Source of the DNA: an uncultured Candidatus Saccharibacteria bacterium
Lineage (GTDB): Bacteria > Patescibacteriota > Minisyncoccia > Phycocordibacterales > JACOZG01
Assembly: GCA_965230925.1 (NCBI GenBank)
Contig: OZ246403.1
Span: forward strand, 3,367-67,366
Direction: 5' to 3'
Length of the DNA: 64,000 bases
Every line of letters starts with the position of its first letter. Position 1 is the stretch's first letter. This document shows positions 1 through 64,000 of the stretch, one piece after another. A program made the translations under genes and the position numbers. Below the pieces are notes generated by a model. That model did no database searches. It saw only the letters and a program-made list of their open reading frames with translations, and was not told the DNA's origin.

Positions 1-98
1 GCGCCGAGTGCTCACTCCTTGCGTTTGTTGGTGGAAGATCCGGGTTTTGAAATCTTTACTTTTACCTTCGGCTAACGTTTAATAGGCGAGTTTGGTAC

Positions 99-181
99 GG
101 GCGCGTGGCGGAACTGGTATACGCGTACGCTTCAGAAGCGTATGGCCTCTGGCCTTGAGAGTTCAAGTCTCTCCGCGCCCA
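99..181 (+). tRNA. tRNA-Leu (anticodon CAG), type II tRNA with long variable arm; CCA not encoded
   Basis: Cloverleaf read directly from the sequence. The acceptor stem GGGCGCG (99-105) pairs with CGCGCCC (174-180), followed by discriminator A. The anticodon arm is TACGC / TTCAGAA / GCGTA, with anticodon CAG flanked by U33 and A37. A long variable hairpin GGCC-TCT-GGCC is present. The T-arm is GAGAG / TTCAAGT / CTCTC. Confidence 0.85.
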
Positions 182-228
182 CTTTTTTCTCGGTTTTCTG
201 TGGATAAAGCCAATTTTTTCTGATCTAT

Positions 229-240
229 AAGTGATATAAT
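229..240 (+). promoter_or_regulatory. Extended -10 promoter element (TGaTATAAT) 7 nt upstream of the GTG start of the giant fibre gene; possible leaderless or very short leader transcript
   Basis: TG at 232-233 and TATAAT at 235-240. No Shine-Dalgarno sequence lies between the element and the GTG at 248. Confidence 0.3.
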
Positions 241-247
241 TTTCTAC

Positions 248-3200
248 GTGAGAAAATCACGCCTTTTTCTGTATCTCGTTATCTTTTCTTTTATTTTTTC
301 TAGTATTTTCCCGACCGCTTTGGCCCAAGGCGTACCTACGGTTATCAGCTATCAAGGTCGTCTCGCTGATTCAAGTGGCAACCTTCTCGGTGGTTCCGGT
401 ACTACTTACTATTTCAAGTTTTCGATTTGGGATAATGCCACCGTTGGTTCTGGCTCCCAGCTTTACCCCAGTAGTTCACCAAGCTCGGTTTCTGCCACGG
501 TGCGGCAAGGTGTTTTTACTACGAGCATTGATGTTTCCGGATACAATTTTAATCGAGAAGATGCGGTTTATCTCCAAGTTGAAGCTTCGTCAGATAATTC
601 CACTTTCCAAACCTTAAGCCCACGCCAGCGTGTCACGGCCTCGGCTTTCGCTGAGCTCGCTGGCGCTGTTTCTGGTACCGGTTCTTCATCCTTTGGTACC
701 ACCACACCCATTACCAATTCTCAAGTGACCGTGGAGGCTACAACCACGACGGCTATTCCGCTCGCGCTTCGTGGCGCCTCTGGCCAAACAGCCAATCTTT
801 TTCAAATTCAAAACGCTTCTGCCTCCAATCTCTTTTATGTTAATTCAAGTGGCGCGGTATTTGCTTCTTCTACTTTGCAAGTTGCAGCAACCACTACAAT
901 TTACAGTGACTTGGTTCTTTCTGGGACGACTAAGTTTAATGGCAATACTTACACCTGGCCGAGTTCAATTGGTGCTGGTAATTTTCTTCAAACTGATGCA
1001 AGTGGTAATTTAACCTGGGCCTCGACTGGTGCTTCAGCTGGTGGTTGGACGGATGGGGGAACCACGGTAAGCCCGACGGCGTCTACAGACTTAATTTCAT
1101 TTACTCAGGGTTCTAGTACTATGTTTTCTGTTTTAGAGAACGCTTATTTTGGACGGACCGCTACAAGTACTTTTGATTCTGCTGGAAACTTGAACCTAGC
1201 TTCGACGGGAGAATATTATATTGGTGGAACGAATGTCCTTGATGCTACCACCCTCGGTTCCTCTGTTCTTGCCTCTTCCTTAACTTCTGTTGGCACTCTT
1301 TCTTCTTTAGCTGTTTCCGGTCTCTCCACCCTAACTGGCGGAATTTTCACCAACAACGCAACTTCAACTATCACCAATCTAACCACCGTCAACGCCACCT
1401 CTACCAATGCCACAACAACAAGACTTGCGATTACTGGTCTTGCTACTCCAGCGGGAACTTTTTTGGCTGTTAATCCAAATGGTCAGGTTATTGCCACAAC
1501 TACGCCGAGTGGTTCCGGCTCTGTTTCATCTGTATCCAACGCCAACGGTACTCTCACTATCTCGCCAACTACCGGTGCCGTGGTTGCTTCCCTCAATCTC
1601 GGCAACGCCAACACTTGGACGGCCCTCCAGTCTTTCTCCAGTGCCTCCTCCTCTCTCTTCTCCAACACTGGCACGGCATACTTTGGAGGAACGGCCACCT
1701 CCACATTCAACTCCGCTGGCGCTCTAACCCTCGCTTCAGCTCTCGCTGTAACCTCAGGTGGTACAGGTGCTACAAGTTTAGACAACCTGATTACTCTCGG
1801 CACTCACACCACTGGTAACTATCTTGCCACTCTTACCAATGCTGGCGGTCTTACCGTCGCTAACTCTGGATCAGAAACGGCTGGTGTCACTATTGCGATC
1901 GACACCGCTAATCCCAACACCTGGACCGGCCTCCAACAATTCACCGCCGCTTCCACCACCAGACTTTCGGTTTATGGGCCAAGTTATTTTGGTGGAACGG
2001 CGACGAGTACTTTTGACACCGCTGGTAATCTCAACCTTGCTTCTGGTGCCGCCTACTCAATTAATGGCACTAGCGTCTTAAACGCCAATACTCTTGGCAG
2101 TGGTATTACCGCTTCTTCCCTTACCAGCCTTGGTACACTTTCCAGTCTCTCCGCCTCCGGCCTCTCCACCCTAACCGGCGGAATTCTCGCGAACAACAGC
2201 ACTTCCACCATCACTAACCTCACAATGGTGAACAGCACCAGTACCAATGCCACTACTACCAACCTAGCAATCTCTGGTCTCGCTACTGCCGCCGGCACCT
2301 TCCTCGCCGTTAACCCCAATGGTCAAGTGATTGCGACCACCACTCCCACTTCTGGCATTATCACGATTGAAGAAAACAACAGCACGGTCACCTCAAGTGC
2401 CACCGTCATCGACTTCCTCGGTGCCGACTTTACGGTCACCGGTGCTTCTGGTGAAGGTGATGTCGCCATTGATTACGCCAACTCTGGTATTACCAGAGTT
2501 GGTCAGAATGAAACTGTCACTGGTAGCTGGACTTTATCTGGTCTTACCACCATGGCCCGAGCCTCCTCCTCTCTCTTCTCCAACACTGGCACGGCATACT
2601 TTGGAGGAACGGCGACTAGCACCTTCGACTCCGCTGGTATTCTCACCCTCATCAACAGTGGTCTCCATGTCTTCGACACCAATGCCAGCCACGATCTGAT
2701 CATCACTCCCGGTTCCGACTTAACCGCTGACCGCATTCTGACCATTACGACCGGTGACTCGGCTCGGACACTCACCTTAACCGGTGACACCTCTCTCACT
2801 GGCACCAACAGTGGCGACGTCACCCTCGCTGGTACGCCTGACTACATCACTATCTCTGGCCAAGTGATCACCAGAGGCACCATCGATATCGGCGATGACA
2901 CCAACTTAGCCGCCACCTATCCACTCATTCTCACCGGTGACACTCTTTCTTCTGCTCTAGCTACCACCTCAAGCAATACTTGGGCGGGGACACAAACTTT
3001 CAATGACATCGTGGTTACCGATGCTACCACCACCAGCTTCACCGTGGGCACCGATTACCTCACTGATATCACTGGTGGTGGCCTTACTCTCTCGGCTAAT
3101 GCTCTCACTGTCGATGATGTTACTCCTACCATGCTCCAAAGTGCTGACTTCGGGGATTTCACTTGCAATGGGACTAGCTGCGCTTTGGACTCTGACTCCA

Positions 3201-6200
3201 TTACTCTCGCCACCGACACCACCGGTAACTATGTTGCTACCCTCTCTTCTTCTGGTTCCATCACTGTCGCTAACTCAGGTTCAGAAAATGCTGCTGTTAC
3301 TGCTAATCTCAATATGGGCAACGCCAACACCTGGACGGCCCTTCAGTCCTTCTCCAATGCTTCCTCTTCTCTCTTCTCCAACACGGGTACGGCATACTTT
3401 GGTGGAACGGCTACCTCCAGCTTCTCTTCCACTGGAGCTCTAACCCTCGCTTCAGCCCTCGGCATCGCGAGTGGTGGTACCAACAACACTTCGTTCTCAA
3501 ATAACTCACTTCTTTTTTATAACGGCACTTCCATTGTTTCTACCTCGACGAGTCCGCTCTATGTTGGAGCAATTGTGGCCACTTCAACAACCGCGACAAC
3601 CACAATTTCTACTGGCGGTCTTGCCGTGGCGACCAACAAGTTAGTGGTACAACAAACTTCCGGCAACGTTGGTATTGGTACAGCCTCGCCCACAACGGGT
3701 CTTGATGTCGATGTGGCGAGCGACTTTTCGGGTGACGTGACCGTTTCTGGCGGCAGCACTCTCACCATTTCTTCTACCGGAGCGATTAATCAAACTGGTT
3801 CTGGTCAAGTGACTTTTGCGGGCAATGTGGATGCGACTAACGGCCTTGATGTGACCAATGCCAATTTTACCGTTGGTGGTAATAAACTCACCGTTGCTCC
3901 GGCCACAGGAAATACTGCGGTTGCGGGAACCATCGCCGTGACCGGTGCCGCAGCTGCTTCTTCCACTCTCCAAGTTACTGGAGCCACGCGACTTTATTCC
4001 ACTCTTACCACCGATGGCGCGCTTACGGCTTCCGCGGCTGGTACTGGTTTGAGTGTCACCAATAACGCCTCAGTCGGCGGTACTCTCGCGGTTACAGGCG
4101 CTGCCACTCTCTCAAATAATCTTGCGGTTACTGGCACATTAAGCGCCGCCGCCACCACGCTTTCTGGTAATTTGGCCATGGGCAGCAATCGCATTACCGG
4201 TCTGGCTAATCCTTCTTCCGACAATGATGCGGCCAATAAAACGTATGTTGACTCTATTGCGCAAGGTCTCTCTCTTAAGGACTCGGTGCGGGTGGGGACT
4301 ACGGCTAATATTACGCTCTCGGGTGAGCAGACGATTGACGGTGTGTCAGTGGTGGCGGGTAATCGGGTTTTGGTGAAGAATCAGAGCACCGCTTCGCAAA
4401 ACGGTATTTATACCGCGGCTTCTGGTGCTTGGTCGCGCTCTACCGATGCCGATGAGAGCAGTGAGGTCACGGCAGGTATGTTCACCTTCATTACTGAGGG
4501 TTCAACCAACGCCAATTCCGGTTGGGTGCTTACCACCACGGGAACAATTACTCTCGGTTCTACCTCTCTTTCCTTTACCCAGTTCTCTGGCGCCGGAAGT
4601 ATTATTGCTGGTACTGGTATGACGAAGAGCGGCAACACCCTTGATGTGGCGGGTACTACCGATCGGATTACAGCTAATGCTGACTCGATTGATATTGCTT
4701 CTACCTATGTGGGTCAAGCTTCTATCACGACCACTGGTGCGCTTAGTTCTGGTTCCATTGGTTCGTCTTTCGGTGCGATTGATATTGGGGCCGATGCGCT
4801 TACGGCCGGAGCGATTTCTGGTACCAATGTTTCAGCCTCTGGAAACTTGGCGATTACTGGCACTAGTGCCTTCACGGGTAATGTGACAATGTCTGGAACC
4901 TTGGCTGTGGCTACGACCACTCTTTCTGGAGACATTGTGATGAGTGGCAAGAAAATTACCGGCCTTGCTGATCCAAGCTCAGCTCAAGAGGCCGCCACCA
5001 AGGCTTATGTGGATTCCGTGGCCCAAGGTCTTACGGTTAAGGAAGCCGCTCGAGGCGCTTCCACCGCCAACCTCACTCTCTCGGGAGAGCAAACAGTAGA
5101 CGGCGTAGCTCTCGTGGCGGGTGACCGTATTTTGGTCAAGAATCAAAGTACTGGATCACAAAACGGTATTTATGTTGTTGCTTCTGGTGCTTGGTCACGC
5201 TCAAGTGATGCGAATGAAAACGGTGAGATCGCTTCGGGAATGTACGTCTTCGTCTCGAGCGGCACCACTCAAGCCAATACTGGTTGGTCGCTTACGACCA
5301 CGGGTTCAATTACGATTGACTCCACCTCGCTTGCCTTCACTCAATTCTCTGGTTCTACCGACATTACGGCGGGTGCTGGTCTGACGAAAACGGGTACAAC
5401 CATTGATATTGTTGGTACGGCCAACCGGATTACGGTTGCGGCCGATGCTATCGATATCGCCGCCACTTATGTTGGTCAGAGTTCAATTACCACAACCGGC
5501 GCACTCGTTTCTGGTTCCATCGCCTCCGGTTTCGGCAATATTAATATCGGCGCTTCAACTTTGGCGGCCGGGGAATCCACCTTCGCGACCACCACCTCTT
5601 TTGGTGATGTGGCTATTGGTCGCACGGCTACCACCACGATTAAGGGTAACTCTGCCACCTCCACCTTTAGCGGGGGAATTAGTTTAGCGGCCGGTAATTT
5701 AAATCTCGCAACCGGTGGCAGTTATCTCATCAATAATATCAATATTTTAAACGCTACAACTCTCGGCTCATCAGTGGTTTCTTCTTCTCTAACTGGCGTA
5801 GGGACACTTGCCTCTGGTGCTATCTCGGCCGGCTTCGGCGCTATTGATATCGGTGCCGATACTCTAGCCGCTGGTGCAACCACCCTCACCACTCTATCTG
5901 CCTCCGGCCTCTCCACTCTAACCGGAGGAATTCTCGCCAACAATGCGACAAGTACCATTACTAATCTAACGATGGTGAATGCAACAACAACCTCCGCCAC
6001 CACCACCAACTTCGCCATCTCTGGCCTTGCTACGGCTGCCGGCACTCTCCTTGCTGTTGATCCAAATGGTCGCGTTGTTGCCACCTCCACTCCTCAAGGT
6101 ACTGTTACCTCCGTCTCCAACTCCAACGGCACTCTCACCATCAGTCCCACCACTGGAGCAGTGGTTGCTTCGCTGAACTTAGGTAATGCTAATACTTGGA

Positions 6201-9200
6201 CGGCGCTGCAAACCTTCTCCTCTGGTCTCCTTTCTACCTCAAGTTCTACGATTACCAGTTTGACGATGGTAAACAGTACGAGCACCAGTGCCACCACCAC
6301 CAATCTCGCCATCTCTGGCCTTGCTACTGCGGCCGGCACCTTCCTCGCGGTTAACCCCAATGGCCAGGTGATTGCGACGACCACTCCCACTTCCGGTATC
6401 ATCACGATCGAAGAAAACAACAGCACCGTTACATCAAGCGCTACCGTCATCGACTTCCTCGGTGCTGACTTCACCGTTACCGGTGCTTCTGGTGAAGGAG
6501 ACATTGCCATTGATTATGCCAACTCCGGTATTACGCGAGTCGGTCAGAATGAAACTGTGACCGGTGCTTGGACTTTCTCTGGCCTTTCCTCTTTCGCTCG
6601 AGCCTCCTCCACCCTGTTCTCCAACACTGGCACAGCATATTTCGGTGGGACGGCCACCTCCACATTCGATTCATCTGGCGTTCTCACTCTAGTTAACTCC
6701 GGCCTCCACCTCTTCGATACCAACAGTTCCCACGATCTCATCATCACCCCTGGCTCCGACTTAACCGCTGACCGGATTCTCACCATCACCACTGGTGACT
6801 CGGCCCGCACTCTTACCTTAACCGGCGACACCTCACTCACTGGCACCAACACTGGTGATGTCACTCTTGCTGGTACTCCTGATTACATCACTATCTCTGG
6901 CCAAGTGATCACTAGAAACACCATCGACATTGGCGATGACACCAACCTTGCTGCCACCTATCCTCTCATCTTAACTGGCGATACTCTGTCTTCCGCTCTT
7001 GCCACCACCTCAAGCAATACCTGGGCTGGTACTCAAACCTTCAACGATATCGTGGTTACCGATGCCACCACCACCAGCTTAACTGTCGGTACTGACTATC
7101 TGACCGATATCACGGGCGGAGGTCTTACTCTTTCTGGTAATGCTCTAACCGTTGACGATGTTACTCCCACCATGCTCCAAAGTGCTGACTTTGGCGATTT
7201 CACTTGCAATGGCACCACTTGTAGTTTAGACAATGATACGGTAGCGGAAGCCGAGCTTGATCTCTCGGCTGTTACCCTCAACGACTTCACCAATGATGCT
7301 GGGTTTGTCACCACCAGTGGCGCCAATACTTGGACCAGTCTACAACAATTTGCCCGGGCTTCATCCACCATGCTTTCCGTTTATGGCCCCGCCTATTTCG
7401 GTGCGACGGCGACAAGTAGTTTCGACACGGCGGGCAATCTCAATCTTGCGAGTGGAGCGGCGTATTCTATTGCTGGAGCAAGCGTTTTGAACGCGACGAC
7501 ACTTGGTTCTAATGTTGTAGCATCTTCACTCACTTCTGTCGGTGCTCTCAATGGCGGCTCCATTACTTCTGGTTTCGGAGCAATTGATATTGGAACAGAC
7601 GGATTTACTGGTGGTAATTTAACCTTATCGGCCACCGGCACCGCCATTTCTCTGGGGGTCGGTAGCACCACCCCTTGGGGTCGCTTCTCGGTAGAACTGG
7701 ATACTTATAACCCAGCGATGGTGGTGGCCAATCAAGGGTCATCATCACCTGCTTTTTACATTGGTGGTGTAAATCAGAACGGTAGGATTGGTATTGGAAC
7801 CAAAACACCGAATGACATGCTAGAAGTGAGTGGTAATATTGCTCTAACTGATGATGGCACAGCTAAAACCATTGGGATTTATCAGGGTTCTTTTGGTACT
7901 GATTTAACCGTTAGGGCAAGTGATAGTGGTGATATTACTGCGGGACATTTAAACTTAACTGCCGGTTCAGCTGGTGGTGGCACCGGCGGTAATGTAAACA
8001 TCACCTCTGGTAATGGGTTTGCTGGTTCTGACGGTAGTATCAACTTAAGTGCTCCTACCACCGGTGGAGCAGTAAACATTGTTGGTCAGATTATGAATAT
8101 TGGTTCGGCGGGAGTTAAGATTACCGCTGATGGTGACGGGGCCCTCACGCTTCTTGGTCTTGGTGACGGAAGTGATGAAAACCTAGTAATCAACTTCGAT
8201 GATACTGCGAACGAGATAGATATCACCTCAAGTACTGGGGTCACTCGCGTAGATTACAACTCCTTAATTATTGAATCGGGAGCACTACAAGTTGACACTG
8301 CCGCCACTGGTGTAAACATTGATACTGACGGCGACGGCATGCTCATTCTTCTTGGTACTTCCACCGGCGCTGATGAAGACCTTCGCATTAACCTCGACGA
8401 TACAGCAAACGTGATCGAGTTTACTTCCACCACCGGTGCGACAGAAGCTCGATTTAGCTCTATTGGTTTGTTGTCTACAGCCTCATCTACCATTGGTGCC
8501 GGTGGAGTGACAACAGGTCTTACTGTTAGCGGTACAGCCACGACTACTCTCGATGTGGTGGTGCTTGGTCAAGACATTCAACTTGGTTCCGCTGGTGTTA
8601 AGATGACTGATGACGGCGATGGAGCCATTACTTTCCTCGGTCTTGGTAATGGTAATGACGAGAGTCTTACCCTTAACCTCGATGACACTTCTAATCAAGC
8701 CGTTTGGACCACGGGCACCAGCATTAGTCTCTGGGATCTCCAGAGTATGGGTCTCAATGCTCTTGAGCTTTCGGTTGGTACCACTTCACCTTGGGGTGAT
8801 CTCTCGGTTGAGATGGACACCGACAGCCCATCATTTGTGGTGGCAAACCAAGGTTCTACCACCCCCGCCTTCTTCATTGGTGGCGTAAACGCTAACGGGA
8901 AAATTGGTATTGGTACCGCAAGCCCTAGCGCAATTCTTGATATCACCGGGGATGTTGTTCAGACTTTCACGGGAACTACGGGAGATGCTCATACCATCAC
9001 GGCTTCTTCTCTGACCACAGGTTCAGCTCTGGTGCTTACTGGGCCTTCGGCAACTGATGAGGGTGTAGACGATGCACTTCTTAAGCTCGTGGGTAATGTG
9101 GAAAACGTTGCTAGCGGTGGGGGGCTCTTTAGTAGCACGGCAACCCTAGAAACCAATAGCGGTACGGTAGGTAATAACGTTTATGTGTCCACGGTAAATT

Positions 9201-10894
9201 CCAATGAGGCCGTGACGGGTACGGGTATTTACAACACCCTCCAGTCTACTGTTGTCAATGGGGTGGTTGGCCAGACAAATTATGGTATTTATAATACGGT
9301 ATCAAAAACTGGAAACGATACTGCTGGTGCGACAGAAACCTACGGTATAGCCAGTTTGGCTTCAAATACTGGTTCTAGTGCGGGTACTAAAAATACTTAT
9401 GGCGGTTACTTCTCGGCTACTGGTAGCACTGGTGGCTCAGCGGTTACTTATGGTCTCTATTCTACCGCATCGGGAGGTGATTTAAATTATGCTGGATACT
9501 TCGATGCGGGTGACGTTGCTGTTGTTACAGGTAATTTATATGTGAGTGCTGGTAATTCCATTGTGACATCTGGAAAATTTGGCGTGGGGAGTAGTACCCC
9601 GTACGCCACGATCTCAGTCACCAATACTGGTTCTGGACCTTCTCTCGTGGTTGAAGACTCAACATCACCTGACACCACACCTTTTATCATTACCGCCGCT
9701 GGTGATGTGGGTATTGGCACCACTACTCCTTGGCGTAAGTTCTCAGTTGACGGCACAGTGAGCTTTCTTAACTTGACCAGCAATACTGGTGCTGTTACCG
9801 CTTCTATTTGTCTTGATTCTAATAATCAGGTAACTCGTAACACGCAAAACGAGACCTGTGTTGCTTCTTCACAACGATTTAAACACAATATTGAGTCGCT
9901 CCCAGAAGGATCAGGTTTGGCGGACCTCATGGACTTGAGACCGGTAACCTTTGAGTATAATGATCCTAATTTAGCTGGTATCCGGTATGGTTTTATTGCT
10001 GAAGAAGTTGAGCAAGTGGATGACCTTTTGGTTGGTTACGATAATGACGGTTTGGTCCACAGCGTGCGGCATTTAAGCATGATTCCATTAATGACCCAGG
10101 CCATTCAGGAGTTGAAGGGTCAGGTAGATATTCTTCAGTTGCAAATTGATGGCGGTGGAGTGGCTGGCTTAGCGCTTAATGCTCCACTCCAAACCAGCCA
10201 GCTAACCGTTGGCGAAATTGTGGCGCTTGATGGGCAAAAAATTACTTTCAATAACGACGTGGTGTTGCTCGGGCGACCGTACTTTAACTCTGATACTGGT
10301 GGCTTCGCCGAGATTGCGGAGGGTGATAAGGAGGTCGATGTGACTTTTGACGAAGAATATTCTGAAGATCCTGTAGTAAATGTAACACTCGCGGCGGATG
10401 AGAATGATGAAGAAGAAATTTTTGACGCTGATATTCGTTACTTGGTGACCGAGAAGGGAACTACTGGCTTTACGATTAAGCTCAACAAAAATGCGCCGGA
10501 GAAATTGATGTTTAACTGGATTGCTCTCGCGGTGAAGGACGCGAAAACTTTCCACTCGGAAATGATTGAGGGGCTCACCTTGCCAAGTGATGACAACGAC
10601 AACAATGGTAGTGGTGGTGGTAATAATGAAGAACAGAATGAAAATAATAATGAGGAAAGCCAAAATGATCAGAGTGAGCCCGAGCCGCCTGTTGATGAGA
10701 CAAATGATGAGCCTGTTGATGAGCCGAGCGATGAACCCGAACCCCCGACAGATGAACCAGAACCCCCTGCTGACGAGCCCGCAGATGATGAAGAAGTGAG
10801 CGAGTCGGAACCACCAGCCGAAGAAGTGGAAAATTCTGACGATTCAGGTGATAATGGCGGATCAGAAGAACCAGCTGAACCAGAAAATCCATGA
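248..10894 (+). CDS. Giant secreted Thr/Ser/Gly-rich fibre/adhesin protein (3548 aa). It has an N-terminal signal peptide and many internally repeated beta-rich modules. Phage tail-fibre-like repeats (ITGLA(N/D)PSS..DAA(N/T)K.YVDS) are present. A C-terminal peptidase S74 / endosialidase-type intramolecular chaperone auto-processing domain (about 9815..10150) is followed by an acidic D/E/P-rich tail (about 10570..10894).
   Basis: One continuous 10.6-kb ORF. The signal peptide is MRKSRLFLYLVIFSFIFSSIFPTALAQG. The motif SSQRFKHNIESL...FIAEEVEQVDDLLV...MIPLMTQAIQEL matches the Ser-Lys dyad region of tail-spike chaperone domains. The tail is rich in DEPEPP. The protein is paralogous to 54692..59992. 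Confidence 0.85.
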   Translation: MRKSRLFLYLVIFSFIFSSIFPTALAQGVPTVISYQGRLADSSGNLLGGSGTTYYFKFSIWDNATVGSGSQLYPSSSPSSVSATVRQGVFTTSIDVSGYNFNREDAVYLQVEASSDNSTFQTLSPRQRVTASAFAELAGAVSGTGSSSFGTTTPITNSQVTVEATTTTAIPLALRGASGQTANLFQIQNASASNLFYVNSSGAVFASSTLQVAATTTIYSDLVLSGTTKFNGNTYTWPSSIGAGNFLQTDASGNLTWASTGASAGGWTDGGTTVSPTASTDLISFTQGSSTMFSVLENAYFGRTATSTFDSAGNLNLASTGEYYIGGTNVLDATTLGSSVLASSLTSVGTLSSLAVSGLSTLTGGIFTNNATSTITNLTTVNATSTNATTTRLAITGLATPAGTFLAVNPNGQVIATTTPSGSGSVSSVSNANGTLTISPTTGAVVASLNLGNANTWTALQSFSSASSSLFSNTGTAYFGGTATSTFNSAGALTLASALAVTSGGTGATSLDNLITLGTHTTGNYLATLTNAGGLTVANSGSETAGVTIAIDTANPNTWTGLQQFTAASTTRLSVYGPSYFGGTATSTFDTAGNLNLASGAAYSINGTSVLNANTLGSGITASSLTSLGTLSSLSASGLSTLTGGILANNSTSTITNLTMVNSTSTNATTTNLAISGLATAAGTFLAVNPNGQVIATTTPTSGIITIEENNSTVTSSATVIDFLGADFTVTGASGEGDVAIDYANSGITRVGQNETVTGSWTLSGLTTMARASSSLFSNTGTAYFGGTATSTFDSAGILTLINSGLHVFDTNASHDLIITPGSDLTADRILTITTGDSARTLTLTGDTSLTGTNSGDVTLAGTPDYITISGQVITRGTIDIGDDTNLAATYPLILTGDTLSSALATTSSNTWAGTQTFNDIVVTDATTTSFTVGTDYLTDITGGGLTLSANALTVDDVTPTMLQSADFGDFTCNGTSCALDSDSITLATDTTGNYVATLSSSGSITVANSGSENAAVTANLNMGNANTWTALQSFSNASSSLFSNTGTAYFGGTATSSFSSTGALTLASALGIASGGTNNTSFSNNSLLFYNGTSIVSTSTSPLYVGAIVATSTTATTTISTGGLAVATNKLVVQQTSGNVGIGTASPTTGLDVDVASDFSGDVTVSGGSTLTISSTGAINQTGSGQVTFAGNVDATNGLDVTNANFTVGGNKLTVAPATGNTAVAGTIAVTGAAAASSTLQVTGATRLYSTLTTDGALTASAAGTGLSVTNNASVGGTLAVTGAATLSNNLAVTGTLSAAATTLSGNLAMGSNRITGLANPSSDNDAANKTYVDSIAQGLSLKDSVRVGTTANITLSGEQTIDGVSVVAGNRVLVKNQSTASQNGIYTAASGAWSRSTDADESSEVTAGMFTFITEGSTNANSGWVLTTTGTITLGSTSLSFTQFSGAGSIIAGTGMTKSGNTLDVAGTTDRITANADSIDIASTYVGQASITTTGALSSGSIGSSFGAIDIGADALTAGAISGTNVSASGNLAITGTSAFTGNVTMSGTLAVATTTLSGDIVMSGKKITGLADPSSAQEAATKAYVDSVAQGLTVKEAARGASTANLTLSGEQTVDGVALVAGDRILVKNQSTGSQNGIYVVASGAWSRSSDANENGEIASGMYVFVSSGTTQANTGWSLTTTGSITIDSTSLAFTQFSGSTDITAGAGLTKTGTTIDIVGTANRITVAADAIDIAATYVGQSSITTTGALVSGSIASGFGNINIGASTLAAGESTFATTTSFGDVAIGRTATTTIKGNSATSTFSGGISLAAGNLNLATGGSYLINNINILNATTLGSSVVSSSLTGVGTLASGAISAGFGAIDIGADTLAAGATTLTTLSASGLSTLTGGILANNATSTITNLTMVNATTTSATTTNFAISGLATAAGTLLAVDPNGRVVATSTPQGTVTSVSNSNGTLTISPTTGAVVASLNLGNANTWTALQTFSSGLLSTSSSTITSLTMVNSTSTSATTTNLAISGLATAAGTFLAVNPNGQVIATTTPTSGIITIEENNSTVTSSATVIDFLGADFTVTGASGEGDIAIDYANSGITRVGQNETVTGAWTFSGLSSFARASSTLFSNTGTAYFGGTATSTFDSSGVLTLVNSGLHLFDTNSSHDLIITPGSDLTADRILTITTGDSARTLTLTGDTSLTGTNTGDVTLAGTPDYITISGQVITRNTIDIGDDTNLAATYPLILTGDTLSSALATTSSNTWAGTQTFNDIVVTDATTTSLTVGTDYLTDITGGGLTLSGNALTVDDVTPTMLQSADFGDFTCNGTTCSLDNDTVAEAELDLSAVTLNDFTNDAGFVTTSGANTWTSLQQFARASSTMLSVYGPAYFGATATSSFDTAGNLNLASGAAYSIAGASVLNATTLGSNVVASSLTSVGALNGGSITSGFGAIDIGTDGFTGGNLTLSATGTAISLGVGSTTPWGRFSVELDTYNPAMVVANQGSSSPAFYIGGVNQNGRIGIGTKTPNDMLEVSGNIALTDDGTAKTIGIYQGSFGTDLTVRASDSGDITAGHLNLTAGSAGGGTGGNVNITSGNGFAGSDGSINLSAPTTGGAVNIVGQIMNIGSAGVKITADGDGALTLLGLGDGSDENLVINFDDTANEIDITSSTGVTRVDYNSLIIESGALQVDTAATGVNIDTDGDGMLILLGTSTGADEDLRINLDDTANVIEFTSTTGATEARFSSIGLLSTASSTIGAGGVTTGLTVSGTATTTLDVVVLGQDIQLGSAGVKMTDDGDGAITFLGLGNGNDESLTLNLDDTSNQAVWTTGTSISLWDLQSMGLNALELSVGTTSPWGDLSVEMDTDSPSFVVANQGSTTPAFFIGGVNANGKIGIGTASPSAILDITGDVVQTFTGTTGDAHTITASSLTTGSALVLTGPSATDEGVDDALLKLVGNVENVASGGGLFSSTATLETNSGTVGNNVYVSTVNSNEAVTGTGIYNTLQSTVVNGVVGQTNYGIYNTVSKTGNDTAGATETYGIASLASNTGSSAGTKNTYGGYFSATGSTGGSAVTYGLYSTASGGDLNYAGYFDAGDVAVVTGNLYVSAGNSIVTSGKFGVGSSTPYATISVTNTGSGPSLVVEDSTSPDTTPFIITAAGDVGIGTTTPWRKFSVDGTVSFLNLTSNTGAVTASICLDSNNQVTRNTQNETCVASSQRFKHNIESLPEGSGLADLMDLRPVTFEYNDPNLAGIRYGFIAEEVEQVDDLLVGYDNDGLVHSVRHLSMIPLMTQAIQELKGQVDILQLQIDGGGVAGLALNAPLQTSQLTVGEIVALDGQKITFNNDVVLLGRPYFNSDTGGFAEIAEGDKEVDVTFDEEYSEDPVVNVTLAADENDEEEIFDADIRYLVTEKGTTGFTIKLNKNAPEKLMFNWIALAVKDAKTFHSEMIEGLTLPSDDNDNNGSGGGNNEEQNENNNEESQNDQSEPEPPVDETNDEPVDEPSDEPEPPTDEPEPPADEPADDEEVSESEPPAEEVENSDDSGDNGGSEEPAEPENP
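2200..3200 (+). repeat. About 1-kb intragenic direct repeat, copy 1 (near-identical copy at about 6245..7245)
   Basis: The DNA and protein blocks NPNGQVIATTTPTSGIITIEENNST...FGDFTCNGT(S/T)C are almost identical in both copies. Confidence 0.8.
4110..5625 (+). repeat. Tandem duplication of an about 760-bp (about 253-aa) module, two copies (about 4110..4869 and 4870..5625)
   Basis: Each copy contains ITGLA(N/D)PSS..DAA(N/T)K(T/A)YVDS(I/V)AQGL...VKNQST.SQNGIY..ASGAWSRS.DA...FTQFSG. The two copies are about 75-80% identical. Confidence 0.75.
6245..7245 (+). repeat. About 1-kb intragenic direct repeat, copy 2 (pair of 2200..3200)
   Basis: Same block, about 90% or more nucleotide identity judged by eye, located 4.04 kb downstream of copy 1. 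Confidence 0.8.
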
Positions 10895-11250
10895 AAAAGC
10901 GTTTAATCATTATTATAGTAATCCTTATAATTATCGCTGCAGGGGCCTACTTTCTGAGCGGTTTCTTTAAGGTTGAGGTTAGTTCTGACTCGGTGGCAGC
11001 CACGGCGAATGAGTCTCGCGGTATTGTGGAGCGGGTGAGCAAACTAGTGATTTTGCCTGAGGGTGAGAACCCGGTGGTGGCCACAGTCAATGATCTCCGA
11101 CCGCTCGCGGATAAACCCTTTTTCAAGAACGCGAAAGTGGGTTACAAACTTCTTATTTACGAGAAGGCGGGGCGCGGTGTTCTCTATGATCCAGTAAAAA
11201 ACAGGGTGGTAGAGATGGCCAGCATTAGTCTTGGCAAATTGCCAGAATAG
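10891..11250 (+). CDS. Small membrane-anchored hypothetical protein (119 aa, N-terminal TM helix)
   Basis: The ATGA start overlaps the stop of the giant gene. The N-terminus MKKRLIIIIVILIIIAAGAYF is hydrophobic. No recognisable domain. Confidence 0.5.
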   Translation: MKKRLIIIIVILIIIAAGAYFLSGFFKVEVSSDSVAATANESRGIVERVSKLVILPEGENPVVATVNDLRPLADKPFFKNAKVGYKLLIYEKAGRGVLYDPVKNRVVEMASISLGKLPE

Positions 11251-11266
11251 TTTAAAATATCAAACC

Positions 11267-11725
11267 ATGGAAACAGAAACAATAGAAATTAAAAAGAAGG
11301 GAGGGAATGTGTGGTGGGTCATTTTATTAATCGTCATTTTGGTGCTCCTCGCTGGTTGGTGGTGGAAAACGGACGGTAATTTGTTTTCTTCCTCAGTCTC
11401 CAGTAATTATCAGGCGGTATTCTTGAGCAATAATCAAGTGTATTTTGGTAAATTAAGCGATCAGAATTCGCGCTACCCCAAGCTCACTGATATTTACTAT
11501 TTGCAGGTGCCGCAATCACTCCAACCCGGTCAGTCAAACAACAATATTAATCTCGTGAAGCTCGGCAGTGAGCTACATGGTCCCGCTGATAAAATGGAAA
11601 TTAATCGCGACCACATCCTTTTTGTCGAGGATCTCAAGACAGACTCCCAAGTTGTTCAAGCTATTGAGCAATATAAGAAAAATCAAGCTACCACTCCCGC
11701 TCCTGCTACCCCTGCCGGTAACTAA
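11267..11725 (+). CDS. Hypothetical single-pass membrane protein (alternative start at 11231)
   Basis: The ORF has a TM segment WWVILLIVILVLLAGWWW followed by a soluble domain. No family recognised. Confidence 0.45.
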   Translation: METETIEIKKKGGNVWWVILLIVILVLLAGWWWKTDGNLFSSSVSSNYQAVFLSNNQVYFGKLSDQNSRYPKLTDIYYLQVPQSLQPGQSNNNINLVKLGSELHGPADKMEINRDHILFVEDLKTDSQVVQAIEQYKKNQATTPAPATPAGN

Positions 11726-11744
11726 AATCTAGATTTGAGGCAAA

Positions 11745-11778
11745 ACAAAAACCCCGAGCGTAACCTCGGGGTTTTTGT
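11745..11778 (+). terminator. Rho-independent terminator hairpin (CCCCGAG-cgtaac-CTCGGGG followed by TTTTT)
   Basis: A perfect 7-bp GC-rich stem (11751-11770) is followed by a T-run at 11771-11775. Confidence 0.6.
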
Positions 11779-11787
11779 TACAATTTA

Positions 11788-13104
11788 ATGGCAAAGGTGA
11801 CAAGGAGATTAATAAGTGTTTTTTCAGTCGTTGCGATTCTGGCAATTTTTTCTGTCAGTTTTCGCTTTGGTTTCGCTGAAGAGTTTACTTCTTCCAGTTT
11901 TCGCGTGCTTGATCCGGTGCTGGCGCCGTCTGGTTTTTCGAGTTCAACCAGCTTTCAATTGTTTTCTAGCTTAGCTGAACTCGCCATTGGCACGAGCACT
12001 GCCTCAAGTTTTACCCTTGGTTCTGGTTTCTTGCTTTTCCCACAAGTTGATACGCCCGCTGTCTCGGCCACGGCCGGTGCGCAGCAAGTGGCGCTCTCTT
12101 GGACAGCCTCGACCGGTTACCTCGGTTGGACGGTAAATGGTTACGATGTGGGTCAGGCCACGGTTTCTGGTGGGCCGTATTCTTACACCTCGCTCGGAAA
12201 TGTTTTGAGTTCCACTCGCACTGGTCTTACCGCGAGCGTGCCTTATTACTTTGTGATTCGCCCCCTTGATGTCTTTGGTAATGCTCTTGCCACCTCCACT
12301 GAGGTTACGGCTACACCCACAGCATCTTCGGGTGGTGGCGGAGGTGGTGGGGGCGGCGGTAGCAGTAGCGATACGGAAGTGATTTTAATCGGTCGTGCTT
12401 ACCCGCTTAGCCGTGTAACCGTGCTAAAAGATGGTCAAGTTGCAATCACCACCATTGCGGGTCCGGATGCCAAGTTTAATATTACTGTTGGCGATCTTAA
12501 TGCTGGTAGCTATATCTTTGCTGTGTATGCTGAAGATGAAGCGGGTCGCCGTTCAAGTTTGTTTACTTTTCCGCTCACGCTGACAAATGGTGCTTCAACC
12601 CAAATTAGCGGCATTTTTCTCGCGCCTACGATCGCGGTTGATAAGTCTGAAGTGAAGCAGGGCGATAATATTGCGATCTTTGGTCAGGCTCAAGCGACTT
12701 CAAGTGTGACCATTGCCGTAAATTCACTACAACCTTTCTTTGCTACTACCACCGCTGATGTTGATGGTGTTTATCTTTATAATTTCGACACCGTTGTGTT
12801 GGAGCTCGGCGATCACAGCACCAAGGCTAAGTCGACAGTGGGGAATGAGATTTCTTCTTTCAGCCAAACCGTGGCCTTTAAGGTTGGCGATCAAAACGTG
12901 CTTCCCACGCCCGGCGCTTGCCCGGCGAAGGCTGATCTCAATAATGATTGCCGAGTGAACCTTGTCGACTTCTCCATCGCGGCGTATTGGTATCACCGGC
13001 CGCTCTCGGTTGATTTTGCAGTTAAGGAGAAGGATAAATTAAATGGCGACAATCAGATAAACTTGGTCGACTTTAGTATCATGGCGTATTATTGGACGGG
13101 TTAA
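11788..13104 (+). CDS. Secreted protein with an FN3/Ig-like region, a poly-Gly linker and a C-terminal tandem dockerin-like Ca-binding repeat pair (12931..13095)
   Basis: Signal peptide present. GGGGGGGGGG linker present. Two repeats, ADLNNDCRVNLVDFSIAAYWY and KLNGDNQINLVDFSIMAYYW, fit the dockerin loop pattern D-x-N-x-D-x-x-VN-x-x-D. Confidence 0.55.
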   Translation: MAKVTRRLISVFSVVAILAIFSVSFRFGFAEEFTSSSFRVLDPVLAPSGFSSSTSFQLFSSLAELAIGTSTASSFTLGSGFLLFPQVDTPAVSATAGAQQVALSWTASTGYLGWTVNGYDVGQATVSGGPYSYTSLGNVLSSTRTGLTASVPYYFVIRPLDVFGNALATSTEVTATPTASSGGGGGGGGGGSSSDTEVILIGRAYPLSRVTVLKDGQVAITTIAGPDAKFNITVGDLNAGSYIFAVYAEDEAGRRSSLFTFPLTLTNGASTQISGIFLAPTIAVDKSEVKQGDNIAIFGQAQATSSVTIAVNSLQPFFATTTADVDGVYLYNFDTVVLELGDHSTKAKSTVGNEISSFSQTVAFKVGDQNVLPTPGACPAKADLNNDCRVNLVDFSIAAYWYHRPLSVDFAVKEKDKLNGDNQINLVDFSIMAYYWTG

Positions 13105-13856
13105 ACATGGCAAAACTTTATTTTATTGAAGAAAATGGTTTGGTAAAACTGCTTCTCGATTCGCCTAACGAGAAGGTTAACTCTGTGGCTGGAGAAATTA
13201 CTTTGTCGGCAGGGACGGAGGTGCGCCAAGTACTTGAAGCTAATTCACTTATTAACTTCTGGTTAGACAAACCGGCAGTTAAAGAAAATAAAATAATTTT
13301 TTCTGGCATTATTCCGGGTGGTTATCAGGGTGCCGGTGGGCAAATTTTGAGTTTTTCTTGGCAGCCGCTACCAAATGTGCGCCTCTCTCGGGTGGAAGCC
13401 ACAATTGATGAAGAGCAAGTTCTTCTGCATGACGGTGTGGGTACGCCGGCTAAATTGCTGGTTGAACCACTCGTTTTATCAAGTGTTTCCGCTGCGGCAG
13501 AAGAATTAAATGATGAAATTCCACCGGAAACATTTACTCCGCTTATTTCCTCTGATCCCGCCCTTTTCGACGGACAAAAGTTTTTGGTTTTTCAAACTCA
13601 AGACAAGCAATCTGGTATTGATTACTACGAGGTTAAGGAAGGTCGCGGTGAGTGGTTGCGCGTTGAGAGTCCGTATCTTTTGCCGGATCAAACGGTGGCT
13701 GAGAGAATTTTGGTAAAAGCCGTTGATTTGGCGGGCAATGAACGAGTTGTCACAGCGTTTTCCCCCAGCGTCTCGTATCTTTATTATATCGGTGGCGGTA
13801 TAATTGTTTTGGTCCTATGTCTCATCGCGTGGAAAAAATTGTTTTCTCGTTCTTAA
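13092..13856 (+). CDS. Membrane-anchored (C-terminal TM) protein with an N-terminal cohesin-like domain and an Ig-like (VDxAGN) domain; alternative start at 13107
   Basis: GEITLSAGTEVRQVLEANSLINFWLD...IIFSGIIPGGYQGAGGQILSFSWQ resembles a cohesin beta-sandwich. C-terminal TM segment IGGGIIVLVLCLIAW. Shares the IDYYE...AVDLAGN module with the next gene. Confidence 0.4.
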   Translation: MDGLNMAKLYFIEENGLVKLLLDSPNEKVNSVAGEITLSAGTEVRQVLEANSLINFWLDKPAVKENKIIFSGIIPGGYQGAGGQILSFSWQPLPNVRLSRVEATIDEEQVLLHDGVGTPAKLLVEPLVLSSVSAAAEELNDEIPPETFTPLISSDPALFDGQKFLVFQTQDKQSGIDYYEVKEGRGEWLRVESPYLLPDQTVAERILVKAVDLAGNERVVTAFSPSVSYLYYIGGGIIVLVLCLIAWKKLFSRS

Positions 13857-15532
13857 TTGCGTTAGCTGTTTTTCTTCCGGCGCAACTTTTCGCGGCCACT
13901 CTTTCTGTTTCCCCACCAAGTGGAGCGTATTCTGTGGGGCAACTTTTTTCTGTTCAGGTAAATGCGGGTAGTAGCGATAAGGCGCTAAATGCCATTGCGG
14001 GCACACTCAGCTTCCCGGCCGATACGCTTGAGGCCGTGGCGGTTAATAAAACAAACTCCATCCTTTCTTATTGGGTGACTGAGCCGGTGATTACTAATAC
14101 AACCGGGACGGTTAAGTTTGAGGGCGTGGTGCCAAATCCTGGTTTTATTGGTCCTACTGGCCAAGCTGTTAGTATTACTTTCCGCGGCAAGAAGCCGGGC
14201 AGTGCGCCCATTACTTTTGCCAGTGGTTCTATCCTCGCCAATGATGGCGCGGGGACCGAGATTCTTAGTGGTATGTCGGGCGCCACGTTTACTATTGTGG
14301 GCACTCCGGTGCCTCCACCGCCGGTAATTCCTGCCGTGACACGAGTGCCGGCGGCGCCCAAGGTAACTTCAAGTACTCATCCTGATCCTGAGGTTTGGTA
14401 TGCAAGCAGTGCGCCCGCTTTTGCTTGGTCGCTTGGCGCCGATATTGATGGGGTCAACTTTGTGGGTGATAAGATTGCCGACAATAATCCGGGCACTAAG
14501 TCCGATGGTCTGATCTCGAAGTATCAATACGACGATGTGTCTGATGGACAGTGGTATTTCCATCTCCGTCTGCGCAATGCTGCTGGTTGGGGCGAGATTA
14601 CCCACTTTGGCTTCAAGATCGACACAACGAAGCCGGAACAATTTGAGGCAAGTCTCTTACCGCGTCAGGATGCTGGTGAGACCGAGCTTGGTGTTTTGGT
14701 GGCCGCCAGCGATAAAACCTCCGGAATTGACCACTACGAATTTAGTCTAGACGGCAGTGAGGCGGTAATTTGGGAAGATGATGGTAATCATTTATATCGA
14801 TTTAATGCTTTGCCAGGTAACCGCACCCTTATTGCTCGTGCCGTAGACAAGGCGGGGAATTATTTGGAGAAAGAACTTACGTTTACAGTAGACGGTTTAA
14901 CGCCGCCAGTGCTTGATCCTTTGCCGCCAGAATTGCCATATGGCGACACCTTAGGCATTACCGGTAGCACATACCCTAATCTCGAGGTGTATCTCACGGT
15001 CGCTGGTGAGAGAGGTGAGAAGTATGATTACCGCCTCTCAAGTGATCCGCTTGGTAAATTCTCGCTCGCGGTGGAGCAGAAGTTGAAGGAAGGAGAATAT
15101 CGCGTGAGCGCTTTTGTCATGAACGATCGCGGTTTGAGAAGCGACAATAGCGCGCCGGTAATTGTGAAAGTTAAACTCTCTTCATTTTGGAAGCTGAGCC
15201 TTATCACCACCAATGTGCTGGCGGTTACTATACCCATTCTTGCTCTCCTGCTCCTCCTGTTCTTCTTAATTTGGTATGCTTGGCACAAAATGCGAGCCTT
15301 TAAGAAACGATTACGCAAAGAGACGCGTGAGGCGGAGCAAGCTCTACATCAAGCCTTCGATCTCTTGCGAACTGATTTAGTAGAAGGGGTTGATCGTTTG
15401 GAAACGGCTGGCGATAAACGCGAGTTAACCCGCGATGAAAAAGCTTTGCTCCGCCAATTCCGCAAATCGCTCGACGAAGCCGAAAAATTCGTCCGCAAAG
15501 AAATTATGGACATCGAGAAGGAGGTAGATTAG
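13817..15532 (+). CDS. Secreted, C-terminally membrane-anchored protein with a cohesin-like domain (about 13890..14300), Ig/FN3-like domains, a TM helix and a charged cytoplasmic coiled-coil tail
   Basis: Signal peptide present. LSVSPPSGAYSVGQLFSVQVNAGSSDKALNAIAGTLSFPADTLEAVAV...TVKFEGVVPN...SITFRGKKPGSAPITF fits cohesin. TM segment VLAVTIPILALLLLLFFLIWYAW. The tail is K/R/E-rich and helical. Confidence 0.45.
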   Translation: MSHRVEKIVFSFLIALAVFLPAQLFAATLSVSPPSGAYSVGQLFSVQVNAGSSDKALNAIAGTLSFPADTLEAVAVNKTNSILSYWVTEPVITNTTGTVKFEGVVPNPGFIGPTGQAVSITFRGKKPGSAPITFASGSILANDGAGTEILSGMSGATFTIVGTPVPPPPVIPAVTRVPAAPKVTSSTHPDPEVWYASSAPAFAWSLGADIDGVNFVGDKIADNNPGTKSDGLISKYQYDDVSDGQWYFHLRLRNAAGWGEITHFGFKIDTTKPEQFEASLLPRQDAGETELGVLVAASDKTSGIDHYEFSLDGSEAVIWEDDGNHLYRFNALPGNRTLIARAVDKAGNYLEKELTFTVDGLTPPVLDPLPPELPYGDTLGITGSTYPNLEVYLTVAGERGEKYDYRLSSDPLGKFSLAVEQKLKEGEYRVSAFVMNDRGLRSDNSAPVIVKVKLSSFWKLSLITTNVLAVTIPILALLLLLFFLIWYAWHKMRAFKKRLRKETREAEQALHQAFDLLRTDLVEGVDRLETAGDKRELTRDEKALLRQFRKSLDEAEKFVRKEIMDIEKEVD

Positions 15533-15541
15533 AGTTAGTTA

Positions 15542-16816
15542 ATGCCGAGCTGGAAAGACTATTTTAAGAGTAAGAAAATCACGCTCATGGGGCTGGGGCT
15601 CTTGGGGCGGGGGGTTGGTGACGCTAAGTTTTTGGCCGAAATGGGGGCGGAGTTGATTGTGACTGATTTGAAAACGGCGGAACAACTGGAGACCTCGATC
15701 AAGCAACTTAAGAAATATCCCAATATTAAATTTATTTTGGGTGAGCATCGGCTCGAAGATTTCAAAGACAGAGACTTTGTTTTGCGAGCGGCAAACGTGC
15801 CGCTTGATTCAGTTTATATTGCTGAGGCCCGGAAGAATGGTATCCCAATCAAAATGGATGCCTCGTGGTTCGCGGAACTGATGCCGGGTGGCGTAATGCT
15901 TGTGGGTATTACCGGCACGCGCGGTAAGAGCACCACGACGCAGATGATTTATGAAATTTTGAAAGCCGCGAAGAAGCGAGTTTTCTTGGGTGGCAATGTG
16001 AAGGGCGTGGCGACCTTGCCGCTCTTGAAGAAGGTGAAGTCGGGCGACATTTTAGTGCTTGAACTCGACTCGTGGCAACTCCAAGGCTTCGGCGAGGCAC
16101 AGATGAGTCCGCAAATTGCGGTGTTTACCAACTTTATGCCCGATCACCTCAATTATTATAAAGGTGATATGAAGCAATATCTTGCCGATAAAGAAAATAT
16201 TTTTAAGTATCAGAAACCGGGGGACACTTTGGTTCGCGGCGAAACAGCAAAAAAATTACCGGCAAGTTGGAAGCTAAAAATTCTTGGCGCGCACAATCGA
16301 GTCAATGCCGCGTGTGCAGTAGAGGTGGGAAAAGTTTTGGAAATTCCAGAAAAGATTATTAAAAAAGCAGTTGAGAATTTTTCCGGCGTGCCCGGACGTT
16401 TAGAATTAGTTAGAACCGTTCGCGGGGTTAAGTATTATAATGACACCACAGCTACAAGTCCGGATGCGGTGATTGCGGCGATTGGCGCATTCGCCGCGGC
16501 GAAAAAGATTGTTTTAATCGCTGGTGGCACAGATAAAAATTTCCCTGATGAAAGCGTGGTCAAACTTGGTGAAAATTTGGCAAAAGTGAAAGAAGTTATT
16601 TTATTGCCCGGTACAGGAACAGAAAAACTCAAGAAGCTAATGAAGCTAAAAGCTAATGAAGCTGGAACTCTCGCCGATGCTCTAAAAATGGCTCAAAATA
16701 AGGCTAAATCAGGCGACACCGTTCTCTTAAGTCCAGGTTTTGCCTCTTTTGGTCTCTTTAAGAATGAGTACGACCGCGGAAATCAATTTGATAAGTTTGT
16801 GAAGAAGTTGAAATGA
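15542..16816 (+). CDS. murD: UDP-N-acetylmuramoyl-L-alanine--D-glutamate ligase
   Basis: N-terminal Rossmann segment KITLMGLGLLGRGVG. Mur ligase P-loop GITGTRGKSTTTQMIYEIL. Length and C-terminal domain typical of MurD. Confidence 0.8.
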   Translation: MPSWKDYFKSKKITLMGLGLLGRGVGDAKFLAEMGAELIVTDLKTAEQLETSIKQLKKYPNIKFILGEHRLEDFKDRDFVLRAANVPLDSVYIAEARKNGIPIKMDASWFAELMPGGVMLVGITGTRGKSTTTQMIYEILKAAKKRVFLGGNVKGVATLPLLKKVKSGDILVLELDSWQLQGFGEAQMSPQIAVFTNFMPDHLNYYKGDMKQYLADKENIFKYQKPGDTLVRGETAKKLPASWKLKILGAHNRVNAACAVEVGKVLEIPEKIIKKAVENFSGVPGRLELVRTVRGVKYYNDTTATSPDAVIAAIGAFAAAKKIVLIAGGTDKNFPDESVVKLGENLAKVKEVILLPGTGTEKLKKLMKLKANEAGTLADALKMAQNKAKSGDTVLLSPGFASFGLFKNEYDRGNQFDKFVKKLK

Positions 16817-17283
16817 GAATCTTATTTTGGCGAACATTTTATTTTTTTGTAAATCCTTTTCGCCGTCTGTATTGGTTTGTTGTTCGGCCAAAAACTCGTG
16901 GTGTTAAGTGTGTAATTTTTTGGCAAGACAAGATTCTCTTGGTTCGCTTGGCATATGCCCATAAAAAATGGACAATTCCTGGCGGCGGAGTAAAGCGCCA
17001 TGAGACCCCAGAGCAAGCGGCCAAACGAGAGTTGAGAGAAGAAGTAGGAATCAATTTGTCTGCATTAAATCATTGTGGTTCTTATCAAACCGTTAAGGAG
17101 TATAAACGGGATACAGTAGATTGTTTTTATGCTAATGTGGAATCGCCAGATTTTGTGCTTGATGATTTAGAAATTAGCGAAGCAGGGTGGTTCTCACTTG
17201 ATGATTTACCTGAAAACCGCGTTCCGCGTGTTAATAAAATAATTCCTTTTTGTAAAAAACTTTTACACGATCAAGAAAACTAA
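16813..17283 (+). CDS. NUDIX hydrolase
   Basis: Nudix box GGGVKRHETPEQAAKRELREEVGI (GX5EX7REUXEEXGU). Confidence 0.75.
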   Translation: MRILFWRTFYFFVNPFRRLYWFVVRPKTRGVKCVIFWQDKILLVRLAYAHKKWTIPGGGVKRHETPEQAAKRELREEVGINLSALNHCGSYQTVKEYKRDTVDCFYANVESPDFVLDDLEISEAGWFSLDDLPENRVPRVNKIIPFCKKLLHDQEN

Positions 17284-18098
17284 AGTGAGGGTGGGTAAAT
17301 TGCCACGGTGACGTTTGTGAATTGTTCTTTGCCGCTGTCGCGCACATGACTAGACCAGCGATGATTGCCTTGCTCGTCTAACTCTCCGTAGGTATCACCA
17401 GAATATTTTTTGATTTGATTTACTGGAACCCCTAATTGTTCGAGTCGGTTAGAGATCATTTGCTGAAGATTAATGTGTCCGTCTTCTGGCTTGTCAAGAA
17501 AACAGTTTTCACCCCAGTTAGCCAAAATTTCTTTAATTAGAATTTTGTTTTTCTCGCCATAGACAGGATCATTGGCAGAATAAATAAAGTGTTCCGGGCC
17601 GAGGGTTGGACCAATGAAGACCTGGGTTTCTTTTGGTTCTGTGCCTAAGTGAATTGCAGTAGAGATTGCATTATCGACGACACCTTTTTGTTCACTAGAC
17701 TCAGGCAATACTGATCGTAAACCAGCATGGAAGGCGATAATTGAATTGTCTTGGTTGTTTGGACAATAACAAAACACTGGCGCGCAGTCAGCCGAGCGAA
17801 TAATCGCGGCTTCGCCAGCATGGATTGCAAATCCTTCAGCCTGCGGTACGCCATAGAGTTCAACATCGTTAACATTGCCCCATTTCAAATAATTTTCTCG
17901 GTCAAGATTAATTTGGCCATTGAATAGCTGGGGAACATTTGGTTTATAAATTTTGTCCACCCCAAACTTTTTCACCTTTTCCACTACTGGTGTGAGGGCT
18001 TCTGGTGTGTCAGCCGTGGAGCGAGGCTTAGGGAGGCGATAATTAAGGCCAAAAAGCTCGAGAACGATTGCTTGATTGGTAAATGGCTTTATTGTCAT
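17280..18098 (-). CDS. pgeF: PgeF/YfiH-family (DUF152) purine-nucleoside phosphorylase / peptidoglycan editing factor-like protein. The ORF extends to 18161, but that would overlap murC head-to-head.
   Basis: Motifs SADCAPV and AFHAGLRSV (about 19 aa apart) and FIGPTLGPEHF resemble the YfiH Cys/His triad region. Confidence 0.5.
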   Translation of the reverse strand: MTIKPFTNQAIVLELFGLNYRLPKPRSTADTPEALTPVVEKVKKFGVDKIYKPNVPQLFNGQINLDRENYLKWGNVNDVELYGVPQAEGFAIHAGEAAIIRSADCAPVFCYCPNNQDNSIIAFHAGLRSVLPESSEQKGVVDNAISTAIHLGTEPKETQVFIGPTLGPEHFIYSANDPVYGEKNKILIKEILANWGENCFLDKPEDGHINLQQMISNRLEQLGVPVNQIKKYSGDTYGELDEQGNHRWSSHVRDSGKEQFTNVTVAIYPPSL

Positions 18099-18128
18099 TT
18101 TAGGCAAAACTAGTTTATCATTCTTCCC

Positions 18129-19379
18129 ATGATTGAGCTTGAACGGGCGAAGAAAGTCCATTTTATCGGCATTGGCGGCATTGGTGTCTCGGCTATTGCC
18201 CGGATGATGGTGGGTGAAGGTAATCCGCCAGCTGGCGGAGTGAGCGGTTCTGACCGAGGGCCGTCTCCAGTCACAGAAGGGTTAGAAAAGTTGGGGGTAA
18301 AAATCTTTTTTGAACAAACGGCAGAAAATATTAAACCTGATGTTGATCTGGTAATTTATAGTTTGTCGATTCCTGACACTAATCCTGAACTGGCGCGAGC
18401 GCGAGAGCTTAAGATTCCAACCTTCTCTTATCCCGAGGTTTTGGGCCACATTTCGAAGCAGAAGTTCACCATCGCCGTGTCTGGGACGCATGGAAAAACG
18501 ACCACCACGGCCATGATCGCCGCAATTTTAGTTGCGGCTAAGTTTGATCCCACTGTTGTGGTCGGGAGTCTTCTGAAAGGGAGTGAAAGTAATTTTATTG
18601 CGGGCAAAAGTGAATATTTCGTGGTCGAGGCTTGTGAATACAAAAGGTCTTTCTTGAACTTGTGGCCGAAGATTCTGGTGATCACCAACATCGACAATGA
18701 TCATCTTGATTACTATAAAGACATGAACGATATTCAGTCAGCTTTTGACGAACTTAAGGCAAAAGTTCCGGCTGACGGTAAGGTGATTACGAGTAAAGAA
18801 TATGAACGGGTGCCAGTTGATTTTAAATTACAAGTCCCGGGCGAACATAATGTGAAGAACGCTCAAGCCGCGCTCGCGGTAGCGGCCGCGCTTGGTATTG
18901 AGCGGAGTGTGGCGGTTAAGGCGCTCGAAGGATTTACCGGCACTTGGCGGCGATTTGAGCTCAAAGGTAAAACTCCTGCTGGTACCTTCGTCTACGATGA
19001 TTATGCCCATCATCCTACCGCTATTCGTGCCACGCTCAAAGCGGCACGGGAGCTAGCCGGTGAGCACAAGGTTTTTGTAGTCTTCCAACCCCATCTCTAC
19101 AGCCGGACCAAGCATTCTTTTGATGACTTTGCCCAGAGTTTCAAAGACGCTGATCTTGCAATTATTGCGCCCATTTACGCCGCGCGCGAGCCGGTTGACC
19201 CGACTGTTTCTGGTGAAATGTTGGCACAAGCAGTACAAGAGAAAACGGGCAACGGTCTTTACCTCGCTACCTTAGAAGAAATGCGGGATAAGCTCCTGTC
19301 TGAAACGAGGTCCGGTGACATAATTATGACCATGGGCGCTGGCGACATTTACCACTTAGCAGATGATCTGTTAAAATAA
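18129..19379 (+). CDS. murC: UDP-N-acetylmuramate--L-alanine ligase
   Basis: N-terminus HFIGIGGIGVSAIA. P-loop VSGTHGKTTTTAMIAAIL. Mur ligase C-terminal domain present. Confidence 0.85.
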   Translation: MIELERAKKVHFIGIGGIGVSAIARMMVGEGNPPAGGVSGSDRGPSPVTEGLEKLGVKIFFEQTAENIKPDVDLVIYSLSIPDTNPELARARELKIPTFSYPEVLGHISKQKFTIAVSGTHGKTTTTAMIAAILVAAKFDPTVVVGSLLKGSESNFIAGKSEYFVVEACEYKRSFLNLWPKILVITNIDNDHLDYYKDMNDIQSAFDELKAKVPADGKVITSKEYERVPVDFKLQVPGEHNVKNAQAALAVAAALGIERSVAVKALEGFTGTWRRFELKGKTPAGTFVYDDYAHHPTAIRATLKAARELAGEHKVFVVFQPHLYSRTKHSFDDFAQSFKDADLAIIAPIYAAREPVDPTVSGEMLAQAVQEKTGNGLYLATLEEMRDKLLSETRSGDIIMTMGAGDIYHLADDLLK

Positions 19380-19386
19380 CCGGCTA

Positions 19387-19551
19387 ATGAATCAAGAAGT
19401 TCGTCGGAATAAAAATTGGACCAGCGTTTTCTTCGGCCTTTTGGTTGCCCTTTTGCCACTTTCTGGTCTTCCGGGCTGGATCAAAACGCCGGCCTTGGTG
19501 GTCTGTGGCCTCATTATTGTTCTCATTGCCCTTTCTGGCCAGCGTCGATGA
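19387..19551 (+). CDS. Small (54 aa) two-TM membrane protein ORF whose ATGA stop/start overlaps the next gene
   Basis: MNQEVRRNKNWTSVFFGLLVALLPLSGLPGWIKTPALVVCGLIIVLIALSGQRR. Not in the supplied ORF track because it is under 60 aa. The coupling geometry suggests it may be real. Confidence 0.3.
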   Translation: MNQEVRRNKNWTSVFFGLLVALLPLSGLPGWIKTPALVVCGLIIVLIALSGQRR

Positions 19552-20750
19552 TTAAATTTTCTTTGCTTTTCATTTGCCTAGTGACCTTGTTCTTCCTAGG
19601 CTTTTTTAACCTACCTCAGCATTGGTTTGTGGATAATTACGAGCTTCAAACGGCGGCTGTGGCCAAGATGGTGGCTGCTCCTGTTGTTACAACACCAAAA
19701 GAGCCAGAAGTTGCTCATATCAAGACACCGGAGCCGCTCAAAGCAATTTACATGACCAGTTGGGTGGCGGGTACGAGATCAATTCGCGAGAAGTTGGTAA
19801 AAATTATTGATGAAACCGAGATTAATGCGCTCGTGATTGATATTAAGGATTACACCGGTCAGAATGCGCTAACCGACGGCCGGATGCCAGATATTAAAGA
19901 GTTTATCGAGAGTTTGCATGAGAAAAACGTGTACGTGATTGGTCGGATCGCAGTGTTTCAAGATCCGCTTTTTGTGAAAGAGCGTCCGGATCTCGCGGTG
20001 AAGCGAGCTAGCGATGGTGAGGTTTGGAAGGATCGCAAGGGGATTAGCTGGCTCGACGCGGCGGCTAAAGAGGCTTGGGAACGAGCGGCGGACTTGGCGC
20101 GCGAGAGTTATGCGCTTGGCTTTGACGAAATTAATTTTGATTACATTCGCTTCCCATCCGACGGCAATATGGAAGATATTGCCTATCCATTTTATGATAA
20201 AACGACTACGACAAAGCCAGAAGTGTTGCGCCAATTTTTTGCTTATCTCGATAAAGAATTGAGTGATATTCCGTTGCCAATTTCTGCCGATCTCTTCGGC
20301 CTCACCACGAGCGCCAAGGATGATCTCGGTATTGGCCAAATTTTAGAAGACGCGGCGCCGTATTTCGATTACATCGCGCCGATGGTTTACCCGTCGCATT
20401 TCGCCGCTGGCTTCGAAGGACTTAAGAATCCAGCCGCGAACCCGTATGAAGTGATTAAATATTCAATGGACGAGGCCGTGAAAAAGCTCAATCCGCCTGA
20501 TCCTTTACCAGCCGCCTCCGCTACTGCTACGTCGAGCCAAGCCACCACTACGCTGCAAGTTAAGCCGAAACCAAAATATAACCCGCTTAAACTTCGCCCT
20601 TGGCTTCAAGACTTCGATCTCGGTGCCGACTACACCGCCGACATGGTCCGCGCCCAAATCCAAGCCACCTACGACGCTGGTCTCACCAGCTGGATGCTTT
20701 GGGATCCTTCAAATAAATATACAAAAGAAGCGCTAGAGCCTGCTTTGTAA
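19548..20750 (+). CDS. Putative glycoside hydrolase-like TIM-barrel protein (GHL / DUF4015-like) with an N-terminal membrane anchor. The track ORF starts at 19416 but the likely start is 19548.
   Basis: Hydrophobic N-terminus MIKFSLLFICLVTLFFLGFF. Motifs KAIYMTSW, NALVIDIKDYTGQ, IGRIAVFQD and EINFDYIRFP resemble the GHL10/DUF4015 family. Confidence 0.45.
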   Translation: MIKFSLLFICLVTLFFLGFFNLPQHWFVDNYELQTAAVAKMVAAPVVTTPKEPEVAHIKTPEPLKAIYMTSWVAGTRSIREKLVKIIDETEINALVIDIKDYTGQNALTDGRMPDIKEFIESLHEKNVYVIGRIAVFQDPLFVKERPDLAVKRASDGEVWKDRKGISWLDAAAKEAWERAADLARESYALGFDEINFDYIRFPSDGNMEDIAYPFYDKTTTTKPEVLRQFFAYLDKELSDIPLPISADLFGLTTSAKDDLGIGQILEDAAPYFDYIAPMVYPSHFAAGFEGLKNPAANPYEVIKYSMDEAVKKLNPPDPLPAASATATSSQATTTLQVKPKPKYNPLKLRPWLQDFDLGADYTADMVRAQIQATYDAGLTSWMLWDPSNKYTKEALEPAL

Positions 20751-20766
20751 AAGCCCACAACAAGGT

Positions 20767-20772
20767 TATAAT
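20767..20772 (+). promoter_or_regulatory. Consensus -10 hexamer TATAAT ending 8 nt before the ATG at 20781, giving a predicted leaderless mRNA
   Basis: Sequence GGTTATAATCCTTGATAATGG. The predicted transcription start coincides with the A of the ATG. Confidence 0.3.
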
Positions 20773-20780
20773 CCTTGATA

Positions 20781-22430
20781 ATGGAAAATAAGCCCAAGGA
20801 TCGGATTTATTTTGGCGAAACGGACTTTCGCGGGAAGAAGACGCCATTTGGGATTAAGCTCGAGGATCGGATGCGCCACGTGTATGTGATCGGAAAGACG
20901 GGTATGGGTAAATCAACCGTGCTCGAGAACATGGCCATTCAAGATATTCAGAACGGCCACGGCATGGCCTTCATGGATCCACACGGAGGTACGGCGGAGA
21001 AGCTCTTGGAATATGTACCCAAGGAGCGGATTAAAGATGTGGTGTACTTTGCTCCCTTTGATCTCGATAATCCAATCTCCTTTAATGTGATGGAGAACGT
21101 GGGAATTGATCAGCGTCACCTTGTGGTCTCTGGTTTGATGAGTGCGTTTAAGAAGATTTGGGTTGACGCTTGGAGCGCTCGGATGGAATATATTCTCCAG
21201 AACACCTTGCTGGCGCTTTTGGAGTATCCCAACTCAACCTTGCTTGGGGTTAACAGAATGTTGTCTGACAAGGAGTATCGCAAGAAGGTGGTGGACAACG
21301 TCACCGACCCCGGCGTGAGATCCTTTTGGGTAGACGAGTTTGCCAAGTATACCGAGCGGATGGCGGCTGAAGCCGTGCCAGCGATTCAAAACAAGATTGG
21401 TCAGTTTACTTCCAACCCACTGATTCGCAATATTGTTGGCCAGTCTCGGTCATCATTTGATTTCCGCAACATCATGGACGAGGGGAAGATCTTGATCATT
21501 AACCTCTCGAAGGGACGGATGGGCGAGGGTAATGCCAATCTTATCGGCTCAATGCTCATTACCAAAATTTATCTCACGGCGATGTCGCGGGCGAATTTAT
21601 CTTCGGCGGAAATTCGGAAGATGCCACCGTTTTATTTCTTCGTTGATGAATTCCAGAGCTTTGCCAATGAGAGCTTTGCCAACATTCTTTCTGAGGCGCG
21701 GAAATATAAGCTCTCGCTTCACATTGCGCATCAATACATTGAGCAAATGAGCGAGGAGGTGCGCGCAGCCGTGTTTGGTAACGTTGGTTCCATTCTCACG
21801 TTTCGTGTTGGTCCCTTCGACGCTGAGGTGCTCGAGAAAATATTTTTTCCTACGTTTACCAAAGAGGACTTAGTGAATCTCGGACGCTTTCAGCTCTACT
21901 TAACTCTAATGATCGATGGTATCGGCTCGCCGCCGTTCTCGGCCACTGGTTTGCCACCAATTGCCGCGATGGGAGAAAATTATGTTCAGGAAATTATCGA
22001 GTTGGGTCGCAAAACTTATGCTAAACCGCGCGAGCAGGTAGAGAAAGAAATTGCCGATTGGCACGAGGAGGGAAAGGTTGCGAGTATTGCCACACCACCA
22101 CGGATGGCTACTGCGCCACGACCAGCTTCTCCTAGACCGCCGCTACAGACTTCGGAGCCTCCTCGATCGGCTAGAACGACCGTTGCGCCGGAAAAAATCG
22201 TTTCGTTGAGCGCTTTGCGCCAGAAGGCAGAAACAGCTAAGGCTAAAGATGTTCGGCCCAAGAATCGCGACGAGTTAAAGAAGTCACTTAAGGATATTTT
22301 GGGTAAAATTGATGAGGAAAAGAAAAAAAGTGAGCCGACACAAACGCCAAAACAATCAGTAACACAGCCAGCCCAACCTTCTGCTAATGAAATTCCGCGT
22401 GACCAACTCGAGAAGATGTTGAAGGTATGA
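20781..22430 (+). CDS. TraD/VirD4-like (DUF87 / T4SS DNA-transfer family) AAA+ ATPase with a Pro/Ala-rich C-terminal tail (alternative TTG start at 20775)
   Basis: Walker A VIGKTGMGKST. Walker B-like FYFFVDEFQSF. The overall pattern is typical of type IV coupling-protein-like ATPases. No other T4SS genes are in the window. Confidence 0.5.
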   Translation: MENKPKDRIYFGETDFRGKKTPFGIKLEDRMRHVYVIGKTGMGKSTVLENMAIQDIQNGHGMAFMDPHGGTAEKLLEYVPKERIKDVVYFAPFDLDNPISFNVMENVGIDQRHLVVSGLMSAFKKIWVDAWSARMEYILQNTLLALLEYPNSTLLGVNRMLSDKEYRKKVVDNVTDPGVRSFWVDEFAKYTERMAAEAVPAIQNKIGQFTSNPLIRNIVGQSRSSFDFRNIMDEGKILIINLSKGRMGEGNANLIGSMLITKIYLTAMSRANLSSAEIRKMPPFYFFVDEFQSFANESFANILSEARKYKLSLHIAHQYIEQMSEEVRAAVFGNVGSILTFRVGPFDAEVLEKIFFPTFTKEDLVNLGRFQLYLTLMIDGIGSPPFSATGLPPIAAMGENYVQEIIELGRKTYAKPREQVEKEIADWHEEGKVASIATPPRMATAPRPASPRPPLQTSEPPRSARTTVAPEKIVSLSALRQKAETAKAKDVRPKNRDELKKSLKDILGKIDEEKKKSEPTQTPKQSVTQPAQPSANEIPRDQLEKMLKV

Positions 22431-22966
22431 GAATTCTTATTTTTTCTCTCGCGTATTTGCCCTTTGTGGGTGGGGCTGAAGTAGCGATCAAGGATATTAC
22501 CGATCGTTTACCTGAACATGAGTTTGAAATGATTACGGCCAATTTAGACGGGAGGCAAAAGAAGACAGAAAAAATTGGGAATGTTTTGGTGCGAAGAATC
22601 GGGTCAGGAAAATTTTCAAAATATTTTTATCAGTGGCAGGCGGCAATTTTGGCACGTAAATTGCATCAAGAAAAACCGTACGATTTAACTTGGGCCATGA
22701 TGGCGAATCAAGCGGGGATGGCGGCGGCGGGTTTTAAAAAACATTTTCCTAATGTTCCGTTTTTGCTCACCTTGCAAGAAGGGGATGATTTTTCGAGCTT
22801 TGGTTATGCTACACGTTTGCTTGGTCCAAGGTTGTGGCGCGTGTTTCAAAGGGCCGATTATTGCCAGGCCATTTCCCAATATTTGGCTAAATGGGGCCGT
22901 GAAATGGGGTTCAGGGGTGAAATTGCCGTGATTCCAAATGGGGTTAATCTTCCCAAGTCTATATGA
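22427..22966 (+). CDS. GT4 glycosyltransferase, N-terminal (Glyco_trans_4-like) half only
   Basis: MRILIFSLAYLPFVGGAEVAIKDI... ends with the linker motif IPNGVNLPKSI and then a stop. The reading frame differs from the next ORF. Confidence 0.55.
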   Translation: MRILIFSLAYLPFVGGAEVAIKDITDRLPEHEFEMITANLDGRQKKTEKIGNVLVRRIGSGKFSKYFYQWQAAILARKLHQEKPYDLTWAMMANQAGMAAAGFKKHFPNVPFLLTLQEGDDFSSFGYATRLLGPRLWRVFQRADYCQAISQYLAKWGREMGFRGEIAVIPNGVNLPKSI

Positions 22967-23508
22967 TAACCATTATTCACACCGGGCGGTTGGTGGCAAA
23001 AAATGGCATATGCGATTTAATCCAGGCGCTCACTTATTTGCCGAGTGAAGTAAAACTGCAATTGCTCGGAGGTGGTGAGGAAGAAATGATGTTAAAAAAT
23101 TTGGCAAAGAAACTTGGTGTTGCCGCGCGAGTTGAATTTCTAGGTCACGTGCCACCCGAACGGGTAGCAGAGTATTTGCATCGCGCCGATATTTTTTGCC
23201 GTCCTTCACTTTCCGAAGGATTGGGGATTTCTTTTCTTGAAGCGATGGGGGCGGGTTTACCCACGATTGGTACAGCGGTTGGGGGAATTCCTGATTTTCT
23301 CAAACACCTAGAAACCGGTTGGATTTGCGAGGTAAAAAATCCCAAAAGTATCGCCGATCAGGTTAAGTTTATTATTGATCCAGTGAATCAAGCTAAAGTT
23401 CAAGAAATTGTGGCCCGTGCTCGGAAGCTTGTAGAAGAAAAGTACAATTGGGACACGGTGGCGAGGGAGATAAATGTAATTTTTAAAAAAACTCAGAATT
23501 TGCTTTAA
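22963..23508 (+). CDS. GT4 glycosyltransferase, C-terminal (Glycos_transf_1) half only
   Basis: IIHTGRLVAKNGI...LQLLGGGEEE...FCRPSLSEGLGISFLEAMGAGLPTIGTAVGGIPDFL carries the E-x7-E-like motif. The start overlaps the previous stop (ATGA). Confidence 0.55.
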   Translation: MITIIHTGRLVAKNGICDLIQALTYLPSEVKLQLLGGGEEEMMLKNLAKKLGVAARVEFLGHVPPERVAEYLHRADIFCRPSLSEGLGISFLEAMGAGLPTIGTAVGGIPDFLKHLETGWICEVKNPKSIADQVKFIIDPVNQAKVQEIVARARKLVEEKYNWDTVAREINVIFKKTQNLL

Positions 23509-23510
23509 AA

Positions 23511-24371
23511 ATGAAAACCTTTTTAGTTACCGGCGGCGCCGGATTCATAGGTTCCCATTTAATTGAGTCGCTTGTGGCAGAAGGAAACAACCGTGTTTTT
23601 TCCCTAGACAACTATTTTACCGGCAAAAAGGAAAATCATGTGCCTGGTGCCGAATACATTGAAGGAGATACTAAGAATATTCAAGAACTGGTTAAAGTAA
23701 AACCCGACATTGTTTTTCATCTTGGTGAATATTCTCGAGTGGAGAAGAGTTTTGAGGATATGCGGTTGGTGTGGAATTACAATAAGGATGGAACCTTTGC
23801 AGTGCTTGAGTTTTGCCGAAACTGTGGGGCAAAACTAGTTTACGCTGGCTCGAGTACTAAGTTTGGTGATGGGGGTCTTGGTCGTGATCAGAGTCCGTAC
23901 GCATGGACAAAAGCAAGTAATTCCGAGCTTATTAAGAATTATCATCAGTGGTTCGGCCTTTCTTATGCTATCGCATATTTTTATAATGTGTACGGTCCCA
24001 GAGAAATTACTGAAGGTGCTTATGCCACGGTTATCGGGATCTTTAAAAGACAGCACAAAAGTCAGAAACCACTTACCGTGGTTGAACCAGGCACTCAATT
24101 ACGCAACTTTACCCACGTGAAAGACATAGTGAGTGGGCTAATAAAGATTGGTGAGACGGGTGAGGGGGATAACTATGGACTCGGCGCCAAGGATGCTTAT
24201 CAGATTCTTGAGGTGGCAAAAATGTTTAATTCAGATATTGTAATGTTACAACCGCGCTCAGGGAACCGTTTAACCGCCGAGCTTGACGTGAGCCGATCAG
24301 AGAAAGAGCTTGGTTGGCAGGCCACAGAAAGCTTGAAAGAACATATCCAGGAATTTATTAAAAAATCATGA
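23511..24371 (+). CDS. NAD-dependent epimerase/dehydratase family (SDR) protein
   Basis: Rossmann motif VTGGAGFIGSHL. YxxxK region YAWTKAS. Confidence 0.65.
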   Translation: MKTFLVTGGAGFIGSHLIESLVAEGNNRVFSLDNYFTGKKENHVPGAEYIEGDTKNIQELVKVKPDIVFHLGEYSRVEKSFEDMRLVWNYNKDGTFAVLEFCRNCGAKLVYAGSSTKFGDGGLGRDQSPYAWTKASNSELIKNYHQWFGLSYAIAYFYNVYGPREITEGAYATVIGIFKRQHKSQKPLTVVEPGTQLRNFTHVKDIVSGLIKIGETGEGDNYGLGAKDAYQILEVAKMFNSDIVMLQPRSGNRLTAELDVSRSEKELGWQATESLKEHIQEFIKKS

Positions 24372-25354
24372 AAATCGTTATCGCTACTGGTATCTACCCG
24401 CCAGAAATTGGTGGTCCAGCGCAATATGCGTTTAACCTCGAGCAAGAATTTCGACGACTTGGTCATGAGGTTTTTGTTATAAAATTTGCCGATGTGAGAC
24501 ATCTTCCTACGTTTATTCGTCATTTGGTGTATTTCAAGAAGGTTTTTGTTGCTTTGCGAAAAGCCGACTGGTGCCTCACGCTCGATACTTTTAGTGTGGC
24601 CTTGCCAGCGGTGACTGCGGGTAAATTATTGCGAAAAAAAGTAATTATTCGCACCGGGGGAGATTTCTTGTGGGAAAATTATGTTGAGCGGACGGGAGAC
24701 TTGGCTTTATTGCGTAATTTTTATCAAACAACAAGAAAACGTTGGAACCGCAAAGAAAAAATAGTTTTTAGTGTAACCAAGTTTGTTTTACAAAAAGCTT
24801 CTCTGGTTGTTTTCAGTACAGATTGGCAAAGACAGATCTGGCGCGAACCTTATCAGCTTAATCTCGAGAAAACGGTGATTGTGGAGAATTTTTATGGACC
24901 CAAATCTTCAGAAACCGTTGTTTTAGGAAAAAGTTTTTTGGTGGCCGGACGTAATTTGAAGTTAAAAAACCTAGAAATTATTAAAAATCTGAAGTTTGGT
25001 TTTGAAATTGGTCAGTGGTCGCCGGAACAACTGGACGAAAAAATTAAAAACTGTTATGCCTTGGTCGTGCCGTCAATCTCGGATATTAGTCCTAATATTG
25101 TGTTGCGGGCTATTATTTATAATAAACCTTTTATTTTAACTAAAGAGAACGGTGTTCTAGATCGATTAGGTGAAATTGGGGTTTATGTTGACCCGCTTAA
25201 CCCAGAGGATGTCAGAGAAAAACTAGAATGGTTGAGTGAGAAGACTAATTATGAGAGCCAAGTTCAGAAAATTAAAAATTTCACCCTCCAACATTCTTGG
25301 TCGAATATGGCTCAAGAATTTTTAACTCTTGCAGAAAAATATGAAAATTCTTAG
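24368..25354 (+). CDS. Glycosyltransferase (GT4-like)
   Basis: N-terminal motif IATGIYPPEIGGPAQYAFNL is typical of GT4 N-terminal domains. The C-terminal domain is more weakly conserved. Confidence 0.5.
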   Translation: MKIVIATGIYPPEIGGPAQYAFNLEQEFRRLGHEVFVIKFADVRHLPTFIRHLVYFKKVFVALRKADWCLTLDTFSVALPAVTAGKLLRKKVIIRTGGDFLWENYVERTGDLALLRNFYQTTRKRWNRKEKIVFSVTKFVLQKASLVVFSTDWQRQIWREPYQLNLEKTVIVENFYGPKSSETVVLGKSFLVAGRNLKLKNLEIIKNLKFGFEIGQWSPEQLDEKIKNCYALVVPSISDISPNIVLRAIIYNKPFILTKENGVLDRLGEIGVYVDPLNPEDVREKLEWLSEKTNYESQVQKIKNFTLQHSWSNMAQEFLTLAEKYENS

Positions 25355-26294
25355 TGTTGGTTCCGATCGTAATTTGTTCAAACCTGGGAGTGCCGTTCGC
25401 GAGCGGGTGAGTGGTTACGCGGAAGCAACTGATGGGTACTTGGTTCTTGTTCCAGGACCAGGGAATTTTTCCCCGACGCAAATTAGTTCTAAATTAAGAG
25501 TAGTTTCTCTGGGTAGAGTCGCCGCACTTTTTTGGAATCCGAGAGAACACTTTGATCTCGTGACGGCACAAGACCCGTTCGAAAATGGCTTAAATGCTTG
25601 GTTTTTGGCTAAAAGGTTAAAAGCTCAACTCGAGTTGCAAATTCACACCGATCTTTTCAGTCCCTATTTCACTAAGTTTTCTTTTTTGAACAAAATCAGG
25701 GTTATTTTGGCGAGATTTTTATTGCCTAGAGCAAATCAAATTCGCGTGGTGTCTGAGCGAATTAAAACCAGCCTCATCGAAAAATTAAAAACTGACCCAA
25801 ATAAAATTACTGTTAGACCAATTTTTGTTGATACAGAAAAAATCAAAAACGCACCCATCAAAACAGATTTGCATAAAAAGTATCCCCAGTTTGATAAAAT
25901 TATTCTCATGGCGTCGCGACTGACGAAAGAGAAAAATATCGACCTGGCTATTGAAGCGATGCCAGCAGTTTTGGAAAAACTGCCACATATTGGTTTAATT
26001 ATTGTCGGTTCTGGCCCAGAAGAGAAAAGACTAAAAGCTAAAAGCCAGAGGCTAAAAGCCAATATTATTTTCGAACCTTGGTCAGAAGATTTGCCTTCGT
26101 ATTACAAGACCACAGACCTTTTTCTCAGCACGTCTTGGTATGAGGGTTATGGTATGACTTTAGTGGAAGCACAAGCCGCTGGTTGCCCGGTGGTTTCTAC
26201 TGACGTTGGTGTTGCAAAGGAGATTGGAGTAAAGATTATTCCTGGGACAGACCCGATTTTGGCGGCAAAAATAATTACCGAAACCCTTCCATGA
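25341..26294 (+). CDS. GT4 family glycosyltransferase (alternative start at 25329)
   Basis: ILMASRLTKEKNIDLAIEAM...LIIVGSGPEE...FLSTSWYEGYGMTLVEAQAAGCPVVSTDVG. Confidence 0.65.
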   Translation: MKILSVGSDRNLFKPGSAVRERVSGYAEATDGYLVLVPGPGNFSPTQISSKLRVVSLGRVAALFWNPREHFDLVTAQDPFENGLNAWFLAKRLKAQLELQIHTDLFSPYFTKFSFLNKIRVILARFLLPRANQIRVVSERIKTSLIEKLKTDPNKITVRPIFVDTEKIKNAPIKTDLHKKYPQFDKIILMASRLTKEKNIDLAIEAMPAVLEKLPHIGLIIVGSGPEEKRLKAKSQRLKANIIFEPWSEDLPSYYKTTDLFLSTSWYEGYGMTLVEAQAAGCPVVSTDVGVAKEIGVKIIPGTDPILAAKIITETLP

Positions 26295-27334
26295 AATTGT
26301 TAATTATTACCCAGAAAGTTGATCGTAATGATCCTGTTTTGGGTTTTTTCCATCGTTGGATAGAAGAGTTTTCTAAACACTGTGAGAGTGTTGTTGTAAT
26401 TTGTTTAGAAAGAGGTGAGTTTGATTTGCCTAAAAACGTGAAAGTTCTTTCTCTCGGTAAAGAAGAGGGGAAGTCTCGTCTCAAATATCTTTGGCGATTT
26501 TATAAATATCTTTGGCTCGAGCACAAAAATTACGACAAGGTCTTTGTGCACATGAATCCCGTCTATGTGGTGCTGGCTGGTTGGTGGTGGAGATTGTTGA
26601 AGAAAAAAATTGTGTTGTGGTATACCCACAAACAAATTGGTTTGAAATTGTGGGCGGCGATTTTCTTTGTAAACAAGATTGCCACCGCTTCCGAGGAGGG
26701 TTTTGCCATCGCAACACCTAAACGTCGAATTTTGGGGCACGGTGTTGATGTTCAGCAGTTTTCTGTCCCCAAAGAAAAACAACCAGAGATAGGGATATTT
26801 CATATTGGTAGAATAACTAAAATAAAAAATTGCGAGACTCTTATTATGGCAGCCTCTCTTCTCCTGAAGGATTTTTTTTCATTTCATGTAACTTTTGTTG
26901 GGGTGCCGATCACTGCGGATGATGTGGCATATCAGGAAAAGTTACGCGGCCTTATTTGTTCCCGAGGACTCAGGAACCATATTTTTTTTATGGGTGGTGT
27001 TACGTATCGTCAACTACCGCAGATTTTTGCTAAGGCAACGATTACAGTAAACATGGCCCCGACGGGGGGGTTGGATAAGGCGGTTTTAGAATCAATGGCA
27101 GCTGCTGTTCCCGTATTTTCTTCTAATGCTGCTTTTACTCCGTATTTTAGTAAGTTTAGTTCAGTGCTTTCTTTTCGTTTTGGTGACTATAAACAATTAG
27201 CCGAAAAAATTCGTTTATTGCTTACAGAGGGAAATCTCGAAGATCTCGGTTTTTATTTGAGAGAGCGGGTAGTAACAACCAGTGATATAGGAGCTCTTGT
27301 GCGGAAAATTATTTCTTTGTATAAACATGACTAA
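26291..27334 (+). CDS. GT4 family glycosyltransferase
   Basis: IGRITKIKNCETLI...FFMGGV...NMAPTGGLDKAVLESMAAAVPVFSSN. Confidence 0.6.
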   Translation: MKLLIITQKVDRNDPVLGFFHRWIEEFSKHCESVVVICLERGEFDLPKNVKVLSLGKEEGKSRLKYLWRFYKYLWLEHKNYDKVFVHMNPVYVVLAGWWWRLLKKKIVLWYTHKQIGLKLWAAIFFVNKIATASEEGFAIATPKRRILGHGVDVQQFSVPKEKQPEIGIFHIGRITKIKNCETLIMAASLLLKDFFSFHVTFVGVPITADDVAYQEKLRGLICSRGLRNHIFFMGGVTYRQLPQIFAKATITVNMAPTGGLDKAVLESMAAAVPVFSSNAAFTPYFSKFSSVLSFRFGDYKQLAEKIRLLLTEGNLEDLGFYLRERVVTTSDIGALVRKIISLYKHD

Positions 27335-28358
27335 TGTTTTTTTATTTAAAAGTAAGCCAGAGGTAAGACACCTCAAGTTTCTGAGCGAACATTTTGGGGA
27401 AAACAAAACCAACAAATTGTTCGAGGGTACTATTGATGTTTCTTTTTTTAACTTTGTTTCCGAAGACCAGGCTGATTTTATTCTTCTTCCCCACAATTTT
27501 TTTGACGTTAAAGAGGATCAGCGGTACCTAAAGGGATTGGTTGAGTGTTCCGGACGTTTGAACAAGAAAATTCTCGTCTTTGCTTATGGGGATTCTCACG
27601 AGATTATTTCTCTACCGAACACAATTATTTTTAGAACTTCTCAATATCGAACAGCTCTTCAGAAAAACGAAATTATTGTTCCGCCGCTTATCTATGATTT
27701 AGGACAAGATCTTTTGTTTCGGTCCAAAAAAAAGAGCGATGTCCCTACTGTTGGTTTTGTGGGTTGGGCCGACTTTATAAATTTTTTTCAACGAATCAAA
27801 TATTATCTAAAAATTTCTTTAAACAGCCTTCAATCACTTTTGGTTCCTAGACGGCGAGCATACAAACAGGGCATTTTTTTTAGAAGGAAGGCCATTGATG
27901 TTTTTAAGAAAAGCAAAACAGTGAAAACTAACTTTATTTTAAGAACATCCTATTCTGCGCACAAAAAAACGATTAGTATTTCTCCTGAACGGGCACGAAG
28001 AGAGTATGTTGAAAACATTTTAGGATCGGACGTCACTTTGTCCCCCAAGGGAGATGGCAATTACTCAGCCAGGTTTTTTGAGGTTTTATCACTAGGAAGA
28101 ATTCCGTTATTGGTAGATACGGAAACCGTGCTGCCTCTTGAAAACAGTATTAATTACGCTGATTTTATTATCCGGGTTGATTATCGGGCGCTTAATACTA
28201 TAGACCAAGCAGTTTATGATTGGTATGCTGATATGAGCAATGAAGTGTTTACCGCGAAGCAGAAATTGGCACAAGATGTTTACCAAAAGTATTTATCCCC
28301 CAACAATTTTATGAAGTATGTTTTTTCTCATCATCCCTTATGCGTGAAAAACAAGTAG
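27327..28358 (+). CDS. Exostosin-like (GT47 family) glycosyltransferase domain protein (track ORF starts at 27297)
   Basis: LSPKGDGNYSARFFEVLSLGRIPLLVDTETVLPLENSINYADFIIRVDYRAL matches the exostosin C-terminal signature (P.G.G....R..E.L..G.IPV...D...LP....I.....F...V). Confidence 0.5.
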   Translation: MTNVFLFKSKPEVRHLKFLSEHFGENKTNKLFEGTIDVSFFNFVSEDQADFILLPHNFFDVKEDQRYLKGLVECSGRLNKKILVFAYGDSHEIISLPNTIIFRTSQYRTALQKNEIIVPPLIYDLGQDLLFRSKKKSDVPTVGFVGWADFINFFQRIKYYLKISLNSLQSLLVPRRRAYKQGIFFRRKAIDVFKKSKTVKTNFILRTSYSAHKKTISISPERARREYVENILGSDVTLSPKGDGNYSARFFEVLSLGRIPLLVDTETVLPLENSINYADFIIRVDYRALNTIDQAVYDWYADMSNEVFTAKQKLAQDVYQKYLSPNNFMKYVFSHHPLCVKNK

Positions 28359-28963
28359 ACAGGGTGGCGTATCGATCAGATCACTATCTTCATCCTGACC
28401 GGTGGGCTAGTTATTATTTTCAAATTAAAGAGTTGTTAGACCTTAAACCAAAAAGTGTTTTAGAAATTGGAGTTGGTGATAAGGTTTTTGGTTCATATTT
28501 AAAAAACAATACTGATATATACTATAAAACGCTTGATATTGCAGCAGATTTAGAGCCGGATTTTTTAGGAAGCGTTGACCATATTCCACTTACGGATTTT
28601 TCTTATGAAGTGGTTTGCGCTTTTGAAGTTCTCGAACACCTTCCCTTTTCTCAATTTACCGTTTGTTTGGAAGAACTGAAAAGAGTTTCTCAAAAGTATG
28701 TTCTCCTCAGCCTTCCTCATTTTGGGCCGGCGGTGAAGTTTAAGATAAAGATCCCCCTGCTTTCGGAGAAGAGTTTTTCATTCAAGCTTCCCTTTCCGCG
28801 GAAGCATGAATTCAATGGGCAACATTATTGGGAAATCGGGACTCGTGGTTGTTCCCGGAAAACAGTCAGAAATCATATTGCTGTACACTTTCGAATCATT
28901 AAAGAGTTTGTTCCTTTTGACAATCAGTACCACCGGTTTTATGTTTTAGAAAAAAATGTATAA
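28340..28963 (+). CDS. Class I SAM-dependent methyltransferase
   Basis: Motif I VLEIGVGDKVFGSYL. Post-I acidic residue. VVCAFEVLEHLP. Confidence 0.6.
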   Translation: MREKQVDRVAYRSDHYLHPDRWASYYFQIKELLDLKPKSVLEIGVGDKVFGSYLKNNTDIYYKTLDIAADLEPDFLGSVDHIPLTDFSYEVVCAFEVLEHLPFSQFTVCLEELKRVSQKYVLLSLPHFGPAVKFKIKIPLLSEKSFSFKLPFPRKHEFNGQHYWEIGTRGCSRKTVRNHIAVHFRIIKEFVPFDNQYHRFYVLEKNV

Positions 28964-30101
28964 AAAATTAGTCTACATATCACACTGGAGATTTCCATCT
29001 GAAAAAACGATGTCCCCATTAATAATGAGAACGTGCCAGGAGTTTTCAGACCAGGGGTTTGAGGTAGAGCTGTGGACACCAAAGCGATCAAACAAAAAGC
29101 TCATCAAGTCTGATGCTTTTATTTACCACGAAACAAAAAAAAATTTCAAAATTGTAACCTTACCGGCCATTGATCTCATGGAGTCAATTGGTGGCAAGAT
29201 AAGCTTTTTCATTTTACTTACAACTTTTAATTTATCCGTTTTTTTTAAATCTTTATTTAATCGGAAACGCGTTTTCTATTCTCATGATCTTCGGGACGTT
29301 CTACTTCTGAGCCTACTTAAGATGGTTTTTTTTGTGGAAATACACGATTTTTATGAGAGTAAGATTAATTTTATGAATAAATTAGTTCTTAAGCGGGCAA
29401 CCGGAATAATTTCCACGAATTCTTTAAAAGCCAACAAGATCATTAAAAAGTATGATATTTCGCCTGATAATATTTTAAGACAGCCAAACGCTGTTGATGT
29501 AAAATTATTTGATCTAAACATCAGCAAGTTTGATGCAAGGAAAAGGTTGGGTTTACCAGAAAATGTTAATATCATCCTTTATACTGGTAGCTTGTTTTAC
29601 TGGAAGGGCGTGGACACTCTTTTGAGCAGTGCTAATTATTTGTCCACGAACACGCACATATATTTTGTTGGCGGGACAGATGATGATATTGAAAAATTTA
29701 AAACTGAAGCACAAAAGTTTAATAATGTTATAGTTGTTGGACGCAAGCCACATAAAGAGATTCCCTTGTGGCAAAAAGCCGCTGATGTGTTAGTTTTACC
29801 GAACACAGCTAGGTTTGAAGAGTCAAGAGTGGAGACTTCCCCAGTTAAACTTTTTGAATATTTGGCCTCGTCTAGACCCGTGATAGTTTCTGATATACCC
29901 TCAGTGAGAGATATTGTGTCGGATAAGGAGGTGGTTTTTTTTGCTCCAGATGATCCCGTTGATTTGGCTAAAAAAATTAACGAAATATTGGAGAAAGGGT
30001 ATTTTGAACAAAAAACGATTCAAGCTAAAAAGCTGGCTAACAAAAACAGTTGGGAGTCAAGAGTTGGTTTAATTTGTCAAATGATCAGGAAGATGTCCTA
30101 G
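28956..30101 (+). CDS. GT4 family glycosyltransferase
   Basis: ILYTGSLFYWKGVDTLL...YFVGGTDDD...VLVLPNTARFEESRVETSPVKLFEYLASSRPVIVSD. Confidence 0.65.
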   Translation: MYKKLVYISHWRFPSEKTMSPLIMRTCQEFSDQGFEVELWTPKRSNKKLIKSDAFIYHETKKNFKIVTLPAIDLMESIGGKISFFILLTTFNLSVFFKSLFNRKRVFYSHDLRDVLLLSLLKMVFFVEIHDFYESKINFMNKLVLKRATGIISTNSLKANKIIKKYDISPDNILRQPNAVDVKLFDLNISKFDARKRLGLPENVNIILYTGSLFYWKGVDTLLSSANYLSTNTHIYFVGGTDDDIEKFKTEAQKFNNVIVVGRKPHKEIPLWQKAADVLVLPNTARFEESRVETSPVKLFEYLASSRPVIVSDIPSVRDIVSDKEVVFFAPDDPVDLAKKINEILEKGYFEQKTIQAKKLANKNSWESRVGLICQMIRKMS

Positions 30102-30115
30102 AGAAAAAACACACT

Positions 30116-31468
30116 ATGATAATAAGAAAAATAGGAAAGGGCTTGGTTTGGAATACTGTTAGCAATATTATAGGAAAAGCCATCGTTTTTATTAATGTTT
30201 TTATAATTCTAAATTATTTATCGGTTTACCAATATGGTGTGTCCGAACTGGTTTTTTCGGTTGTCACTGTCATGAGCCTCGCATTTTTTCCAGGGCTGAC
30301 TTCAGCTGTGACCTCTGATTTGGGTGTGGAACGATCGAGGAACAACCTTGGTGTTGTGAAGAATATTTTTGTTCAACACTCGTTGTTTGTCGGTGTGGTC
30401 GGAGTTTTATTGTGGGCCATTTTATTTTTTTTATCTCCCCTTGTTTCTTGGTTGGTTGGCAATGATTCGATAGGTTATTTTTTGAAAATCGCGTCTTTTT
30501 TGTTTTTAACATCACCAATTAGAACAGCAACCCTCATGCTTACAAGCGTGGAGATGCAGCTTATTAAACAGTCGGTATTTTCGATTATTGAAGAAACCTC
30601 AAAACTTTTGCTAATTTTGTTTCTGGTTGTTTTTTTAGATTTAAGAATTGATGGAATACTATACGCGGCTGTTTTTTCTCAGGTTTTTGCGATAGCTGTA
30701 TTTTTTCCTGTAACCGTTAAAAATTATAGTATTTTTAGTCACACCGCTACAGAACAAGACAGACGTTTTTGGGGTTTATTGCAAGGGCATCGTAAGTGGA
30801 GTGTCTTCGGTTCTTATGTGGGGTCTCTTGTTCAGGTAATCCAGATTTGGTCTATACGCTTAATTTTAGGTACTGAGGCCGTTGGTTTGTTTGCTTTCGC
30901 TTCCGGCGTGTATAGTCACGCCACATCTTTTATGGTTTTTTCTTCCGTTCTTACTTCCGTGTTTCCATATTATGTTTCAAAAACTGAAAAATTTATTCAA
31001 TTGGTACGCGCGGCAATCAAGGCTCAAGGAGTGCTCTCACTCTTTGTCATGGTTTTATCCATGGCCTTGATTCCAGTATTAGTTTTGATTTTTCCGAAAT
31101 ACAAAGAGGCAGAAATGTTAACCATCGGTCTGTTGCTTGGTCTTATCCCAAACGCCGTCTCTATGGTTCTTACCCCAATATTTTCAACACTAAAGCTGCA
31201 GTTTCAATTGTTCAAGTCAACCCTCATTAAGGTTGTTTTAAGTTTTTTTATAATTCCAGTAAGCCTTTATTTTTACGGGGCCATGGGTATTGCAACGTCT
31301 TTTGTTTTGGTGACCACTTTTTCTTGTTTTGAGAGATACTTTAGACTGAAAAATAGTTTACCGGGTTTTTTGTTTTCTGGTTTAGATTTTTTTAAGATTG
31401 ATAATACCGAACGCCAGCAAATGGGTATTCTTTATCGCGCAGCAATTCGTCGCATAGCCAAACTCTAA
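30116..31468 (+). CDS. Polysaccharide biosynthesis protein / Wzx-type (MOP superfamily) oligosaccharide flippase, about 12 TM (track ORF starts at 30050)
   Basis: Hydrophobic throughout. N-terminus IIRKIGKGLVWNTVSNIIGKAI is typical of Wzx/RfbX. Confidence 0.6.
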   Translation: MIIRKIGKGLVWNTVSNIIGKAIVFINVFIILNYLSVYQYGVSELVFSVVTVMSLAFFPGLTSAVTSDLGVERSRNNLGVVKNIFVQHSLFVGVVGVLLWAILFFLSPLVSWLVGNDSIGYFLKIASFLFLTSPIRTATLMLTSVEMQLIKQSVFSIIEETSKLLLILFLVVFLDLRIDGILYAAVFSQVFAIAVFFPVTVKNYSIFSHTATEQDRRFWGLLQGHRKWSVFGSYVGSLVQVIQIWSIRLILGTEAVGLFAFASGVYSHATSFMVFSSVLTSVFPYYVSKTEKFIQLVRAAIKAQGVLSLFVMVLSMALIPVLVLIFPKYKEAEMLTIGLLLGLIPNAVSMVLTPIFSTLKLQFQLFKSTLIKVVLSFFIIPVSLYFYGAMGIATSFVLVTTFSCFERYFRLKNSLPGFLFSGLDFFKIDNTERQQMGILYRAAIRRIAKL

Positions 31469-31501
31469 TTTTTTTGTTATGATACGCAGGTTCAAATAAT
31501 C

Positions 31502-32458
31502 ATGAAAAATTTTGTAAAAAAAATAGTAATTCGTTTGTTTTTTAGACCATTTTTTAAGATGAGAGCATCCTCGTTTGTTTATAATTACTTGAACAAAGAG
31601 GCTGTCGGTAATTATTTTAAACACAAACAGGAACTTAACAACACTGAGCGTCGTGTTGTAAACGATCTTTTACGGGACGGTATCGCGGTATCATCTTTAA
31701 AAGAGTTGTTTCCAGATAAAGAGTTGTTTTCCGTCCTGAGATCTTACGCTGACAGAATTCGGCCGCAGGGAAAAAAGAGAGAGGGAAAACCTTTTTTGGT
31801 TGCTTTGTGGGACGACAATGTTTCCCTTTCTTGGGAAAATCCTTTTACCCCGCTTTCGTTGTCCCAGGCTGTTTTAAACGTTGTGAGTGCTTATTTTTCT
31901 TTGTCAGCAAAGTTTTTTTATTATTATCTCGACGTAACATTACCAGTTGGCCAAAAGGCGACCCCTTTGAGGTCACAGAACTGGCATCGTGATCCTGAAG
32001 ACAGAAGAATGTGTAAAATGTTTGTTTATTTAAACGATGTAGATGAAAATTCCGGGCCATTTATCTATATTAAGGGATCACAGATGGGGGGGAGATATGG
32101 CAATTTTTTCCCCCAAAATCCCCCAAAGGGATCTTATCCAACCGAAGAACAGGTTTCGGTCGCTATACCGCAGAACGAAAAATTTGTTGGAACCGGAAGA
32201 GCAGGAACAGTAATTTTTGCTGACACCGCTGGACTACACCGAGGTGGTTATGCGATTTCTGGTGAAAGGTGGATGTTTACTGCTGATTATTCTTCACCTG
32301 CAGCACTTAGAAACCCGCTAAACGTGCTTCCTTCCGACTCTTTTGTTCCAGAAGAGCTCAGTCGTGACGGGCATTATGCTTTGATTCATAGTAAGAAATT
32401 TTTAGCTCGCGTAATAAACAAAATCGAGAACTTTTCTTTGAAGTATGGCCTTTATTAA
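31502..32458 (+). CDS. PhyH-like Fe(II)/2-oxoglutarate-dependent dioxygenase family protein (tentative)
   Basis: NWHRDPED...VYLNDVDENSGPFIYIKGSQ and AGTVIFADTAGLHRGG resemble the HxD...H facial triad region of phytanoyl-CoA dioxygenase-like enzymes. Confidence 0.35.
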   Translation: MKNFVKKIVIRLFFRPFFKMRASSFVYNYLNKEAVGNYFKHKQELNNTERRVVNDLLRDGIAVSSLKELFPDKELFSVLRSYADRIRPQGKKREGKPFLVALWDDNVSLSWENPFTPLSLSQAVLNVVSAYFSLSAKFFYYYLDVTLPVGQKATPLRSQNWHRDPEDRRMCKMFVYLNDVDENSGPFIYIKGSQMGGRYGNFFPQNPPKGSYPTEEQVSVAIPQNEKFVGTGRAGTVIFADTAGLHRGGYAISGERWMFTADYSSPAALRNPLNVLPSDSFVPEELSRDGHYALIHSKKFLARVINKIENFSLKYGLY

Positions 32459-33320
32459 AAGTCTCGGAGTTTTGATTGAGTGTTCTTTGTTGATTTTTTC
32501 AAAGAAACATCTCTCTTTGAAAAGAAAGTTTTCTTTGTTGCTTTGTTATTTCTCTATTGTCATAAAAAGAAAACTTAGAAGAAGATTCGGTGCTTTTTTT
32601 AATTATTCCAAACAAAGAATACTGGGATTTGACGTGTTGCTAGATAATTTTAGGGAAGATTTTTATTGGATTTTTAAAGAAATTTTTATCGAGGAAAATT
32701 ATTATTTTAAGTCCGACAGAGAAGACCCTTTTATAATTGATTGCGGGGGAAATATTGGTATCAGTGTTCTTTATTTTAAAACGATCTACCCCAAATCAAA
32801 GATTATTACTTTTGAGCCAAACCCCAGTAATCTTAAGTTGCTTAATGAAAACTTGAAAAAAAACGCAATTGTTGGTGTTAAGGTTTATGATCTTGCCCTG
32901 GGCGCACGTGACGGATCGGTAGATTTTTTCACACATGGCCCTGGAACTACCATGTACGAAGAGTTTTCAATAAAACAAAAAAAGGTTAATCTGGACGAGG
33001 CTGGTTTGAAGGTAAAGGCAAAGATTGTGCGGCTGTCCCCTTATGTGTCTCAAAGGGTTGATTATTTGAAGTTGGACGTGGAGGGGGCTGAGAGCGATAT
33101 TTTGTGTGAATTGAAAGACTCGGGGTCCCTTTCTAAGGTTGATAGAATTGGTATGGAGTATCACCAGTTTTCTTCGAGCACCAACAAGTTGTCAGTTGTT
33201 GCCAACGTGTTGGAAGAAGGAAACTTTTTCTTTTTTTGTGCAAGCGGTGCCCGTAACCTTTCCGAGCCAGTAAAAAGTAATTACAAAACTTTTATGATTT
33301 TTGCTTCTAGAAACAGATGA
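32445..33320 (+). CDS. FkbM family methyltransferase (Methyltransf_21), paralog 1
   Basis: IIDCGGNIGISVLYF...ITFEPNP.N...YLKLDVEGAESDIL. Confidence 0.6.
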   Translation: MAFIKSLGVLIECSLLIFSKKHLSLKRKFSLLLCYFSIVIKRKLRRRFGAFFNYSKQRILGFDVLLDNFREDFYWIFKEIFIEENYYFKSDREDPFIIDCGGNIGISVLYFKTIYPKSKIITFEPNPSNLKLLNENLKKNAIVGVKVYDLALGARDGSVDFFTHGPGTTMYEEFSIKQKKVNLDEAGLKVKAKIVRLSPYVSQRVDYLKLDVEGAESDILCELKDSGSLSKVDRIGMEYHQFSSSTNKLSVVANVLEEGNFFFFCASGARNLSEPVKSNYKTFMIFASRNR

Positions 33321-34159
33321 CCTCCCCTTTTTTAATTTTAAGTCAGTTTTTCACCGTAATCAAGAAAAGACACCTGTCGATTCCTAAACGTTTTTCTTTG
33401 CTTAGCTTGTATTTGAAGATTTTGATTGAGAGATTTATTAGGGGGAGGGTTCCGGGGTTCTTTTCAGAAAGTTCCACCAACTTTTTGTTTTCAAGGATTA
33501 ATTTTTGCCGGTTTGATGATTTTTTTTGGACTTTTATTTCTGTTTTTATTGACGAGGAGTATTATTTTAAAACGAACAAAAAATCCCCACAAATCATAGA
33601 TTGTGGAGGTAATATAGGTCTCGTGGTTCTTTATTTTAAGTGGATTTACCCCCTTTCTCGTGTGACCGTGTTTGAGCCAATAGAAGAAAATACAAAATGT
33701 TTAGAAAAAAACACCAGCTCTCTTTCTGGTGTCAGGCTAATTAATGCTGCTGTTTCTGGTAATGATGGGTACGTTGATATTTATGGTGTTGGGAGGGCGG
33801 CAACAATTGACCCAAACTTTATAAAACTAAAAGGACAGATAAAACAAAACGACAGAACAAAGAGGGTCAGTGTAGTAACGGAAAAGTTGTCAAAATATAT
33901 TGACAGCGAGGTTGATTACTTGAAAATTGACATTGAGGGTGCGGAGGGTGAGGTGATTGAAGAGCTGGCCGCCAGTGACAAGTTAAAAATGGTTGATCGT
34001 GTTGGTATGGAATACCATCATTATTCTTTGTCAGAAAATCGTCTTTCAGAAATAATAAAACATCTTGAGCTGGCCGATTTTAATGTTTCCTTTTCAGGGA
34101 ACGGCTCACTGCCAAGCTGGAGGTATTATAATTTCATGTTATATGCCAAGAGAAATTAA
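33317..34159 (+). CDS. FkbM family methyltransferase (Methyltransf_21), paralog 2 (tandem duplicate)
   Basis: IIDCGGNIGLVVLYF...VFEPIEEN...YLKIDIEGAEGEVI. Collinear with the previous gene. Confidence 0.6.
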   Translation: MTSPFLILSQFFTVIKKRHLSIPKRFSLLSLYLKILIERFIRGRVPGFFSESSTNFLFSRINFCRFDDFFWTFISVFIDEEYYFKTNKKSPQIIDCGGNIGLVVLYFKWIYPLSRVTVFEPIEENTKCLEKNTSSLSGVRLINAAVSGNDGYVDIYGVGRAATIDPNFIKLKGQIKQNDRTKRVSVVTEKLSKYIDSEVDYLKIDIEGAEGEVIEELAASDKLKMVDRVGMEYHHYSLSENRLSEIIKHLELADFNVSFSGNGSLPSWRYYNFMLYAKRN

Positions 34160-35528
34160 GACAATTTTCATTACGGTGTCAAAAGACATTATTCGTCGGA
34201 ACATTCTGGATACCGATTTTTGGCAATTTTTTGTTAACGCAAACGTTAATAACAAAATTGTATTGCTTGTTGATAAGGGGCGTGAAGGTTATTACCGAGA
34301 GCGTTTTAATGGAACTAATGTTGTGGTAGAGGGATACGAACGCCAACCTCACCAGGGTTGGCGAAAACTTTTGTTTTTTCTTGCTCGAACTGGCATTCGT
34401 TCAAAAAGTAACACCTTTCATAGATGGCATGCTTATAAGAGGGGGAGGGCCTCGCTTGCGGTGACATTGTTGAAAAGCCTAGTTTCCAACACTTTTGTTC
34501 GGTGCGGTTGGTATAAAAAACTAATTAGATTGCTGATTCTAAAAACGCGGTCACCTCGAACAATTGAAAAAATATTTGAAACACATAAACCAAGTGTTGT
34601 TTTTACCCCATCTCTCATTGATGCCGACTTCGATGCCCCTTTTGCTGTTGAAGCAAAAAAAAGAAGAATATCAGTTGTGGGAATGGTCAGGAGTTGGGAT
34701 AACCTCAATCATCACGGGTTACTTACGGTTGTGCCAAATCATTTTGTCTTTCAAAACAAATGGCTCAAGTACGCGAGCAGGTATTTCCAGGCGGTTGAAA
34801 TTGAAAAAATTGAGACCACCATTATCGGTCTTCCTCACTATGATAGATACAAAAACCCCGGAGCAGTTTTGAAAGATCGAACATCTTTTTTTGAAAGTGT
34901 GGGTTTAGATCCAGATAAAAGACTAATCTTTTTGGGGGGTTCCGAATATTATTACAGTGAGGATTCTCTTGTGCGATGGTTGAACGAAATGATTGAGTCG
35001 AAGCAATTGAAACAGCCAGCCCAAGTTATGTTTAGGATGCACCCAAGCTCTATTTTTAAGGTTGAAGATTTTAGGCTGGAAAATTTACCCCACATTGTTC
35101 TAGACACTGCAACAACGCAAAAAGATGGTAGTCCGATTTTTACGGACACGGAGAAGTTTGTTAATTTGTTGTACTATTCTGATGTAACAATTAACATCGG
35201 GTCAACCCTTTCTATTGACGCTTCCGCTTTTGATCGTCCGGCTATTGCTATTGATTTTGATGACCCAGCAAAAAATTTGTCATATTGGGAATCAGTAAAG
35301 CGTTTTAACGATTATTTTGACCATCAAGTACGTTTGTTGCAGACAGGGGGAGTGAGCACTCCAGGTTCGCTGGGGCAACTAATACAATCAATTAACAATT
35401 ATTTTGAAAACCCGTTGCGTGACAATGAAGGAAGAAAGAAAGTTCTCGAAGAGTTTGCCGCCCCTTTCGATGGTAAGGCGGGGGAACGGCTAGCGTCCAC
35501 CTTCGATTCAACCTTAAATCAAACTTGA
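34143..35528 (+). CDS. CDP-glycerol glycerophosphotransferase-like (TagB/TagF family) protein (tentative; track ORF starts at 34065)
   Basis: The C-terminal motif VNLLYYSDVTINIGSTLSIDASAFDRPAIAIDFDD resembles Glyphos_transf (ITDYSS..fDf....kP). Confidence 0.35.
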   Translation: MPREIKTIFITVSKDIIRRNILDTDFWQFFVNANVNNKIVLLVDKGREGYYRERFNGTNVVVEGYERQPHQGWRKLLFFLARTGIRSKSNTFHRWHAYKRGRASLAVTLLKSLVSNTFVRCGWYKKLIRLLILKTRSPRTIEKIFETHKPSVVFTPSLIDADFDAPFAVEAKKRRISVVGMVRSWDNLNHHGLLTVVPNHFVFQNKWLKYASRYFQAVEIEKIETTIIGLPHYDRYKNPGAVLKDRTSFFESVGLDPDKRLIFLGGSEYYYSEDSLVRWLNEMIESKQLKQPAQVMFRMHPSSIFKVEDFRLENLPHIVLDTATTQKDGSPIFTDTEKFVNLLYYSDVTINIGSTLSIDASAFDRPAIAIDFDDPAKNLSYWESVKRFNDYFDHQVRLLQTGGVSTPGSLGQLIQSINNYFENPLRDNEGRKKVLEEFAAPFDGKAGERLASTFDSTLNQT

Positions 35529-35543
35529 CCAGAGTCTACTTAT

Positions 35544-36686
35544 GTGCTAGTGTGTAGGGGCACTAGCTCGGTGCTGGTGTGTTTTTCCGCGATGGGTCGC
35601 GGTGGATTGTCCTTTGAGAATTTGGAGGTGTTTGTGGCCAAGATTGTTTTGGTGGCTCGTGATGCCGCACCATCAGGTTGTTTCAGTCGTCTAGAACCCG
35701 TCCTTAGAGAACGTGGGTTTGAGGTAGAGCTTTTTGTGGGAGCGGGTAAGCCGCTTGTTCAATCTGTTAAACGGATTGAACAAGCCACCTCTGTTTCTAC
35801 GATTGTTCTTCTGGGCATGTCATCCTCAGCTGAACTGGCTGAACCAGAGCTTGTTGCTGGGCGTTCTGCTTTGGAAGCCGGCATACGTTACGGTTTCTAT
35901 GGAGACGTGCCGCGGTGTTGGGCACGAGCCCGTCCCGGAGCTTGGTTCGAGGAGCTGGCCAGTAGCACGTCATTTTATCTTGGTATTACTGATAATGATG
36001 CTGAGGGTGCTCGGGAGGTGTTTACCTCTGCTCTCTGTGTTGGCACTGGTAATCCGCTCCGCGAGGACATGGCCTTCCCACGTCTAACGCGAGAAGATGT
36101 GCGGAAAAAACTCGGAGTCAGTGACGAACATAAGTTGATCTTAGCCTCTGGCGATAAATTTGCCGCTGGGAACATGGTTACGTGGGCGACACTGATAGGA
36201 ACGATCCTTCGTTTCAAGGAGCAGGAAATTCAGCTCCTGTTAACTCTCCATCCTGGAGATCGCACGGACCTGAAGCTTTACGACGAACTTGTTGAGTTAA
36301 GTTCTGTGCCAACGAGGATTATCCCGAGAGATGTCTTAACTGGTTCGGAAATGATCCCGGGCGTCGATCTGGTGGTAGACTTTGGTGGTTCGATAGGGAT
36401 TGAGGCGGCGTACTCTCGTGTTCCGGTGATCAGTTTGGAGTTCGAGGTTTTGTTTATTAGCCTTGAGCGTAAGAATGGTAACCGTCTGCGCGAGGCGGTG
36501 GAAGCAGGTGCTGCAATGGGTGTTGACCCTGCTGGTTTGGAGGAAGCTATCCGCCTTCTCCTCGGTCCTGAAGGAGTCGCAAATATGAAAAAGCGACAGG
36601 AGACCTCTTATCCAAAACCGATTGAGAGGGGCGTAGCCCTCAAGAGGATCGCTGACGCCATCACACGAATTGCGCAGGTGGAATAG
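35544..36686 (+). CDS. Hypothetical GT-B-fold-like protein (possible glycosyltransferase or UDP-sugar 2-epimerase-like) in the higher-GC island (alternative start 35592)
   Basis: KIVLVARDAAPSG ... DLVVDFGGSIGIEAAYSRVPVISLE is reminiscent of GT-B C-terminal nucleotide-sugar-binding folds. No firm family. Confidence 0.25.
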   Translation: MLVCRGTSSVLVCFSAMGRGGLSFENLEVFVAKIVLVARDAAPSGCFSRLEPVLRERGFEVELFVGAGKPLVQSVKRIEQATSVSTIVLLGMSSSAELAEPELVAGRSALEAGIRYGFYGDVPRCWARARPGAWFEELASSTSFYLGITDNDAEGAREVFTSALCVGTGNPLREDMAFPRLTREDVRKKLGVSDEHKLILASGDKFAAGNMVTWATLIGTILRFKEQEIQLLLTLHPGDRTDLKLYDELVELSSVPTRIIPRDVLTGSEMIPGVDLVVDFGGSIGIEAAYSRVPVISLEFEVLFISLERKNGNRLREAVEAGAAMGVDPAGLEEAIRLLLGPEGVANMKKRQETSYPKPIERGVALKRIADAITRIAQVE

Positions 36687-36715
36687 TTCAAAGTCAGTCG
36701 TTTCGGTATATTCTA

Positions 36716-36746
36716 GAGGCCCGATCTTTCGGGCCTCTTTATTTTT
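36716..36746 (+). terminator. Rho-independent terminator (GAGGCCCGA-tcttt-CGGGCCTC followed by TTTATTTTT)
   Basis: An 8-9-bp GC-rich stem followed by a T-rich run. Confidence 0.6.
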
Positions 36747-37176
36747 GATTTGAAAGGGGAACTTTTATGAGAATTAAACGCGCTGTGCCAGATGAGCTGT
36801 CTTGGTGGGGGACGCCGGCTGAGACCCATAGCCATTCTCCTTGGCGTAGAACGTGTTCGGTGCCGCCGTGCATTAATTTTGCTTTAAGTTCGTTCGGATC
36901 ATCATTCCCGTTCGATTGTTTAACGTGCCGTGGTTCTATTAATTCTCCTCCACACCTGAAAGTTACTTCACCCTCTAAACAAAACCAAAGATCAGCTTCT
37001 CTCATGTGTACCTCAGCCTCGTTGTTTTCAGTTTGATGGTTTTCTATAATTTTTATTGGCAAATTATTTTCTTTTGCAAAGGTGCGGAACGGTTCAAGAC
37101 TTTTTTTGCCAGGAGTTGATGTTACCGCCAGAGTCTCTTCGACTTGTTTTTTTGTGATATGGACGACCGTGTTCAT
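36739..37176 (-). CDS. Cupin-domain protein (ORF extends to 37221)
   Basis: EVHMREADLWFCLEGEVTFRCGGE...LRQGEWLWVSAGVPHQ fits a cupin beta-barrel. Confidence 0.4.
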   Translation of the reverse strand: MNTVVHITKKQVEETLAVTSTPGKKSLEPFRTFAKENNLPIKIIENHQTENNEAEVHMREADLWFCLEGEVTFRCGGELIEPRHVKQSNGNDDPNELKAKLMHGGTEHVLRQGEWLWVSAGVPHQDSSSGTARLILIKVPLSNQK

Positions 37177-37309
37177 AATATTTATTTTAGCAGTCCGCAG
37201 GAGGCGACGCACTCTGGACAAAAAATTAAAGAGGTGTTATGTTGGTCGTCTGCCCGGAGTGTTCTGGGTAAGCGTTTTTCGCGAACGGGTCGTGAGAGTA
37301 ACTTGAAAA

Positions 37310-38338
37310 TTGAGGAGAGATCACTTGGATCAACGAAACATAATCGTTGTTTGTCTAATGCTTGCTACGGCCCTTTTTATTGGCTGTCACGGTGTGATTC
37401 AGAGATGGATGTTTCGAGATAAAAGATTCTCGCAACGCGAAGTCTTAATCTGGCAGAATGTGGTGGCGGCGGGTATCTTTCTCGCGGTGGCGCTTTCCAC
37501 TGACTTTGGTGTTGACCCCCTTGCCCAGCATAACCTGGTCTTTTGGGGGGCAATCTCGCTTACCACAATTGCTAACATTGGCATCCAATCAGCCAACGCT
37601 TACGCACGCGGGTTGGCTGAAGTTTCGTTAACTTCGCCGATTCAGGCGCTAACACCGGCTTTGGTAACTGTTGCAGCCTTGTTGTTGAAGGAGTTGCCGT
37701 CAGCGGTTGGTGTAGTGGGTATTCTGATGATCAGTTTTGGAATCTTTGTTCACCTGAACGAGAGTGCCGAACACTGGCGCGACTACTTGCGGCCATTTAA
37801 GTTGTGGCGGCTGCCACCCAATTACCCACAATTGGGGTCGGAGGAAAAACGTTGGGCGCGCAATAATCGTCGAGCACTTATTCTATCGTACGTCTCGGCC
37901 GTTCTTGGGACAGTTGGCTTACTTGGTGACAGTGTTTCCTCGCGTACTGGTAATGTTGCCATCGGTTTTACGGTACACCTCGCGGTTTTGGCTCTTGTTT
38001 TTGCGGTTGTTTTGCCGCGGAACCATCAGCTGTCGTTAGAAGTGACCAAGCCAGTTGGTTGGCGTTATTGGTTACCGGTTGTCGCGGCCGGAGCAGTGTT
38101 TGCCTTGGTTGTACTTTTACCTCTGATTGCTTTTCGGTTTGCACCCGTGGCGTATGTTGGCTCACTAAAGCGTTTGGGTATTTTGGCCACGGTCATTCTT
38201 GGTTGGTTGTTCTTAGGCGAAGTCAAGGCAAAGCGTCGTTTGATACCAGCAACCATTGTGGTTATTGGGGCTATGTTGCTGTTCTTTGACCCGGCTTCTA
38301 GGAAGATTGTTGAGGCTGCGGCAGAGACGTTCAAGTGA
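37310..38338 (+). CDS. EamA/DMT-superfamily membrane transporter (about 10 TM)
   Basis: Polytopic and hydrophobic with an internal two-domain repeat of TM bundles. Could be a nucleotide-sugar or metabolite transporter. Confidence 0.4.
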   Translation: MRRDHLDQRNIIVVCLMLATALFIGCHGVIQRWMFRDKRFSQREVLIWQNVVAAGIFLAVALSTDFGVDPLAQHNLVFWGAISLTTIANIGIQSANAYARGLAEVSLTSPIQALTPALVTVAALLLKELPSAVGVVGILMISFGIFVHLNESAEHWRDYLRPFKLWRLPPNYPQLGSEEKRWARNNRRALILSYVSAVLGTVGLLGDSVSSRTGNVAIGFTVHLAVLALVFAVVLPRNHQLSLEVTKPVGWRYWLPVVAAGAVFALVVLLPLIAFRFAPVAYVGSLKRLGILATVILGWLFLGEVKAKRRLIPATIVVIGAMLLFFDPASRKIVEAAAETFK

Positions 38339-38426
38339 AATTGGTTCGGAGGTTTTAACCCACAGGGCTTGCTGTAAGCGAGCCCTTTTTGTTGCTCGTA
38401 AACGGAGAATTTGTTATTTTGATGAT

Positions 38427-39110
38427 ATGCAAAACAAATTTACCGCGGTTGTTCCTGCGCGCGGGGGCAGCCGTCGACTAAAGGATAAACACACTATTCC
38501 ATATGCTGGGAGCAATCTTTTAATCCACAAGATTCGTCAGCTAAAGAGGGTTGAGTCAATTGATAGTATTGTGGTTTCATCAGACTCAGACACGATGCTT
38601 GAAATGGCCAAAAATGAAGGGGTGCTGACTCACAAAAGATCTCCAGAATACTGTGATGAAGAAACAAAAAGTTTCGGTGAGGTGGTCAAGCATGTTTGTG
38701 AGAGTGTGGTGGGAGAAAACATTGTTTGGGCGCAGTGCACTTCACCCTTGGTGGTGCCGTCCCAATATAAAGATACAATTAGTGTTTATTTGGATAATTT
38801 AGGCAAACATGATTCTCTTGCTTCGGTTGAGGCGTTCAGAAGGCATCTTTGGGATGACAACGGCCCGGTTAATTACGAAAGAGGTAAGATGCATCCGCCA
38901 TCACAGAAGTTGCCTCAAATGTATTTCGTAACGGGGGTTTTTATTGCTCCTCGTAAAAAAATGATTGAGTGGTATCACAACATTGGCCCCAATCCCTATA
39001 AATACATTTTACCGAGGACAAGTTGCGTTGACATTGATGATGAGCTAGACTTTGATTTGGCTAAGCTCTGGCACGATAGGGCGTGTGATTGTTTGGTGAA
39101 AGGAAAATAA
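38427..39110 (+). CDS. Acylneuraminate (nonulosonic acid) cytidylyltransferase family protein (CTP_transf_3; NeuA/PseF/KdsB-like)
   Basis: N-terminus AVVPARGGSRRLKDKHTIPYAGSNLLIHKI is the hallmark of CMP-sugar synthetases of this family. Confidence 0.6.
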   Translation: MQNKFTAVVPARGGSRRLKDKHTIPYAGSNLLIHKIRQLKRVESIDSIVVSSDSDTMLEMAKNEGVLTHKRSPEYCDEETKSFGEVVKHVCESVVGENIVWAQCTSPLVVPSQYKDTISVYLDNLGKHDSLASVEAFRRHLWDDNGPVNYERGKMHPPSQKLPQMYFVTGVFIAPRKKMIEWYHNIGPNPYKYILPRTSCVDIDDELDFDLAKLWHDRACDCLVKGK

Positions 39111-39112
39111 AT

Positions 39113-39775
39113 ATGGCAATAAAAGTCGTGTCCTTTGATTTTGATGGGGTTTTTGTTCTTGATTCGGATGCTGTGTTCAAGAAAGAAGCTTGGGGAATTG
39201 TCTTTGAAGGTTACGGAGAAGGCCGTTATCGACCCCTTCTTGATGAGGGTAATCGGCGGTATGGCTCAGGTAAGCCGGGGGGGCGAGTAGAAATCATGGC
39301 ATATGTTTTTGCTGGATTGGGTAAACCTGAAATGGAAATACCGGGCCTTGTTGAAGAAGCAGCCAAGGTGTTCGACAATCATGTTCAGGCCAGAATTTTA
39401 GAGGCTGGCTTAGTGTCGGGGACACGAGAAGCCCTTGAAGAGTTAAGACGTCGAGGCCTTTCTTTATATCTTAATTCTGGAACTGCCACTAGGGCTCTCG
39501 AGCTTAGTGCCCGCAACCTTAACATCTCCCAGTTCTTTGGTGGTATTTTTGGAAGCACAAGGGGCAAGACAGACAATCTTCGGACAATGTCCGAACGGGA
39601 GTCTGTTGGGCCACAAGAAATTTTAGTGGTTGGAGATGGTGATTCTGATAGGGTTGCTGCCGAAGAGTTCGGAGCGCCTTTTCTGGGGGTAGCCAATCGT
39701 TGGAATAAGTGGGCGAATACAAAAAAAGAATTCCCTCTCATTGACCACTTGTCCCAAGTTTGTCAATTTGTTTAA
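39113..39775 (+). CDS. HAD-superfamily hydrolase/phosphatase
   Basis: Motif I VVSFDFDGVFV (DxDG). C-terminal motif GDGDSD. Confidence 0.6.
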   Translation: MAIKVVSFDFDGVFVLDSDAVFKKEAWGIVFEGYGEGRYRPLLDEGNRRYGSGKPGGRVEIMAYVFAGLGKPEMEIPGLVEEAAKVFDNHVQARILEAGLVSGTREALEELRRRGLSLYLNSGTATRALELSARNLNISQFFGGIFGSTRGKTDNLRTMSERESVGPQEILVVGDGDSDRVAAEEFGAPFLGVANRWNKWANTKKEFPLIDHLSQVCQFV

Positions 39776-39835
39776 TCTTGAGGAGTGGTCAACCGTTGTG
39801 GCCGCTCCTTTTTGTTTGTGGTAGGATAAAGTCCT

Positions 39836-40933
39836 ATGAGTATTTCTTTAACCACCAACATTAAAAGATTGTTTAGTTTATTGCCAGCCAAAGTAAAAAT
39901 TCAAGATTTTTATGTTGGCGAAGGACGACCCGTTTTTGTGGTTGCGGAGATAGGCAACAACCATAATGGAGATTTTAATTTAGCTCTCAAAACAATTTTG
40001 GCGGCAAAAGAGTCTGGTGCCAATGCGGTTAAATTTCAAAGGCGAACGGTAGACGAGGTCTTCACTAAAGAAATGCGAGATATGCCTTATAATAATCCGC
40101 GATCATTGGCGCCCACCTACGGGGAGCACAGAGAAAAGCTGGAATTTTCTCCTCAGCAGTTGGTTGGTCTTAAGGATTATGCCGAAGATCTTGGCTTGGT
40201 GTTCTTCGTAACTCCCTTTGACCAAAAAAGCGCGGATTTTTTAGAGTCAATTGATGTGCATGCGTATAAGATCTCCTCTTTTGATGTTACCAACTTGCCG
40301 CTCCTAGAACACGTTGCCAAGAAGAACAAACCAATTTTGTTGTCAACCGGCATGTCGACCATCGAGGAAATCGACCAAGCAATCGAATGCATATTGTCCT
40401 ACAATAATCGTTTAATTGTGAATCATTGCACCTCTATTTATCCAACGCCAGATGATAAGATTGATCTCCAGATAGTTCAAACACTAACCGAGCGTTATCG
40501 ACCTCTTCCGGTTGGCTACTCTGGCCACGAGCCTGATATTTTGCCAACTATTATGTCGGTTGGGTTGGGGGCAAAAACAGTGGAGCGTCATTTTACTTTA
40601 GATAAGAACATGCGCGGATCCGACCATCACATGTCTATTGAACCTTCAGAATTTAAAAAAATGGTTGACCGAATTCGCCGGGCTGAGGTTTTTTTGGGTT
40701 CTTCTAAGAAACAAATACACGAACAAGAAGTGCCTATAAGAGAAAAGCACGCCAAAAGCATTGTGACAAAAAGAGAAATTAAAAAAGGAGAAACCATTAC
40801 AAAGGACGCAGTTTCTTTCAAAAGCCCTGGTTATGGTTTTAAACCAGCCCTTCTTCACCGTGTTGTTGGTCGGAAGGCGAACCAAGACTTGCCTGTTGAT
40901 ACGGTGATCCTAGAGAAGTTTTTGGGTTCTTAG
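39836..40933 (+). CDS. neuB: N-acetylneuraminate (nonulosonic acid) synthase, NeuB/PseI/LegI family with a C-terminal SAF domain
   Basis: VAEIGNNHNGDFNLALKTILAAKESGANAVKFQ. HCTSIYPTP. C-terminal SAF domain KREIKKGETITKDAVSFKSPGYG. Confidence 0.7.
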   Translation: MSISLTTNIKRLFSLLPAKVKIQDFYVGEGRPVFVVAEIGNNHNGDFNLALKTILAAKESGANAVKFQRRTVDEVFTKEMRDMPYNNPRSLAPTYGEHREKLEFSPQQLVGLKDYAEDLGLVFFVTPFDQKSADFLESIDVHAYKISSFDVTNLPLLEHVAKKNKPILLSTGMSTIEEIDQAIECILSYNNRLIVNHCTSIYPTPDDKIDLQIVQTLTERYRPLPVGYSGHEPDILPTIMSVGLGAKTVERHFTLDKNMRGSDHHMSIEPSEFKKMVDRIRRAEVFLGSSKKQIHEQEVPIREKHAKSIVTKREIKKGETITKDAVSFKSPGYGFKPALLHRVVGRKANQDLPVDTVILEKFLGS

Positions 40934-42314
40934 GTTTTTTCCATTTTTCTATTAAAAAAACCAAACCATATCCCCCGAACACAAAAATAATAGGAGTTGC
41001 TTTGTAGCGGTGTCGCCCGTGATCACTAAAACCAACTGAGATTGTTCCGAGCCAATAAATAACCACTAGGGTTGCTAAGAAAAAGGCCACAAACCTTCTG
41101 GGGTTGTTTTTTTTACTCGCCGTGATAATCCCCACCAGCATTAAAATTGTTATCGTGATCCAAAGGAGTCTTCCCGCAACTGGAACTGTAGCTAAAAATC
41201 CCATTAGGTTCCAAACCCTAGTCATTAGTTCTATAGGACCATCTTTTAGGAGAACTAAGGAAGGAGAAAAAGATAGTTCTATGTTTTTTATTATCCCGTA
41301 GTGTCTCAGATAGGTCGTATATAAGTCTTGAGTGAAAAATGTCATGGTGTTTATAAACAAAACCCCAACCCCTTCTGCTGGGTTTTCCAAAACGATCTTC
41401 CAGCCCTCTTGAACCAAGAGTTTGCCCAGCCCCGGGTCGGTTGTTATGACATCCTCGTCCACGGTGTATTTCTGAGAAAAATCTAGCCTGAGTTGTTTTT
41501 GAACCTCGTGGATAGGTTGGCCAGTCTTGAGACTGATTATAGATGGGGCCAAACTCGAATAAACGTTTCTTATTCCCGTTGTCGCGATTGAGGCGGAGCC
41601 AAAACGGACGTGGTTTCTTACCAACCAGGGTGAGACGACCATGAAAAAAGTAAAAGTAAACACAAGGAAAGTCATACCAAGTCCGGGGTGAACCATCTTC
41701 TTTTTGAACGATTTGACGACAAAAAAACATAACATCACTATGCAGATAAGCACAGAAATATAATAAGTTTCTGGTCTGGTTAATGAGGATAGACCAAGAA
41801 GCAAACCAGCCAAAGCGACGTTTTTCCATGTTGGCTCTTGAAAAACTCTAGTTAAGAGGAAAATTCCAGCTGCACCAAGGAATGTTGCGATGGTGTCTGT
41901 AAGTAAGGTTGTGCTCAGGTAAATTGAAAGTGGTTCAAAAGCCATCAAAAAAGCAGCAAAATTGGCCGCCCGGTAATTGTTTGAAAGGGCAAATCCAATT
42001 TTCCACACAAAGAGAACCGTTAGAGATGCAAGGGTTACTTGTAATAAGAGGAGCGGTACGATTGAACCACTTAGTCCAACCGAGATTGCGATAAGAAAGG
42101 GGTAAAATGGGGGAAAGCGACTTCCTGGGATAAAAGGCGCAGCTGTTTCTTGAGAAAAGCCGTGTCCAGAAAGTAGGTTTATTCCTGTTTGGTAAAATCC
42201 CCACGAGTCAGACAAAAAGAAACCCTCAGAACCAGAGCCGTTGTAAATTGCGAGTAGTAGCAGCAATCTTATTAACAGGGCCAGGCAAACAATTAAGACC
42301 ACGCGTTTTATCAT
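40839..42314 (-). CDS. ArnT/PMT-like GT-C (GT39/GT83-type) polytopic membrane glycosyltransferase. Its 3' end overlaps neuB convergently by about 95 nt.
   Basis: About 12 TM. The N-terminus MIKRVVLIVCLALLIRLLLLLAIYNGSGSEGFFLSDSWGFY is typical of ArnT/PMT_2 family proteins. Confidence 0.5.
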   Translation of the reverse strand: MIKRVVLIVCLALLIRLLLLLAIYNGSGSEGFFLSDSWGFYQTGINLLSGHGFSQETAAPFIPGSRFPPFYPFLIAISVGLSGSIVPLLLLQVTLASLTVLFVWKIGFALSNNYRAANFAAFLMAFEPLSIYLSTTLLTDTIATFLGAAGIFLLTRVFQEPTWKNVALAGLLLGLSSLTRPETYYISVLICIVMLCFFVVKSFKKKMVHPGLGMTFLVFTFTFFMVVSPWLVRNHVRFGSASIATTGIRNVYSSLAPSIISLKTGQPIHEVQKQLRLDFSQKYTVDEDVITTDPGLGKLLVQEGWKIVLENPAEGVGVLFINTMTFFTQDLYTTYLRHYGIIKNIELSFSPSLVLLKDGPIELMTRVWNLMGFLATVPVAGRLLWITITILMLVGIITASKKNNPRRFVAFFLATLVVIYWLGTISVGFSDHGRHRYKATPIIFVFGGYGLVFLIEKWKKPKNPKTSLGSPYQQASLGSPSDQQHGEEGLV

Positions 42315-42364
42315 ATTCAGATTTTAACCCAACACGGCCGGCGGGAAGGATTGATTTTTTTTCG

Positions 42365-43315
42365 ATGGCATGCTTTATTATTGTTATGTTGTCAGTGGTT
42401 GTTCCGTTTTATAACGAAGAAAAAACGGTCGGTGAATTGCACCGGGGTATTTTTTCTGCCTTAAGTAATATGGGGGTGGGTTTCGAAATAATCTTTATTG
42501 ATGATGGTTCTACAGATGACACTTGGGTGGAGATCAAAAAGTTAAACAAGGTGATAGCCGTTCGTCTAAAGAGGAATTTTGGTCAGACGGTTGCTTTGAG
42601 CCATGGTTTGGCGCGAGTAAAAAATGAAATTGTTGTGACTATGGATAGCGATCTTGAAAATTTACCCGAAGATATTCCCCGTTTAGTGGCTAAACTAAAG
42701 GAAGGCTACGATGTGGTTTGTGGTTGGAGAAAAAACAGGTGGTCTCAAGAGTTTTTCACAAGAAAGCTACCGTCTTATTTTGCCAACCTTTTTATCTCTG
42801 TGGTGAGCGGTGTTAATTTACACGATCATGGTTGCGGGTTGAGGGCCTACAAAAGAAAGGTTTTTGAGGATGTCAGTTTCAATGGAGACATGCACAGAAT
42901 GTTGGCAATATATCTAGGAATAAACGGATCAAAAATAGTTGAAATTCCGGTTTCCTTTGTTCCTAGAAAACACGGGGTTTCGAAGTATGGTCTTTCTCGT
43001 ACTTTCAAGGTGATCTTGGACATAGTAGCTTTCTTTTTCTTTAAAAAGTTTTCTAACCGACCAATGCATTTCTTTGGATATTTCGGTTTTATAAGCATTG
43101 GTTTGGGGTTTTTGGCCTTTCTGTATTCATTATACTTAAAATTTTTTGAAGCAACCCAATTGAACCGCACCCCTCTTCCTGAGCTGGTTGCCATTCTTGT
43201 CGTTGTTGGGTTCCAGTTTGTGCTAATGGGGCTTGTGGCAGAATTAATTACTAGGTCTGGGCCCAAAAGTGGTAAAATAAACCAGGATGAAGTTGGAGAA
43301 GAAATCCACAATTGA
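42365..43315 (+). CDS. GT2 glycosyltransferase, polyprenyl-phosphate sugar synthase type (ArnC/DPM1-like) with C-terminal TM helices (track ORF starts at 42248)
   Basis: LSVVVPFYNEE...FEIIFIDDGSTDDT...MDSDLEN(P): D..DD..D and DxD motifs. Two C-terminal TM helices as in ArnC/GtrB. Confidence 0.65.
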   Translation: MACFIIVMLSVVVPFYNEEKTVGELHRGIFSALSNMGVGFEIIFIDDGSTDDTWVEIKKLNKVIAVRLKRNFGQTVALSHGLARVKNEIVVTMDSDLENLPEDIPRLVAKLKEGYDVVCGWRKNRWSQEFFTRKLPSYFANLFISVVSGVNLHDHGCGLRAYKRKVFEDVSFNGDMHRMLAIYLGINGSKIVEIPVSFVPRKHGVSKYGLSRTFKVILDIVAFFFFKKFSNRPMHFFGYFGFISIGLGFLAFLYSLYLKFFEATQLNRTPLPELVAILVVVGFQFVLMGLVAELITRSGPKSGKINQDEVGEEIHN

Positions 43316-43529
43316 TCTCTTGAAAAAAATTCCTCTGGTGAATTTTTTTTGGGAAAAAAGCTTTTTCCATTACCTGTGGACGGGTGGAGTTTTTACGGTT
43401 TTAAATATCTTTTTAGTTTGGTTACTAATTGATTTTTTGAAGGTTCCAACCATAGTTTCCACAACCGTTGTAATCGGGGGCTTGTTTGTATTAAGATACG
43501 TTTTTTATCGGTGGTTAAAAATTTTGTAA
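43287..43529 (+). CDS. GtrA-family small membrane protein (putative lipid-linked sugar translocase subunit)
   Basis: 80 aa. HYLWTGGVFTVLNIFLVWLLIDFLKVPTIVSTTVVIGGLFVLRYVFYRW matches GtrA-like proteins. Immediately downstream of the GT2 gene. Confidence 0.55.
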   Translation: MKLEKKSTIDLLKKIPLVNFFWEKSFFHYLWTGGVFTVLNIFLVWLLIDFLKVPTIVSTTVVIGGLFVLRYVFYRWLKIL

Positions 43530-43631
43530 AACCACTAAATACTTAGGAGCAGTGTTTGAAGTGACGATATTGACTATTTGTCTTAGGTGCTATAGTGTTT
43601 TTTTGAACAGCAAACAGCTCGTGGAGTTGTT

Positions 43632-44162
43632 TTGACAAAATGGTTGTTTTTTCCGAAAGGAGGGTTTGTGGACCTTGTTTCAGGTGTTCTGGTCTATTTT
43701 CTAACCAAGCTACTGTTTCAGCACTCATTTTCTTTACCAGAACTCGCGATTAGTATCTGTTTTGCGTTTGGGCCTGACCTTGATCTTGTCCCCTTCTTCT
43801 TGTTGCGCCGAAGGATGAAGCTTGTGAGCCATTGGATTATTCACTTTCCGCTCCCGTACATTCTGTTTGGTGGGCTGGTGGTCTGGGGGATAACGCGAGA
43901 GTGGTTCTTTCTTCTAAACTTTGTTTTTGCGAGCTTGGCACATTTTATCCACGATACGGCAAGTGTGCCTGGGATTAGGTGGCTGTGGCCGCTGTCTCGA
44001 CAGGCTTATGCCGTTGGCTGTAGCGGTGTGGTTCTGGTGAGTGAGGATGAGAGGCGCCGTTTCTACGATAAAATGGGTGATGGGGCACAACAACGAAGTT
44101 TTTTGGACGAGATCAAAATACGAGTGGGTCGGTGGCGACCGACATGGATGCGGCGTGGGTGA
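43632..44162 (+). CDS. Hypothetical membrane protein (possibly a DUF457/YdjM-like membrane-bound metal-dependent hydrolase)
   Basis: Several TM segments. The LAHFIHD motif is weak evidence. Confidence 0.3.
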   Translation: MTKWLFFPKGGFVDLVSGVLVYFLTKLLFQHSFSLPELAISICFAFGPDLDLVPFFLLRRRMKLVSHWIIHFPLPYILFGGLVVWGITREWFFLLNFVFASLAHFIHDTASVPGIRWLWPLSRQAYAVGCSGVVLVSEDERRRFYDKMGDGAQQRSFLDEIKIRVGRWRPTWMRRG

Positions 44163-44258
44163 TTTCGGGAAAAAGAAAGGTAATGCAACACGCGGAGAGT
44201 GATCCTTTCCGCGTGTTTTTTCTTGCTGTTTTTTTAAAAATTTGTTTTACTTTGTTTT

Positions 44259-44867
44259 GTGGGATTGATTTCTTTTTTAAAAAAACTTCCGGTTGATGTT
44301 GGACAGGCTGAAAGAAAACACGATTCTGCAGGCAAGCTAATCGCCTTTTCTTTTATTAATAGCGCGAAAAAAGGGGGGCGGGCGCTTGATATTGGTTGTC
44401 GAGATGGTTACTGGGCAGAAAAACTTAAGACAAAAGGCTACGACGTTTCCGCCATTGACCTTGAACCTCAGTATGAGTCGGCACTTACTCATGATGTAGA
44501 AAAGGGGCTACCCTTTGGTGAAAGGAGTTTTGATGTTGTGTGGTGTACCGAGGTAATAGAGCATTTATACCAGCCTGGGAGTCTCTTAGAAGAAATTCGG
44601 AGAGTGTTGCGGCCCGGTGGGATTGCTGTTTTAACTACCCCTAATTCAGGCTGGTGGTTTTATAAAATAGTTAAGCTTTGGGGTTGGACGCCAAAGAAAC
44701 TACAAAATCCCGATCACAAGCAGTTTTTTACTGAGAAGTATCTAAAGAAAATGGCCCCAGAATATTCTTGTTTTGGCTATTTTCCGTACATTTTATTTTT
44801 TCGGAAGATTAAAAGACTTGTTGGTTTTCTTTCGCCCACATTTGTTTTAATTTATGTTCACTTATAG
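44259..44867 (+). CDS. Class I SAM-dependent methyltransferase
   Basis: ALDIGCRDGYWAEKL (motif I). VVWCTEVIEHL. VLRPGGIAVLTTPN. Confidence 0.6.
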   Translation: MGLISFLKKLPVDVGQAERKHDSAGKLIAFSFINSAKKGGRALDIGCRDGYWAEKLKTKGYDVSAIDLEPQYESALTHDVEKGLPFGERSFDVVWCTEVIEHLYQPGSLLEEIRRVLRPGGIAVLTTPNSGWWFYKIVKLWGWTPKKLQNPDHKQFFTEKYLKKMAPEYSCFGYFPYILFFRKIKRLVGFLSPTFVLIYVHL

Positions 44868-44900
44868 ACTAAACTCGGGTTACTTGTTAATGTCTCAAAC

Positions 44901-47093
44901 ATGAAAAACGTTTTACGCTCTTTAACCCTAGGGATAATTTTTGTCGTACCGTTTGTACCCCTGATGGTTACCGAGTCTTTATTTTTTCCTTTTATTACCG
45001 GTAAGAACTTTGGGTTTCGGATTATTGTAGAAATCCTTGTTGTTTTGTGGCTTATTCTTGCCTTGCGAGATCAGGCTTATCGGCCACGACGTTCAGGAAT
45101 TCTTTGGGCGGCTATTGCTACGGTGGGCTTTTTAATCCTTGCCACTATTTTTGGTCTTAATCCTTACCGCAGTTTCTGGTCTAACTTTGAGCGCATGGAG
45201 GGCCTTATTACCCACCTCCATCTTTTTGCCTACTTCTTGATTTTGATTTCAGTACTTAAAACAGAAAAGCTGTGGTCCTGGTTTGCCCATTCTTCTTTGG
45301 TGGCAAATCTAATGGTGGGTGTTTATGCTTCATATCAACTTGCTGACAAATTGCTTATTAATCAAGGTGGTGCGCGCGTGGATGCTACTTTTGGTAATGC
45401 CACTTACCTTGCGGTTTATGAGATTTTCCACATTTTTTTACTTGTTTTCTTAATTTTGCGACCGAGATTAAAATCTACCATAACCGGCGTATGGTGGCTT
45501 CGGGTTGGATATTTAGCCCTGCTTGTTCTAGACCTTATTTTACTTTACAAGACCGCCACCCGCGGAGCCGTGCTCGGTCTTATTGGAGGGGTATTTCTTT
45601 CCGGTCTTCTCATTGGGGTTTTCGAGCGTGATAATCGTTGGATTAAGAAAATGGGTTTGGGGTTTGTGGCCGCAGTAATTGTTCTCGTCGGAGTCTTTTT
45701 GGCCTGGCGTGATACTGACTTTGTTCGCGAAAGTCCGGTATTGAGACGTTTCGCCACTATTTCATTGAATGATTCTAACGCCCGTCTTCTCATTTGGAAT
45801 ATGAGTTGGGAGGGCTTCAAAGAGCGGCCAATTCTTGGGTGGGGACCAGAGAATTATCCTCTTGTTTTCAATAAATATTATGATCCGCGAATGTACAACC
45901 AAGAACAATGGTTTGACCGTTCACACAACGTAATTTTTGATTGGTTAATTACCGCTGGCATCCTCGGTCTTCTGGCCTATCTTTCACTTTATCTTACTGC
46001 GCTTTATTGCTTGTGGCGACGGGCAAGTCCTTTTAGTGTTACCGAAAGATCGTTGTTCACCGGTCTCCTTGCTGCCTATTTCTTCCATAATATTTTTGTT
46101 TTCGATAACCTGATTAGTTATTTACTTTTCTTTGCTCTTTTGGCCTATTTCCATGTTCGAAGCGTCGAGAATGTGGGTAGTTCTGTGTGGATCAAGAAAA
46201 ATTTTTCATATCCCACACAAACCATTGCGTCGGTTGCGGTGGGGATTGTTGTTCTTTTCTGTCTCTATTCTTTTAATCTTAAGCCCATTCTTGCCGGACA
46301 AACCCTCATTCAAACACTAAGCACTCAAGACGCTAATCAGAAAATTACTTTACTCGAGAAGGTGTTTACCTACAACACCTTTGTTTCTACTGAAGCAAGT
46401 GAGCAAGCGGTTTCTGTGGCTTCCCAGGCCGCAGGGTTCAAAGACCTGCCGGGGGAAATAAAACAAAAATTTGCCACTCTTGCTTTGCAAGAAATTGATA
46501 ACTCTATCAATCGTGATCCAGAAAATGCTCGGTACCATTTGTTCCGGGGTTCGCTTTTAACCCGCTTTGGTCAGTTTGAAGATGCAGAAAAGAGTCTCCT
46601 GAAGGCAAAGGAACTTTCACCCAAGAAACAAACATTGATTTTTGAACTTGGTAATTTGTACTTAGCAAAAGGGGATAACCCCAAGGCTATTGCTATTTTC
46701 AAAGAAGCCTTTGAGCTAGAACCTCGCTTTGAAGAGGCGAGACGTGCATACGCTATTGCTGCAATTCTAACGGGCGACAATAAGCTTGCTGACGAAATTA
46801 TTTCCGGAAGTACAAACCCAAATTTTACCGTTGACGATCGCTTTATTAACGCTTATGCCGCGACTAAGCAGTTTTCTAAACTTTTAACTTTGTGGCAAAA
46901 GAAGGTGGAAAATGAGCCAGAAAACGCGCTGTCTCGAACCTCGCTAGCCATGGCTTATTGGGCCAACAATCAGCGCACTAACGCTATCACTGAGTTCCGT
47001 AAGGCCGCTGAGCTGGATCCGAAGTTGCAAATAGAAGTTGATAAAACGATTAAGGTGATTCAGGACGGTGTTCGCTTCGACCAAGTTAAATAA
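44901..47093 (+). CDS. O-antigen ligase (Wzy_C) family polytopic membrane protein with C-terminal TPR repeats
   Basis: N-terminal region with about 10-12 TM and a Wzy_C-like large periplasmic loop. C-terminal FRGSLLTRFGQFEDAEKSLLKAKEL / GNLYLAKGDNPKAIAIFKEAFELEP TPR units. Confidence 0.55.
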   Translation: MKNVLRSLTLGIIFVVPFVPLMVTESLFFPFITGKNFGFRIIVEILVVLWLILALRDQAYRPRRSGILWAAIATVGFLILATIFGLNPYRSFWSNFERMEGLITHLHLFAYFLILISVLKTEKLWSWFAHSSLVANLMVGVYASYQLADKLLINQGGARVDATFGNATYLAVYEIFHIFLLVFLILRPRLKSTITGVWWLRVGYLALLVLDLILLYKTATRGAVLGLIGGVFLSGLLIGVFERDNRWIKKMGLGFVAAVIVLVGVFLAWRDTDFVRESPVLRRFATISLNDSNARLLIWNMSWEGFKERPILGWGPENYPLVFNKYYDPRMYNQEQWFDRSHNVIFDWLITAGILGLLAYLSLYLTALYCLWRRASPFSVTERSLFTGLLAAYFFHNIFVFDNLISYLLFFALLAYFHVRSVENVGSSVWIKKNFSYPTQTIASVAVGIVVLFCLYSFNLKPILAGQTLIQTLSTQDANQKITLLEKVFTYNTFVSTEASEQAVSVASQAAGFKDLPGEIKQKFATLALQEIDNSINRDPENARYHLFRGSLLTRFGQFEDAEKSLLKAKELSPKKQTLIFELGNLYLAKGDNPKAIAIFKEAFELEPRFEEARRAYAIAAILTGDNKLADEIISGSTNPNFTVDDRFINAYAATKQFSKLLTLWQKKVENEPENALSRTSLAMAYWANNQRTNAITEFRKAAELDPKLQIEVDKTIKVIQDGVRFDQVK

Positions 47094-47123
47094 ACTTATC
47101 CACCGCCTGCCGGTGAGGTAGGC

Positions 47124-47248
47124 TTGACTTCTGTTGGTCATTCTGCTAAGATGCTCGGCGTGAGTGCTGTAGGCCTTTGGCTTAGGTACTAACAAATAAA
47201 TGTCTTACGTAAGTCCCGCCCTTGTGGCGGGATTTGCGTTTTTTTGAC
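47124..47248 (+). ncRNA. Candidate small RNA transcription unit with a sigma70-like promoter and an intrinsic terminator (unknown function)
   Basis: TTGACT-17nt-TAAGAT at about 47124-47152. The terminator CCCGCC-cttgtg-GCGGG plus T-run sits at 47215-47248. No ORF lies in between. Confidence 0.3.
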
Positions 47249-47523
47249 TAAAGTGGCTATAATGAGCACGGTTGTGCCTTTCCGTGGCTAGCGGCCGCAC
47301 TCATATAAAGACATTTAGTATGGAGTTAGCACTCCGCTAGCCGCGACTTGGCATAACTTTTATTTTCATGCGTTACACTTGGACTTCCGTTGCTATCCTC
47401 TTTATTTGGATCTGTGCCTCGATTCTTATGGTTTCAAGCCGTTTGCCGAGCCCGGAGGGTTTTTTTGCGCTTCTTATGATGCTTACAGTCGCTCTGGCCT
47501 ATATCGGCTTCCGGTCAAAATAA

Positions 47524-49095
47524 GTGAAGACTTTTCTTCAAGTAAAACGATTTTTCACCCGGCTAGCGCAGATTACTCGGCTTATTTTTCACCTCAGCTT
47601 TCGATCGAGAGATCCGCGACCGGTTCGTTTGCGACTCTTTTTCGAACAAACGGGTGGCGCTTTCCTTAAACTCGGCCAGATTCTTTCTCTTCGTTACGAC
47701 CTTTTACCTGAAGCCTATACCGATCAGCTTCTCCACCTTCTCTCGCGGGTTAAAACTTTGCCGATCGAAAAAATGAAACCGGTTTTCCGAGCAGAGACGG
47801 GACATGAACCAGAAGAATTATTTGCCGAATTTGAAGAAACGCCAATTGCTTCAGCTTCCATTTCTCAAGTCTATCGAGCAAGGTTGAAAAGTGGTGAAGT
47901 TGTGGCAGTGAAGATTCAGCGGCCAGGAATTGAAGAAGTGTTTGAAACCGACATTGTTCTCGCTTCGTTTTTGGCCCGAGTAATGAGTGTTTTTAGCTTT
48001 TTTCGCGCTTGGCAATTGAGAGAGCTTATTCAGGATTTTGCAGAGTGGACGCGGCGGGAACTCGACTTTCGCTTTGAGACTAAGAATGGCGCAGCCCTTC
48101 GCGAGTACAGTACAGCGAGTGTTCGCACCGTAATTCCTCGAGTTTACGAAGAATGGACGACAAAGCGCTTGATGGTGAGTGAGTTTTTGGAAGATATTTT
48201 CTCCGTTGATACCGTGATGCGCGCCGTGCAAGAAAATCCCGCTTACCGCGACAAGCTGCTTGCCGAACACCAAATTGATCTCAAAGAGATGTCCTATTAT
48301 TTTATTGCTGACATGATGCGGCAGTATCTCGTTGACGGTTTCTTCCACGCTGATCCTCATCCGGCCAACATTTTCTTTTTACCAAACAATAAACTTGGTT
48401 ACTTTGATTTTGGAATTATGGGTGAAGCGGGGGAAGAGAGAGTTTATCTTTTACGAATCGTTTATGGCATTCTCAAGCGTGACTTAACTTATGCCAGCCA
48501 AAACTTTTTGGGTTTCAGTAAGAGTCTTTTCCGTCGTGAGGCTGAGCTTTTCAAAGATCGAGACAAAGAAGCGTATGAGAAATATCAAAAAGTGATTGAG
48601 AAAGTTGAGGAGATTATGGTTGATAACCTGCGACTTGATCTCGAAGAGCTCTTAGCGCCTTGGTACGACGCCGCAAACAAAGGCAATGAAAATCGTACCA
48701 ACGAGGAAACGATGGCCTATGTGTTTACCCGCATGATGATGCGCACGCGCAAGTACGGCATTAGTTTGCCAAATGCGGCGGCGATCTTCTTCCGCACTTT
48801 GGTGATTACTGGTATGGTTGCGTTGCGCCTGGAGCCGTCTTTTGATATTCTCCAAGGATTACAGCGATTCTTTGACGATTATCCACTCTACGAAGCGGAA
48901 GAAAAGATTAAAGAAAGAGTTGCCGCTCCGGTGCCAAAAGAGGAAATTGATCCACTTTCTCATCTTTCTTTCGAGCAGTTCTTGGAATTAAAAGAAGAGG
49001 AAGAAGATCGTTTACTGATGGCCAAAGAACGGCTTGGTGACCTCATTATGAGTTACGCCGAGAAGTATGAAGAAATTCGCAAACTATTACACTAA
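47524..49095 (+). CDS. ubiB: UbiB/ABC1 (AarF-domain) atypical protein kinase family protein; GTG start
   Basis: FLKLGQILSLRYDLLPEAY...ASASISQVYRARLKSGEVVAVKIQRPGIEE are the canonical ABC1/UbiB motifs. Confidence 0.75.
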   Translation: MKTFLQVKRFFTRLAQITRLIFHLSFRSRDPRPVRLRLFFEQTGGAFLKLGQILSLRYDLLPEAYTDQLLHLLSRVKTLPIEKMKPVFRAETGHEPEELFAEFEETPIASASISQVYRARLKSGEVVAVKIQRPGIEEVFETDIVLASFLARVMSVFSFFRAWQLRELIQDFAEWTRRELDFRFETKNGAALREYSTASVRTVIPRVYEEWTTKRLMVSEFLEDIFSVDTVMRAVQENPAYRDKLLAEHQIDLKEMSYYFIADMMRQYLVDGFFHADPHPANIFFLPNNKLGYFDFGIMGEAGEERVYLLRIVYGILKRDLTYASQNFLGFSKSLFRREAELFKDRDKEAYEKYQKVIEKVEEIMVDNLRLDLEELLAPWYDAANKGNENRTNEETMAYVFTRMMMRTRKYGISLPNAAAIFFRTLVITGMVALRLEPSFDILQGLQRFFDDYPLYEAEEKIKERVAAPVPKEEIDPLSHLSFEQFLELKEEEEDRLLMAKERLGDLIMSYAEKYEEIRKLLH

Positions 49096-49104
49096 ATAAT
49101 TATT

Positions 49105-49272
49105 ATGAAATATCCTTGGACCGCACTTTCGCTCATCATCATCTGGATCGCTACCACCTACATTGTGGTGAAGCAATCGAATTTGGAAGTGAATCGAATT
49201 TTATTGATCACGCTCATCGGCACGATCATCATTGCCTTCATCGGATTCCGCACTCCAACGATGGGGAAGTAA
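49105..49272 (+). CDS. Small (55 aa) two-TM hypothetical membrane protein
   Basis: MKYPWTALSLIIIWIATTYIVVKQSNLEVNRILLITLIGTIIIAFIGFRTPTMGK. Missing from the ORF track only because it is under 60 aa. Confidence 0.25.
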   Translation: MKYPWTALSLIIIWIATTYIVVKQSNLEVNRILLITLIGTIIIAFIGFRTPTMGK

Positions 49273-49592
49273 TTTTTTGCACAAACAAAAATAAAAGTTA
49301 TCCACATTTTGAGAGAAAAGTTCTTGTGAGGAAAATTTATTTGCGCGATAATTATAAGCGACGATGATAGCAACCAAATATTTTCGGTCGATTGTTATCG
49401 TCACGACTTTTTGGAAATAATTTTTCTGTAAATAAAAAAATGGCAAAAAAGAAAAAGAAAGCCGCAAAGAAGACTTCTAAGAAGAAGACTTCAAAGCGAA
49501 AGAAGCGATAGTTCGCCGCGGTGAATTAGAAAAAACAGCTCGTCAGAAATGACGGGTTGTTTTTGTCTTAAAATCTGTCACAATACAAGCCC

Positions 49593-52067
49593 ATGTCTTT
49601 TTTATCCAAACTCCTTGGTGGTGAGAGTGATCCGGCGCGCGATTACGCGCCATTGGTGGCTCAAATTAACGCTCTAGAGCCCGAACTTCAGAAATTGAGC
49701 AATGATGAACTAAAGGCGAAAACGGCTGATTTTAAGGCGCGCTTAGCATCCGGTGCTACGCTCGATGACCTTTTGCCGGAGGCCTTTGCCGCGGTGCGCG
49801 AAGCGGCTCGACGCACGCTTGGTCAGCGTCACTACGATGTGCAACTCATCGGTGGCGCGATTTTACATAAGGGAACGATTGCTGAAATGAAAACCGGTGA
49901 AGGTAAAACACTCGTGGCGACCTTGCCCGTGTATCTCAATGCGCTCACCGGCCAGGGCGTGCACGTGATTACTGTTAACGATTATCTCTCGAGTCGCGAC
50001 GGCGCGTGGATGGGTCAAGTCTACGATGCGCTTGGTCTCACGCTTGGTATCATCAATCACGAAACGTCGTACCTCTATGATCCGAGTCATAAAGAGCTGG
50101 ATGCTGAGCGCGATACTACCGGTAGTTTCAAAGTAGTTCATGAATTTTTGCGTCCTGTCTCGCGTCGCGAGGCGTATGCCGCCGATATTACCTATGGTAC
50201 CAATAATGAATTTGGTTTCGACTATCTGCGCGACAATTTGGCGCAGACTAAGGATCGCGTGGTGCAAAGATTCGAACATAATTTTGCTATCGTTGACGAA
50301 GTTGACTCGATTCTTATTGATGAAGCGCGCACGCCGCTGATTATCTCCGCGCCGGTGGCCGAGAGCGAGAGTTTGTACGTTACTTTTACGCAAATTGCAG
50401 CTCAACTTGAGCCGGAAGTGGATTACGAAGTGGATGAGAAAACGCGTCAGGTGGCGGTGAAGGAATCGGGGATTGAGAAGGCGGAGAAATTGATGGGGAT
50501 TGAGAACTTTTATACCGAAGGTGGGGTGAAGTATGCCTTCCATCTCGAGACTGCTCTGCGGGCCAAGGCGCATTATCTCCGCGATCGCGAATATGTGGTC
50601 AAGGGTGGCGAGGTGATCATTGTTGATGAGTTTACGGGGCGCTTGCAGCCCGGCCGACGCTGGAGTGAAGGCTTGCATCAAGCGGTGGAGGCTAAGGAAG
50701 CCGTGCGCGTGCGCGAGGAAAGTAAGACCTTCGCCAGCATTACCTATCAAAATTATTTTAAATTATACAAAAAGTTAAGCGGCATGACGGGTACGGCGCT
50801 GACCTCGAAGGAAGAATTCCAGAAAGTGTATGGTCTCGATACCATTGCGGTACCTACACATCGCGCCAGTGCTCGGGCAGATAAAAATGATCTGATTTTC
50901 CAGACCGAAAACGGCAAGATGAAGGCCGTGGCTCGCGAGATTAAGAAAATTCACGACACTGGTCAACCAGTGCTCGTGGGTACCGTTTCGATTGAGAAAA
51001 ATGAGCTTGTTTCTGCTCACCTTAAGTCGGCCGGCGTGCCTCACGAGGTCTTGAACGCCAAGAATCATGAGCAAGAAGGCGCGATTATTGCCGGCGCCGG
51101 GAAGAAGGGTAGTGTGGTGGTGGCGACGAACATGGCGGGTCGCGGTGTGGATATTAAGCTCGGTGGACCGCTCTCCACGCCAGAGGAAGCGGAAGAAATT
51201 AAGAAGCTCGGCGGGCTCTTCGTCCTCGGTACCGAGCGTCACGATGCGCGGCGGATTGATAATCAGTTGCGTGGTCGTGCTGGTCGGCAGGGTGATCCGG
51301 GTGCTACCCAATTTTTCATCTCGCTTGAAGATAGTTTGGCGCGGATTTTCGCTTCCGATCGCATTAAGGGGATGATGGGACGTTTTGGCATTCCGGAAGA
51401 TGAGGCGATTGAGAACCGGCTGGTGACGCGCGCCATCGAGAGCGCGCAAGCGAAGATCGAAGGTCTTAATCTAGATTCCCGTCGCTACTTACTTGAGTAC
51501 GACAGTGTCTTGAATCAACATCGCACCACGATTTATGCCCGCCGCCGGCAAATTCTTTTCGGCGACGACGCCGCGATTGAGCAACTTATTACCGATGCGG
51601 TGGCAAACGCGAAGCTTACGCCAGAAGACCAAGCTGATTTTGATACGAAGCTTGCTAGTAAACGTGAGAAATTTGGTCCGGAATTTCTTAATCTTGTGCG
51701 TCGCTTGGCTCTTCAAGCCGTCGATCACCTCTGGGTAGATCACCTTGAGTCAATGGATTATCTCAAGCAGAGTGTGCGCCTGCGCGCTTACGGTCAGCGC
51801 GATCCGTTTATTGAATATAAAAAAGAAGGTCTCGCGATGTTCCGCATGCTCGAGCTGCATTGGGCGCGTGGCCTTCTCGGCGCCATCGCCTCGCTCGGCG
51901 ACCAAGCCGCGCCCGCTCCCGCGCCACGACTTCAGACCACCACCCAAGCGATCAACGTTATTACTTCTAAAAATCAAGCCAAAAACGAACCCACCGTCGG
52001 CCGCAACGACCCCTGTCCTTGTGGTTCCGGTAAGAAGTTTAAAAAGTGTCATGGGGCTAATGCATGA
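49593..52067 (+). CDS. secA: Preprotein translocase ATPase SecA
   Basis: [14 protein letters not shown] Walker A. DEAD-like motor. C-terminal zinc finger [14 protein letters not shown]. Confidence 0.95.
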
Positions 52068-52615
52068 GAGAAATCGAAATCAAATTGAGAGTAGATAATT
52101 TGGAAGAAGTTGCAAGTTTGCTCTTGGCGCGTGGTTGCGAACTTTCTTCACCTTTTCATCAGCATGACGTCACTTATACCAAGGGTGGAAGCACGGCTGA
52201 GTGGCAGGCATCGAAGGAGGGGCACACCGTGATGCGAATTAGACGTCTCGCGAACGGGACGCTCCTCGCTTATAAAGAGCAAAAACTTGGCGAAATGGAC
52301 AATATTGAACACGAAACCGAAGTTGGAGACGCTGATACCGCTCATCAAATTCTTCTCGCCCTAGGTTTTGTCCCTGGGGTAGAAGTGAAAAAGCTTCGCC
52401 GGAAAGGGAAATTGGGAGAATATGAAATTTGTTTAGACGAAGTTGAGGGACTGGGAACCTTTATCGAACTTGAGAAGCTTGCTCCAGAAGAGGTTGATGC
52501 TGAATTGGTGCGAGAGGAACTTTTTGCCACCTTAGAATCCCTTGGCCTTTCTCGCGACCGTGAAGAAAAACGTGGCTACGATACTCAGGTTTTTCAAAAA
52601 TTACAGGGAAAATGA
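52064..52615 (+). CDS. CYTH-domain protein (class IV adenylate cyclase / triphosphatase fold, CyaB-like)
   Basis: The N-terminus EIEIKLRV with downstream acidic E-x-E motifs is typical of CYTH. Confidence 0.6.
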
Positions 52616-52619
52616 AACT

Positions 52620-52841
52620 ATGACCGAAAAAATTAAACTCGGAACTTACGAACACTTTAAAGGTAAGCAGTATAGGGTGATTGGTGTAGCTAAAAACAGT
52701 GAGAATATCGAAGAAGAATTTGTGGTATATCAGGCGCTGTATGGTGAAAAGATGTTGTGGATTCGCCCTGTCGCAATGTTTTTAGAAAACGTTGATAAGC
52801 CGGAATACAAAGGTCCGCGATTCAAATATGTCGGAGAATAA
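52620..52841 (+). CDS. DUF1653 family protein (track ORF starts at 52542)
   Basis: GTYEHFKGKQYRVIGVAKNSENIEEEFVVYQALYGE...WIRPVAMF matches DUF1653. Confidence 0.55.
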   Translation: MTEKIKLGTYEHFKGKQYRVIGVAKNSENIEEEFVVYQALYGEKMLWIRPVAMFLENVDKPEYKGPRFKYVGE

Positions 52842-54606
52842 AGAAAATTTAACTTGGGACCTCTCGCCACTTTTTGCTGGTGACGATGATCCGAAGATTG
52901 AGGAAGCGAAGGCGGCAGCTAAAGCCGCGACGGAAGCGTTTGTGAAGAAGTGGAAAGACAGGGAAGATTATTTAAGCGACCCGGCAATTTTAAAAGAAGC
53001 GCTTGATGAATACGAGAATTGGCAGAGAAATCATGGCTACGCTTCGGCTGTGGGCTTCTATTTTTTTCTCCGACACTCTACCGACCAAAATAATTCTAGT
53101 CTAAAGGCCAAGAATCAACTTAGCCATGACCTTGCGGTTAATTTGGCCAATAAGATCCAGTTTTTCTTGCTGCGAATAGCTAAAATCCCTGAAGGTGAGC
53201 AATCAAAATTCCTAAATTATTCTGATCTAGGGCCGTATAAACATCTTTTGGAGCGCCTCTTTGCTGAAGCCAAGCACACCTTATCGGAAGCAGAAGAAAA
53301 GATTTTAAACCTCAAGGGTGATCCTGCTCACGGTGCCTGGAAGCGTATGACCGAGAGTTTCCTCGCTAAGGAGGAGCGTGATGGTAAAAATTTGGCAGAA
53401 CTAATGAGTTTAGTTGATAGTGAGGACTCGGCGGCGAGAGATCAAGCCGCCGCGTTCCTTAATGATATTTTTCTTAAACATCTAGACACCGGCGAGGCCG
53501 AGCTTAATGCCATTTTGCAAAACAAGAAAGTTGATGATGACCTCAGAGGCTTTACTAGGCCTGATGCTTCTCGTCATCTCTCGGACGACATGGATTCGGA
53601 GGTGGTTGACGCTATGCTTGAAGCGGTGTCTTCGCGTTTTGACCTTTCTGCCCGGTATTACGAGCTTAAGGCCAAACTTTTTGCCGTACCGCGCCTGAAA
53701 TACCATGAAAGAAATATTTCTTATGGCAAACTCAATCAGAAATATCCTTTTGCTGAAAGTGTTGCTTTGGTGGGGCGAGTTTTGGAACGGCTTGATCCCA
53801 AATTTAACCATATTTTCCAACGTTTTTTGGCCAAGCGCCAACTCGATGTTTACCCTAAGAAGGGGAAAGACGATGGCGCGTATTGTGCTTACGAACTCTT
53901 AATTAATCCAACCTATATTTTACTCAACCACACCGAGAGGTTTAGGGACGTGAAGACTCTAGCTCATGAAGTCGGTCATGGCATTAATCATGAGCTCAAC
54001 CGTGAGACGGCAAATGCTTTAAACTTCGGCACGCCCTTGTCTACGGCTGAGGTGGCGAGCACCTTCATGGAAGATTTTGTGCTTGAGGAGTTAATTGCAA
54101 CTGCGGATGAAGAAATGCGTCTCGCCATCATGATGATGAGGTTAAATAGTGAGGTTTCCACAATTTTTCGCCAGGTTGCTTGCTATCGTTTCGAGCAAGA
54201 GCTACATCGCGAAACACGGGCGCAAGGTTATTTGCCCAAAGAGAAAATTGGCGAAGTTTTCCAGAAACACATGAGAAGTTACATGGGTGAAGCGGTGGAG
54301 CAATCGTCAGGAGCCGAGAACTGGTGGTTGTATTGGAGTCATATTCGAAATTTTTTCTATGTTTATAGTTACGCGAGCGGTTTATTAATTTCAAAAGCCA
54401 TGCAAAAAGCGGTGCGGATCGACAAGAAATTTATCGAGAAAGTGAAAGAATTTCTCTCCGCTGGACTTTCTGATTCACCCAAGAATTTGTTTGCGAAAAT
54501 GGGGATTGATATTACTAAACCGGAGTTCTGGCGGGAGGGGTTAATGGAGATAGAAATGCTTCTTGACGAGACCGAAAAGCTGGCCCGCAAACTTAAGAAG
54601 ATTTAA
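52828..54606 (+). CDS. pepF: Oligoendopeptidase F (M3B metallopeptidase)
   Basis: HExxH zinc site LAHEVGHGINHEL. PepF-like N-terminus WDLSPLF. Length about 590 aa. Confidence 0.75.
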   Translation: MSENKENLTWDLSPLFAGDDDPKIEEAKAAAKAATEAFVKKWKDREDYLSDPAILKEALDEYENWQRNHGYASAVGFYFFLRHSTDQNNSSLKAKNQLSHDLAVNLANKIQFFLLRIAKIPEGEQSKFLNYSDLGPYKHLLERLFAEAKHTLSEAEEKILNLKGDPAHGAWKRMTESFLAKEERDGKNLAELMSLVDSEDSAARDQAAAFLNDIFLKHLDTGEAELNAILQNKKVDDDLRGFTRPDASRHLSDDMDSEVVDAMLEAVSSRFDLSARYYELKAKLFAVPRLKYHERNISYGKLNQKYPFAESVALVGRVLERLDPKFNHIFQRFLAKRQLDVYPKKGKDDGAYCAYELLINPTYILLNHTERFRDVKTLAHEVGHGINHELNRETANALNFGTPLSTAEVASTFMEDFVLEELIATADEEMRLAIMMMRLNSEVSTIFRQVACYRFEQELHRETRAQGYLPKEKIGEVFQKHMRSYMGEAVEQSSGAENWWLYWSHIRNFFYVYSYASGLLISKAMQKAVRIDKKFIEKVKEFLSAGLSDSPKNLFAKMGIDITKPEFWREGLMEIEMLLDETEKLARKLKKI

Positions 54607-54661
54607 CTCGAACTTATCCCCATTTGTTAGGATTTTTTCTCGGTAAAAGAGCTTAGTTTTT

Positions 54662-54670
54662 TGCTATAAT
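54662..54670 (+). promoter_or_regulatory. Extended -10 element TGcTATAAT 21 nt upstream of the ATG of the second giant fibre gene
   Basis: Sequence TTGCTATAAT at 54661-54670. Confidence 0.3.
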
Positions 54671-54691
54671 TTAGGTCACAACTGAATATTG

Positions 54692-57600
54692 ATGAAGAGG
54701 TTTTTAGCCAAGAATATTTTTCTGTGTTTGGCAATCTGCGTCTTCGCTCTCGTGCTTACTCTTTTTCCGAGCAGGCAACTTTTTGCTGCTCCAAATTTAC
54801 AAATTAATTATCAAGGCAAGCTTACAGACTCAAGCGATGTGGCTGTTGCTGACGGTAATTACAGCATCGTTTTCCGCCTTTATACCGTAGCGAGCGGCGG
54901 ATCAAATATTTGGAGTGAGACTCAAACTGTGGCCGTAACCAACGGTCTTTTCAGTGTAATGCTTGGCACAACCACCAGTCTTGCGGCAATCGACTTCAAT
55001 CAAACCCTTTATCTTGGGGTAAATGTGGCCGCCGATGGCGAAATGACTCCACGAAAAGTTTTTGGCACGGTGCCAGCCGCTTTCGCTTCCACTTTTGTCA
55101 GCGGCTCAACCTCCACCCCATCATCTTTTGGCACCACCACGCCCATTGCTAATACTCAAGTAACCATTGAGGCCACCTCAACGACCGCGATTCCGTTAAA
55201 TATTAGAGCAAACGCTAGTCAATCAGCGAACTTGTTCCAAATTCAAAACGCCTCAGCATCCAATCTTCTTTATGTTAATTCTTCTGGTGGTTTGTTCGCC
55301 TCTTCCACCCTTCAAGTTACTGGCAATAGCACCTTTTATTCCTCAATCACTGGAACAAGTTTGACCCTTAGCGCCACCGGCACCGCCGCCTCCCTTGGTG
55401 TGGGTACTACCACTCCTTGGGGGCGCTTCTCAGTGGAGCTAGATACTTATAATCCCGCTTTTGTGGTTTCTAACCAAGGTTCTTCAACGCCAACGCTTTA
55501 CATCGGTGGTGTAAACCAGAATGGCAATATCGGCATTGGCACCACGACACCAAGCGAGAAGCTCGCCCTCTATGATGGTAATTTCCTCCAATCACCAGGT
55601 AATCCGCGTCTTGTTGGAACAATAACGAGCAGCAATACCAACATGAACGATGTGGCTGTGCAGGGAAAATATGCCTACGCAATTAGCGGCACAAGCCGGC
55701 TCTATGTTTACGATGTGTCTAATTCTGCGTCCCCGGCGCTTGTTGGTTCTTCCGCCGCTTTGGCTGGAGATGCTGTGGTTGTGGCTGGGCGTTATGCGTA
55801 TACAGTCGATGCATCGGGGGGCACTTTTAGAATCTTTGATGTTTATAATCCAAGTAACCCCGTTCTTGTTTCTTCTCTTTCTACTGGTGCTTTTTCTTCA
55901 CCGCGGGATCTTGTGGTTTCTGGTTCCTATGCTTATGTTGGGGCTTCTGGTGGACTTATGATTATCAACGTAGGGAACCCCGGAAAACCAGTTACTGTTG
56001 CTACGGCCGCCGCCGGTGCCGACATTGATAATGTGAGAATCCAGGGTAATTATGTTTACCTTTACGATGATGGTTCTGGGGGAACAAACATTATTGATGT
56101 TTCTAACCCAACTAATCCATCGTACATTACTCAGATCGGCACAGCTTCAACCCACGATGTTTCAGGGCGTTATTTTTATGTCGCGGACGATGTTAGCCAG
56201 CAATTCCAGATTTATGATATCTCTAATCCCGCTTCTGCTTCTTTGGTTGGTTCGATAAGTAGTGCCGTAAGTTCAACAGCGCACAACGGAGAACTCATTG
56301 TGGCTGGTCGTTACGTTTACCTTGCTGACCCTGGTAATGACACGATAAAAGTTTTTGACGTGGCTTCCTCCACGGCCCCGGTTCTTGTTGGCTCAACCAG
56401 CGTCACTGGAACTGATTCCCTATCTCTCGCGGTGGCGGGGCGCCATCTCTATGTTCTCAACGACAACTCCGCTGCCAATACCAGCCTTTCCATTTTTGAT
56501 ATTTCCGGTGTTGAAGCCGCTTCGCTTACGGCGCACTCTCTTGAAGCGGGTCGTCTGCAAGTTCGAGAATCGGCCGCCATTCAAGGTTCACTTTCTGTTA
56601 GCACTTCGCTACAAGTTGGAACCGGCGGCATCTTCAGTGCCGGACCAATTGCTGTTAGTGTGGCCTCTTCTACCGAGGGTAGCCCCGTTTCGGCCTCCTT
56701 CCAGGGTCGAGTTTCAATAGGCACTTCAACCCCGTCTTCAATTTTAACTATTTGGGGGCAAAGTACTGGCTCGACCCCTAATCTCATTATTGCCAATAGC
56801 GCTTCCACCACTCTGTTCACGGTTTTAGACAGTGGTAATGTCGGCATCGGCACTACCTCTCCTTACGCTAAGCTGTCGGTGTTAGGAGAAACAGTGTCGA
56901 CTTATTTTACCGCCACCTCTACTACGGCAACATCTACCTTCGCTGGCGGTTTAAGTGTGGGTACTAATTCTAGTGTTGCCAATTTTACTTTGTCTAATGC
57001 AATTGACAATAGTTTTCCTGTCGCTTTTATCTACCGCAGTGATTCTGGGCAAGATGTTGGCATTGACGAGGAACTTGGGGCGATTTATTTCGATAGTAAT
57101 GATGGTGGAGTAAGTTCCGTTGACGCTTCTGTCGTTCTAAAAAGTTTTGCTTCTGGTGGCCACACCACAACCAGAAAAGGTGGGTATTTCACTATTTCAA
57201 CCAAGCCATACGGAGCGTCAAATAATGCTTCTGCTGCTACCGAGAGGTTTAGAATTACTGATACTGGCAGTGTTGGTATCGGCACTACCTCTCCTTACGC
57301 TAAACTTTCAGTGGTTGGTCCGGTCGTTGCCGAATATTTTCATGCTACTTCTACTACCGCCACCTCCACTTTCAGTGGGGCTATCGCCTTGCCTGCCACC
57401 ACGGCTGCTGGCGCCGGAGTCGTTACTGTTGCTGGGACAAGGTTTTTGCATAATTACGGTACGGGTAGTGTGTTTTTGGGCTCCGAGGCCGGGAATCTTA
57501 CTAGTAGCGGTTTTGGGCAAAACGTTGGTGTTGGTTACCAGTCCCTAACCCAAGTAACTACAGGATATCAAAACACTGCCGTTGGCTATGATTCCATGTC

Positions 57601-59992
57601 TGGAATTTCTACCCATCAGGGGAATACGGCAATTGGTACCGGATCAATGAGTGGTTATACCGGGTCTGGTAGTGTTGCCGTTGGCTTGTCGGCCCTCTCC
57701 TCTGCTTCTGGTAACAACAACATAGCGATTGGTTCTACTTCGCTTAATTCTAATTCGGGGACTAATAATATTGGTCTCGGTACTAGTATTTTTACTACCA
57801 ACACAGGCTCCTACAATATTGGTTTGGGAGAAAACGTGTTGGACACTAATTCCGGCTCTAGAAACATTGCCATCGATGGCCTTGTTACTGGTTTTGGAAA
57901 CAGTGGTTCTTATAACCTTGCTCTTGGTGAGGGCTCTCTTAGCACTTCTGCTACACAGTCAGGTTCCTTCAATATCGCCTTGGGGGCAAACGCACTAAAC
58001 GCAAACACAAGTGGCGCGAGCTCTACGGCCATTGGTTACTACGCCCTTGGGGCCAACACCACGGGTGCCTCCAGTACGGCTGTGGGTATTAATGCCGGTC
58101 GAATCAACACCACCGGTAGCAAACTTACCTTTCTCGGCGCAAACTCGGGCTATACCGGTTCTTCTGACGGTCTCACCAATGCCACGGCTATTGGCTTCAA
58201 CGCGCAAGTTACGCGGAGTAATAGTGTAATTCTTGGTGGCACCGGCTCCGATCAGGTTAATGTTGGTATCGGCACCACTTCTCCTTACGCTCGACTCTCG
58301 GTGGTTGGGGAAACTGTTTCTAGTTATTTTACAGCCACATCAACGAGCAACAATTCTTCCTTTGCTGGTAATGTCGGCGTCGGTACCACCTCACCTTATG
58401 CCAATTTGTCAGTTTCTACTTCTGATACTACCGATGATATCGCGGTTATTTACGGTTCCTCCCTTACCACTGGCTCTGCTCTTGTGCTCAACGGTCCCTC
58501 CGATGCCACGGCGGGGGTTACCGATTCTTTGTTTAAGGTGAGCGGGGATGTTGGCACCACTACCAGCACTGGACTTATAAGTTCCAACGCCATATTCGAC
58601 AACAACTCCAACTATTCTACTTCAATTAACATTTTTGCTTCTACTACGAACACCATGTCCGGTGCAACCAACGTCGGGTCGGGCGCCTACGGTATTTATA
58701 ATTCCATAAATTCTACGGCCACAGACTACCCAAGTCTCGCCGTTATTAGACAGTACGGCATATTTAGTTCTAGTACCAAGTATGTTGATGATGATTCTGT
58801 TAATTTTAATAATTACGCTGTTTATGGTACAGCCACTAACCTAAACGAAAGTGGTGGCAATCCTTATGCTTATGGCGGTTACTTTACCGCTCTCAACGAT
58901 ACGGGCGGCACTGAATCTCGGGCATATGGTGTTTATGCTGATGGCTCTGGTGGGGACACAAATTACGGTCTTTATGCCGTGGCTTCCGGTGCCGGTAGCA
59001 ATAATTATGCTATCTATGCTACTGCCTCCGACGCTACCAACAATTATGCTGGCTATTTCAATGCCGGAAATGTTTATGTAAATAGTGGCAACCTTGGAGT
59101 CGGCACTAGTTCACCGTGGCGGAAGTTGTCGGTAGACGGGACGGTTGGCTTTGCTAATTTAACCACCAATGTGGGTGCAGCAGCCGCTTCTCTTTGCCTG
59201 TCTTCTACTAATGAGGTTACCCGAAACACAGAGAACGAAACTTGCCTTACTTCTTCAGAGCGCTATAAACACAACATTGAGTCTTTGGCGGCCGGGTCCG
59301 CTCTAGAGACCTTGCTTCAGTTGCGTCCTGTTACTTTTGAATACAACAATGCTCCCGGAACAAGATATGGTCTCATTGCCGAAGAGGTTGAAGATGTTGA
59401 TGACTTGCTTGTCAGTTACGACGATGAGGGTTTGGCTCATGGTGTTCGCTATGTGACCATGGTCCCTCTCCTTACTCAAGCAATCCAAGAACTTTCAGCT
59501 CGTTTGGATGAGAATATTGCTGGGGGTCAGATTAATCCAGTAATTATGAGTAGTAACTTTGACCCAGACAACCTGGTTGCCCTACGTCAGGCTGCTGGGA
59601 ATTGGAGCCTTGATGAGAATGGTTTGTTGTTTGTGAAAGAGGTTCATGCGGAGAAGTTGTGTCTTGGTGACGTGTGTGTAGATGAGAGTGATTTGCGTTC
59701 GCTCTTGCGCAAGAATGATTTACTCGATGAAGATAACGAGAATCATGGTGGTAACAACGAAGAGGAGGAACCTGAACAGAATGAAGATATTGATGATGAA
59801 GAAAATGATGAGGAGGAACCAACAGAAAACGAAGAAGAAAATCAAGATGAACCAGAAGTGATCGAAGAACCAGAGGTAACAGAAGAACCGGCCGATGATC
59901 CGCCGGCAGAAGATGAGACTCCGAGCGAACCAGATCCGGAGCCTGAACCAGAACCTGAGCCCGAGTTGCCGGAAGGAGACGGTGGGGTATAA
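54692..59992 (+). CDS. Giant secreted fibre/adhesin protein 2 (about 1766 aa). It shares an N-terminal domain with 248..10894. It contains LVIVD-type beta-propeller repeats (about 55600..56520) and phage tail-fibre-like Gly/Asn-rich repeats (about 57420..58230). A C-terminal peptidase S74 intramolecular chaperone domain (about 59200..59500) is followed by an acidic E/D/P-rich tail.
   Basis: Signal peptide present. NYQGKLTDSS...FGTTTPIANTQVTIEATSTTAIPL...ANLFQIQNASASNLLYVNSSG is shared with giant 1. SSERYKHNIESL...LIAEEVEDVDDLLV...MVPLLTQAIQEL forms the chaperone domain. PEPEPEPEPE tail. Confidence 0.85.
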   Translation: MKRFLAKNIFLCLAICVFALVLTLFPSRQLFAAPNLQINYQGKLTDSSDVAVADGNYSIVFRLYTVASGGSNIWSETQTVAVTNGLFSVMLGTTTSLAAIDFNQTLYLGVNVAADGEMTPRKVFGTVPAAFASTFVSGSTSTPSSFGTTTPIANTQVTIEATSTTAIPLNIRANASQSANLFQIQNASASNLLYVNSSGGLFASSTLQVTGNSTFYSSITGTSLTLSATGTAASLGVGTTTPWGRFSVELDTYNPAFVVSNQGSSTPTLYIGGVNQNGNIGIGTTTPSEKLALYDGNFLQSPGNPRLVGTITSSNTNMNDVAVQGKYAYAISGTSRLYVYDVSNSASPALVGSSAALAGDAVVVAGRYAYTVDASGGTFRIFDVYNPSNPVLVSSLSTGAFSSPRDLVVSGSYAYVGASGGLMIINVGNPGKPVTVATAAAGADIDNVRIQGNYVYLYDDGSGGTNIIDVSNPTNPSYITQIGTASTHDVSGRYFYVADDVSQQFQIYDISNPASASLVGSISSAVSSTAHNGELIVAGRYVYLADPGNDTIKVFDVASSTAPVLVGSTSVTGTDSLSLAVAGRHLYVLNDNSAANTSLSIFDISGVEAASLTAHSLEAGRLQVRESAAIQGSLSVSTSLQVGTGGIFSAGPIAVSVASSTEGSPVSASFQGRVSIGTSTPSSILTIWGQSTGSTPNLIIANSASTTLFTVLDSGNVGIGTTSPYAKLSVLGETVSTYFTATSTTATSTFAGGLSVGTNSSVANFTLSNAIDNSFPVAFIYRSDSGQDVGIDEELGAIYFDSNDGGVSSVDASVVLKSFASGGHTTTRKGGYFTISTKPYGASNNASAATERFRITDTGSVGIGTTSPYAKLSVVGPVVAEYFHATSTTATSTFSGAIALPATTAAGAGVVTVAGTRFLHNYGTGSVFLGSEAGNLTSSGFGQNVGVGYQSLTQVTTGYQNTAVGYDSMSGISTHQGNTAIGTGSMSGYTGSGSVAVGLSALSSASGNNNIAIGSTSLNSNSGTNNIGLGTSIFTTNTGSYNIGLGENVLDTNSGSRNIAIDGLVTGFGNSGSYNLALGEGSLSTSATQSGSFNIALGANALNANTSGASSTAIGYYALGANTTGASSTAVGINAGRINTTGSKLTFLGANSGYTGSSDGLTNATAIGFNAQVTRSNSVILGGTGSDQVNVGIGTTSPYARLSVVGETVSSYFTATSTSNNSSFAGNVGVGTTSPYANLSVSTSDTTDDIAVIYGSSLTTGSALVLNGPSDATAGVTDSLFKVSGDVGTTTSTGLISSNAIFDNNSNYSTSINIFASTTNTMSGATNVGSGAYGIYNSINSTATDYPSLAVIRQYGIFSSSTKYVDDDSVNFNNYAVYGTATNLNESGGNPYAYGGYFTALNDTGGTESRAYGVYADGSGGDTNYGLYAVASGAGSNNYAIYATASDATNNYAGYFNAGNVYVNSGNLGVGTSSPWRKLSVDGTVGFANLTTNVGAAAASLCLSSTNEVTRNTENETCLTSSERYKHNIESLAAGSALETLLQLRPVTFEYNNAPGTRYGLIAEEVEDVDDLLVSYDDEGLAHGVRYVTMVPLLTQAIQELSARLDENIAGGQINPVIMSSNFDPDNLVALRQAAGNWSLDENGLLFVKEVHAEKLCLGDVCVDESDLRSLLRKNDLLDEDNENHGGNNEEEEPEQNEDIDDEENDEEEPTENEEENQDEPEVIEEPEVTEEPADDPPAEDETPSEPDPEPEPEPEPELPEGDGGV

Positions 59993-60022
59993 TATCAGCA
60001 GTAATAAATTATTCAAATAACT

Positions 60023-61117
60023 ATGAATGATATGAACATAAAACAATTACCAGCCTTGTTTGTTACGGCGGGCTTACTAATTTTGGTTATTTTTTCGGTC
60101 GGAAGAGCTTCTAGTCCTATCCCAGAAGATTCCCCCTATGGGGCGGCCGTTTCTGAAATAAACGCATCCAATAAAGACGTGCTTTCTCCGGCCAATTATT
60201 CATACTTACCGCCGGGCACAAACAATCAAACTTTGCGTCACAATGGTCGTGGATGGGTCAGTTCTAGTAATCTTTCTAATGACGGTAGAAATGTTTCTTT
60301 GACAGGGAACTTGTTTCTTCCTAATACGACCACTGATGGCGAGGGAACGGATCTTTCCGGTGTAATCAAGGTGGGTGGTAGCCGGTTTCTTCATTCTTAC
60401 GGATCAGAAAACACTTTTTTGGGTATAAATGCTGGAAATTTTGGCATGGTTGGTGGCGGAAATACCGCCATTGGAACCAATGTTTTGTCCCAAAACAATT
60501 TTGGTGGTAGTAATACGGCGGTCGGGGCCCTTTCTTTGAGTGAAACTTCGGGCGGGGACAGGAACTCAGCCTTTGGATATCGCGCCTTGAAAAAAACTGG
60601 TGGTTTAGCCAATTCTGCGTTTGGTGCTTATGTCATGGAATCAAATGTGACCGGTAGCGAAAACACCGCCATGGGTGAACGTGCTTTGTATTTAAATGTT
60701 AACGGCAGTGGAAACACCGCTGTAGGTAAAAGGTCCTTGAATGTAAATTTGGGGGATATGAATACTGCCGTCGGTCATCATTCTGGGCTATCCAATAATG
60801 GGGGAAGTAAAAATACTTTTTTGGGCTATGGAGCAGGGGCTAGCTCTGCTTCTAACCTAATAAACGCCACAGCAATTGGTTACAACGCTCAGGTTGAGCA
60901 GAACAACACTCTTGTGTTGGGTGGAACCAGTGAAGATGCGGTGAAGGTTGGTATCGGCACCGCTGTACCTAGAGCCGAACTTGATGTGGTGGGAGAAGTA
61001 AGGATTTCTAGTGTTAGTGGTGATGGAACAGGGAAGTTGCTTTGTGTGAAGCCGGAGGGAACAATCGGCACATGTTCTAATGCTCCAGACACAAGCGGTT
61101 CCTGCTCCTGTAATTAG
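60023..61117 (+). CDS. Shorter paralogous surface protein (364 aa) with an N-terminal anchor or signal and tail-fibre-like Gly/Asn repeats; no chaperone domain
   Basis: VGGSRFLHSYGSENTFLGINAGN...ATAIGYNAQVEQNNTLVLGGTSEDAVKVGIGT parallels VAGTRFLHNYGTGSVFLGSEAGN...ATAIGFNAQVTRSNSVILGGTGSDQVNVGIGT in giant 2. Confidence 0.6.
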   Translation: MNDMNIKQLPALFVTAGLLILVIFSVGRASSPIPEDSPYGAAVSEINASNKDVLSPANYSYLPPGTNNQTLRHNGRGWVSSSNLSNDGRNVSLTGNLFLPNTTTDGEGTDLSGVIKVGGSRFLHSYGSENTFLGINAGNFGMVGGGNTAIGTNVLSQNNFGGSNTAVGALSLSETSGGDRNSAFGYRALKKTGGLANSAFGAYVMESNVTGSENTAMGERALYLNVNGSGNTAVGKRSLNVNLGDMNTAVGHHSGLSNNGGSKNTFLGYGAGASSASNLINATAIGYNAQVEQNNTLVLGGTSEDAVKVGIGTAVPRAELDVVGEVRISSVSGDGTGKLLCVKPEGTIGTCSNAPDTSGSCSCN

Positions 61118-61142
61118 ATTCGTTTTTTAACCCAAAAATAAA

Positions 61143-63509
61143 ATGATGGAAAACAAGCAAATGTTACCAGGCGTAGATGCACCACAAGGCAAAGTTCTTT
61201 TTCTCTTTATTTTGCTTTTCGTTCTCATTCTTGGTACCGGTTTTCTGTTTTCTTCGAAAGGCGGTCAAACTGAAGTGGTGGCGGAGGTGGCGGCAGCCAA
61301 CTTGTCTTTAAATAAGACAGTAGAAGAGGAAAGGGAGTTTTCGGACGAAGAAAAAACCTTAATTGAAATAAGTGGTCAACTTGGAGCAGAAGTTAAGAAA
61401 ACACAGGAGCTTTCAGCGGGTTCTCCTGATAAGAAGGCGGGGGAGAGAGTTGTTGCTGACATGGAGGCAAAGCGTAGAACCCTAATAGACAGTTTGGCGG
61501 ACAATCTTTCACCAGAAGCCATGTTTGCCGTGGCAGACAAAGAAGTGGATGAGGAGGAAATAATTTCTGGCCGGCTTAGCGTGACCTACTTTGATGATTT
61601 TGATAATAATGGTGAAAGTAAGTACGTCTACAAGCTAAAACAAGCCGGGAAGGATCCAATAGAATTAGCCACCATTGTTCCTCTAAAGGCTGAAGCTGGG
61701 TCAACGGTAAGATTGGAAGGATACTATTTCGGAGATCGTTTTTTTGTTGACCCTCGTCTTGATGATCCGATCATTTCTCAACCGATAACCAATCTTGGGG
61801 CCACAGGGGCGCAAAAAACCCTTGCCATCTTGGTAAACTTCGAAGACACGGGACCAGTACCATTCCCCGCAGAAAATGCTCAGGGACTTATTTTCGGGGG
61901 TCAATTTGCTCAGTTTTTTCAAGAACAGTCTTATGGTCGCATTAGCTTCGATGGAAGTGTGGTTGGTTGGTTAACTTTGCCTCGCGCCAGTGATTGCGAG
62001 TGGCCAACCTTTGGTGATGGCGGTGAACTAGATAATATGGTTCTCGCGGCTGTTCCAAACATCGGTGTTTATAACCGAATTATTATTTTGTCTGATCATA
62101 ACTGTGTGAACTCCGGTTTTTCAACCATTGGTAAGGATTTCATTCAATTGGGTAATCAGGAATACCACTTTTCCGTGGCTCAAATTGGGCATCTTACTAC
62201 TTATGACCAGCCCTCTGTTTGGGGTACGCAACCTTTTCCTTGGACCAACTTGGACTACTTACTAAGCCATGAGATGGGTCACAGCCTCGGTCTTTACCAC
62301 GCTAACGGATTAGATTGCCATGAGAGCGCTCTTTACGGTGAGAATTGTGAAAATGTTGAGTATGGCAATCTTTATGATGTTATGGGGGTGGAGGGTTATT
62401 CACTCCACTTCAGTAGTTTTTATAAAGAACGGTTGGGTTGGATCAAGCCGTCGGAGATTTTGACTGTTGACAGGTCTGGTAATTACAAAATAAACAACCT
62501 TGAATCTCTGGCTGGTTACAAGGCGGCAAAACTGAAGGTCCAGGGCCACAATCGCTACCCTTTTTACCTTGAGGCAAGAAGGCCGACCGGGTTTAATGCT
62601 AATCTGGGTGACTCTTCTTTCGTCGGCACTCAATCAGGCTTATTTGTTACTAAGATTATTTCCGACTCAAATCTGTATGAGAATTTTCCCAACTCAATTT
62701 TGGCGTACTTATTAGACCTAAGCCCCACCAGCGCAAGTTGGAATCAAGACATTGAGAACCCCGTTCTAAATAGTTCAATTGGCTTGGTAGATAAGGCCGA
62801 AGGTTTCAAAGTTGGCCCCGTCAGACAGGTTGTTGGAAATCAGGTTATCTTTTCCGTTAGTGTGGGTAATCCGGTTTGCGTTAGAAACAAAGCTTCTTTG
62901 GATGATTTTACTTTCGTTAATAATTTTGCGGCAGGTTCTGAGGGCTTCCTTGAGTTTTCGTTTAGAAACAGAGACTCTTTCTTGTGTGGTGAAGGAGAGT
63001 TCGGGGTAGATGTTGATTACCCTGTTGGCTGGTCAATCTCTAATCTTGATTCCAAGGTTGTTTTGGGTGCTGACCAACTTTCCTTCCAAGAGCCAATCTT
63101 TCAGGTACCGCCAGACACCGTTCCTGGTACTTACAACTTTATTATTAGGGTAACCAATCTTTCGAATAGTTTGGTAAGCACTCTTAATGTTCCCGTTACG
63201 GTTTATACAGCTCCCCAGGCCATGTCCCTCTCTCCAGAGTCTGCTCCAAGTGGTACAACGGTGTTTTTGAACGGTGTTGGTATACCAGAGACTGGTGCTT
63301 ATGTGGTTTTCGAAAACGATCAGGTTTACGCTGGAACCATTGCCCCGGCAATGAGCGATTCCCAGTTAAAAGTTGTGGTTCCGGAAAACGGTTTCGGAGG
63401 TGAATGTCAGTGTGAGATACCTCTACCATCGGGAGAATATACTGTCAAATTCTCTGCTAGTGGCGTTTGGAGCAATCAAATTCCTTTTACTGTAGAGGAA
63501 GGTGATTAA
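61143..63509 (+). CDS. Secreted zinc metalloprotease with a metzincin-type HExxHxxGxxH motif and a C-terminal IPT/TIG-like beta-sandwich domain
   Basis: N-terminal hydrophobic segment. LSHEMGHSLGLYHANG. C-terminal SPESAPSGTTVFLNGVGIPETGAYVVFENDQVYAG resembles IPT/TIG. Confidence 0.55.
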   Translation: MMENKQMLPGVDAPQGKVLFLFILLFVLILGTGFLFSSKGGQTEVVAEVAAANLSLNKTVEEEREFSDEEKTLIEISGQLGAEVKKTQELSAGSPDKKAGERVVADMEAKRRTLIDSLADNLSPEAMFAVADKEVDEEEIISGRLSVTYFDDFDNNGESKYVYKLKQAGKDPIELATIVPLKAEAGSTVRLEGYYFGDRFFVDPRLDDPIISQPITNLGATGAQKTLAILVNFEDTGPVPFPAENAQGLIFGGQFAQFFQEQSYGRISFDGSVVGWLTLPRASDCEWPTFGDGGELDNMVLAAVPNIGVYNRIIILSDHNCVNSGFSTIGKDFIQLGNQEYHFSVAQIGHLTTYDQPSVWGTQPFPWTNLDYLLSHEMGHSLGLYHANGLDCHESALYGENCENVEYGNLYDVMGVEGYSLHFSSFYKERLGWIKPSEILTVDRSGNYKINNLESLAGYKAAKLKVQGHNRYPFYLEARRPTGFNANLGDSSFVGTQSGLFVTKIISDSNLYENFPNSILAYLLDLSPTSASWNQDIENPVLNSSIGLVDKAEGFKVGPVRQVVGNQVIFSVSVGNPVCVRNKASLDDFTFVNNFAAGSEGFLEFSFRNRDSFLCGEGEFGVDVDYPVGWSISNLDSKVVLGADQLSFQEPIFQVPPDTVPGTYNFIIRVTNLSNSLVSTLNVPVTVYTAPQAMSLSPESAPSGTTVFLNGVGIPETGAYVVFENDQVYAGTIAPAMSDSQLKVVVPENGFGGECQCEIPLPSGEYTVKFSASGVWSNQIPFTVEEGD

Positions 63510-63740
63510 AAAGACATACGGCTTAAAATAAGGCTTTGTCCTTTATAAACTACCCTCTGGCGGCTCACCATCGGGGGTAGTTTCCTTGCCATTTGGGAGG
63601 GATTCTGGTAGTTATTAAGTCCAGGTTCTGATCCTTTTACTCGTCCATATGCCTGTAAGGCTTTTGGCGGGGGCAATAGTTCCTTGAAAACGACTCTTTT
63701 GAGTTTTCGTATCTTCGTTTGTATTTAGCTAAAACAAGTT

Positions 63741-64000
63741 ATGAATATCAAAAGAGCGCTCAGCTTGGGCTCCGCCAGCTGGCGGATTGCCCTGGTGCTA
63801 CAAGTCCTTACCATAGGGCTTCTTTTTGGTATTAGTCGCGTAGATTTGGTTTATGCAGAAGATCCGAATATAGCAATTAGTGATGAGTTCACCGGTTCGG
63901 TGGCCAATAATCAAGGTGGAAATGATGAAGGCCACTTCACTACCCAGAGCGATAACGACTCTTCTTTTGGTAATGAGGGTTCGTTTACGACCGGTGCCGG
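63741..64000 (+). CDS. 5' part of a secreted hypothetical protein (runs off the window)
   Basis: ATG at 63741. Signal-like MNIKRALSLGSASWRIALVLQVLTIGLLFGI. Open to the window end. Confidence 0.35.
   Translation, partial: MNIKRALSLGSASWRIALVLQVLTIGLLFGISRVDLVYAEDPNIAISDEFTGSVANNQGGNDEGHFTTQSDNDSSFGNEGSFTTGA

Follow-up and report, generated by a model that had tools for sequence, protein, structure and literature searches.

Two sets of membrane sugar-transfer enzymes at the edge of a variable surface-glycan island in a Patescibacterium

We analyzed a 64,000-nucleotide stretch of DNA (the window) whose host is placed by the source names on homologs as a Paceibacteria-type Patescibacterium. The window encodes two sets of membrane sugar-transfer enzymes for some cell-surface target, together with a block of cytoplasmic glycan-assembly genes (Table 1) whose GC content is 37 to 40% versus 45 to 53% in the flanks. 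A Wzx-type flippase, presumed to supply undecaprenyl-PP-oligosaccharide to the Wzy_C-TPR protein, and a nonulosonic-acid module, syntenic in another genome (locus L009), follow this block. A preliminary description of the DNA correctly placed GT4, GT47 (strictly, GT47-like), FkbM, and Wzx genes here; its TagF-like gene was rejected, as the product matches the Tannerella BFO_1060 glycosyltransferase family, a name that occurs in the literature about the Pse/Leg-derivative transferase of Tannerella. Domain searches of the 64-kb window found Mur ligase genes and no second Wzy, Wzz, LCP ligase, or priming transferase.

Table 1. Positions of the features discussed, numbered from the first nucleotide of the window
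Feature	Position	Strand	Evidence
Secreted fiber protein, 3548 aa, S+T 28%	248..10894	+	Signal-peptide-like N terminus; C-terminal Peptidase_S74 2.6e-10
Cytoplasmic glycan-assembly genes: six GT4 (one split in two ORFs), epimerase/dehydratase, GT47-like, methyltransferase	22427..30101	+	Pfam
Wzx-type flippase	30050..31468	+	Polysacc_synt 8e-10
Nonulosonic-acid module	34065..40933	+	Pfam and NCBIfam
BFO_1060-like transferase	34065..35528	+	NCBIfam/Pfam
WecB/NeuC-like protein (weak)	35544..36686	+	
Cupin ORF within the module span	36739..37221	-	
EamA/DMT transporter	37310..38338	+	
CMP-sugar synthetase	38256..39110	+	
HAD phosphatase	39089..39775	+	
NeuB	39836..40933	+	
GT-C, PMT_2 type, 491 aa	40839..42314	-	PMT_2 9e-11 (42.7 bits, cut-off 26.1); PMT 3.9e-6 (27 bits, cut-off 22.7)
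ArnC/GtrB-like GT2, polyprenyl-phosphate sugar synthase, two C-terminal TM helices	42365..43315	+	Glycos_transf_2 8.6e-33
Half-length GtrA-like membrane protein, 2 TM, 80 aa	43287..43529	+	GtrA_DPMS_TM 21.1 bits (cut-off 26.1), C-terminal half of profile only
YdjM-family membrane protein	43632..44162	+	Pfam YdjM 5.9e-9
Strong intrinsic-terminator-like hairpin	44187..44217	+	13-bp stem, 7 GC pairs, T-run
Soluble class I SAM methyltransferase, 202 aa	44259..44867	+	Methyltransf_23 2e-21
Wzy_C-TPR protein	44901..47093	+	Wzy_C 6e-22 and many TPR matches (Pfam)
Strong terminator-like hairpin after Wzy_C-TPR	47207..47239	+	14-bp stem, 8 GC pairs, T-run
Secreted protein, 1767 aa, S+T 24%, LVIVD repeats and Peptidase_S74	54689..59992	+	

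The four sugar-transfer ORFs singled out earlier (GT-C, GT2, GtrA-like protein, and Wzy_C-TPR) all lie where they had been placed, and Pfam, matches to solved structures, and AF2/Foldseek agree with their domain calls. The GT-C gene shares its final 95 bp with the 3′ end of neuB. Its AF2 model (pLDDT 84) has a GT-C fold, matched by Foldseek to AglB/STT3/PglB, Pmt4, Pmt1-2, and ArnT, and is predicted to be compact, with a cytoplasmic C terminus, no C-terminal soluble domain, and an outside helical insertion of ∼120 aa (about residues 239 to 359). Residues D36, R180, P229, W230, R233, and N234 are conserved, Asp36 lying in the first outside loop. Among 1.84 billion representatives, GT-C orthologs form ∼20 clusters at an E value of <1e-60 and 56 at ≤1e-30. 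For the GT2, the nearest solved structures are ArnC (1e-44), GtrB (1e-25), and archaeal DPM synthase (1e-22), in that order, and its NCBIfam scores are 173 bits for ArnC (under the cut-off of 529), 125 for PgfS, and 96 for AglJ. The next ORF, overlapping the GT2 stop by 29 nt, had been called a GtrA-like subunit: it is a real gene, because orthologs in L008 (48% identity, 24.3 bits) and L085 (40%, 28.3 bits), both adjoining a GT2, match the same half of the profile, but it is half-length and its own score falls below the cut-off. L080 has a full-length GtrA in this slot and L009 has a LAB_N protein; we regard the half-length protein of the window as a candidate flippase or helper subunit.

Synteny and gene fusions in relatives confirm the GT-C/GT2/small-protein cassette, and with it the three-component undecaprenyl-P-sugar logic proposed earlier. 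GT2 orthologs of 59 to 60% identity adjoin the GT-C in L008 and L009, and GT-C, GT2, and methyltransferase are found together both here and in L007, L008, L009, L010, and L080, adjoining Wzy_C-TPR in each such locus where the contig reaches far enough. The methyltransferase gene, 34 bp upstream of Wzy_C-TPR, co-evolves with the GT-C: its orthologs (46 to 63% identity in L007, L009, and L010) run into the start of the GT-C gene in L007 and L010, two loci that have a DegT aminotransferase and an oxidoreductase as well, and a homologous methyltransferase domain is fused to the cytoplasmic C terminus of two GT-C relatives (P0157 and P0173). Another relative (P0182) is fused with a GT2 homologous to that of the window; GT-C+GtrA+GT-C also occurs, and one relative joins its GT-C to an ArnD-type deacetylase. 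In distant relatives, five GT4+GT-C fusions argue for a glycan as acceptor of the GT-C no less than for a protein, and in the loci examined the GT-C always lies within glycan islands. The YdjM-family protein is outside the conserved cassette, with one match among 80 loci and none in the remaining GT-C loci. The hairpin that follows it splits the GT2, half-GtrA, and YdjM genes from those for the methyltransferase and Wzy_C-TPR.

In its AF2 model (pLDDT 90.5), Wzy_C-TPR has a WaaL-fold domain of 12 TM helices with a large outside loop (residues 270 to 343), an extra 13th TM helix (437 to 474), and then the TPR domain (478 to 721). WaaL, with 12 TM helices, has three after the big loop; Wzy_C-TPR has four, and its short K/R-rich loops alternate as the positive-inside rule expects. 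Together with homology to WaaL, the 13th helix would therefore put the TPR domain outside the cell. Conservation is 0.72 to 0.97 in the outside loops versus 0.19 to 0.68 in the inside loops. WaaL (7tpg; TMt 0.65, 16% identity) is the sole membrane-domain Foldseek match to the model among the top 50 solved structures, and a profile search against the PDB recovers WaaL at 2.8e-5 with R221, R295, P310/G313/G315, and H342 aligned, all of which are invariant in 50 homologs. The aligned motifs are TRGA (R221), RL..W (R295), and AHN (H342), so that R221/R295/H342 match the catalytic triads R215/R288/H338 of EcWaaL and R224/R298/H349 of NmPglL (PMC3643930). These residues agree with the earlier placement of the protein in the WaaL/PglL superfamily. 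The PMT_2 and Wzy_C domains expected from an HMM check were both found; the PglL-specific motif PglL_A was absent, with neither PglL_A nor Wzy_C_2 (Pfam) detected in Wzy_C-TPR even at an E value of ≤10.

Wzy_C-TPR has more than 5863 homologs, with relatives in at least 593 species genomes, from which 80 loci were kept; identity in these is ∼40 to 50%. Downstream gene order is stable: secA follows in 42 of 45 loci, and in 25 of 45 murB, the commonest downstream neighbor, intervenes. Upstream content is variable, with a divergent Wzx within 1 kb in 15 of 70 loci, and the DNA homology of the closest relative starts no more than ∼80 bp from the 5′ end of Wzy_C-TPR. The boundary of a hypervariable glycan island lies at this end, and Wzy_C-TPR is the first conserved gene at that edge. 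That closest relative (71% Wzy_C identity, 90% SecA identity) lacks the whole GT-C cassette, and GT-C relatives occur in only 3 of the 80 loci. The four enzymes, earlier joined into a single dedicated route, are therefore not one system: Wzy_C-TPR is a phylum-wide core gene, and the GT-C, GT2, small protein, and methyltransferase form a rare accessory cassette within the island.

Because the host is a Patescibacterium, and an outer membrane is proposed to be missing from this phylum (PMC12102498), LPS or lipid A is an unlikely acceptor, a doubt already raised in the preliminary description. Compared by description, Wzy_C-TPR resembles two predicted oligosaccharyl:S-layer-protein O-transferases, WsfB of Paenibacillus alvei and WsaB of Geobacillus stearothermophilus: these are Wzy_C-domain enzymes of bacteria without LPS, encoded with glycan-assembly genes and with a predicted lipid-PP-linked glycan donor, and WsfB, like PglL, has a C-terminal TPR (PMC2943079). 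Unlike WsfB and WsaB, it is a core gene flanking variable islands and does not belong to a locus dedicated to an S-layer glycan. PglL/PilO share its superfamily and Arg/Arg/His triad, and a conserved Wzy_C-TPR beside donor-glycan genes that vary would be in keeping with PglL, whose donor specificity is known to be relaxed; unlike PglL/PilO, it comes from a host proposed to be single-membrane, and no pilin or obvious target gene was found adjoining it. WaaL is likewise encoded outside the variable O-antigen locus, but WaaL of C. metallidurans (7tpg) lacks the 13th helix and the ∼245-aa, probably extracellular TPR domain, and its lipid A-core acceptor would be missing here because of the proposed lack of an outer membrane.

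The cassette has partial counterparts in several systems. As in the ArnC/ArnD/ArnE-F/ArnT pathway, the sugar of an undecaprenyl-P-sugar donor would be modified while lipid-linked before a GT-C transfers it; the GT2 matches ArnC best, the DegT aminotransferase and oxidoreductase of the variant loci parallel ArnB and ArnA, and the deacetylase fusion also recalls this pathway. Unlike ArnT, the GT-C has no C-terminal periplasmic domain and no ArnT equivalog match; lipid A is lacking, and a methyltransferase stands in the place of ArnD. GtrA/GtrB/GtrX, GacI/GacJ/GacL, and CsbB/GtcA/YfhO are likewise triads in which a GT2 is encoded together with a small membrane protein and a GT-C, within or close to a glycan locus; they add one sugar outside the membrane, as we propose here, but this GT-C is of PMT_2 rather than YfhO or GtrX type and the small protein is half-length and exchangeable. 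Finally, Ppm1/Pmt of Actinobacteria and PgfS/PgfM1 and GtrB/PgtC2 of streptococci pair a polyprenyl-P-sugar synthase with a GT-C acting on Ser/Thr-rich extracytoplasmic regions and adhesins in single-membrane bacteria (for the streptococcal pairs, bioRxiv 10.1101/2024.05.05.592596). A pair of this kind is present here, with a Pfam PMT match above cut-off and PgfS as second-best NCBIfam match; unlike those enzymes, the GT-C has no MIR domain, carries a single Asp36 in place of a DE motif, and is not of the YfhO family.

We tentatively favor, as slightly short of an even prospect, two lipid-linked, extracytoplasmic glycosylation routes that converge at the 3′ edge of a hypervariable surface-glycan island, with surface-protein Ser/Thr as the most plausible acceptor. 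In the first, GT4 and other cytoplasmic transferases would build a methylated undecaprenyl-PP-oligosaccharide, probably with nonulosonic acid, for Wzx to flip; Wzy_C-TPR, as a WaaL/PglL-type transferase rather than a repeat-unit polymerase, would then, on the outer side of the membrane, pass the glycan en bloc to an acceptor that is conserved and is not LPS. This would most plausibly be Ser/Thr (or Tyr) on secreted surface proteins that the external TPR recruits, amounting to general O-glycosylation like that by WsfB or PglL. In the second, the GT2 would charge undecaprenyl-P with one sugar, probably modified by the methyltransferase on the cytoplasmic side, either as the nucleotide sugar or once lipid-linked; the half-GtrA protein, and possibly EamA, would help the lipid-linked sugar across the membrane, and the GT-C would attach it outside, as a side branch on the first glycan or directly to protein. 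WsfB, PgfS/PgfM1, and GtrB/PgtC2 are real precedents in single-membrane bacteria for protein O-glycosylation, as first suggested; PglL and TfpW are further precedents for a protein acceptor.

A cell-wall acceptor is rather unlikely in our estimation. Here Wzy_C-TPR would ligate the flipped glycan to peptidoglycan, lipid II, or a membrane-anchored glycolipid, the cassette would decorate the polymer with one, possibly methylated, sugar, and proteins would not be the acceptor. GacI/GacJ/GacL and CsbB/GtcA/YfhO, which act on wall polysaccharides and teichoic acids, are the model, and triads of this kind decorate wall polymers in Firmicutes. The murB neighbor could suggest such an acceptor, although murB-secA synteny may be mere conserved housekeeping gene order. 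The Mur ligase genes in the window, the lack of an LCP-type ligase there to do this job, and the ties of the GT-C to polysaccharide assembly through GT4 fusions and its constant location in islands argue the same way. Against this, we know of no Wzy_C-family enzyme with a peptidoglycan acceptor, and a TPR would more typically recognize a protein, as in WsfB, PglL, TfpW (a GT-C pilin transferase with periplasmic TPR), TMTC, and OGT.

The preliminary description instead had the GT-C triad and Wzy_C-TPR together target the giant Peptidase_S74 fibers of the window, which we consider doubtful. It counted more than 6000 residues of extremely Ser/Thr-rich protein; the total holds (3548 + 1767 + 438 + 364 = 6117 aa), but "extremely" overstates S+T contents of 28, 24, 21, and 19%, respectively, with few poly-S/T tracts (remaining window proteins, about 9 to 15%). 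The fibers are secreted, the 1767-aa gene lies 7.6 kb downstream of Wzy_C-TPR, and Ser/Thr-rich adhesins are glycosylation targets of PMT-family and streptococcal GT-C systems. Peptidase_S74, though, is an intramolecular chaperone domain known from phage tail fibers and spikes (endosialidase), and its presence in the two giants is consistent with folded fibers rather than disordered regions; with this domain and few poly-S/T tracts, the fibers differ from the disordered Ser/Thr tracts that streptococcal GT-Cs modify. Linkage is not conserved either: a large Ser/Thr-rich ORF (≥500 aa, S+T ≥19%) lies within 10 kb of Wzy_C-TPR in only 11 of 80 loci, most Wzy_C-TPR genomes lack the GT-C, and the triad and Wzy_C-TPR fall in separate predicted transcription units, leaving co-residence in a compact genome as the only link to these fibers.

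That Wzy_C-TPR is the polymerase of a Wzx/Wzy pathway for a capsule-like or S-layer-associated polysaccharide, with ligation by an enzyme encoded elsewhere, is improbable: it is the only Wzy-like polytopic protein of the island and often the divergent partner of Wzx, and Pfam Wzy_C does cover some polymerases (putative ones in single-membrane bacteria include B. subtilis TuaE), but Wzy polymerases are specific for their repeat unit and rank with the most divergent genes in loci of this type, whereas this protein lies outside the variable segment, keeps ∼40 to 50% identity across the 80 loci despite wholly different neighboring glycan genes, retains the Arg/Arg/His set of ligases and oligosaccharyltransferases, and has no Wzz/PCP chain-length regulator in the window.

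Under the two-route reading, Wzy_C-TPR, a ligase of the kind used in LPS synthesis and kept across hundreds of LPS-lacking species, may glycosylate surface proteins.

All four open reading frames (ORFs) that the preliminary description had joined into one glycosylation route lie where it had placed them, and its enzyme classes were right: Pfam recognizes PMT_2 in the GT-C transferase, a GT2 domain in the sugar synthase, whose best solved relative is ArnC, and Wzy_C plus TPR repeats in the protein that we call Wzy_C-TPR. The coordinates of these and other features, in the window and in loci compared with it, are collected in the table.

Coordinates, gene orders and fusions of features in the window, in loci from other genomes (L005 to L085) and in proteins related to the GT-C transferase (P numbers). 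MTase, SAM methyltransferase.
Locus or protein	Feature	Coordinates	Strand	Details
Window	tRNA-Leu(CAG)	99..182
Window	Giant fibre	248..10894		3548 aa
Window	Three-gene run	11788..15532
Window	VirD4/TraG-like ATPase	20775..22430
Window	GT4 in two ORFs	22427..22966, 22963..23508		Glyco_transf_4; Glycos_transf_1
Window	BFO_1060-family transferase	34065..35528
Window	EamA/DMT transporter	37310..38338		10 TM
Window	NeuB	39836..40933	+
Window	GT-C	40839..42314	-	491 aa; Pfam PMT_2 9e-11, PMT 3.9e-6, both above cut-offs
Window	GT2	42365..43315	+	Pfam 8.6e-33
Window	Half-GtrA-like, beside GT2	43287..43529	+	80 aa, 2 TM; GtrA_DPMS_TM 21.1 bits, below cut-off 26.1
Window	Terminator-like hairpins	44187..44217, 47207..47239
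Window	MTase	44259..44867
Window	Wzy_C-TPR	44901..47093	+	Pfam Wzy_C 6e-22, then TPR repeats
Window	Giant fibre	54689..59992		1767 aa
L007	LPG_synthase_TM + methyltransferase	2390..4093		567 aa, fused
L007, L010	Gene order			Oxidoreductase, GT2, DegT aminotransferase, MTase, GT-C
L008	Gene order			NeuB, GT-C, GT2, 82-aa ORF, MTase, Wzy_C-TPR
L008	Half-GtrA beside GT2	10281..10526
L009	Gene order			Syntenic with window; LAB_N protein replaces 80-aa ORF
L009	LAB_N (PQ-loop-like) beside GT2	1426..1707		98 bits
L010	EamA/DMT transporter	8155..9264
L080	Gene order			GT-C, GT2, MTase, full-length GtrA, Wzy_C-TPR, MurB, SecA
L080	Full-length GtrA beside GT2	9490..9963		44 bits
L085	Half-GtrA beside GT2	79..333
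P0157, P0173	GT-C + MTase fusion			MTase domain 31% identical to that of window, E 4e-13
P0161	GT-C + GtrA + GT-C fusion
P0171	GT-C + ArnD-type deacetylase fusion
P0182	GT-C + GT2 fusion
P0183, P0199, P0216, P0276, P0181	GT4 + GT-C fusion			Five proteins

The Wzy_C domain of Wzy_C-TPR (residues 207 to 361) scores 78.5 bits against a Pfam cut-off of 31.7. In the AlphaFold2 model, for which 50 homologues were supplied (pLDDT 90.5, pTM 0.87), the first nine transmembrane (TM) helices are separated from four more (344-372, 380-399, 404-425, 437-474) by a large loop (270-343), which thus falls between TM9 and TM10, and a TPR domain made up wholly of helices (478-721) follows. The 50 best Foldseek matches to solved structures include a single membrane protein, the O-antigen ligase WaaL (7tpg_B; E = 1e-4, TMt 0.65, 454 columns). 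A plain sequence search of the TM domain against the PDB gave nothing informative, and WaaL was reached by family profile alone, at 2.8e-5 for the membrane part. The profile alignment with CmWaaL pairs the motifs TRGA (R221), RL..W (R295), P..G.G (P310, G313, G315) and AHN (H342). R221, R295 and H342 are invariant in the 50 homologues and, correspond to the functionally important residues R215/R288/H338 of EcWaaL and R224/R298/H349 of NmPglL (PMC3643930). Membership in the WaaL/PglL superfamily, as first proposed, is thus borne out by domain score, fold and the retained Arg/Arg/His set. The motif check suggested for PglL came back negative: neither PglL_A (PF15864), the Pfam family that discriminates PglL from WaaL, nor Wzy_C_2 matched Wzy_C-TPR at E ≤ 0.01 or E ≤ 10, in searches whose HMMER filters could hide very weak matches.

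In WaaL, three helices follow the big periplasmic loop and the C-terminus is cytoplasmic. The fourth post-loop helix in the Wzy_C-TPR model, together with K/R-rich short loops at 57-65, 186-197, 242-245, 373-379 and 426-436, would place the TPR domain outside the cell, where the catalytic loop also lies. The outside loops are better conserved (0.72 to 0.97) than the cytoplasmic ones (0.19 to 0.68); the TPR domain is less conserved (0.49) yet contains several invariant residues.

More than 5863 homologues of Wzy_C-TPR came from a word-indexed search, and their source names (Patescibacteria, Parcubacteria, Paceibacteria, Lloydbacteria, Wolfebacteria and the like) place the organism in Patescibacteria; the best 120 homologues are about 45 to 59% identical to Wzy_C-TPR, except for one closer relative at 74%. 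Exact matches to the window proteins are on a contig of 716 kb, and the genome itself is present in samples SRR12822863 and SRR12808459. Scanning one genome per species, we found relatives in at least 593 species genomes, from which 80 loci were kept (80/80 from Patescibacteria, about 40 to 50% identity) and scored for synteny by tblastn. Of the 45 loci with enough downstream sequence, 42 have SecA downstream in the same orientation and no more than 7.5 kb away, and 25 have MurB in between. Gene content upstream varies: 15 of 70 loci carry a divergent Wzx no farther than 1 kb away, and NeuB-like genes (10/49), MTase relatives (12/49) and ArnC-like GT2 genes (5/49) come and go. In the closest relative, L034 (protein identity 71% for Wzy_C and 90% for SecA), DNA similarity to the window starts at 44982 (6455 in L034), within about 80 bp of where the Wzy_C-TPR gene starts, and runs on through ABC1, SecA and further; the whole upstream glycan region (22-45 kb) has no DNA counterpart in L034. 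This boundary and the variable upstream genes identify Wzy_C-TPR as the first of the conserved genes next to a hypervariable island. GC content of 37 to 40% at 24000..34000, versus 45 to 53% in the flanks, would fit horizontal exchange of the glycan genes. Directly upstream of the island is an orphan VirD4/TraG-like type IV coupling-protein ATPase; the window has no other type IV secretion genes beside it, and thousands of orphan VirD4 homologues have been reported in Patescibacteria in the literature.

Because ligase chemistry is retained and the protein is conserved across classes while neighboring glycan genes turn over completely, Wzy_C-TPR most likely behaves as WaaL or PglL does, with a conserved acceptor and tolerance of many donors. 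Patescibacteria have been proposed to lack an outer membrane (PMC12102498), and therefore neither lipid A-core, the acceptor of WaaL, nor the lipid A phosphate used by ArnT is expected; no lpx or waa genes occur within the 64-kb window. The early exclusion of LPS and lipid A as acceptors accordingly holds, and a WaaL/PglL-type enzyme in at least 593 species genomes without LPS must use a different, conserved molecule. We give protein roughly even odds of being that acceptor, by analogy with WsaB and WsfB, Wzy_C proteins predicted to be S-layer O-oligosaccharyltransferases of Gram-positive bacteria, with PglL, which shares a C-terminal TPR with WsfB (PMC2943079), and with the pilin transferase TfpW, whose TPR is periplasmic. 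No pilin gene adjoins Wzy_C-TPR, an adjacent pilin or target gene being typical of many, not all, PglL-type enzymes. At its broadest, and in our judgment improbably, the Wzy_C-TM13-TPR protein would be a phylum-wide general O-oligosaccharyltransferase of Paceibacteria-type Patescibacteria that shows any island glycan on many secreted proteins; its targets would include pili, fibres and the S-layer.

One main rival to a protein acceptor is the cell wall, at which murB hints as a neighbor of Wzy_C-TPR. We expect a WaaL-type ligase with peptidoglycan or lipid II as its conserved acceptor even less than the general transferase, and to our knowledge this acceptor class is not known for the Wzy_C superfamily. 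The other main rival, a Wzy-type polymerase, is rejected as the best explanation on conservation and position, since Wzy polymerases are repeat-unit-specific, highly divergent and located inside the variable cluster, whereas Wzy_C-TPR is about 40 to 50% identical in 80 loci with unrelated upstream genes and the island boundary falls at its 5′ end. No Wzz/GNVR/PCP chain-length regulator was matched by Pfam in the scanned ORFs of the window, and a second Wzy, an LCP ligase and a priming phosphoglycosyltransferase were looked for there and not found.

The GT-C transferase and its partners, which the preliminary description had placed in the same route, form a separable module: a GT-C relative is present in 3 of the 80 Wzy_C-TPR loci, and L034 keeps Wzy_C-TPR and lacks the cassette. 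In a search of 1.84 billion representatives, orthologues of GT-C were few (about 20 clusters at E < 1e-60; 56 at E ≤ 1e-30) within a wider family of compact (~460-aa) relatives at 25 to 31% identity (1632 at E ≤ 1e-10). The orthologues are always accompanied by a GT2 and by a SAM methyltransferase of ~200 aa, and Wzy_C-TPR adjoins wherever the contig is long enough; it lies near the cassette in L007, and the L010 contig ends before reaching it. The cassette is therefore accessory but real. Its components are genetically coupled, by synteny in L007, L008, L009, L010 and L080 and by fusion in relatives, which confirms the GT-C/MTase, GT-C/GT2 and GT-C/GtrA couplings. In the GT4 fusions, at least one of which is from Patescibacteria, a cytoplasmic GT4 sits at the N-terminus of GT-C, and such single polypeptides would glycosylate on both membrane sides. 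The two terminator-like strong hairpins in the window are predicted to place GT2, half-GtrA and YdjM in one unit and MTase and Wzy_C-TPR in another. NeuB and GT-C are convergent, with 3′ ends overlapping by 95 bp, and disorder is predicted for the C-terminal GT-C residues encoded there (465-491). In L007 (Sungiibacteriota), the fused LPG_synthase_TM-methyltransferase gene lies between the Arn-like cassette and Wzy_C-TPR.

The expected three-component set stands for GT2, GT-C and their genetic coupling; the candidate third member is a half-length GtrA-like protein that scores below the family cut-off. After ArnC (1e-44), the best solved relatives of GT2 are GtrB (1e-25) and the archaeal DPM synthase (DPMS; 1e-22), and it ends in two hydrophobic helices (240-258 and 274-292). 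The 80-aa ORF matches only the C-terminal half of GtrA_DPMS_TM (positions 62 to 115 of 117), a four-TM family, and its orthologues (48% identity, 24.3 bits; 40% identity, 28.3 bits) mark it, from sequence, as a genuine half-size GtrA-like gene. A reading of it as the broken-off tail of a four-TM DPMS-like GT2 is rejected, as it is a separate conserved gene in L008 and L085, upstream of GT2 in the latter. The small protein next to GT2 differs among loci (half-GtrA, full-length GtrA or LAB_N), a pattern suggestive of non-orthologous displacement at the position of a putative flippase. An EamA/DMT-family transporter accompanies GT-C in two loci, the window and L010 (35% identity). ArnE and ArnF are DMT-type proteins, and by analogy the transporter could be an alternative undecaprenyl-P-sugar flippase.

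The GT-C model (pLDDT 84) has a GT-C fold. Foldseek ranks AglB/STT3/PglB at the top, followed by Pmt4, Pmt1-2 and ArnT; these are similarly close (query-normalized TM-score 0.32 to 0.51) and give no subfamily placement, and a sequence search against the PDB returned nothing informative. Asp36, at least 90% conserved, directly follows TM1 in the first outside loop, and the model predicts a helical insertion of ~120 aa (about 239-359) on the outside. Compared with PMT (GT39) protein O-mannosyltransferases, GT-C has a Pfam PMT score of 27 bits (cut-off 22.7), a loop-1 motif of S-D36-S in place of DE, no MIR match and, in the model, an all-helical outside insertion. ArnT (GT83) ranks 19th among the Foldseek matches and, unlike the window GT-C, has a C-terminal periplasmic domain; the ArnT family model gave no match, NCBIfam returning the LA_3751/3752 family alone (37 bits). 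YfhO, the type of PgtC2/PgfM1 and teichoic acid glycosylation, had no Pfam match in GT-C. The model ends ~30 residues past the last TM helix in a low-confidence, K-rich tail, and a cytoplasmic C-terminus of this kind fits the C-terminal methyltransferase fusions. The methyltransferase probably modifies the donor while it is linked to lipid and before it is flipped, by analogy with the action of ArnD on undecaprenyl-P-Ara4FN. As acceptor of GT-C we somewhat favor a side branch on the Wzx-dependent glycan, given the GT4 fusions and the position inside the island. Direct transfer to Ser/Thr of a protein would have precedent in PgfS/PgfM1, GtrB/PgtC2 and Ppm1/Pmt, and a wall polymer is a third option.

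Most of the glycan genes named earlier are indeed upstream of the cassette: six GT4, a GT47-like gene, methyltransferases including two FkbM and a Wzx flippase, along with an epimerase, an EamA transporter, a CMP-sugar synthetase, an HAD phosphatase and NeuB. The exception is the "TagF-like" gene, a label rejected in favor of the Tannerella BFO_1060 glycosyltransferase family (NCBIfam). The locus name BFO_1060 appears in papers on the Tannerella pseudaminic/legionaminic-acid transferase, and this match beside NeuB and the CMP-sugar synthetase makes a nonulosonic-acid transferase the most likely reading. One GT4 is carried in two ORFs that overlap by 4 bp, and it is a split gene or else a pseudogene with a frameshift; a similar 182-aa GT4 with the C-domain alone occurs in L005.

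The Ser/Thr-rich proteins of the window, put at more than 6000 residues, total 6117 aa, with S+T contents of 28, 24, 21 and 19% versus about 9 to 15% in other window proteins and few poly-S/T tracts. Both giants carry a Peptidase_S74 intramolecular-chaperone domain, known from phage tail fibres and spikes, and therefore look like folded fibres and not disordered regions. The proposed link between them and the glycosylation enzymes is unsupported: among 80 Wzy_C-TPR loci, only 11 have an ORF within 10 kb that reaches both 500 aa and 19% S+T. The fibres are reasonable candidate substrates of a general system, no more so than pilins or other secreted proteins, and O-glycosylation as such is plausible. 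The larger fibre has long internal repeats (e.g., blocks near residues 300-410 reappear near 590-690 and 1886-2036), and the sole tRNA gene of the window lies immediately upstream of its gene. Directly downstream is the three-gene run, whose first and third products have Ig-like domains (Big_6, Big_13) and signal-peptide-like N-termini and may be fibre-associated surface proteins.

The GT-C, GT2 and methyltransferase cassette, with its fused forms, is a tidy example of donor-sugar tailoring tied to a GT-C enzyme. Of the leads here, the Wzy_C-TM13-TPR enzyme, conserved phylum-wide, is the most valuable; it is uncharacterized in the literature searched, where we found nothing specific on this patescibacterial family or on glycoproteins of the Candidate Phyla Radiation (CPR). 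A recent study of a Saccharibacteria pilus termed patescibacterial glycosylation "unexplored." As a single well-modeled protein with clear catalytic residues, the Wzy_C-TM13-TPR enzyme is directly testable in E. coli glyco-engineering strains. Patescibacteria are a large, mainly uncultured share of bacterial diversity, attached to other microbes and with an essentially unknown surface chemistry. The identity of the Wzy_C-TPR acceptor would define how their surface coat is built and possibly how it varies for host recognition and phage evasion; if the enzyme is a general O-oligosaccharyltransferase, glycan switching would drive the host and phage specificity of these epibionts.

What the first reader, a model, noticed from the sequence alone, without database searches (positions are those of the whole stretch)
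54692..63509. Second fibre locus: giant paralog with LVIVD beta-propeller insert, a short third paralog and a metzincin-like protease
Giant protein 2 keeps the shared N-terminal and S74 C-terminal ends but carries different cargo in the middle. This cargo comprises LVIVD-type beta-propeller repeats (about 55600..56520) and tail-fibre Gly/Asn repeats. The pattern suggests modular shuffling of receptor-binding domains between paralogs. It is followed by a 364-aa paralog that carries only the tail-fibre repeats, with no chaperone domain. This short paralog could be a decoy, a tip or adaptor, or a remnant. Next comes a secreted HExxHxxGxxH metalloprotease with an IPT/TIG domain, which could process or remodel the fibres or act on host surfaces.
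Basis: partly seen in the sequence, partly recalled or inferred. Interest (0 to 1): 0.6.

Follow-up and report, generated by a model that had tools for sequence, protein, structure and literature searches.

The report
Patescibacterial surface fibre genes plus metalloprotease
Three neighbouring genes in the chromosome of an ultrasmall (Patescibacteria/CPR) bacterium encode a giant phage-tail-fibre-like surface protein with a beta-propeller insert, a short stand-alone fibre and a zinc protease; the domain calls are right, but this type of protein is already abundant in such genomes and no evidence ties the protease to the fibres.

Summary
ORFs 54692-59992 (1766 aa), 60023-61117 (364 aa) and 61143-63509 (788 aa) exist as described. 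Giant 2 has seven LVIVD repeats (Pfam E=5.9e-28) and a Peptidase_S74 chaperone domain (E=6.9e-11) with its Ser1521/Lys1526 dyad intact. It shares only its N-terminal (~40% identity) and C-terminal (~42%) parts with the 3548-aa giant 1. The short protein shares just the 16-17-residue NTAxG repeats. It is a complete gene, found identical in 5 independent assemblies. The protease carries HEMGHSLGLYH, which is invariant in its family, and is M6/InhA-like by sequence and fold. Its C-terminal TIG domain shows up only at profile level.

The context is a cellular Patescibacteria chromosome (SecA, PepF, MurB, GatB), not a phage. All three proteins have N-terminal export signals. In the orthologous locus of a relative, the LVIVD and repeat blocks sit in swapped order, which supports module shuffling. 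The fibre-protease adjacency occurs in only 3 of 80 protease loci, and all three are orthologous, so a functional link is unsupported. More than 800 LVIVD and/or S74 giants already exist in databases. This is a new member of a known, uncharacterised kind. Interest is moderate to low.

The parts
54662..54670 (+). Extended -10-like box TGCTATAAT, 22 nt upstream of the giant 2 ATG. Candidate promoter of the block.
   Evidence: Read directly from the sequence. The consensus scan of the region was at chance level overall, so this is only a candidate.
54692..59992 (+). Giant 2 CDS, 1766 aa: a modular secreted fibre-like protein.
   Evidence: The same 1766-aa product is called in independent assemblies.
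54692..54790 (+). Signal peptide (aa 1-33, ...RQLFA|APNLQINYQGKL).
   Evidence: Sequence. Giant 1 has the equivalent ...TALA|QGVPTVISYQGRL. The cleavage site is inferred, not predicted by a tool.
54791..55381 (+). Conserved N-terminal module (aa 34-230), shared with giant 1 and with many signal-peptide-bearing 'tail fiber domain-containing' proteins. Proposed cell-proximal end.
   Evidence: 40-44% identity to giant 1. 65-78% identity to the fibres of orthologous loci. Present in Bacteroidota-type small homologues P0024, P0026 and P0085. No Pfam hit. No tblastn hit in 50,697 phage records.
55634..56527 (+). Seven LVIVD repeats (aa ~315-612), inferred to form a 7-bladed beta-propeller.
   Evidence: PF08309 E=5.9e-28. 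Seven regularly spaced blade motifs. Only 37% identical to the corresponding block of orthologue P0144.
56528..57370 (+). Middle modules (aa 613-893), bounded by GIGTTSPYAKLSV junction motifs.
   Evidence: Junction motif at aa 717 and 861. The DNA copies at 56828 and 57260 are 81% identical.
57371..58312 (+). NTAxG (Gly/Asn) repeat block, period 16-17 aa (aa 894-1207), ending in ...NATAIGFNAQVTRSNSVILGGTGSDQVNVGIGTTSPYARLSV.
   Evidence: PHROG tail-spike family phrog_4636, E=3.4e-11. 68% identity to P0144, where the block lies at a different position.
58313..59149 (+). Pre-chaperone stalk shared with giant 1 (aa 1208-1486).
   Evidence: Part of the 42%-identity C-terminal alignment with giant 1.
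59150..59509 (+). S74 intramolecular-chaperone / self-cleaving domain (aa 1487-1606). The predicted cleavage Ser1521 codon is at 59252-59254; Lys1526 is the partner.
   Evidence: PF13884 E=6.9e-11. The profile spans aa 1487-1606. In 127 aligned S74 domains the Ser column is 126/127 Ser and the Lys column 125/127 Lys.
59510..59731 (+). Post-chaperone conserved module (aa 1607-1680, ...WSLDENGLLFVKEVHAEKLCLGDVCVDESDLRSLL). Function unknown.
   Evidence: 108 cluster representatives at E<=1e-3, almost always 100-170 aa from the C-terminus. No Pfam model hits it.
59732..59989 (+). Acidic, Pro/Glu-rich low-complexity tail (aa 1681-1766).
   Evidence: Sequence. The tail after the S74 domain is 36% Asp+Glu.
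60023..61117 (+). Short fibre-like protein CDS, 364 aa. It has an N-terminal hydrophobic helix (aa 6-27), an NTAxG repeat block (aa ~93-325), a GIGTAVPRAELDV joint, and a 39-aa Cys-rich cap (C341, C351, C361, C363). It has no chaperone domain.
   Evidence: Identical in 5 assemblies. PHROG tail-spike family, E=2.8e-20. 70 phage records share the repeats.
61143..63509 (+). Metzincin-type zinc metalloprotease CDS, 788 aa. It has an N-terminal TM/signal helix (aa 16-32), a helical segment (68-131), a beta-sandwich (139-213), a catalytic domain (~222-530) and two Ig-like domains (555-690 and 692-788).
   Evidence: AlphaFold model with pLDDT 81.
62268..62300 (+). Zinc-binding motif HEMGHSLGLYH (aa 376-386). 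The candidate Met-turn Met414 is encoded at 62382-62384.
   Evidence: H376, E377 and H380 invariant; G383, H386 and M414 at least 90% conserved in 19 homologues.
63216..63506 (+). C-terminal TIG-like beta-sandwich of the protease (aa 692-788).
   Evidence: All-beta segment at pLDDT ~90. TIG PF01833 in 6 of 19 aligned homologues. The family profile matches CGTase domain D, E=3.3e-6. Not detected in the single sequence.
63548..63582 (+). Stable hairpin 39 nt after the protease stop codon, followed by UUUCCUU. Candidate end of the transcription unit.
   Evidence: Fold of 63510-63610: -34.9 kcal/mol, z=-2.9, 0 of 200 shuffles as stable. The gaps between the three genes are only 30 and 25 nt.

Best explanation
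This is a tightly spaced block (gaps of 30 and 25 nt) in the chromosome of a Patescibacteria (CPR) bacterium. It encodes three exported envelope proteins.

(1) Giant 2 is a modular surface fibre. After Sec export and removal of a 33-aa signal peptide, the C-terminal S74 intramolecular-chaperone domain nucleates trimer folding of the upstream shaft. It then cuts itself off at Ser1521 using the Ser1521/Lys1526 dyad. This releases the chaperone together with a conserved ~70-aa module and an acidic tail. The mature fibre of about 1490 aa keeps the conserved N-terminal module as its cell-proximal end. It displays a 7-bladed LVIVD propeller and an NTAxG-repeat shaft as binding cargo. Modules are separated by a recurring GIGTTSPYAKLSV joint, and they have been re-ordered or replaced between orthologues and paralogues.

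(2) The 364-aa protein is an independent short fibre. It is built from the same repeat type, has its own signal/anchor helix and a Cys-rich cap, and lacks a chaperone.

(3) The 788-aa protein is a membrane-anchored or secreted M6/InhA-like metzincin with Ig-like/TIG domains. It belongs to a family found in Patescibacteria and DPANN archaea, and it sits next to the fibre by descent.

The most likely role of the fibres is adhesion to host cells or other surfaces.

Shown: the domain content, the catalytic and motif residues, the export signals (by sequence inspection), the chromosomal context, the module permutation and the limited synteny.

Inferred: trimerisation, self-cleavage, orientation on the cell and the adhesion role.
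For: - Domains: LVIVD E=5.9e-28 and S74 E=6.9e-11. The S1521 and K1526 columns are conserved in 126/127 and 125/127 S74 domains.
- Cellular context: SecA, CYTH and PepF lie upstream. PG-binding and PKD proteins, MurB and GatB lie downstream.
- The N-terminal module follows a signal peptide in both giants and in many homologues. It is absent from 50,697 phage records. The repeats do occur in phage tail proteins.
- 867 homologues were found. Many are Patescibacteria giants with LVIVD and/or S74, some named 'tail fiber domain-containing protein'.
- Module permutation against orthologue P0144, and different cargo in the L014 and L015 orthologues and in giant 1.
- The joint motif recurs 6 times at DNA level.
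- The short protein is a complete gene in 5 assemblies, and chaperone-less stand-alone relatives exist.
- Protease: TIGR03296 M6 domain E=2.2e-13. The zinc motif and Met414 are conserved. Reprolysin and M10 models hit 4-10 of 19 members. Foldseek matches the InhA2 zymogen 4yu5/4yu6, E~2e-7 over more than 700 columns. A profile hit to 4yu5 has E=3.9e-5.
- Very large surface proteins of Patescibacteria are already discussed as host-interaction candidates (PMC13059738).
Against: - There is no experimental or expression data.
- No recognisable anchoring device is present in giant 2 (no LPXTG, no TM segment after the signal peptide, no S-layer or PG-binding domain). How the fibre stays on the cell is therefore unexplained, and the N-terminal module has no known fold or Pfam model.
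- The 160-aa extension after the chaperone is not a feature of phage S74 proteins, and its role is unknown.
- The monomer model of the short protein is only moderately confident (pLDDT 68) and matches no solved fold.
- Giant 2 has no sequence match in the PDB.
- No paper in the searched library links LVIVD or S74 proteins to Patescibacteria biology.
Confidence: 0.6

Rival explanations
1. The three genes form one functional system. The metzincin matures, trims or releases the fibres (for example by removing the acidic tail or shedding fibres), or it digests the host surface where the fibres attach.
For: - Same strand, gaps of 30 and 25 nt, and a single strong hairpin only after the protease.
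- The fibre-then-protease order is kept in the three closest relatives (protease identity 51%, 41% and 35%), even though the fibre's modules and the genes between them differ.
- Proteases are duplicated in tandem next to the fibre in L012 and L014.
Against: - 77 of the 80 best protease loci in species-representative genomes have no fibre module or S74 domain within 10 kb. Examples are given.
- The three positive loci all share SecA upstream, so they represent one inherited arrangement and not independent associations.
- S74 domains cleave themselves and need no partner protease (established for phage endosialidase; my own knowledge).
Confidence: 0.15
2. The fibres are not adhesins for a host cell. 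Instead they are general envelope or extracellular-matrix components: an S-layer-like coat, protection against phage or grazers, or substrate or particle capture.
For: - Pfam describes LVIVD repeats only as cell-surface repeats of unknown function (my own knowledge).
- Two giant fibres flank a large glycan-biosynthesis cluster (NeuB, glycosyltransferases, Wzy_C). This fits general envelope building.
- The same N-terminal-module, repeat and S74 architecture is common in free-living Bacteroidota.
Against: - Rapid module permutation and strong divergence of the LVIVD block between orthologues fit a specificity determinant better than a structural coat.
- Nothing in the data discriminates directly between the two readings.
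Confidence: 0.2
3. The locus is a prophage remnant, and the fibre genes are degraded phage tail-fibre genes.
For: The S74 domain and the NTAxG repeats match phage tail fibre, tail spike and virion structural families.
Against: - Housekeeping genes lie on both sides, and no other phage gene is present.
- Both giants and the short protein start with export signals.
- The N-terminal module has no hit in phage genomes.
- The locus is syntenic in related genomes.
- The ORFs are intact and very long.
Confidence: 0.04

Closest known systems
Patescibacterial giant LVIVD/S74 proteins, annotated 'tail fiber domain-containing protein' (e.g. P0146 from Candidatus Vogelbacteria; P0144 from MAG GCA_964361825.1)
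   Same: - Signal peptide plus the same N-terminal module.
- LVIVD propeller, NTAxG repeats, S74 domain and a post-chaperone tail.
- P0144 sits in the orthologous SecA-PepF...MurB-GatB locus.
   Different: - The module order is permuted: LVIVD comes before the repeats here and after them in P0144.
- The LVIVD block is only 37% identical.
- The window locus additionally has the 364-aa short fibre, where P0144's locus has a second protease.
Phage proteins with the C-terminal intramolecular chaperone (MEROPS S74): endosialidase of coliphage K1F, the L-shaped tail fibre of T5, and others
   Same: A C-terminal PF13884 domain with the Ser-x4-Lys dyad follows a repetitive shaft. The expected mechanism is trimer folding followed by self-cleavage (my own knowledge of the family).
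   Different: - The protein is cellular and Sec-exported.
- Its N-terminal module is absent from phages.
- It is 1766-3548 aa long.
- The chaperone is not the extreme C-terminus; it is followed by a 160-254-aa extension.
Small (450-640 aa) 'tail fiber domain-containing' / 'trimeric autotransporter adhesin'-labelled proteins of Bacteroidota and others (e.g. P0024, P0091, P0105)
   Same: Same NTAxG repeat block with the start motif (...RFLHxYG..N.F.G..AGN) and the end motif (...NATAIG.NA.V..SN.LVLGGTG...V.VGIGT..P). They are the best hits of the 364-aa protein.
   Different: - Most carry S74 after the joint. The window's short protein instead ends in a 39-aa Cys-rich cap.
- It also lacks the INYQG N-terminal module.
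Immune inhibitor A (InhA2, MEROPS M6, 'thuringilysin' metzincins; PDB 4yu5/4yu6)
   Same: - Multi-domain secreted zinc protease.
- Partial match to the M6 domain model TIGR03296, E=2.2e-13.
- Full-length Foldseek match, E~2e-7.
- HExxHxxGxx motif plus a conserved downstream Met.
   Different: - Its score of 50.8 bits is far below the curated cut-off of 110.8.
- The third zinc-ligand position is His. I recall that M6 has Asp there, but this was not tested here.
- It has an N-terminal TM helix and TIG-type C-terminal domains.
- The family is restricted mainly to Patescibacteria and DPANN archaea.
Trimeric autotransporter adhesin head repeats (YadA_head, PF05658)
   Same: Gly/Asn-rich short repeats in a surface fibre. 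JGI labels several homologues as TAA.
   Different: - YadA_head scores only 16.8 bits against a cut-off of 25.
- The repeat period is 16-17 aa, not about 14.
- There is no membrane-anchor barrel.
- The model matches no solved fold.

Membership tests
Peptidase S74 / intramolecular chaperone auto-processing domain proteins | C-terminal domain matching PF13884 above the gathering score | tested here: met
   42.7 bits against a cut-off of 22, aa 1521-1570. A 128-sequence profile spans aa 1487-1606.
Peptidase S74 / intramolecular chaperone auto-processing domain proteins | Catalytic Ser and Lys five residues apart at the cleavage site | tested here: met
   S1521-S-E-R-Y-K1526. The two columns are Ser in 126/127 and Lys in 125/127 aligned domains.
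Peptidase S74 / intramolecular chaperone auto-processing domain proteins | Homotrimer formation and autoproteolytic release of the chaperone | not testable with these tools
   Needs recombinant protein or metaproteomics.
Peptidase S74 / intramolecular chaperone auto-processing domain proteins | Short protein 60023-61117 carries the domain | tested here: not met
   No PF13884 hit and no hit with the S74 profile.
LVIVD-repeat beta-propeller proteins (PF08309) | Tandem LVIVD repeats above the gathering score | tested here: met
   96.4 bits against a cut-off of 20.2, E=5.9e-28. Seven blade motifs spaced 40-47 aa.
LVIVD-repeat beta-propeller proteins (PF08309) | Closed propeller fold | not tested
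Metzincin clan MA(M) | Extended zinc motif HExxHxxGxx(H/D) | tested here: met
   HEMGHSLGLYH at aa 376-386. H376, E377 and H380 are invariant; G383 and H386 are at least 90% conserved in 19 homologues.
Metzincin clan MA(M) | Conserved Met-turn downstream of the motif | tested here: inconclusive
   Met414 is at least 90% conserved, 28 residues after H386. Its position under the zinc site could not be inspected in the model.
MEROPS M6 (immune inhibitor A) | Match to the curated M6 domain model at its cut-off | tested here: not met
   TIGR03296 scores 50.8 bits against a cut-off of 110.8, with E=2.2e-13. The fold resembles InhA2. I therefore treat it as M6-like, not as a member.
MEROPS M10 / M12 (matrixins, reprolysins) | Match to Pfam models at the gathering score | tested here: not met
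   Reprolysin_5 scores 19.2 against a cut-off of 27. Peptidase_M10 scores 16.7 against 24.
IPT/TIG domain (PF01833) | Match of the protease C-terminus to the TIG model | tested here: inconclusive
   No hit for the single sequence even at E<=5. 6 of 19 aligned homologues hit TIG, best 3e-16. The family profile matches the CGTase TIG-type domain D, E=3.3e-6. The model shows a confident beta-sandwich at aa 692-788.
Trimeric autotransporter adhesins | YadA-type head repeats and a C-terminal membrane-anchor barrel | tested here: not met
   YadA_head scores 16.8 bits against a cut-off of 25. No anchor domain is present. The repeat period is 16-17 aa.
Phage tail fibre (virion component) | Encoded in a phage or prophage among structural genes | tested here: not met
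   Flanked by SecA, PepF, MurB and GatB. The proteins carry export signals. The N-terminal module is absent from phage records.

The most novel reading that the evidence does not exclude
The block is a host-range cassette of an episymbiotic Patescibacterium. Trimeric fibres would be assembled outside the cell by a phage-derived self-cleaving chaperone. Their binding modules (LVIVD propeller, repeat shafts, short accessory fibres) would be swapped at the conserved GIGTTSPYAKLSV joints to track host surfaces. The adjacent CPR/DPANN-specific metzincin would open the host envelope at the attachment site. The conserved post-chaperone module plus acidic tail would be a previously unrecognised export or assembly signal.
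Probability: 0.15. Interest if true: 0.65.

Novelty: new member of a known kind. Interest (0 to 1): 0.35.

Why it matters
How ultrasmall Patescibacteria recognise and hold on to their hosts is largely unknown, and giant surface proteins are the usual suspects. This locus gives a clean, well-delimited example of a phage-type self-assembling fibre used by a cell. It shows direct evidence of module re-ordering between orthologues, and it has an uncharacterised conserved module after the chaperone. That makes it a reasonable target for expression and binding studies. It does not reveal a new kind of system, because hundreds of similar proteins are already in databases.

Tried and rejected
- NCBIfam gave nothing for giant 2 or the short protein.
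- phmmer of giant 2 against PDB sequences gave no hit.
- The AlphaFold monomer model of the short protein (pLDDT 68) had no Foldseek match in the PDB; the best E was 6.7. The YadA-like beta-roll idea could therefore not be confirmed. I dropped it in view of the 16-17-aa period and the sub-threshold Pfam score.
- PF26696, listed for many homologues, is not in the local Pfam copy: P0024 returned no family. Its identity stays unknown.
- From memory, I suspected that the L014 fibre ends in a Peptidase_G2-type chaperone. Pfam gave no hit at E<=0.001, so I make no such claim.
- Literature searches for LVIVD or S74 together with Patescibacteria found nothing specific.
- The promoter and terminator consensus scans were at chance level. 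Only the extended -10 box and the post-protease hairpin, both read by eye, are offered as candidates.
Taxonomy beyond 'Patescibacteria, near Vogel-/Taylor-/Paceibacteria-type relatives' was not resolved.
- The prophage reading was rejected on context.

Full report
**What is there.** The three ORFs named in the finding exist exactly as described:
- 54692-59992: 1766 aa. The start is the ATG; a TTG lies three bases upstream.
- 60023-61117: 364 aa.
- 61143-63509: 788 aa.

All three are on the + strand and are separated by only 30 and 25 nt.

**Context.** The window is a piece of a cellular chromosome, not a phage.
- Upstream lie an ABC1 kinase, SecA, a CYTH protein and oligopeptidase F.
- In longer assemblies carrying the identical genes, the downstream genes are a PG-binding protein, two unknowns, a PKD protein, MurB, an amino-acid kinase and GatB.
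- Homologues of all three proteins come overwhelmingly from Patescibacteria/CPR MAGs: Vogel-, Taylor-, Nomura- and Paceibacteria-type.
- The window's own proteins are on a 716-kb NCBI contig without a name.

**Giant 2 anatomy.**
- Pfam gives LVIVD (96.4 bits, E=5.9e-28) and Peptidase_S74 (42.7 bits, E=6.9e-11).
- Seven blade motifs, spaced 40-47 aa, lie at aa 324-582 (positions corrected).
- The S74 profile covers aa 1487-1606. The cleavage motif is S1521-SERY-K1526. Among 127 aligned S74 domains those two columns are Ser in 126 and Lys in 125, so the catalytic dyad is intact.
- The protein starts with a signal peptide (...QLFA|APNLQINYQGKL). The conserved N-terminal module follows directly. 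The same layout is seen in giant 1 and in many homologues.
- A GIGTTSPYAKLSV-type motif recurs at aa 235, 280, 717, 861, 1191, 1228 and 1468. Six copies are recognisable at DNA level, at 61-81% identity. The motif marks the module boundaries.
- Aa 894-1207 are NTAxG repeats with a 16-17-residue period. They match phage tail-spike and virion structural PHROG families.
- After the chaperone come a conserved ~70-aa module and an acidic Pro/Glu tail.

**Paralogue and orthologues.**
- Giant 1 (248-10894, 3548 aa) shares the N-terminal ~220 aa (40-44% identity) and the last ~500-600 aa, S74 included (38-42%). Nothing in between matches, and giant 1 has no LVIVD.
- The nearest relative's locus (L009/L012, GCA_964361825.1) is orthologous: SecA...PepF-x-fibre-protease-protease-...-PKD-MurB-GatB.
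- Its 1594-aa fibre P0144 aligns with giant 2 in permuted order:
  - G2 1-141 with P0144 1-141, 78% identity.
  - G2 859-1288 (repeats) with P0144 193-634, 68%.
  - G2 235-895 (LVIVD and middle) with P0144 651-1339, only 37%.
  - G2 1222-1677 with P0144 1097-1516, 65%.
- Two further orthologous loci (L014, L015; SecA upstream) have fibres with the same N-terminal module and repeats but no LVIVD. The L014 fibre also has no detectable S74.
- So 'same ends, shuffled cargo' is directly supported.

**The short protein.**
- It is a complete gene and is identical in five independent assemblies. The assembly-break refutation therefore fails.
- It has an N-terminal hydrophobic helix (aa 6-27).
- Its repeat block has the family's characteristic start and end motifs and the GIGT joint. 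It then ends in a 39-aa cap with four Cys. It has no S74 domain.
- It is 33% identical to giant 2's repeat block. It is 36-48% identical to proteins from other phyla.
- Of 3209 hits, most are proteins of 450-640 aa with S74. Chaperone-less stand-alone versions with similar short caps also exist (P0029, P0128).
- Its monomer model is only moderately confident and matches no solved fold.
- It is absent from the orthologous loci. The slot between fibre and protease is variable there:
  - a second protease in L012;
  - nothing in L014;
  - a NosD-type beta-helix protein plus an AAA_14/DUF4143 ATPase in L015.

**The protease.**
- HEMGHSLGLYH (aa 376-386) is conserved across the family. So are two Cys (C392, C402) and Met414.
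- The best model match is the M6 domain TIGR03296 (E=2.2e-13), though far below its cut-off.
- M10, M12 and M43 models match weakly. Reprolysin models hit 9-10 of 19 homologues.
- The AlphaFold model (pLDDT 81) shows an N-terminal TM helix, a helical segment, a beta-sandwich, the catalytic domain and two Ig-like domains.
- Foldseek finds the InhA2 zymogen over more than 700 columns at E~2e-7.
- TIG is not detected in the sequence itself. It is detected in 6 of 19 aligned homologues, and through the family profile against CGTase domain D.
- The family has at least 480 loci in species-representative genomes. Among the 80 best, these are mainly Patescibacteria and also DPANN archaea.

**Is the protease tied to the fibres?** I searched the 80 best protease loci (up to ±10 kb) with giant 2 modules by tblastn and with a 128-sequence S74 profile.
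- Only L012, L014 and L015 contain a fibre gene.
- Those three loci are the same SecA-linked orthologous region.
- Three more distant homologues, inspected gene by gene, sit among unrelated genes.
- The adjacency is therefore explained by inheritance within a small clade. A functional link is neither supported nor excluded.

**Mechanism proposed.**
1. Giant 2 is exported by Sec.
2. The C-terminal chaperone drives trimer folding and then cleaves itself at Ser1521.
3. The mature fibre displays the propeller and repeat modules.
4. The conserved N-terminal module is the cell-proximal end.
5. Adhesion to a host or another surface is the likely role.

Only the sequence-level elements of this scheme are shown. 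Trimerisation, cleavage, orientation and function are inferences from the phage S74 paradigm and from the general view that giant Patescibacteria surface proteins mediate host contact (PMC13059738). How the fibre is retained on the cell is unexplained.

**Comparison and novelty.**
- LVIVD and/or S74 giants with this N-terminal module are common in Patescibacteria (867 hits), and some are already auto-annotated as tail fiber domain-containing proteins.
- Some members of the protease family are labelled 'M6 family metalloprotease-like' by JGI.
- The locus is thus a new member of a known but uncharacterised kind.
- The more interesting details are these:
  - the demonstrable module permutation between orthologues;
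  - the recurring joint motif;
  - the long post-chaperone extension (median 187 aa in giants against 36 aa in small homologues), whose conserved core occurs near the C-terminus of 108 protein clusters and has no Pfam model;
  - the Patescibacteria and DPANN distribution of the metzincin family.

Noticed in passing
window 59510-59731 (giant 2 aa 1607-1680): A conserved ~50-70-aa module follows the S74 chaperone, with core W.LDE.G.L.VKEV..EKLC.G..CVDE..L..LL. It is found in 108 cluster representatives at E<=1e-3, almost always 100-170 aa from the C-terminus of proteins of very different lengths. No Pfam model hits it. It is kept in the L014 fibre, which has no detectable S74. Patescibacterial giants have long post-chaperone tails (median 187 aa) whereas small homologues do not (median 36 aa).
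   Followed up: partly
window 55517-55575, 56828-56886, 57260-57318, 58250-58308, 58361-58419, 59081-59139: Six DNA copies (61-81% identical) encode the joint motif (N)VGIGTTSPYAKLSV at module boundaries of giant 2. The same joint ends the repeat block of the short protein. They may serve as recombination points for module exchange.
   Followed up: partly
L012 7893-12205; L014 9749-14500; L015 7358-9738: In the orthologous loci of relatives, the slot between fibre and protease varies. L012 has a second metzincin paralogue (31% identity). L014 has nothing between fibre and protease but carries two tandem proteases. L015 has a NosD/Beta_helix secreted protein plus an AAA_14/DUF4143 ATPase. The window's 364-aa short fibre is unique to it.
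   Followed up: yes
window ~23500-47100: Between the two fibre loci lies a surface-glycan cluster whose central part (about 24-34 kb) has low GC (37-40% against 45-52% in much of the rest of the window). It encodes an epimerase, several GT1/GT4 enzymes, a GT47-like enzyme, a Polysacc_synt flippase, an FkbM methyltransferase, a cytidylyltransferase, NeuB+SAF (nonulosonic acid synthase), PMT_2, GT2 and Wzy_C fused to TPR repeats. It could glycosylate the Ser/Thr-rich fibres.
   Followed up: partly
window 20775-22430: A 551-aa protein has type IV secretion coupling-protein / HerA-like ATPase domains (T4SS-DNA_transf, TrwB_AAD_bind). It sits next to Mur ligases.
   Followed up: no
loci L049, L052, L061, L077, L080, L082: Relatives of the metzincin are encoded in DPANN archaeal MAGs (Woesearchaeota, Pacearchaeota) as well as in Patescibacteria. 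This suggests a protease family shared by the two groups of ultrasmall symbionts.
   Followed up: no
window 59195-59251 (giant 2 C1502, C1518) and giant 1 C3188, C3204: A pair of Cys 16 residues apart lies immediately before the S74 cleavage serine. It is conserved between the two giants and present in about a fifth of aligned S74 proteins. It may form a disulfide loop at the fibre tip.
   Followed up: no
window 248-10894 (giant 1): The middle of giant 1 gives very strong PHROG matches (E down to 3e-84) to phage head-decoration, virion-structural and tail-fibre families, and it has no LVIVD. Its post-chaperone tail differs from that of giant 2.
   Followed up: partly
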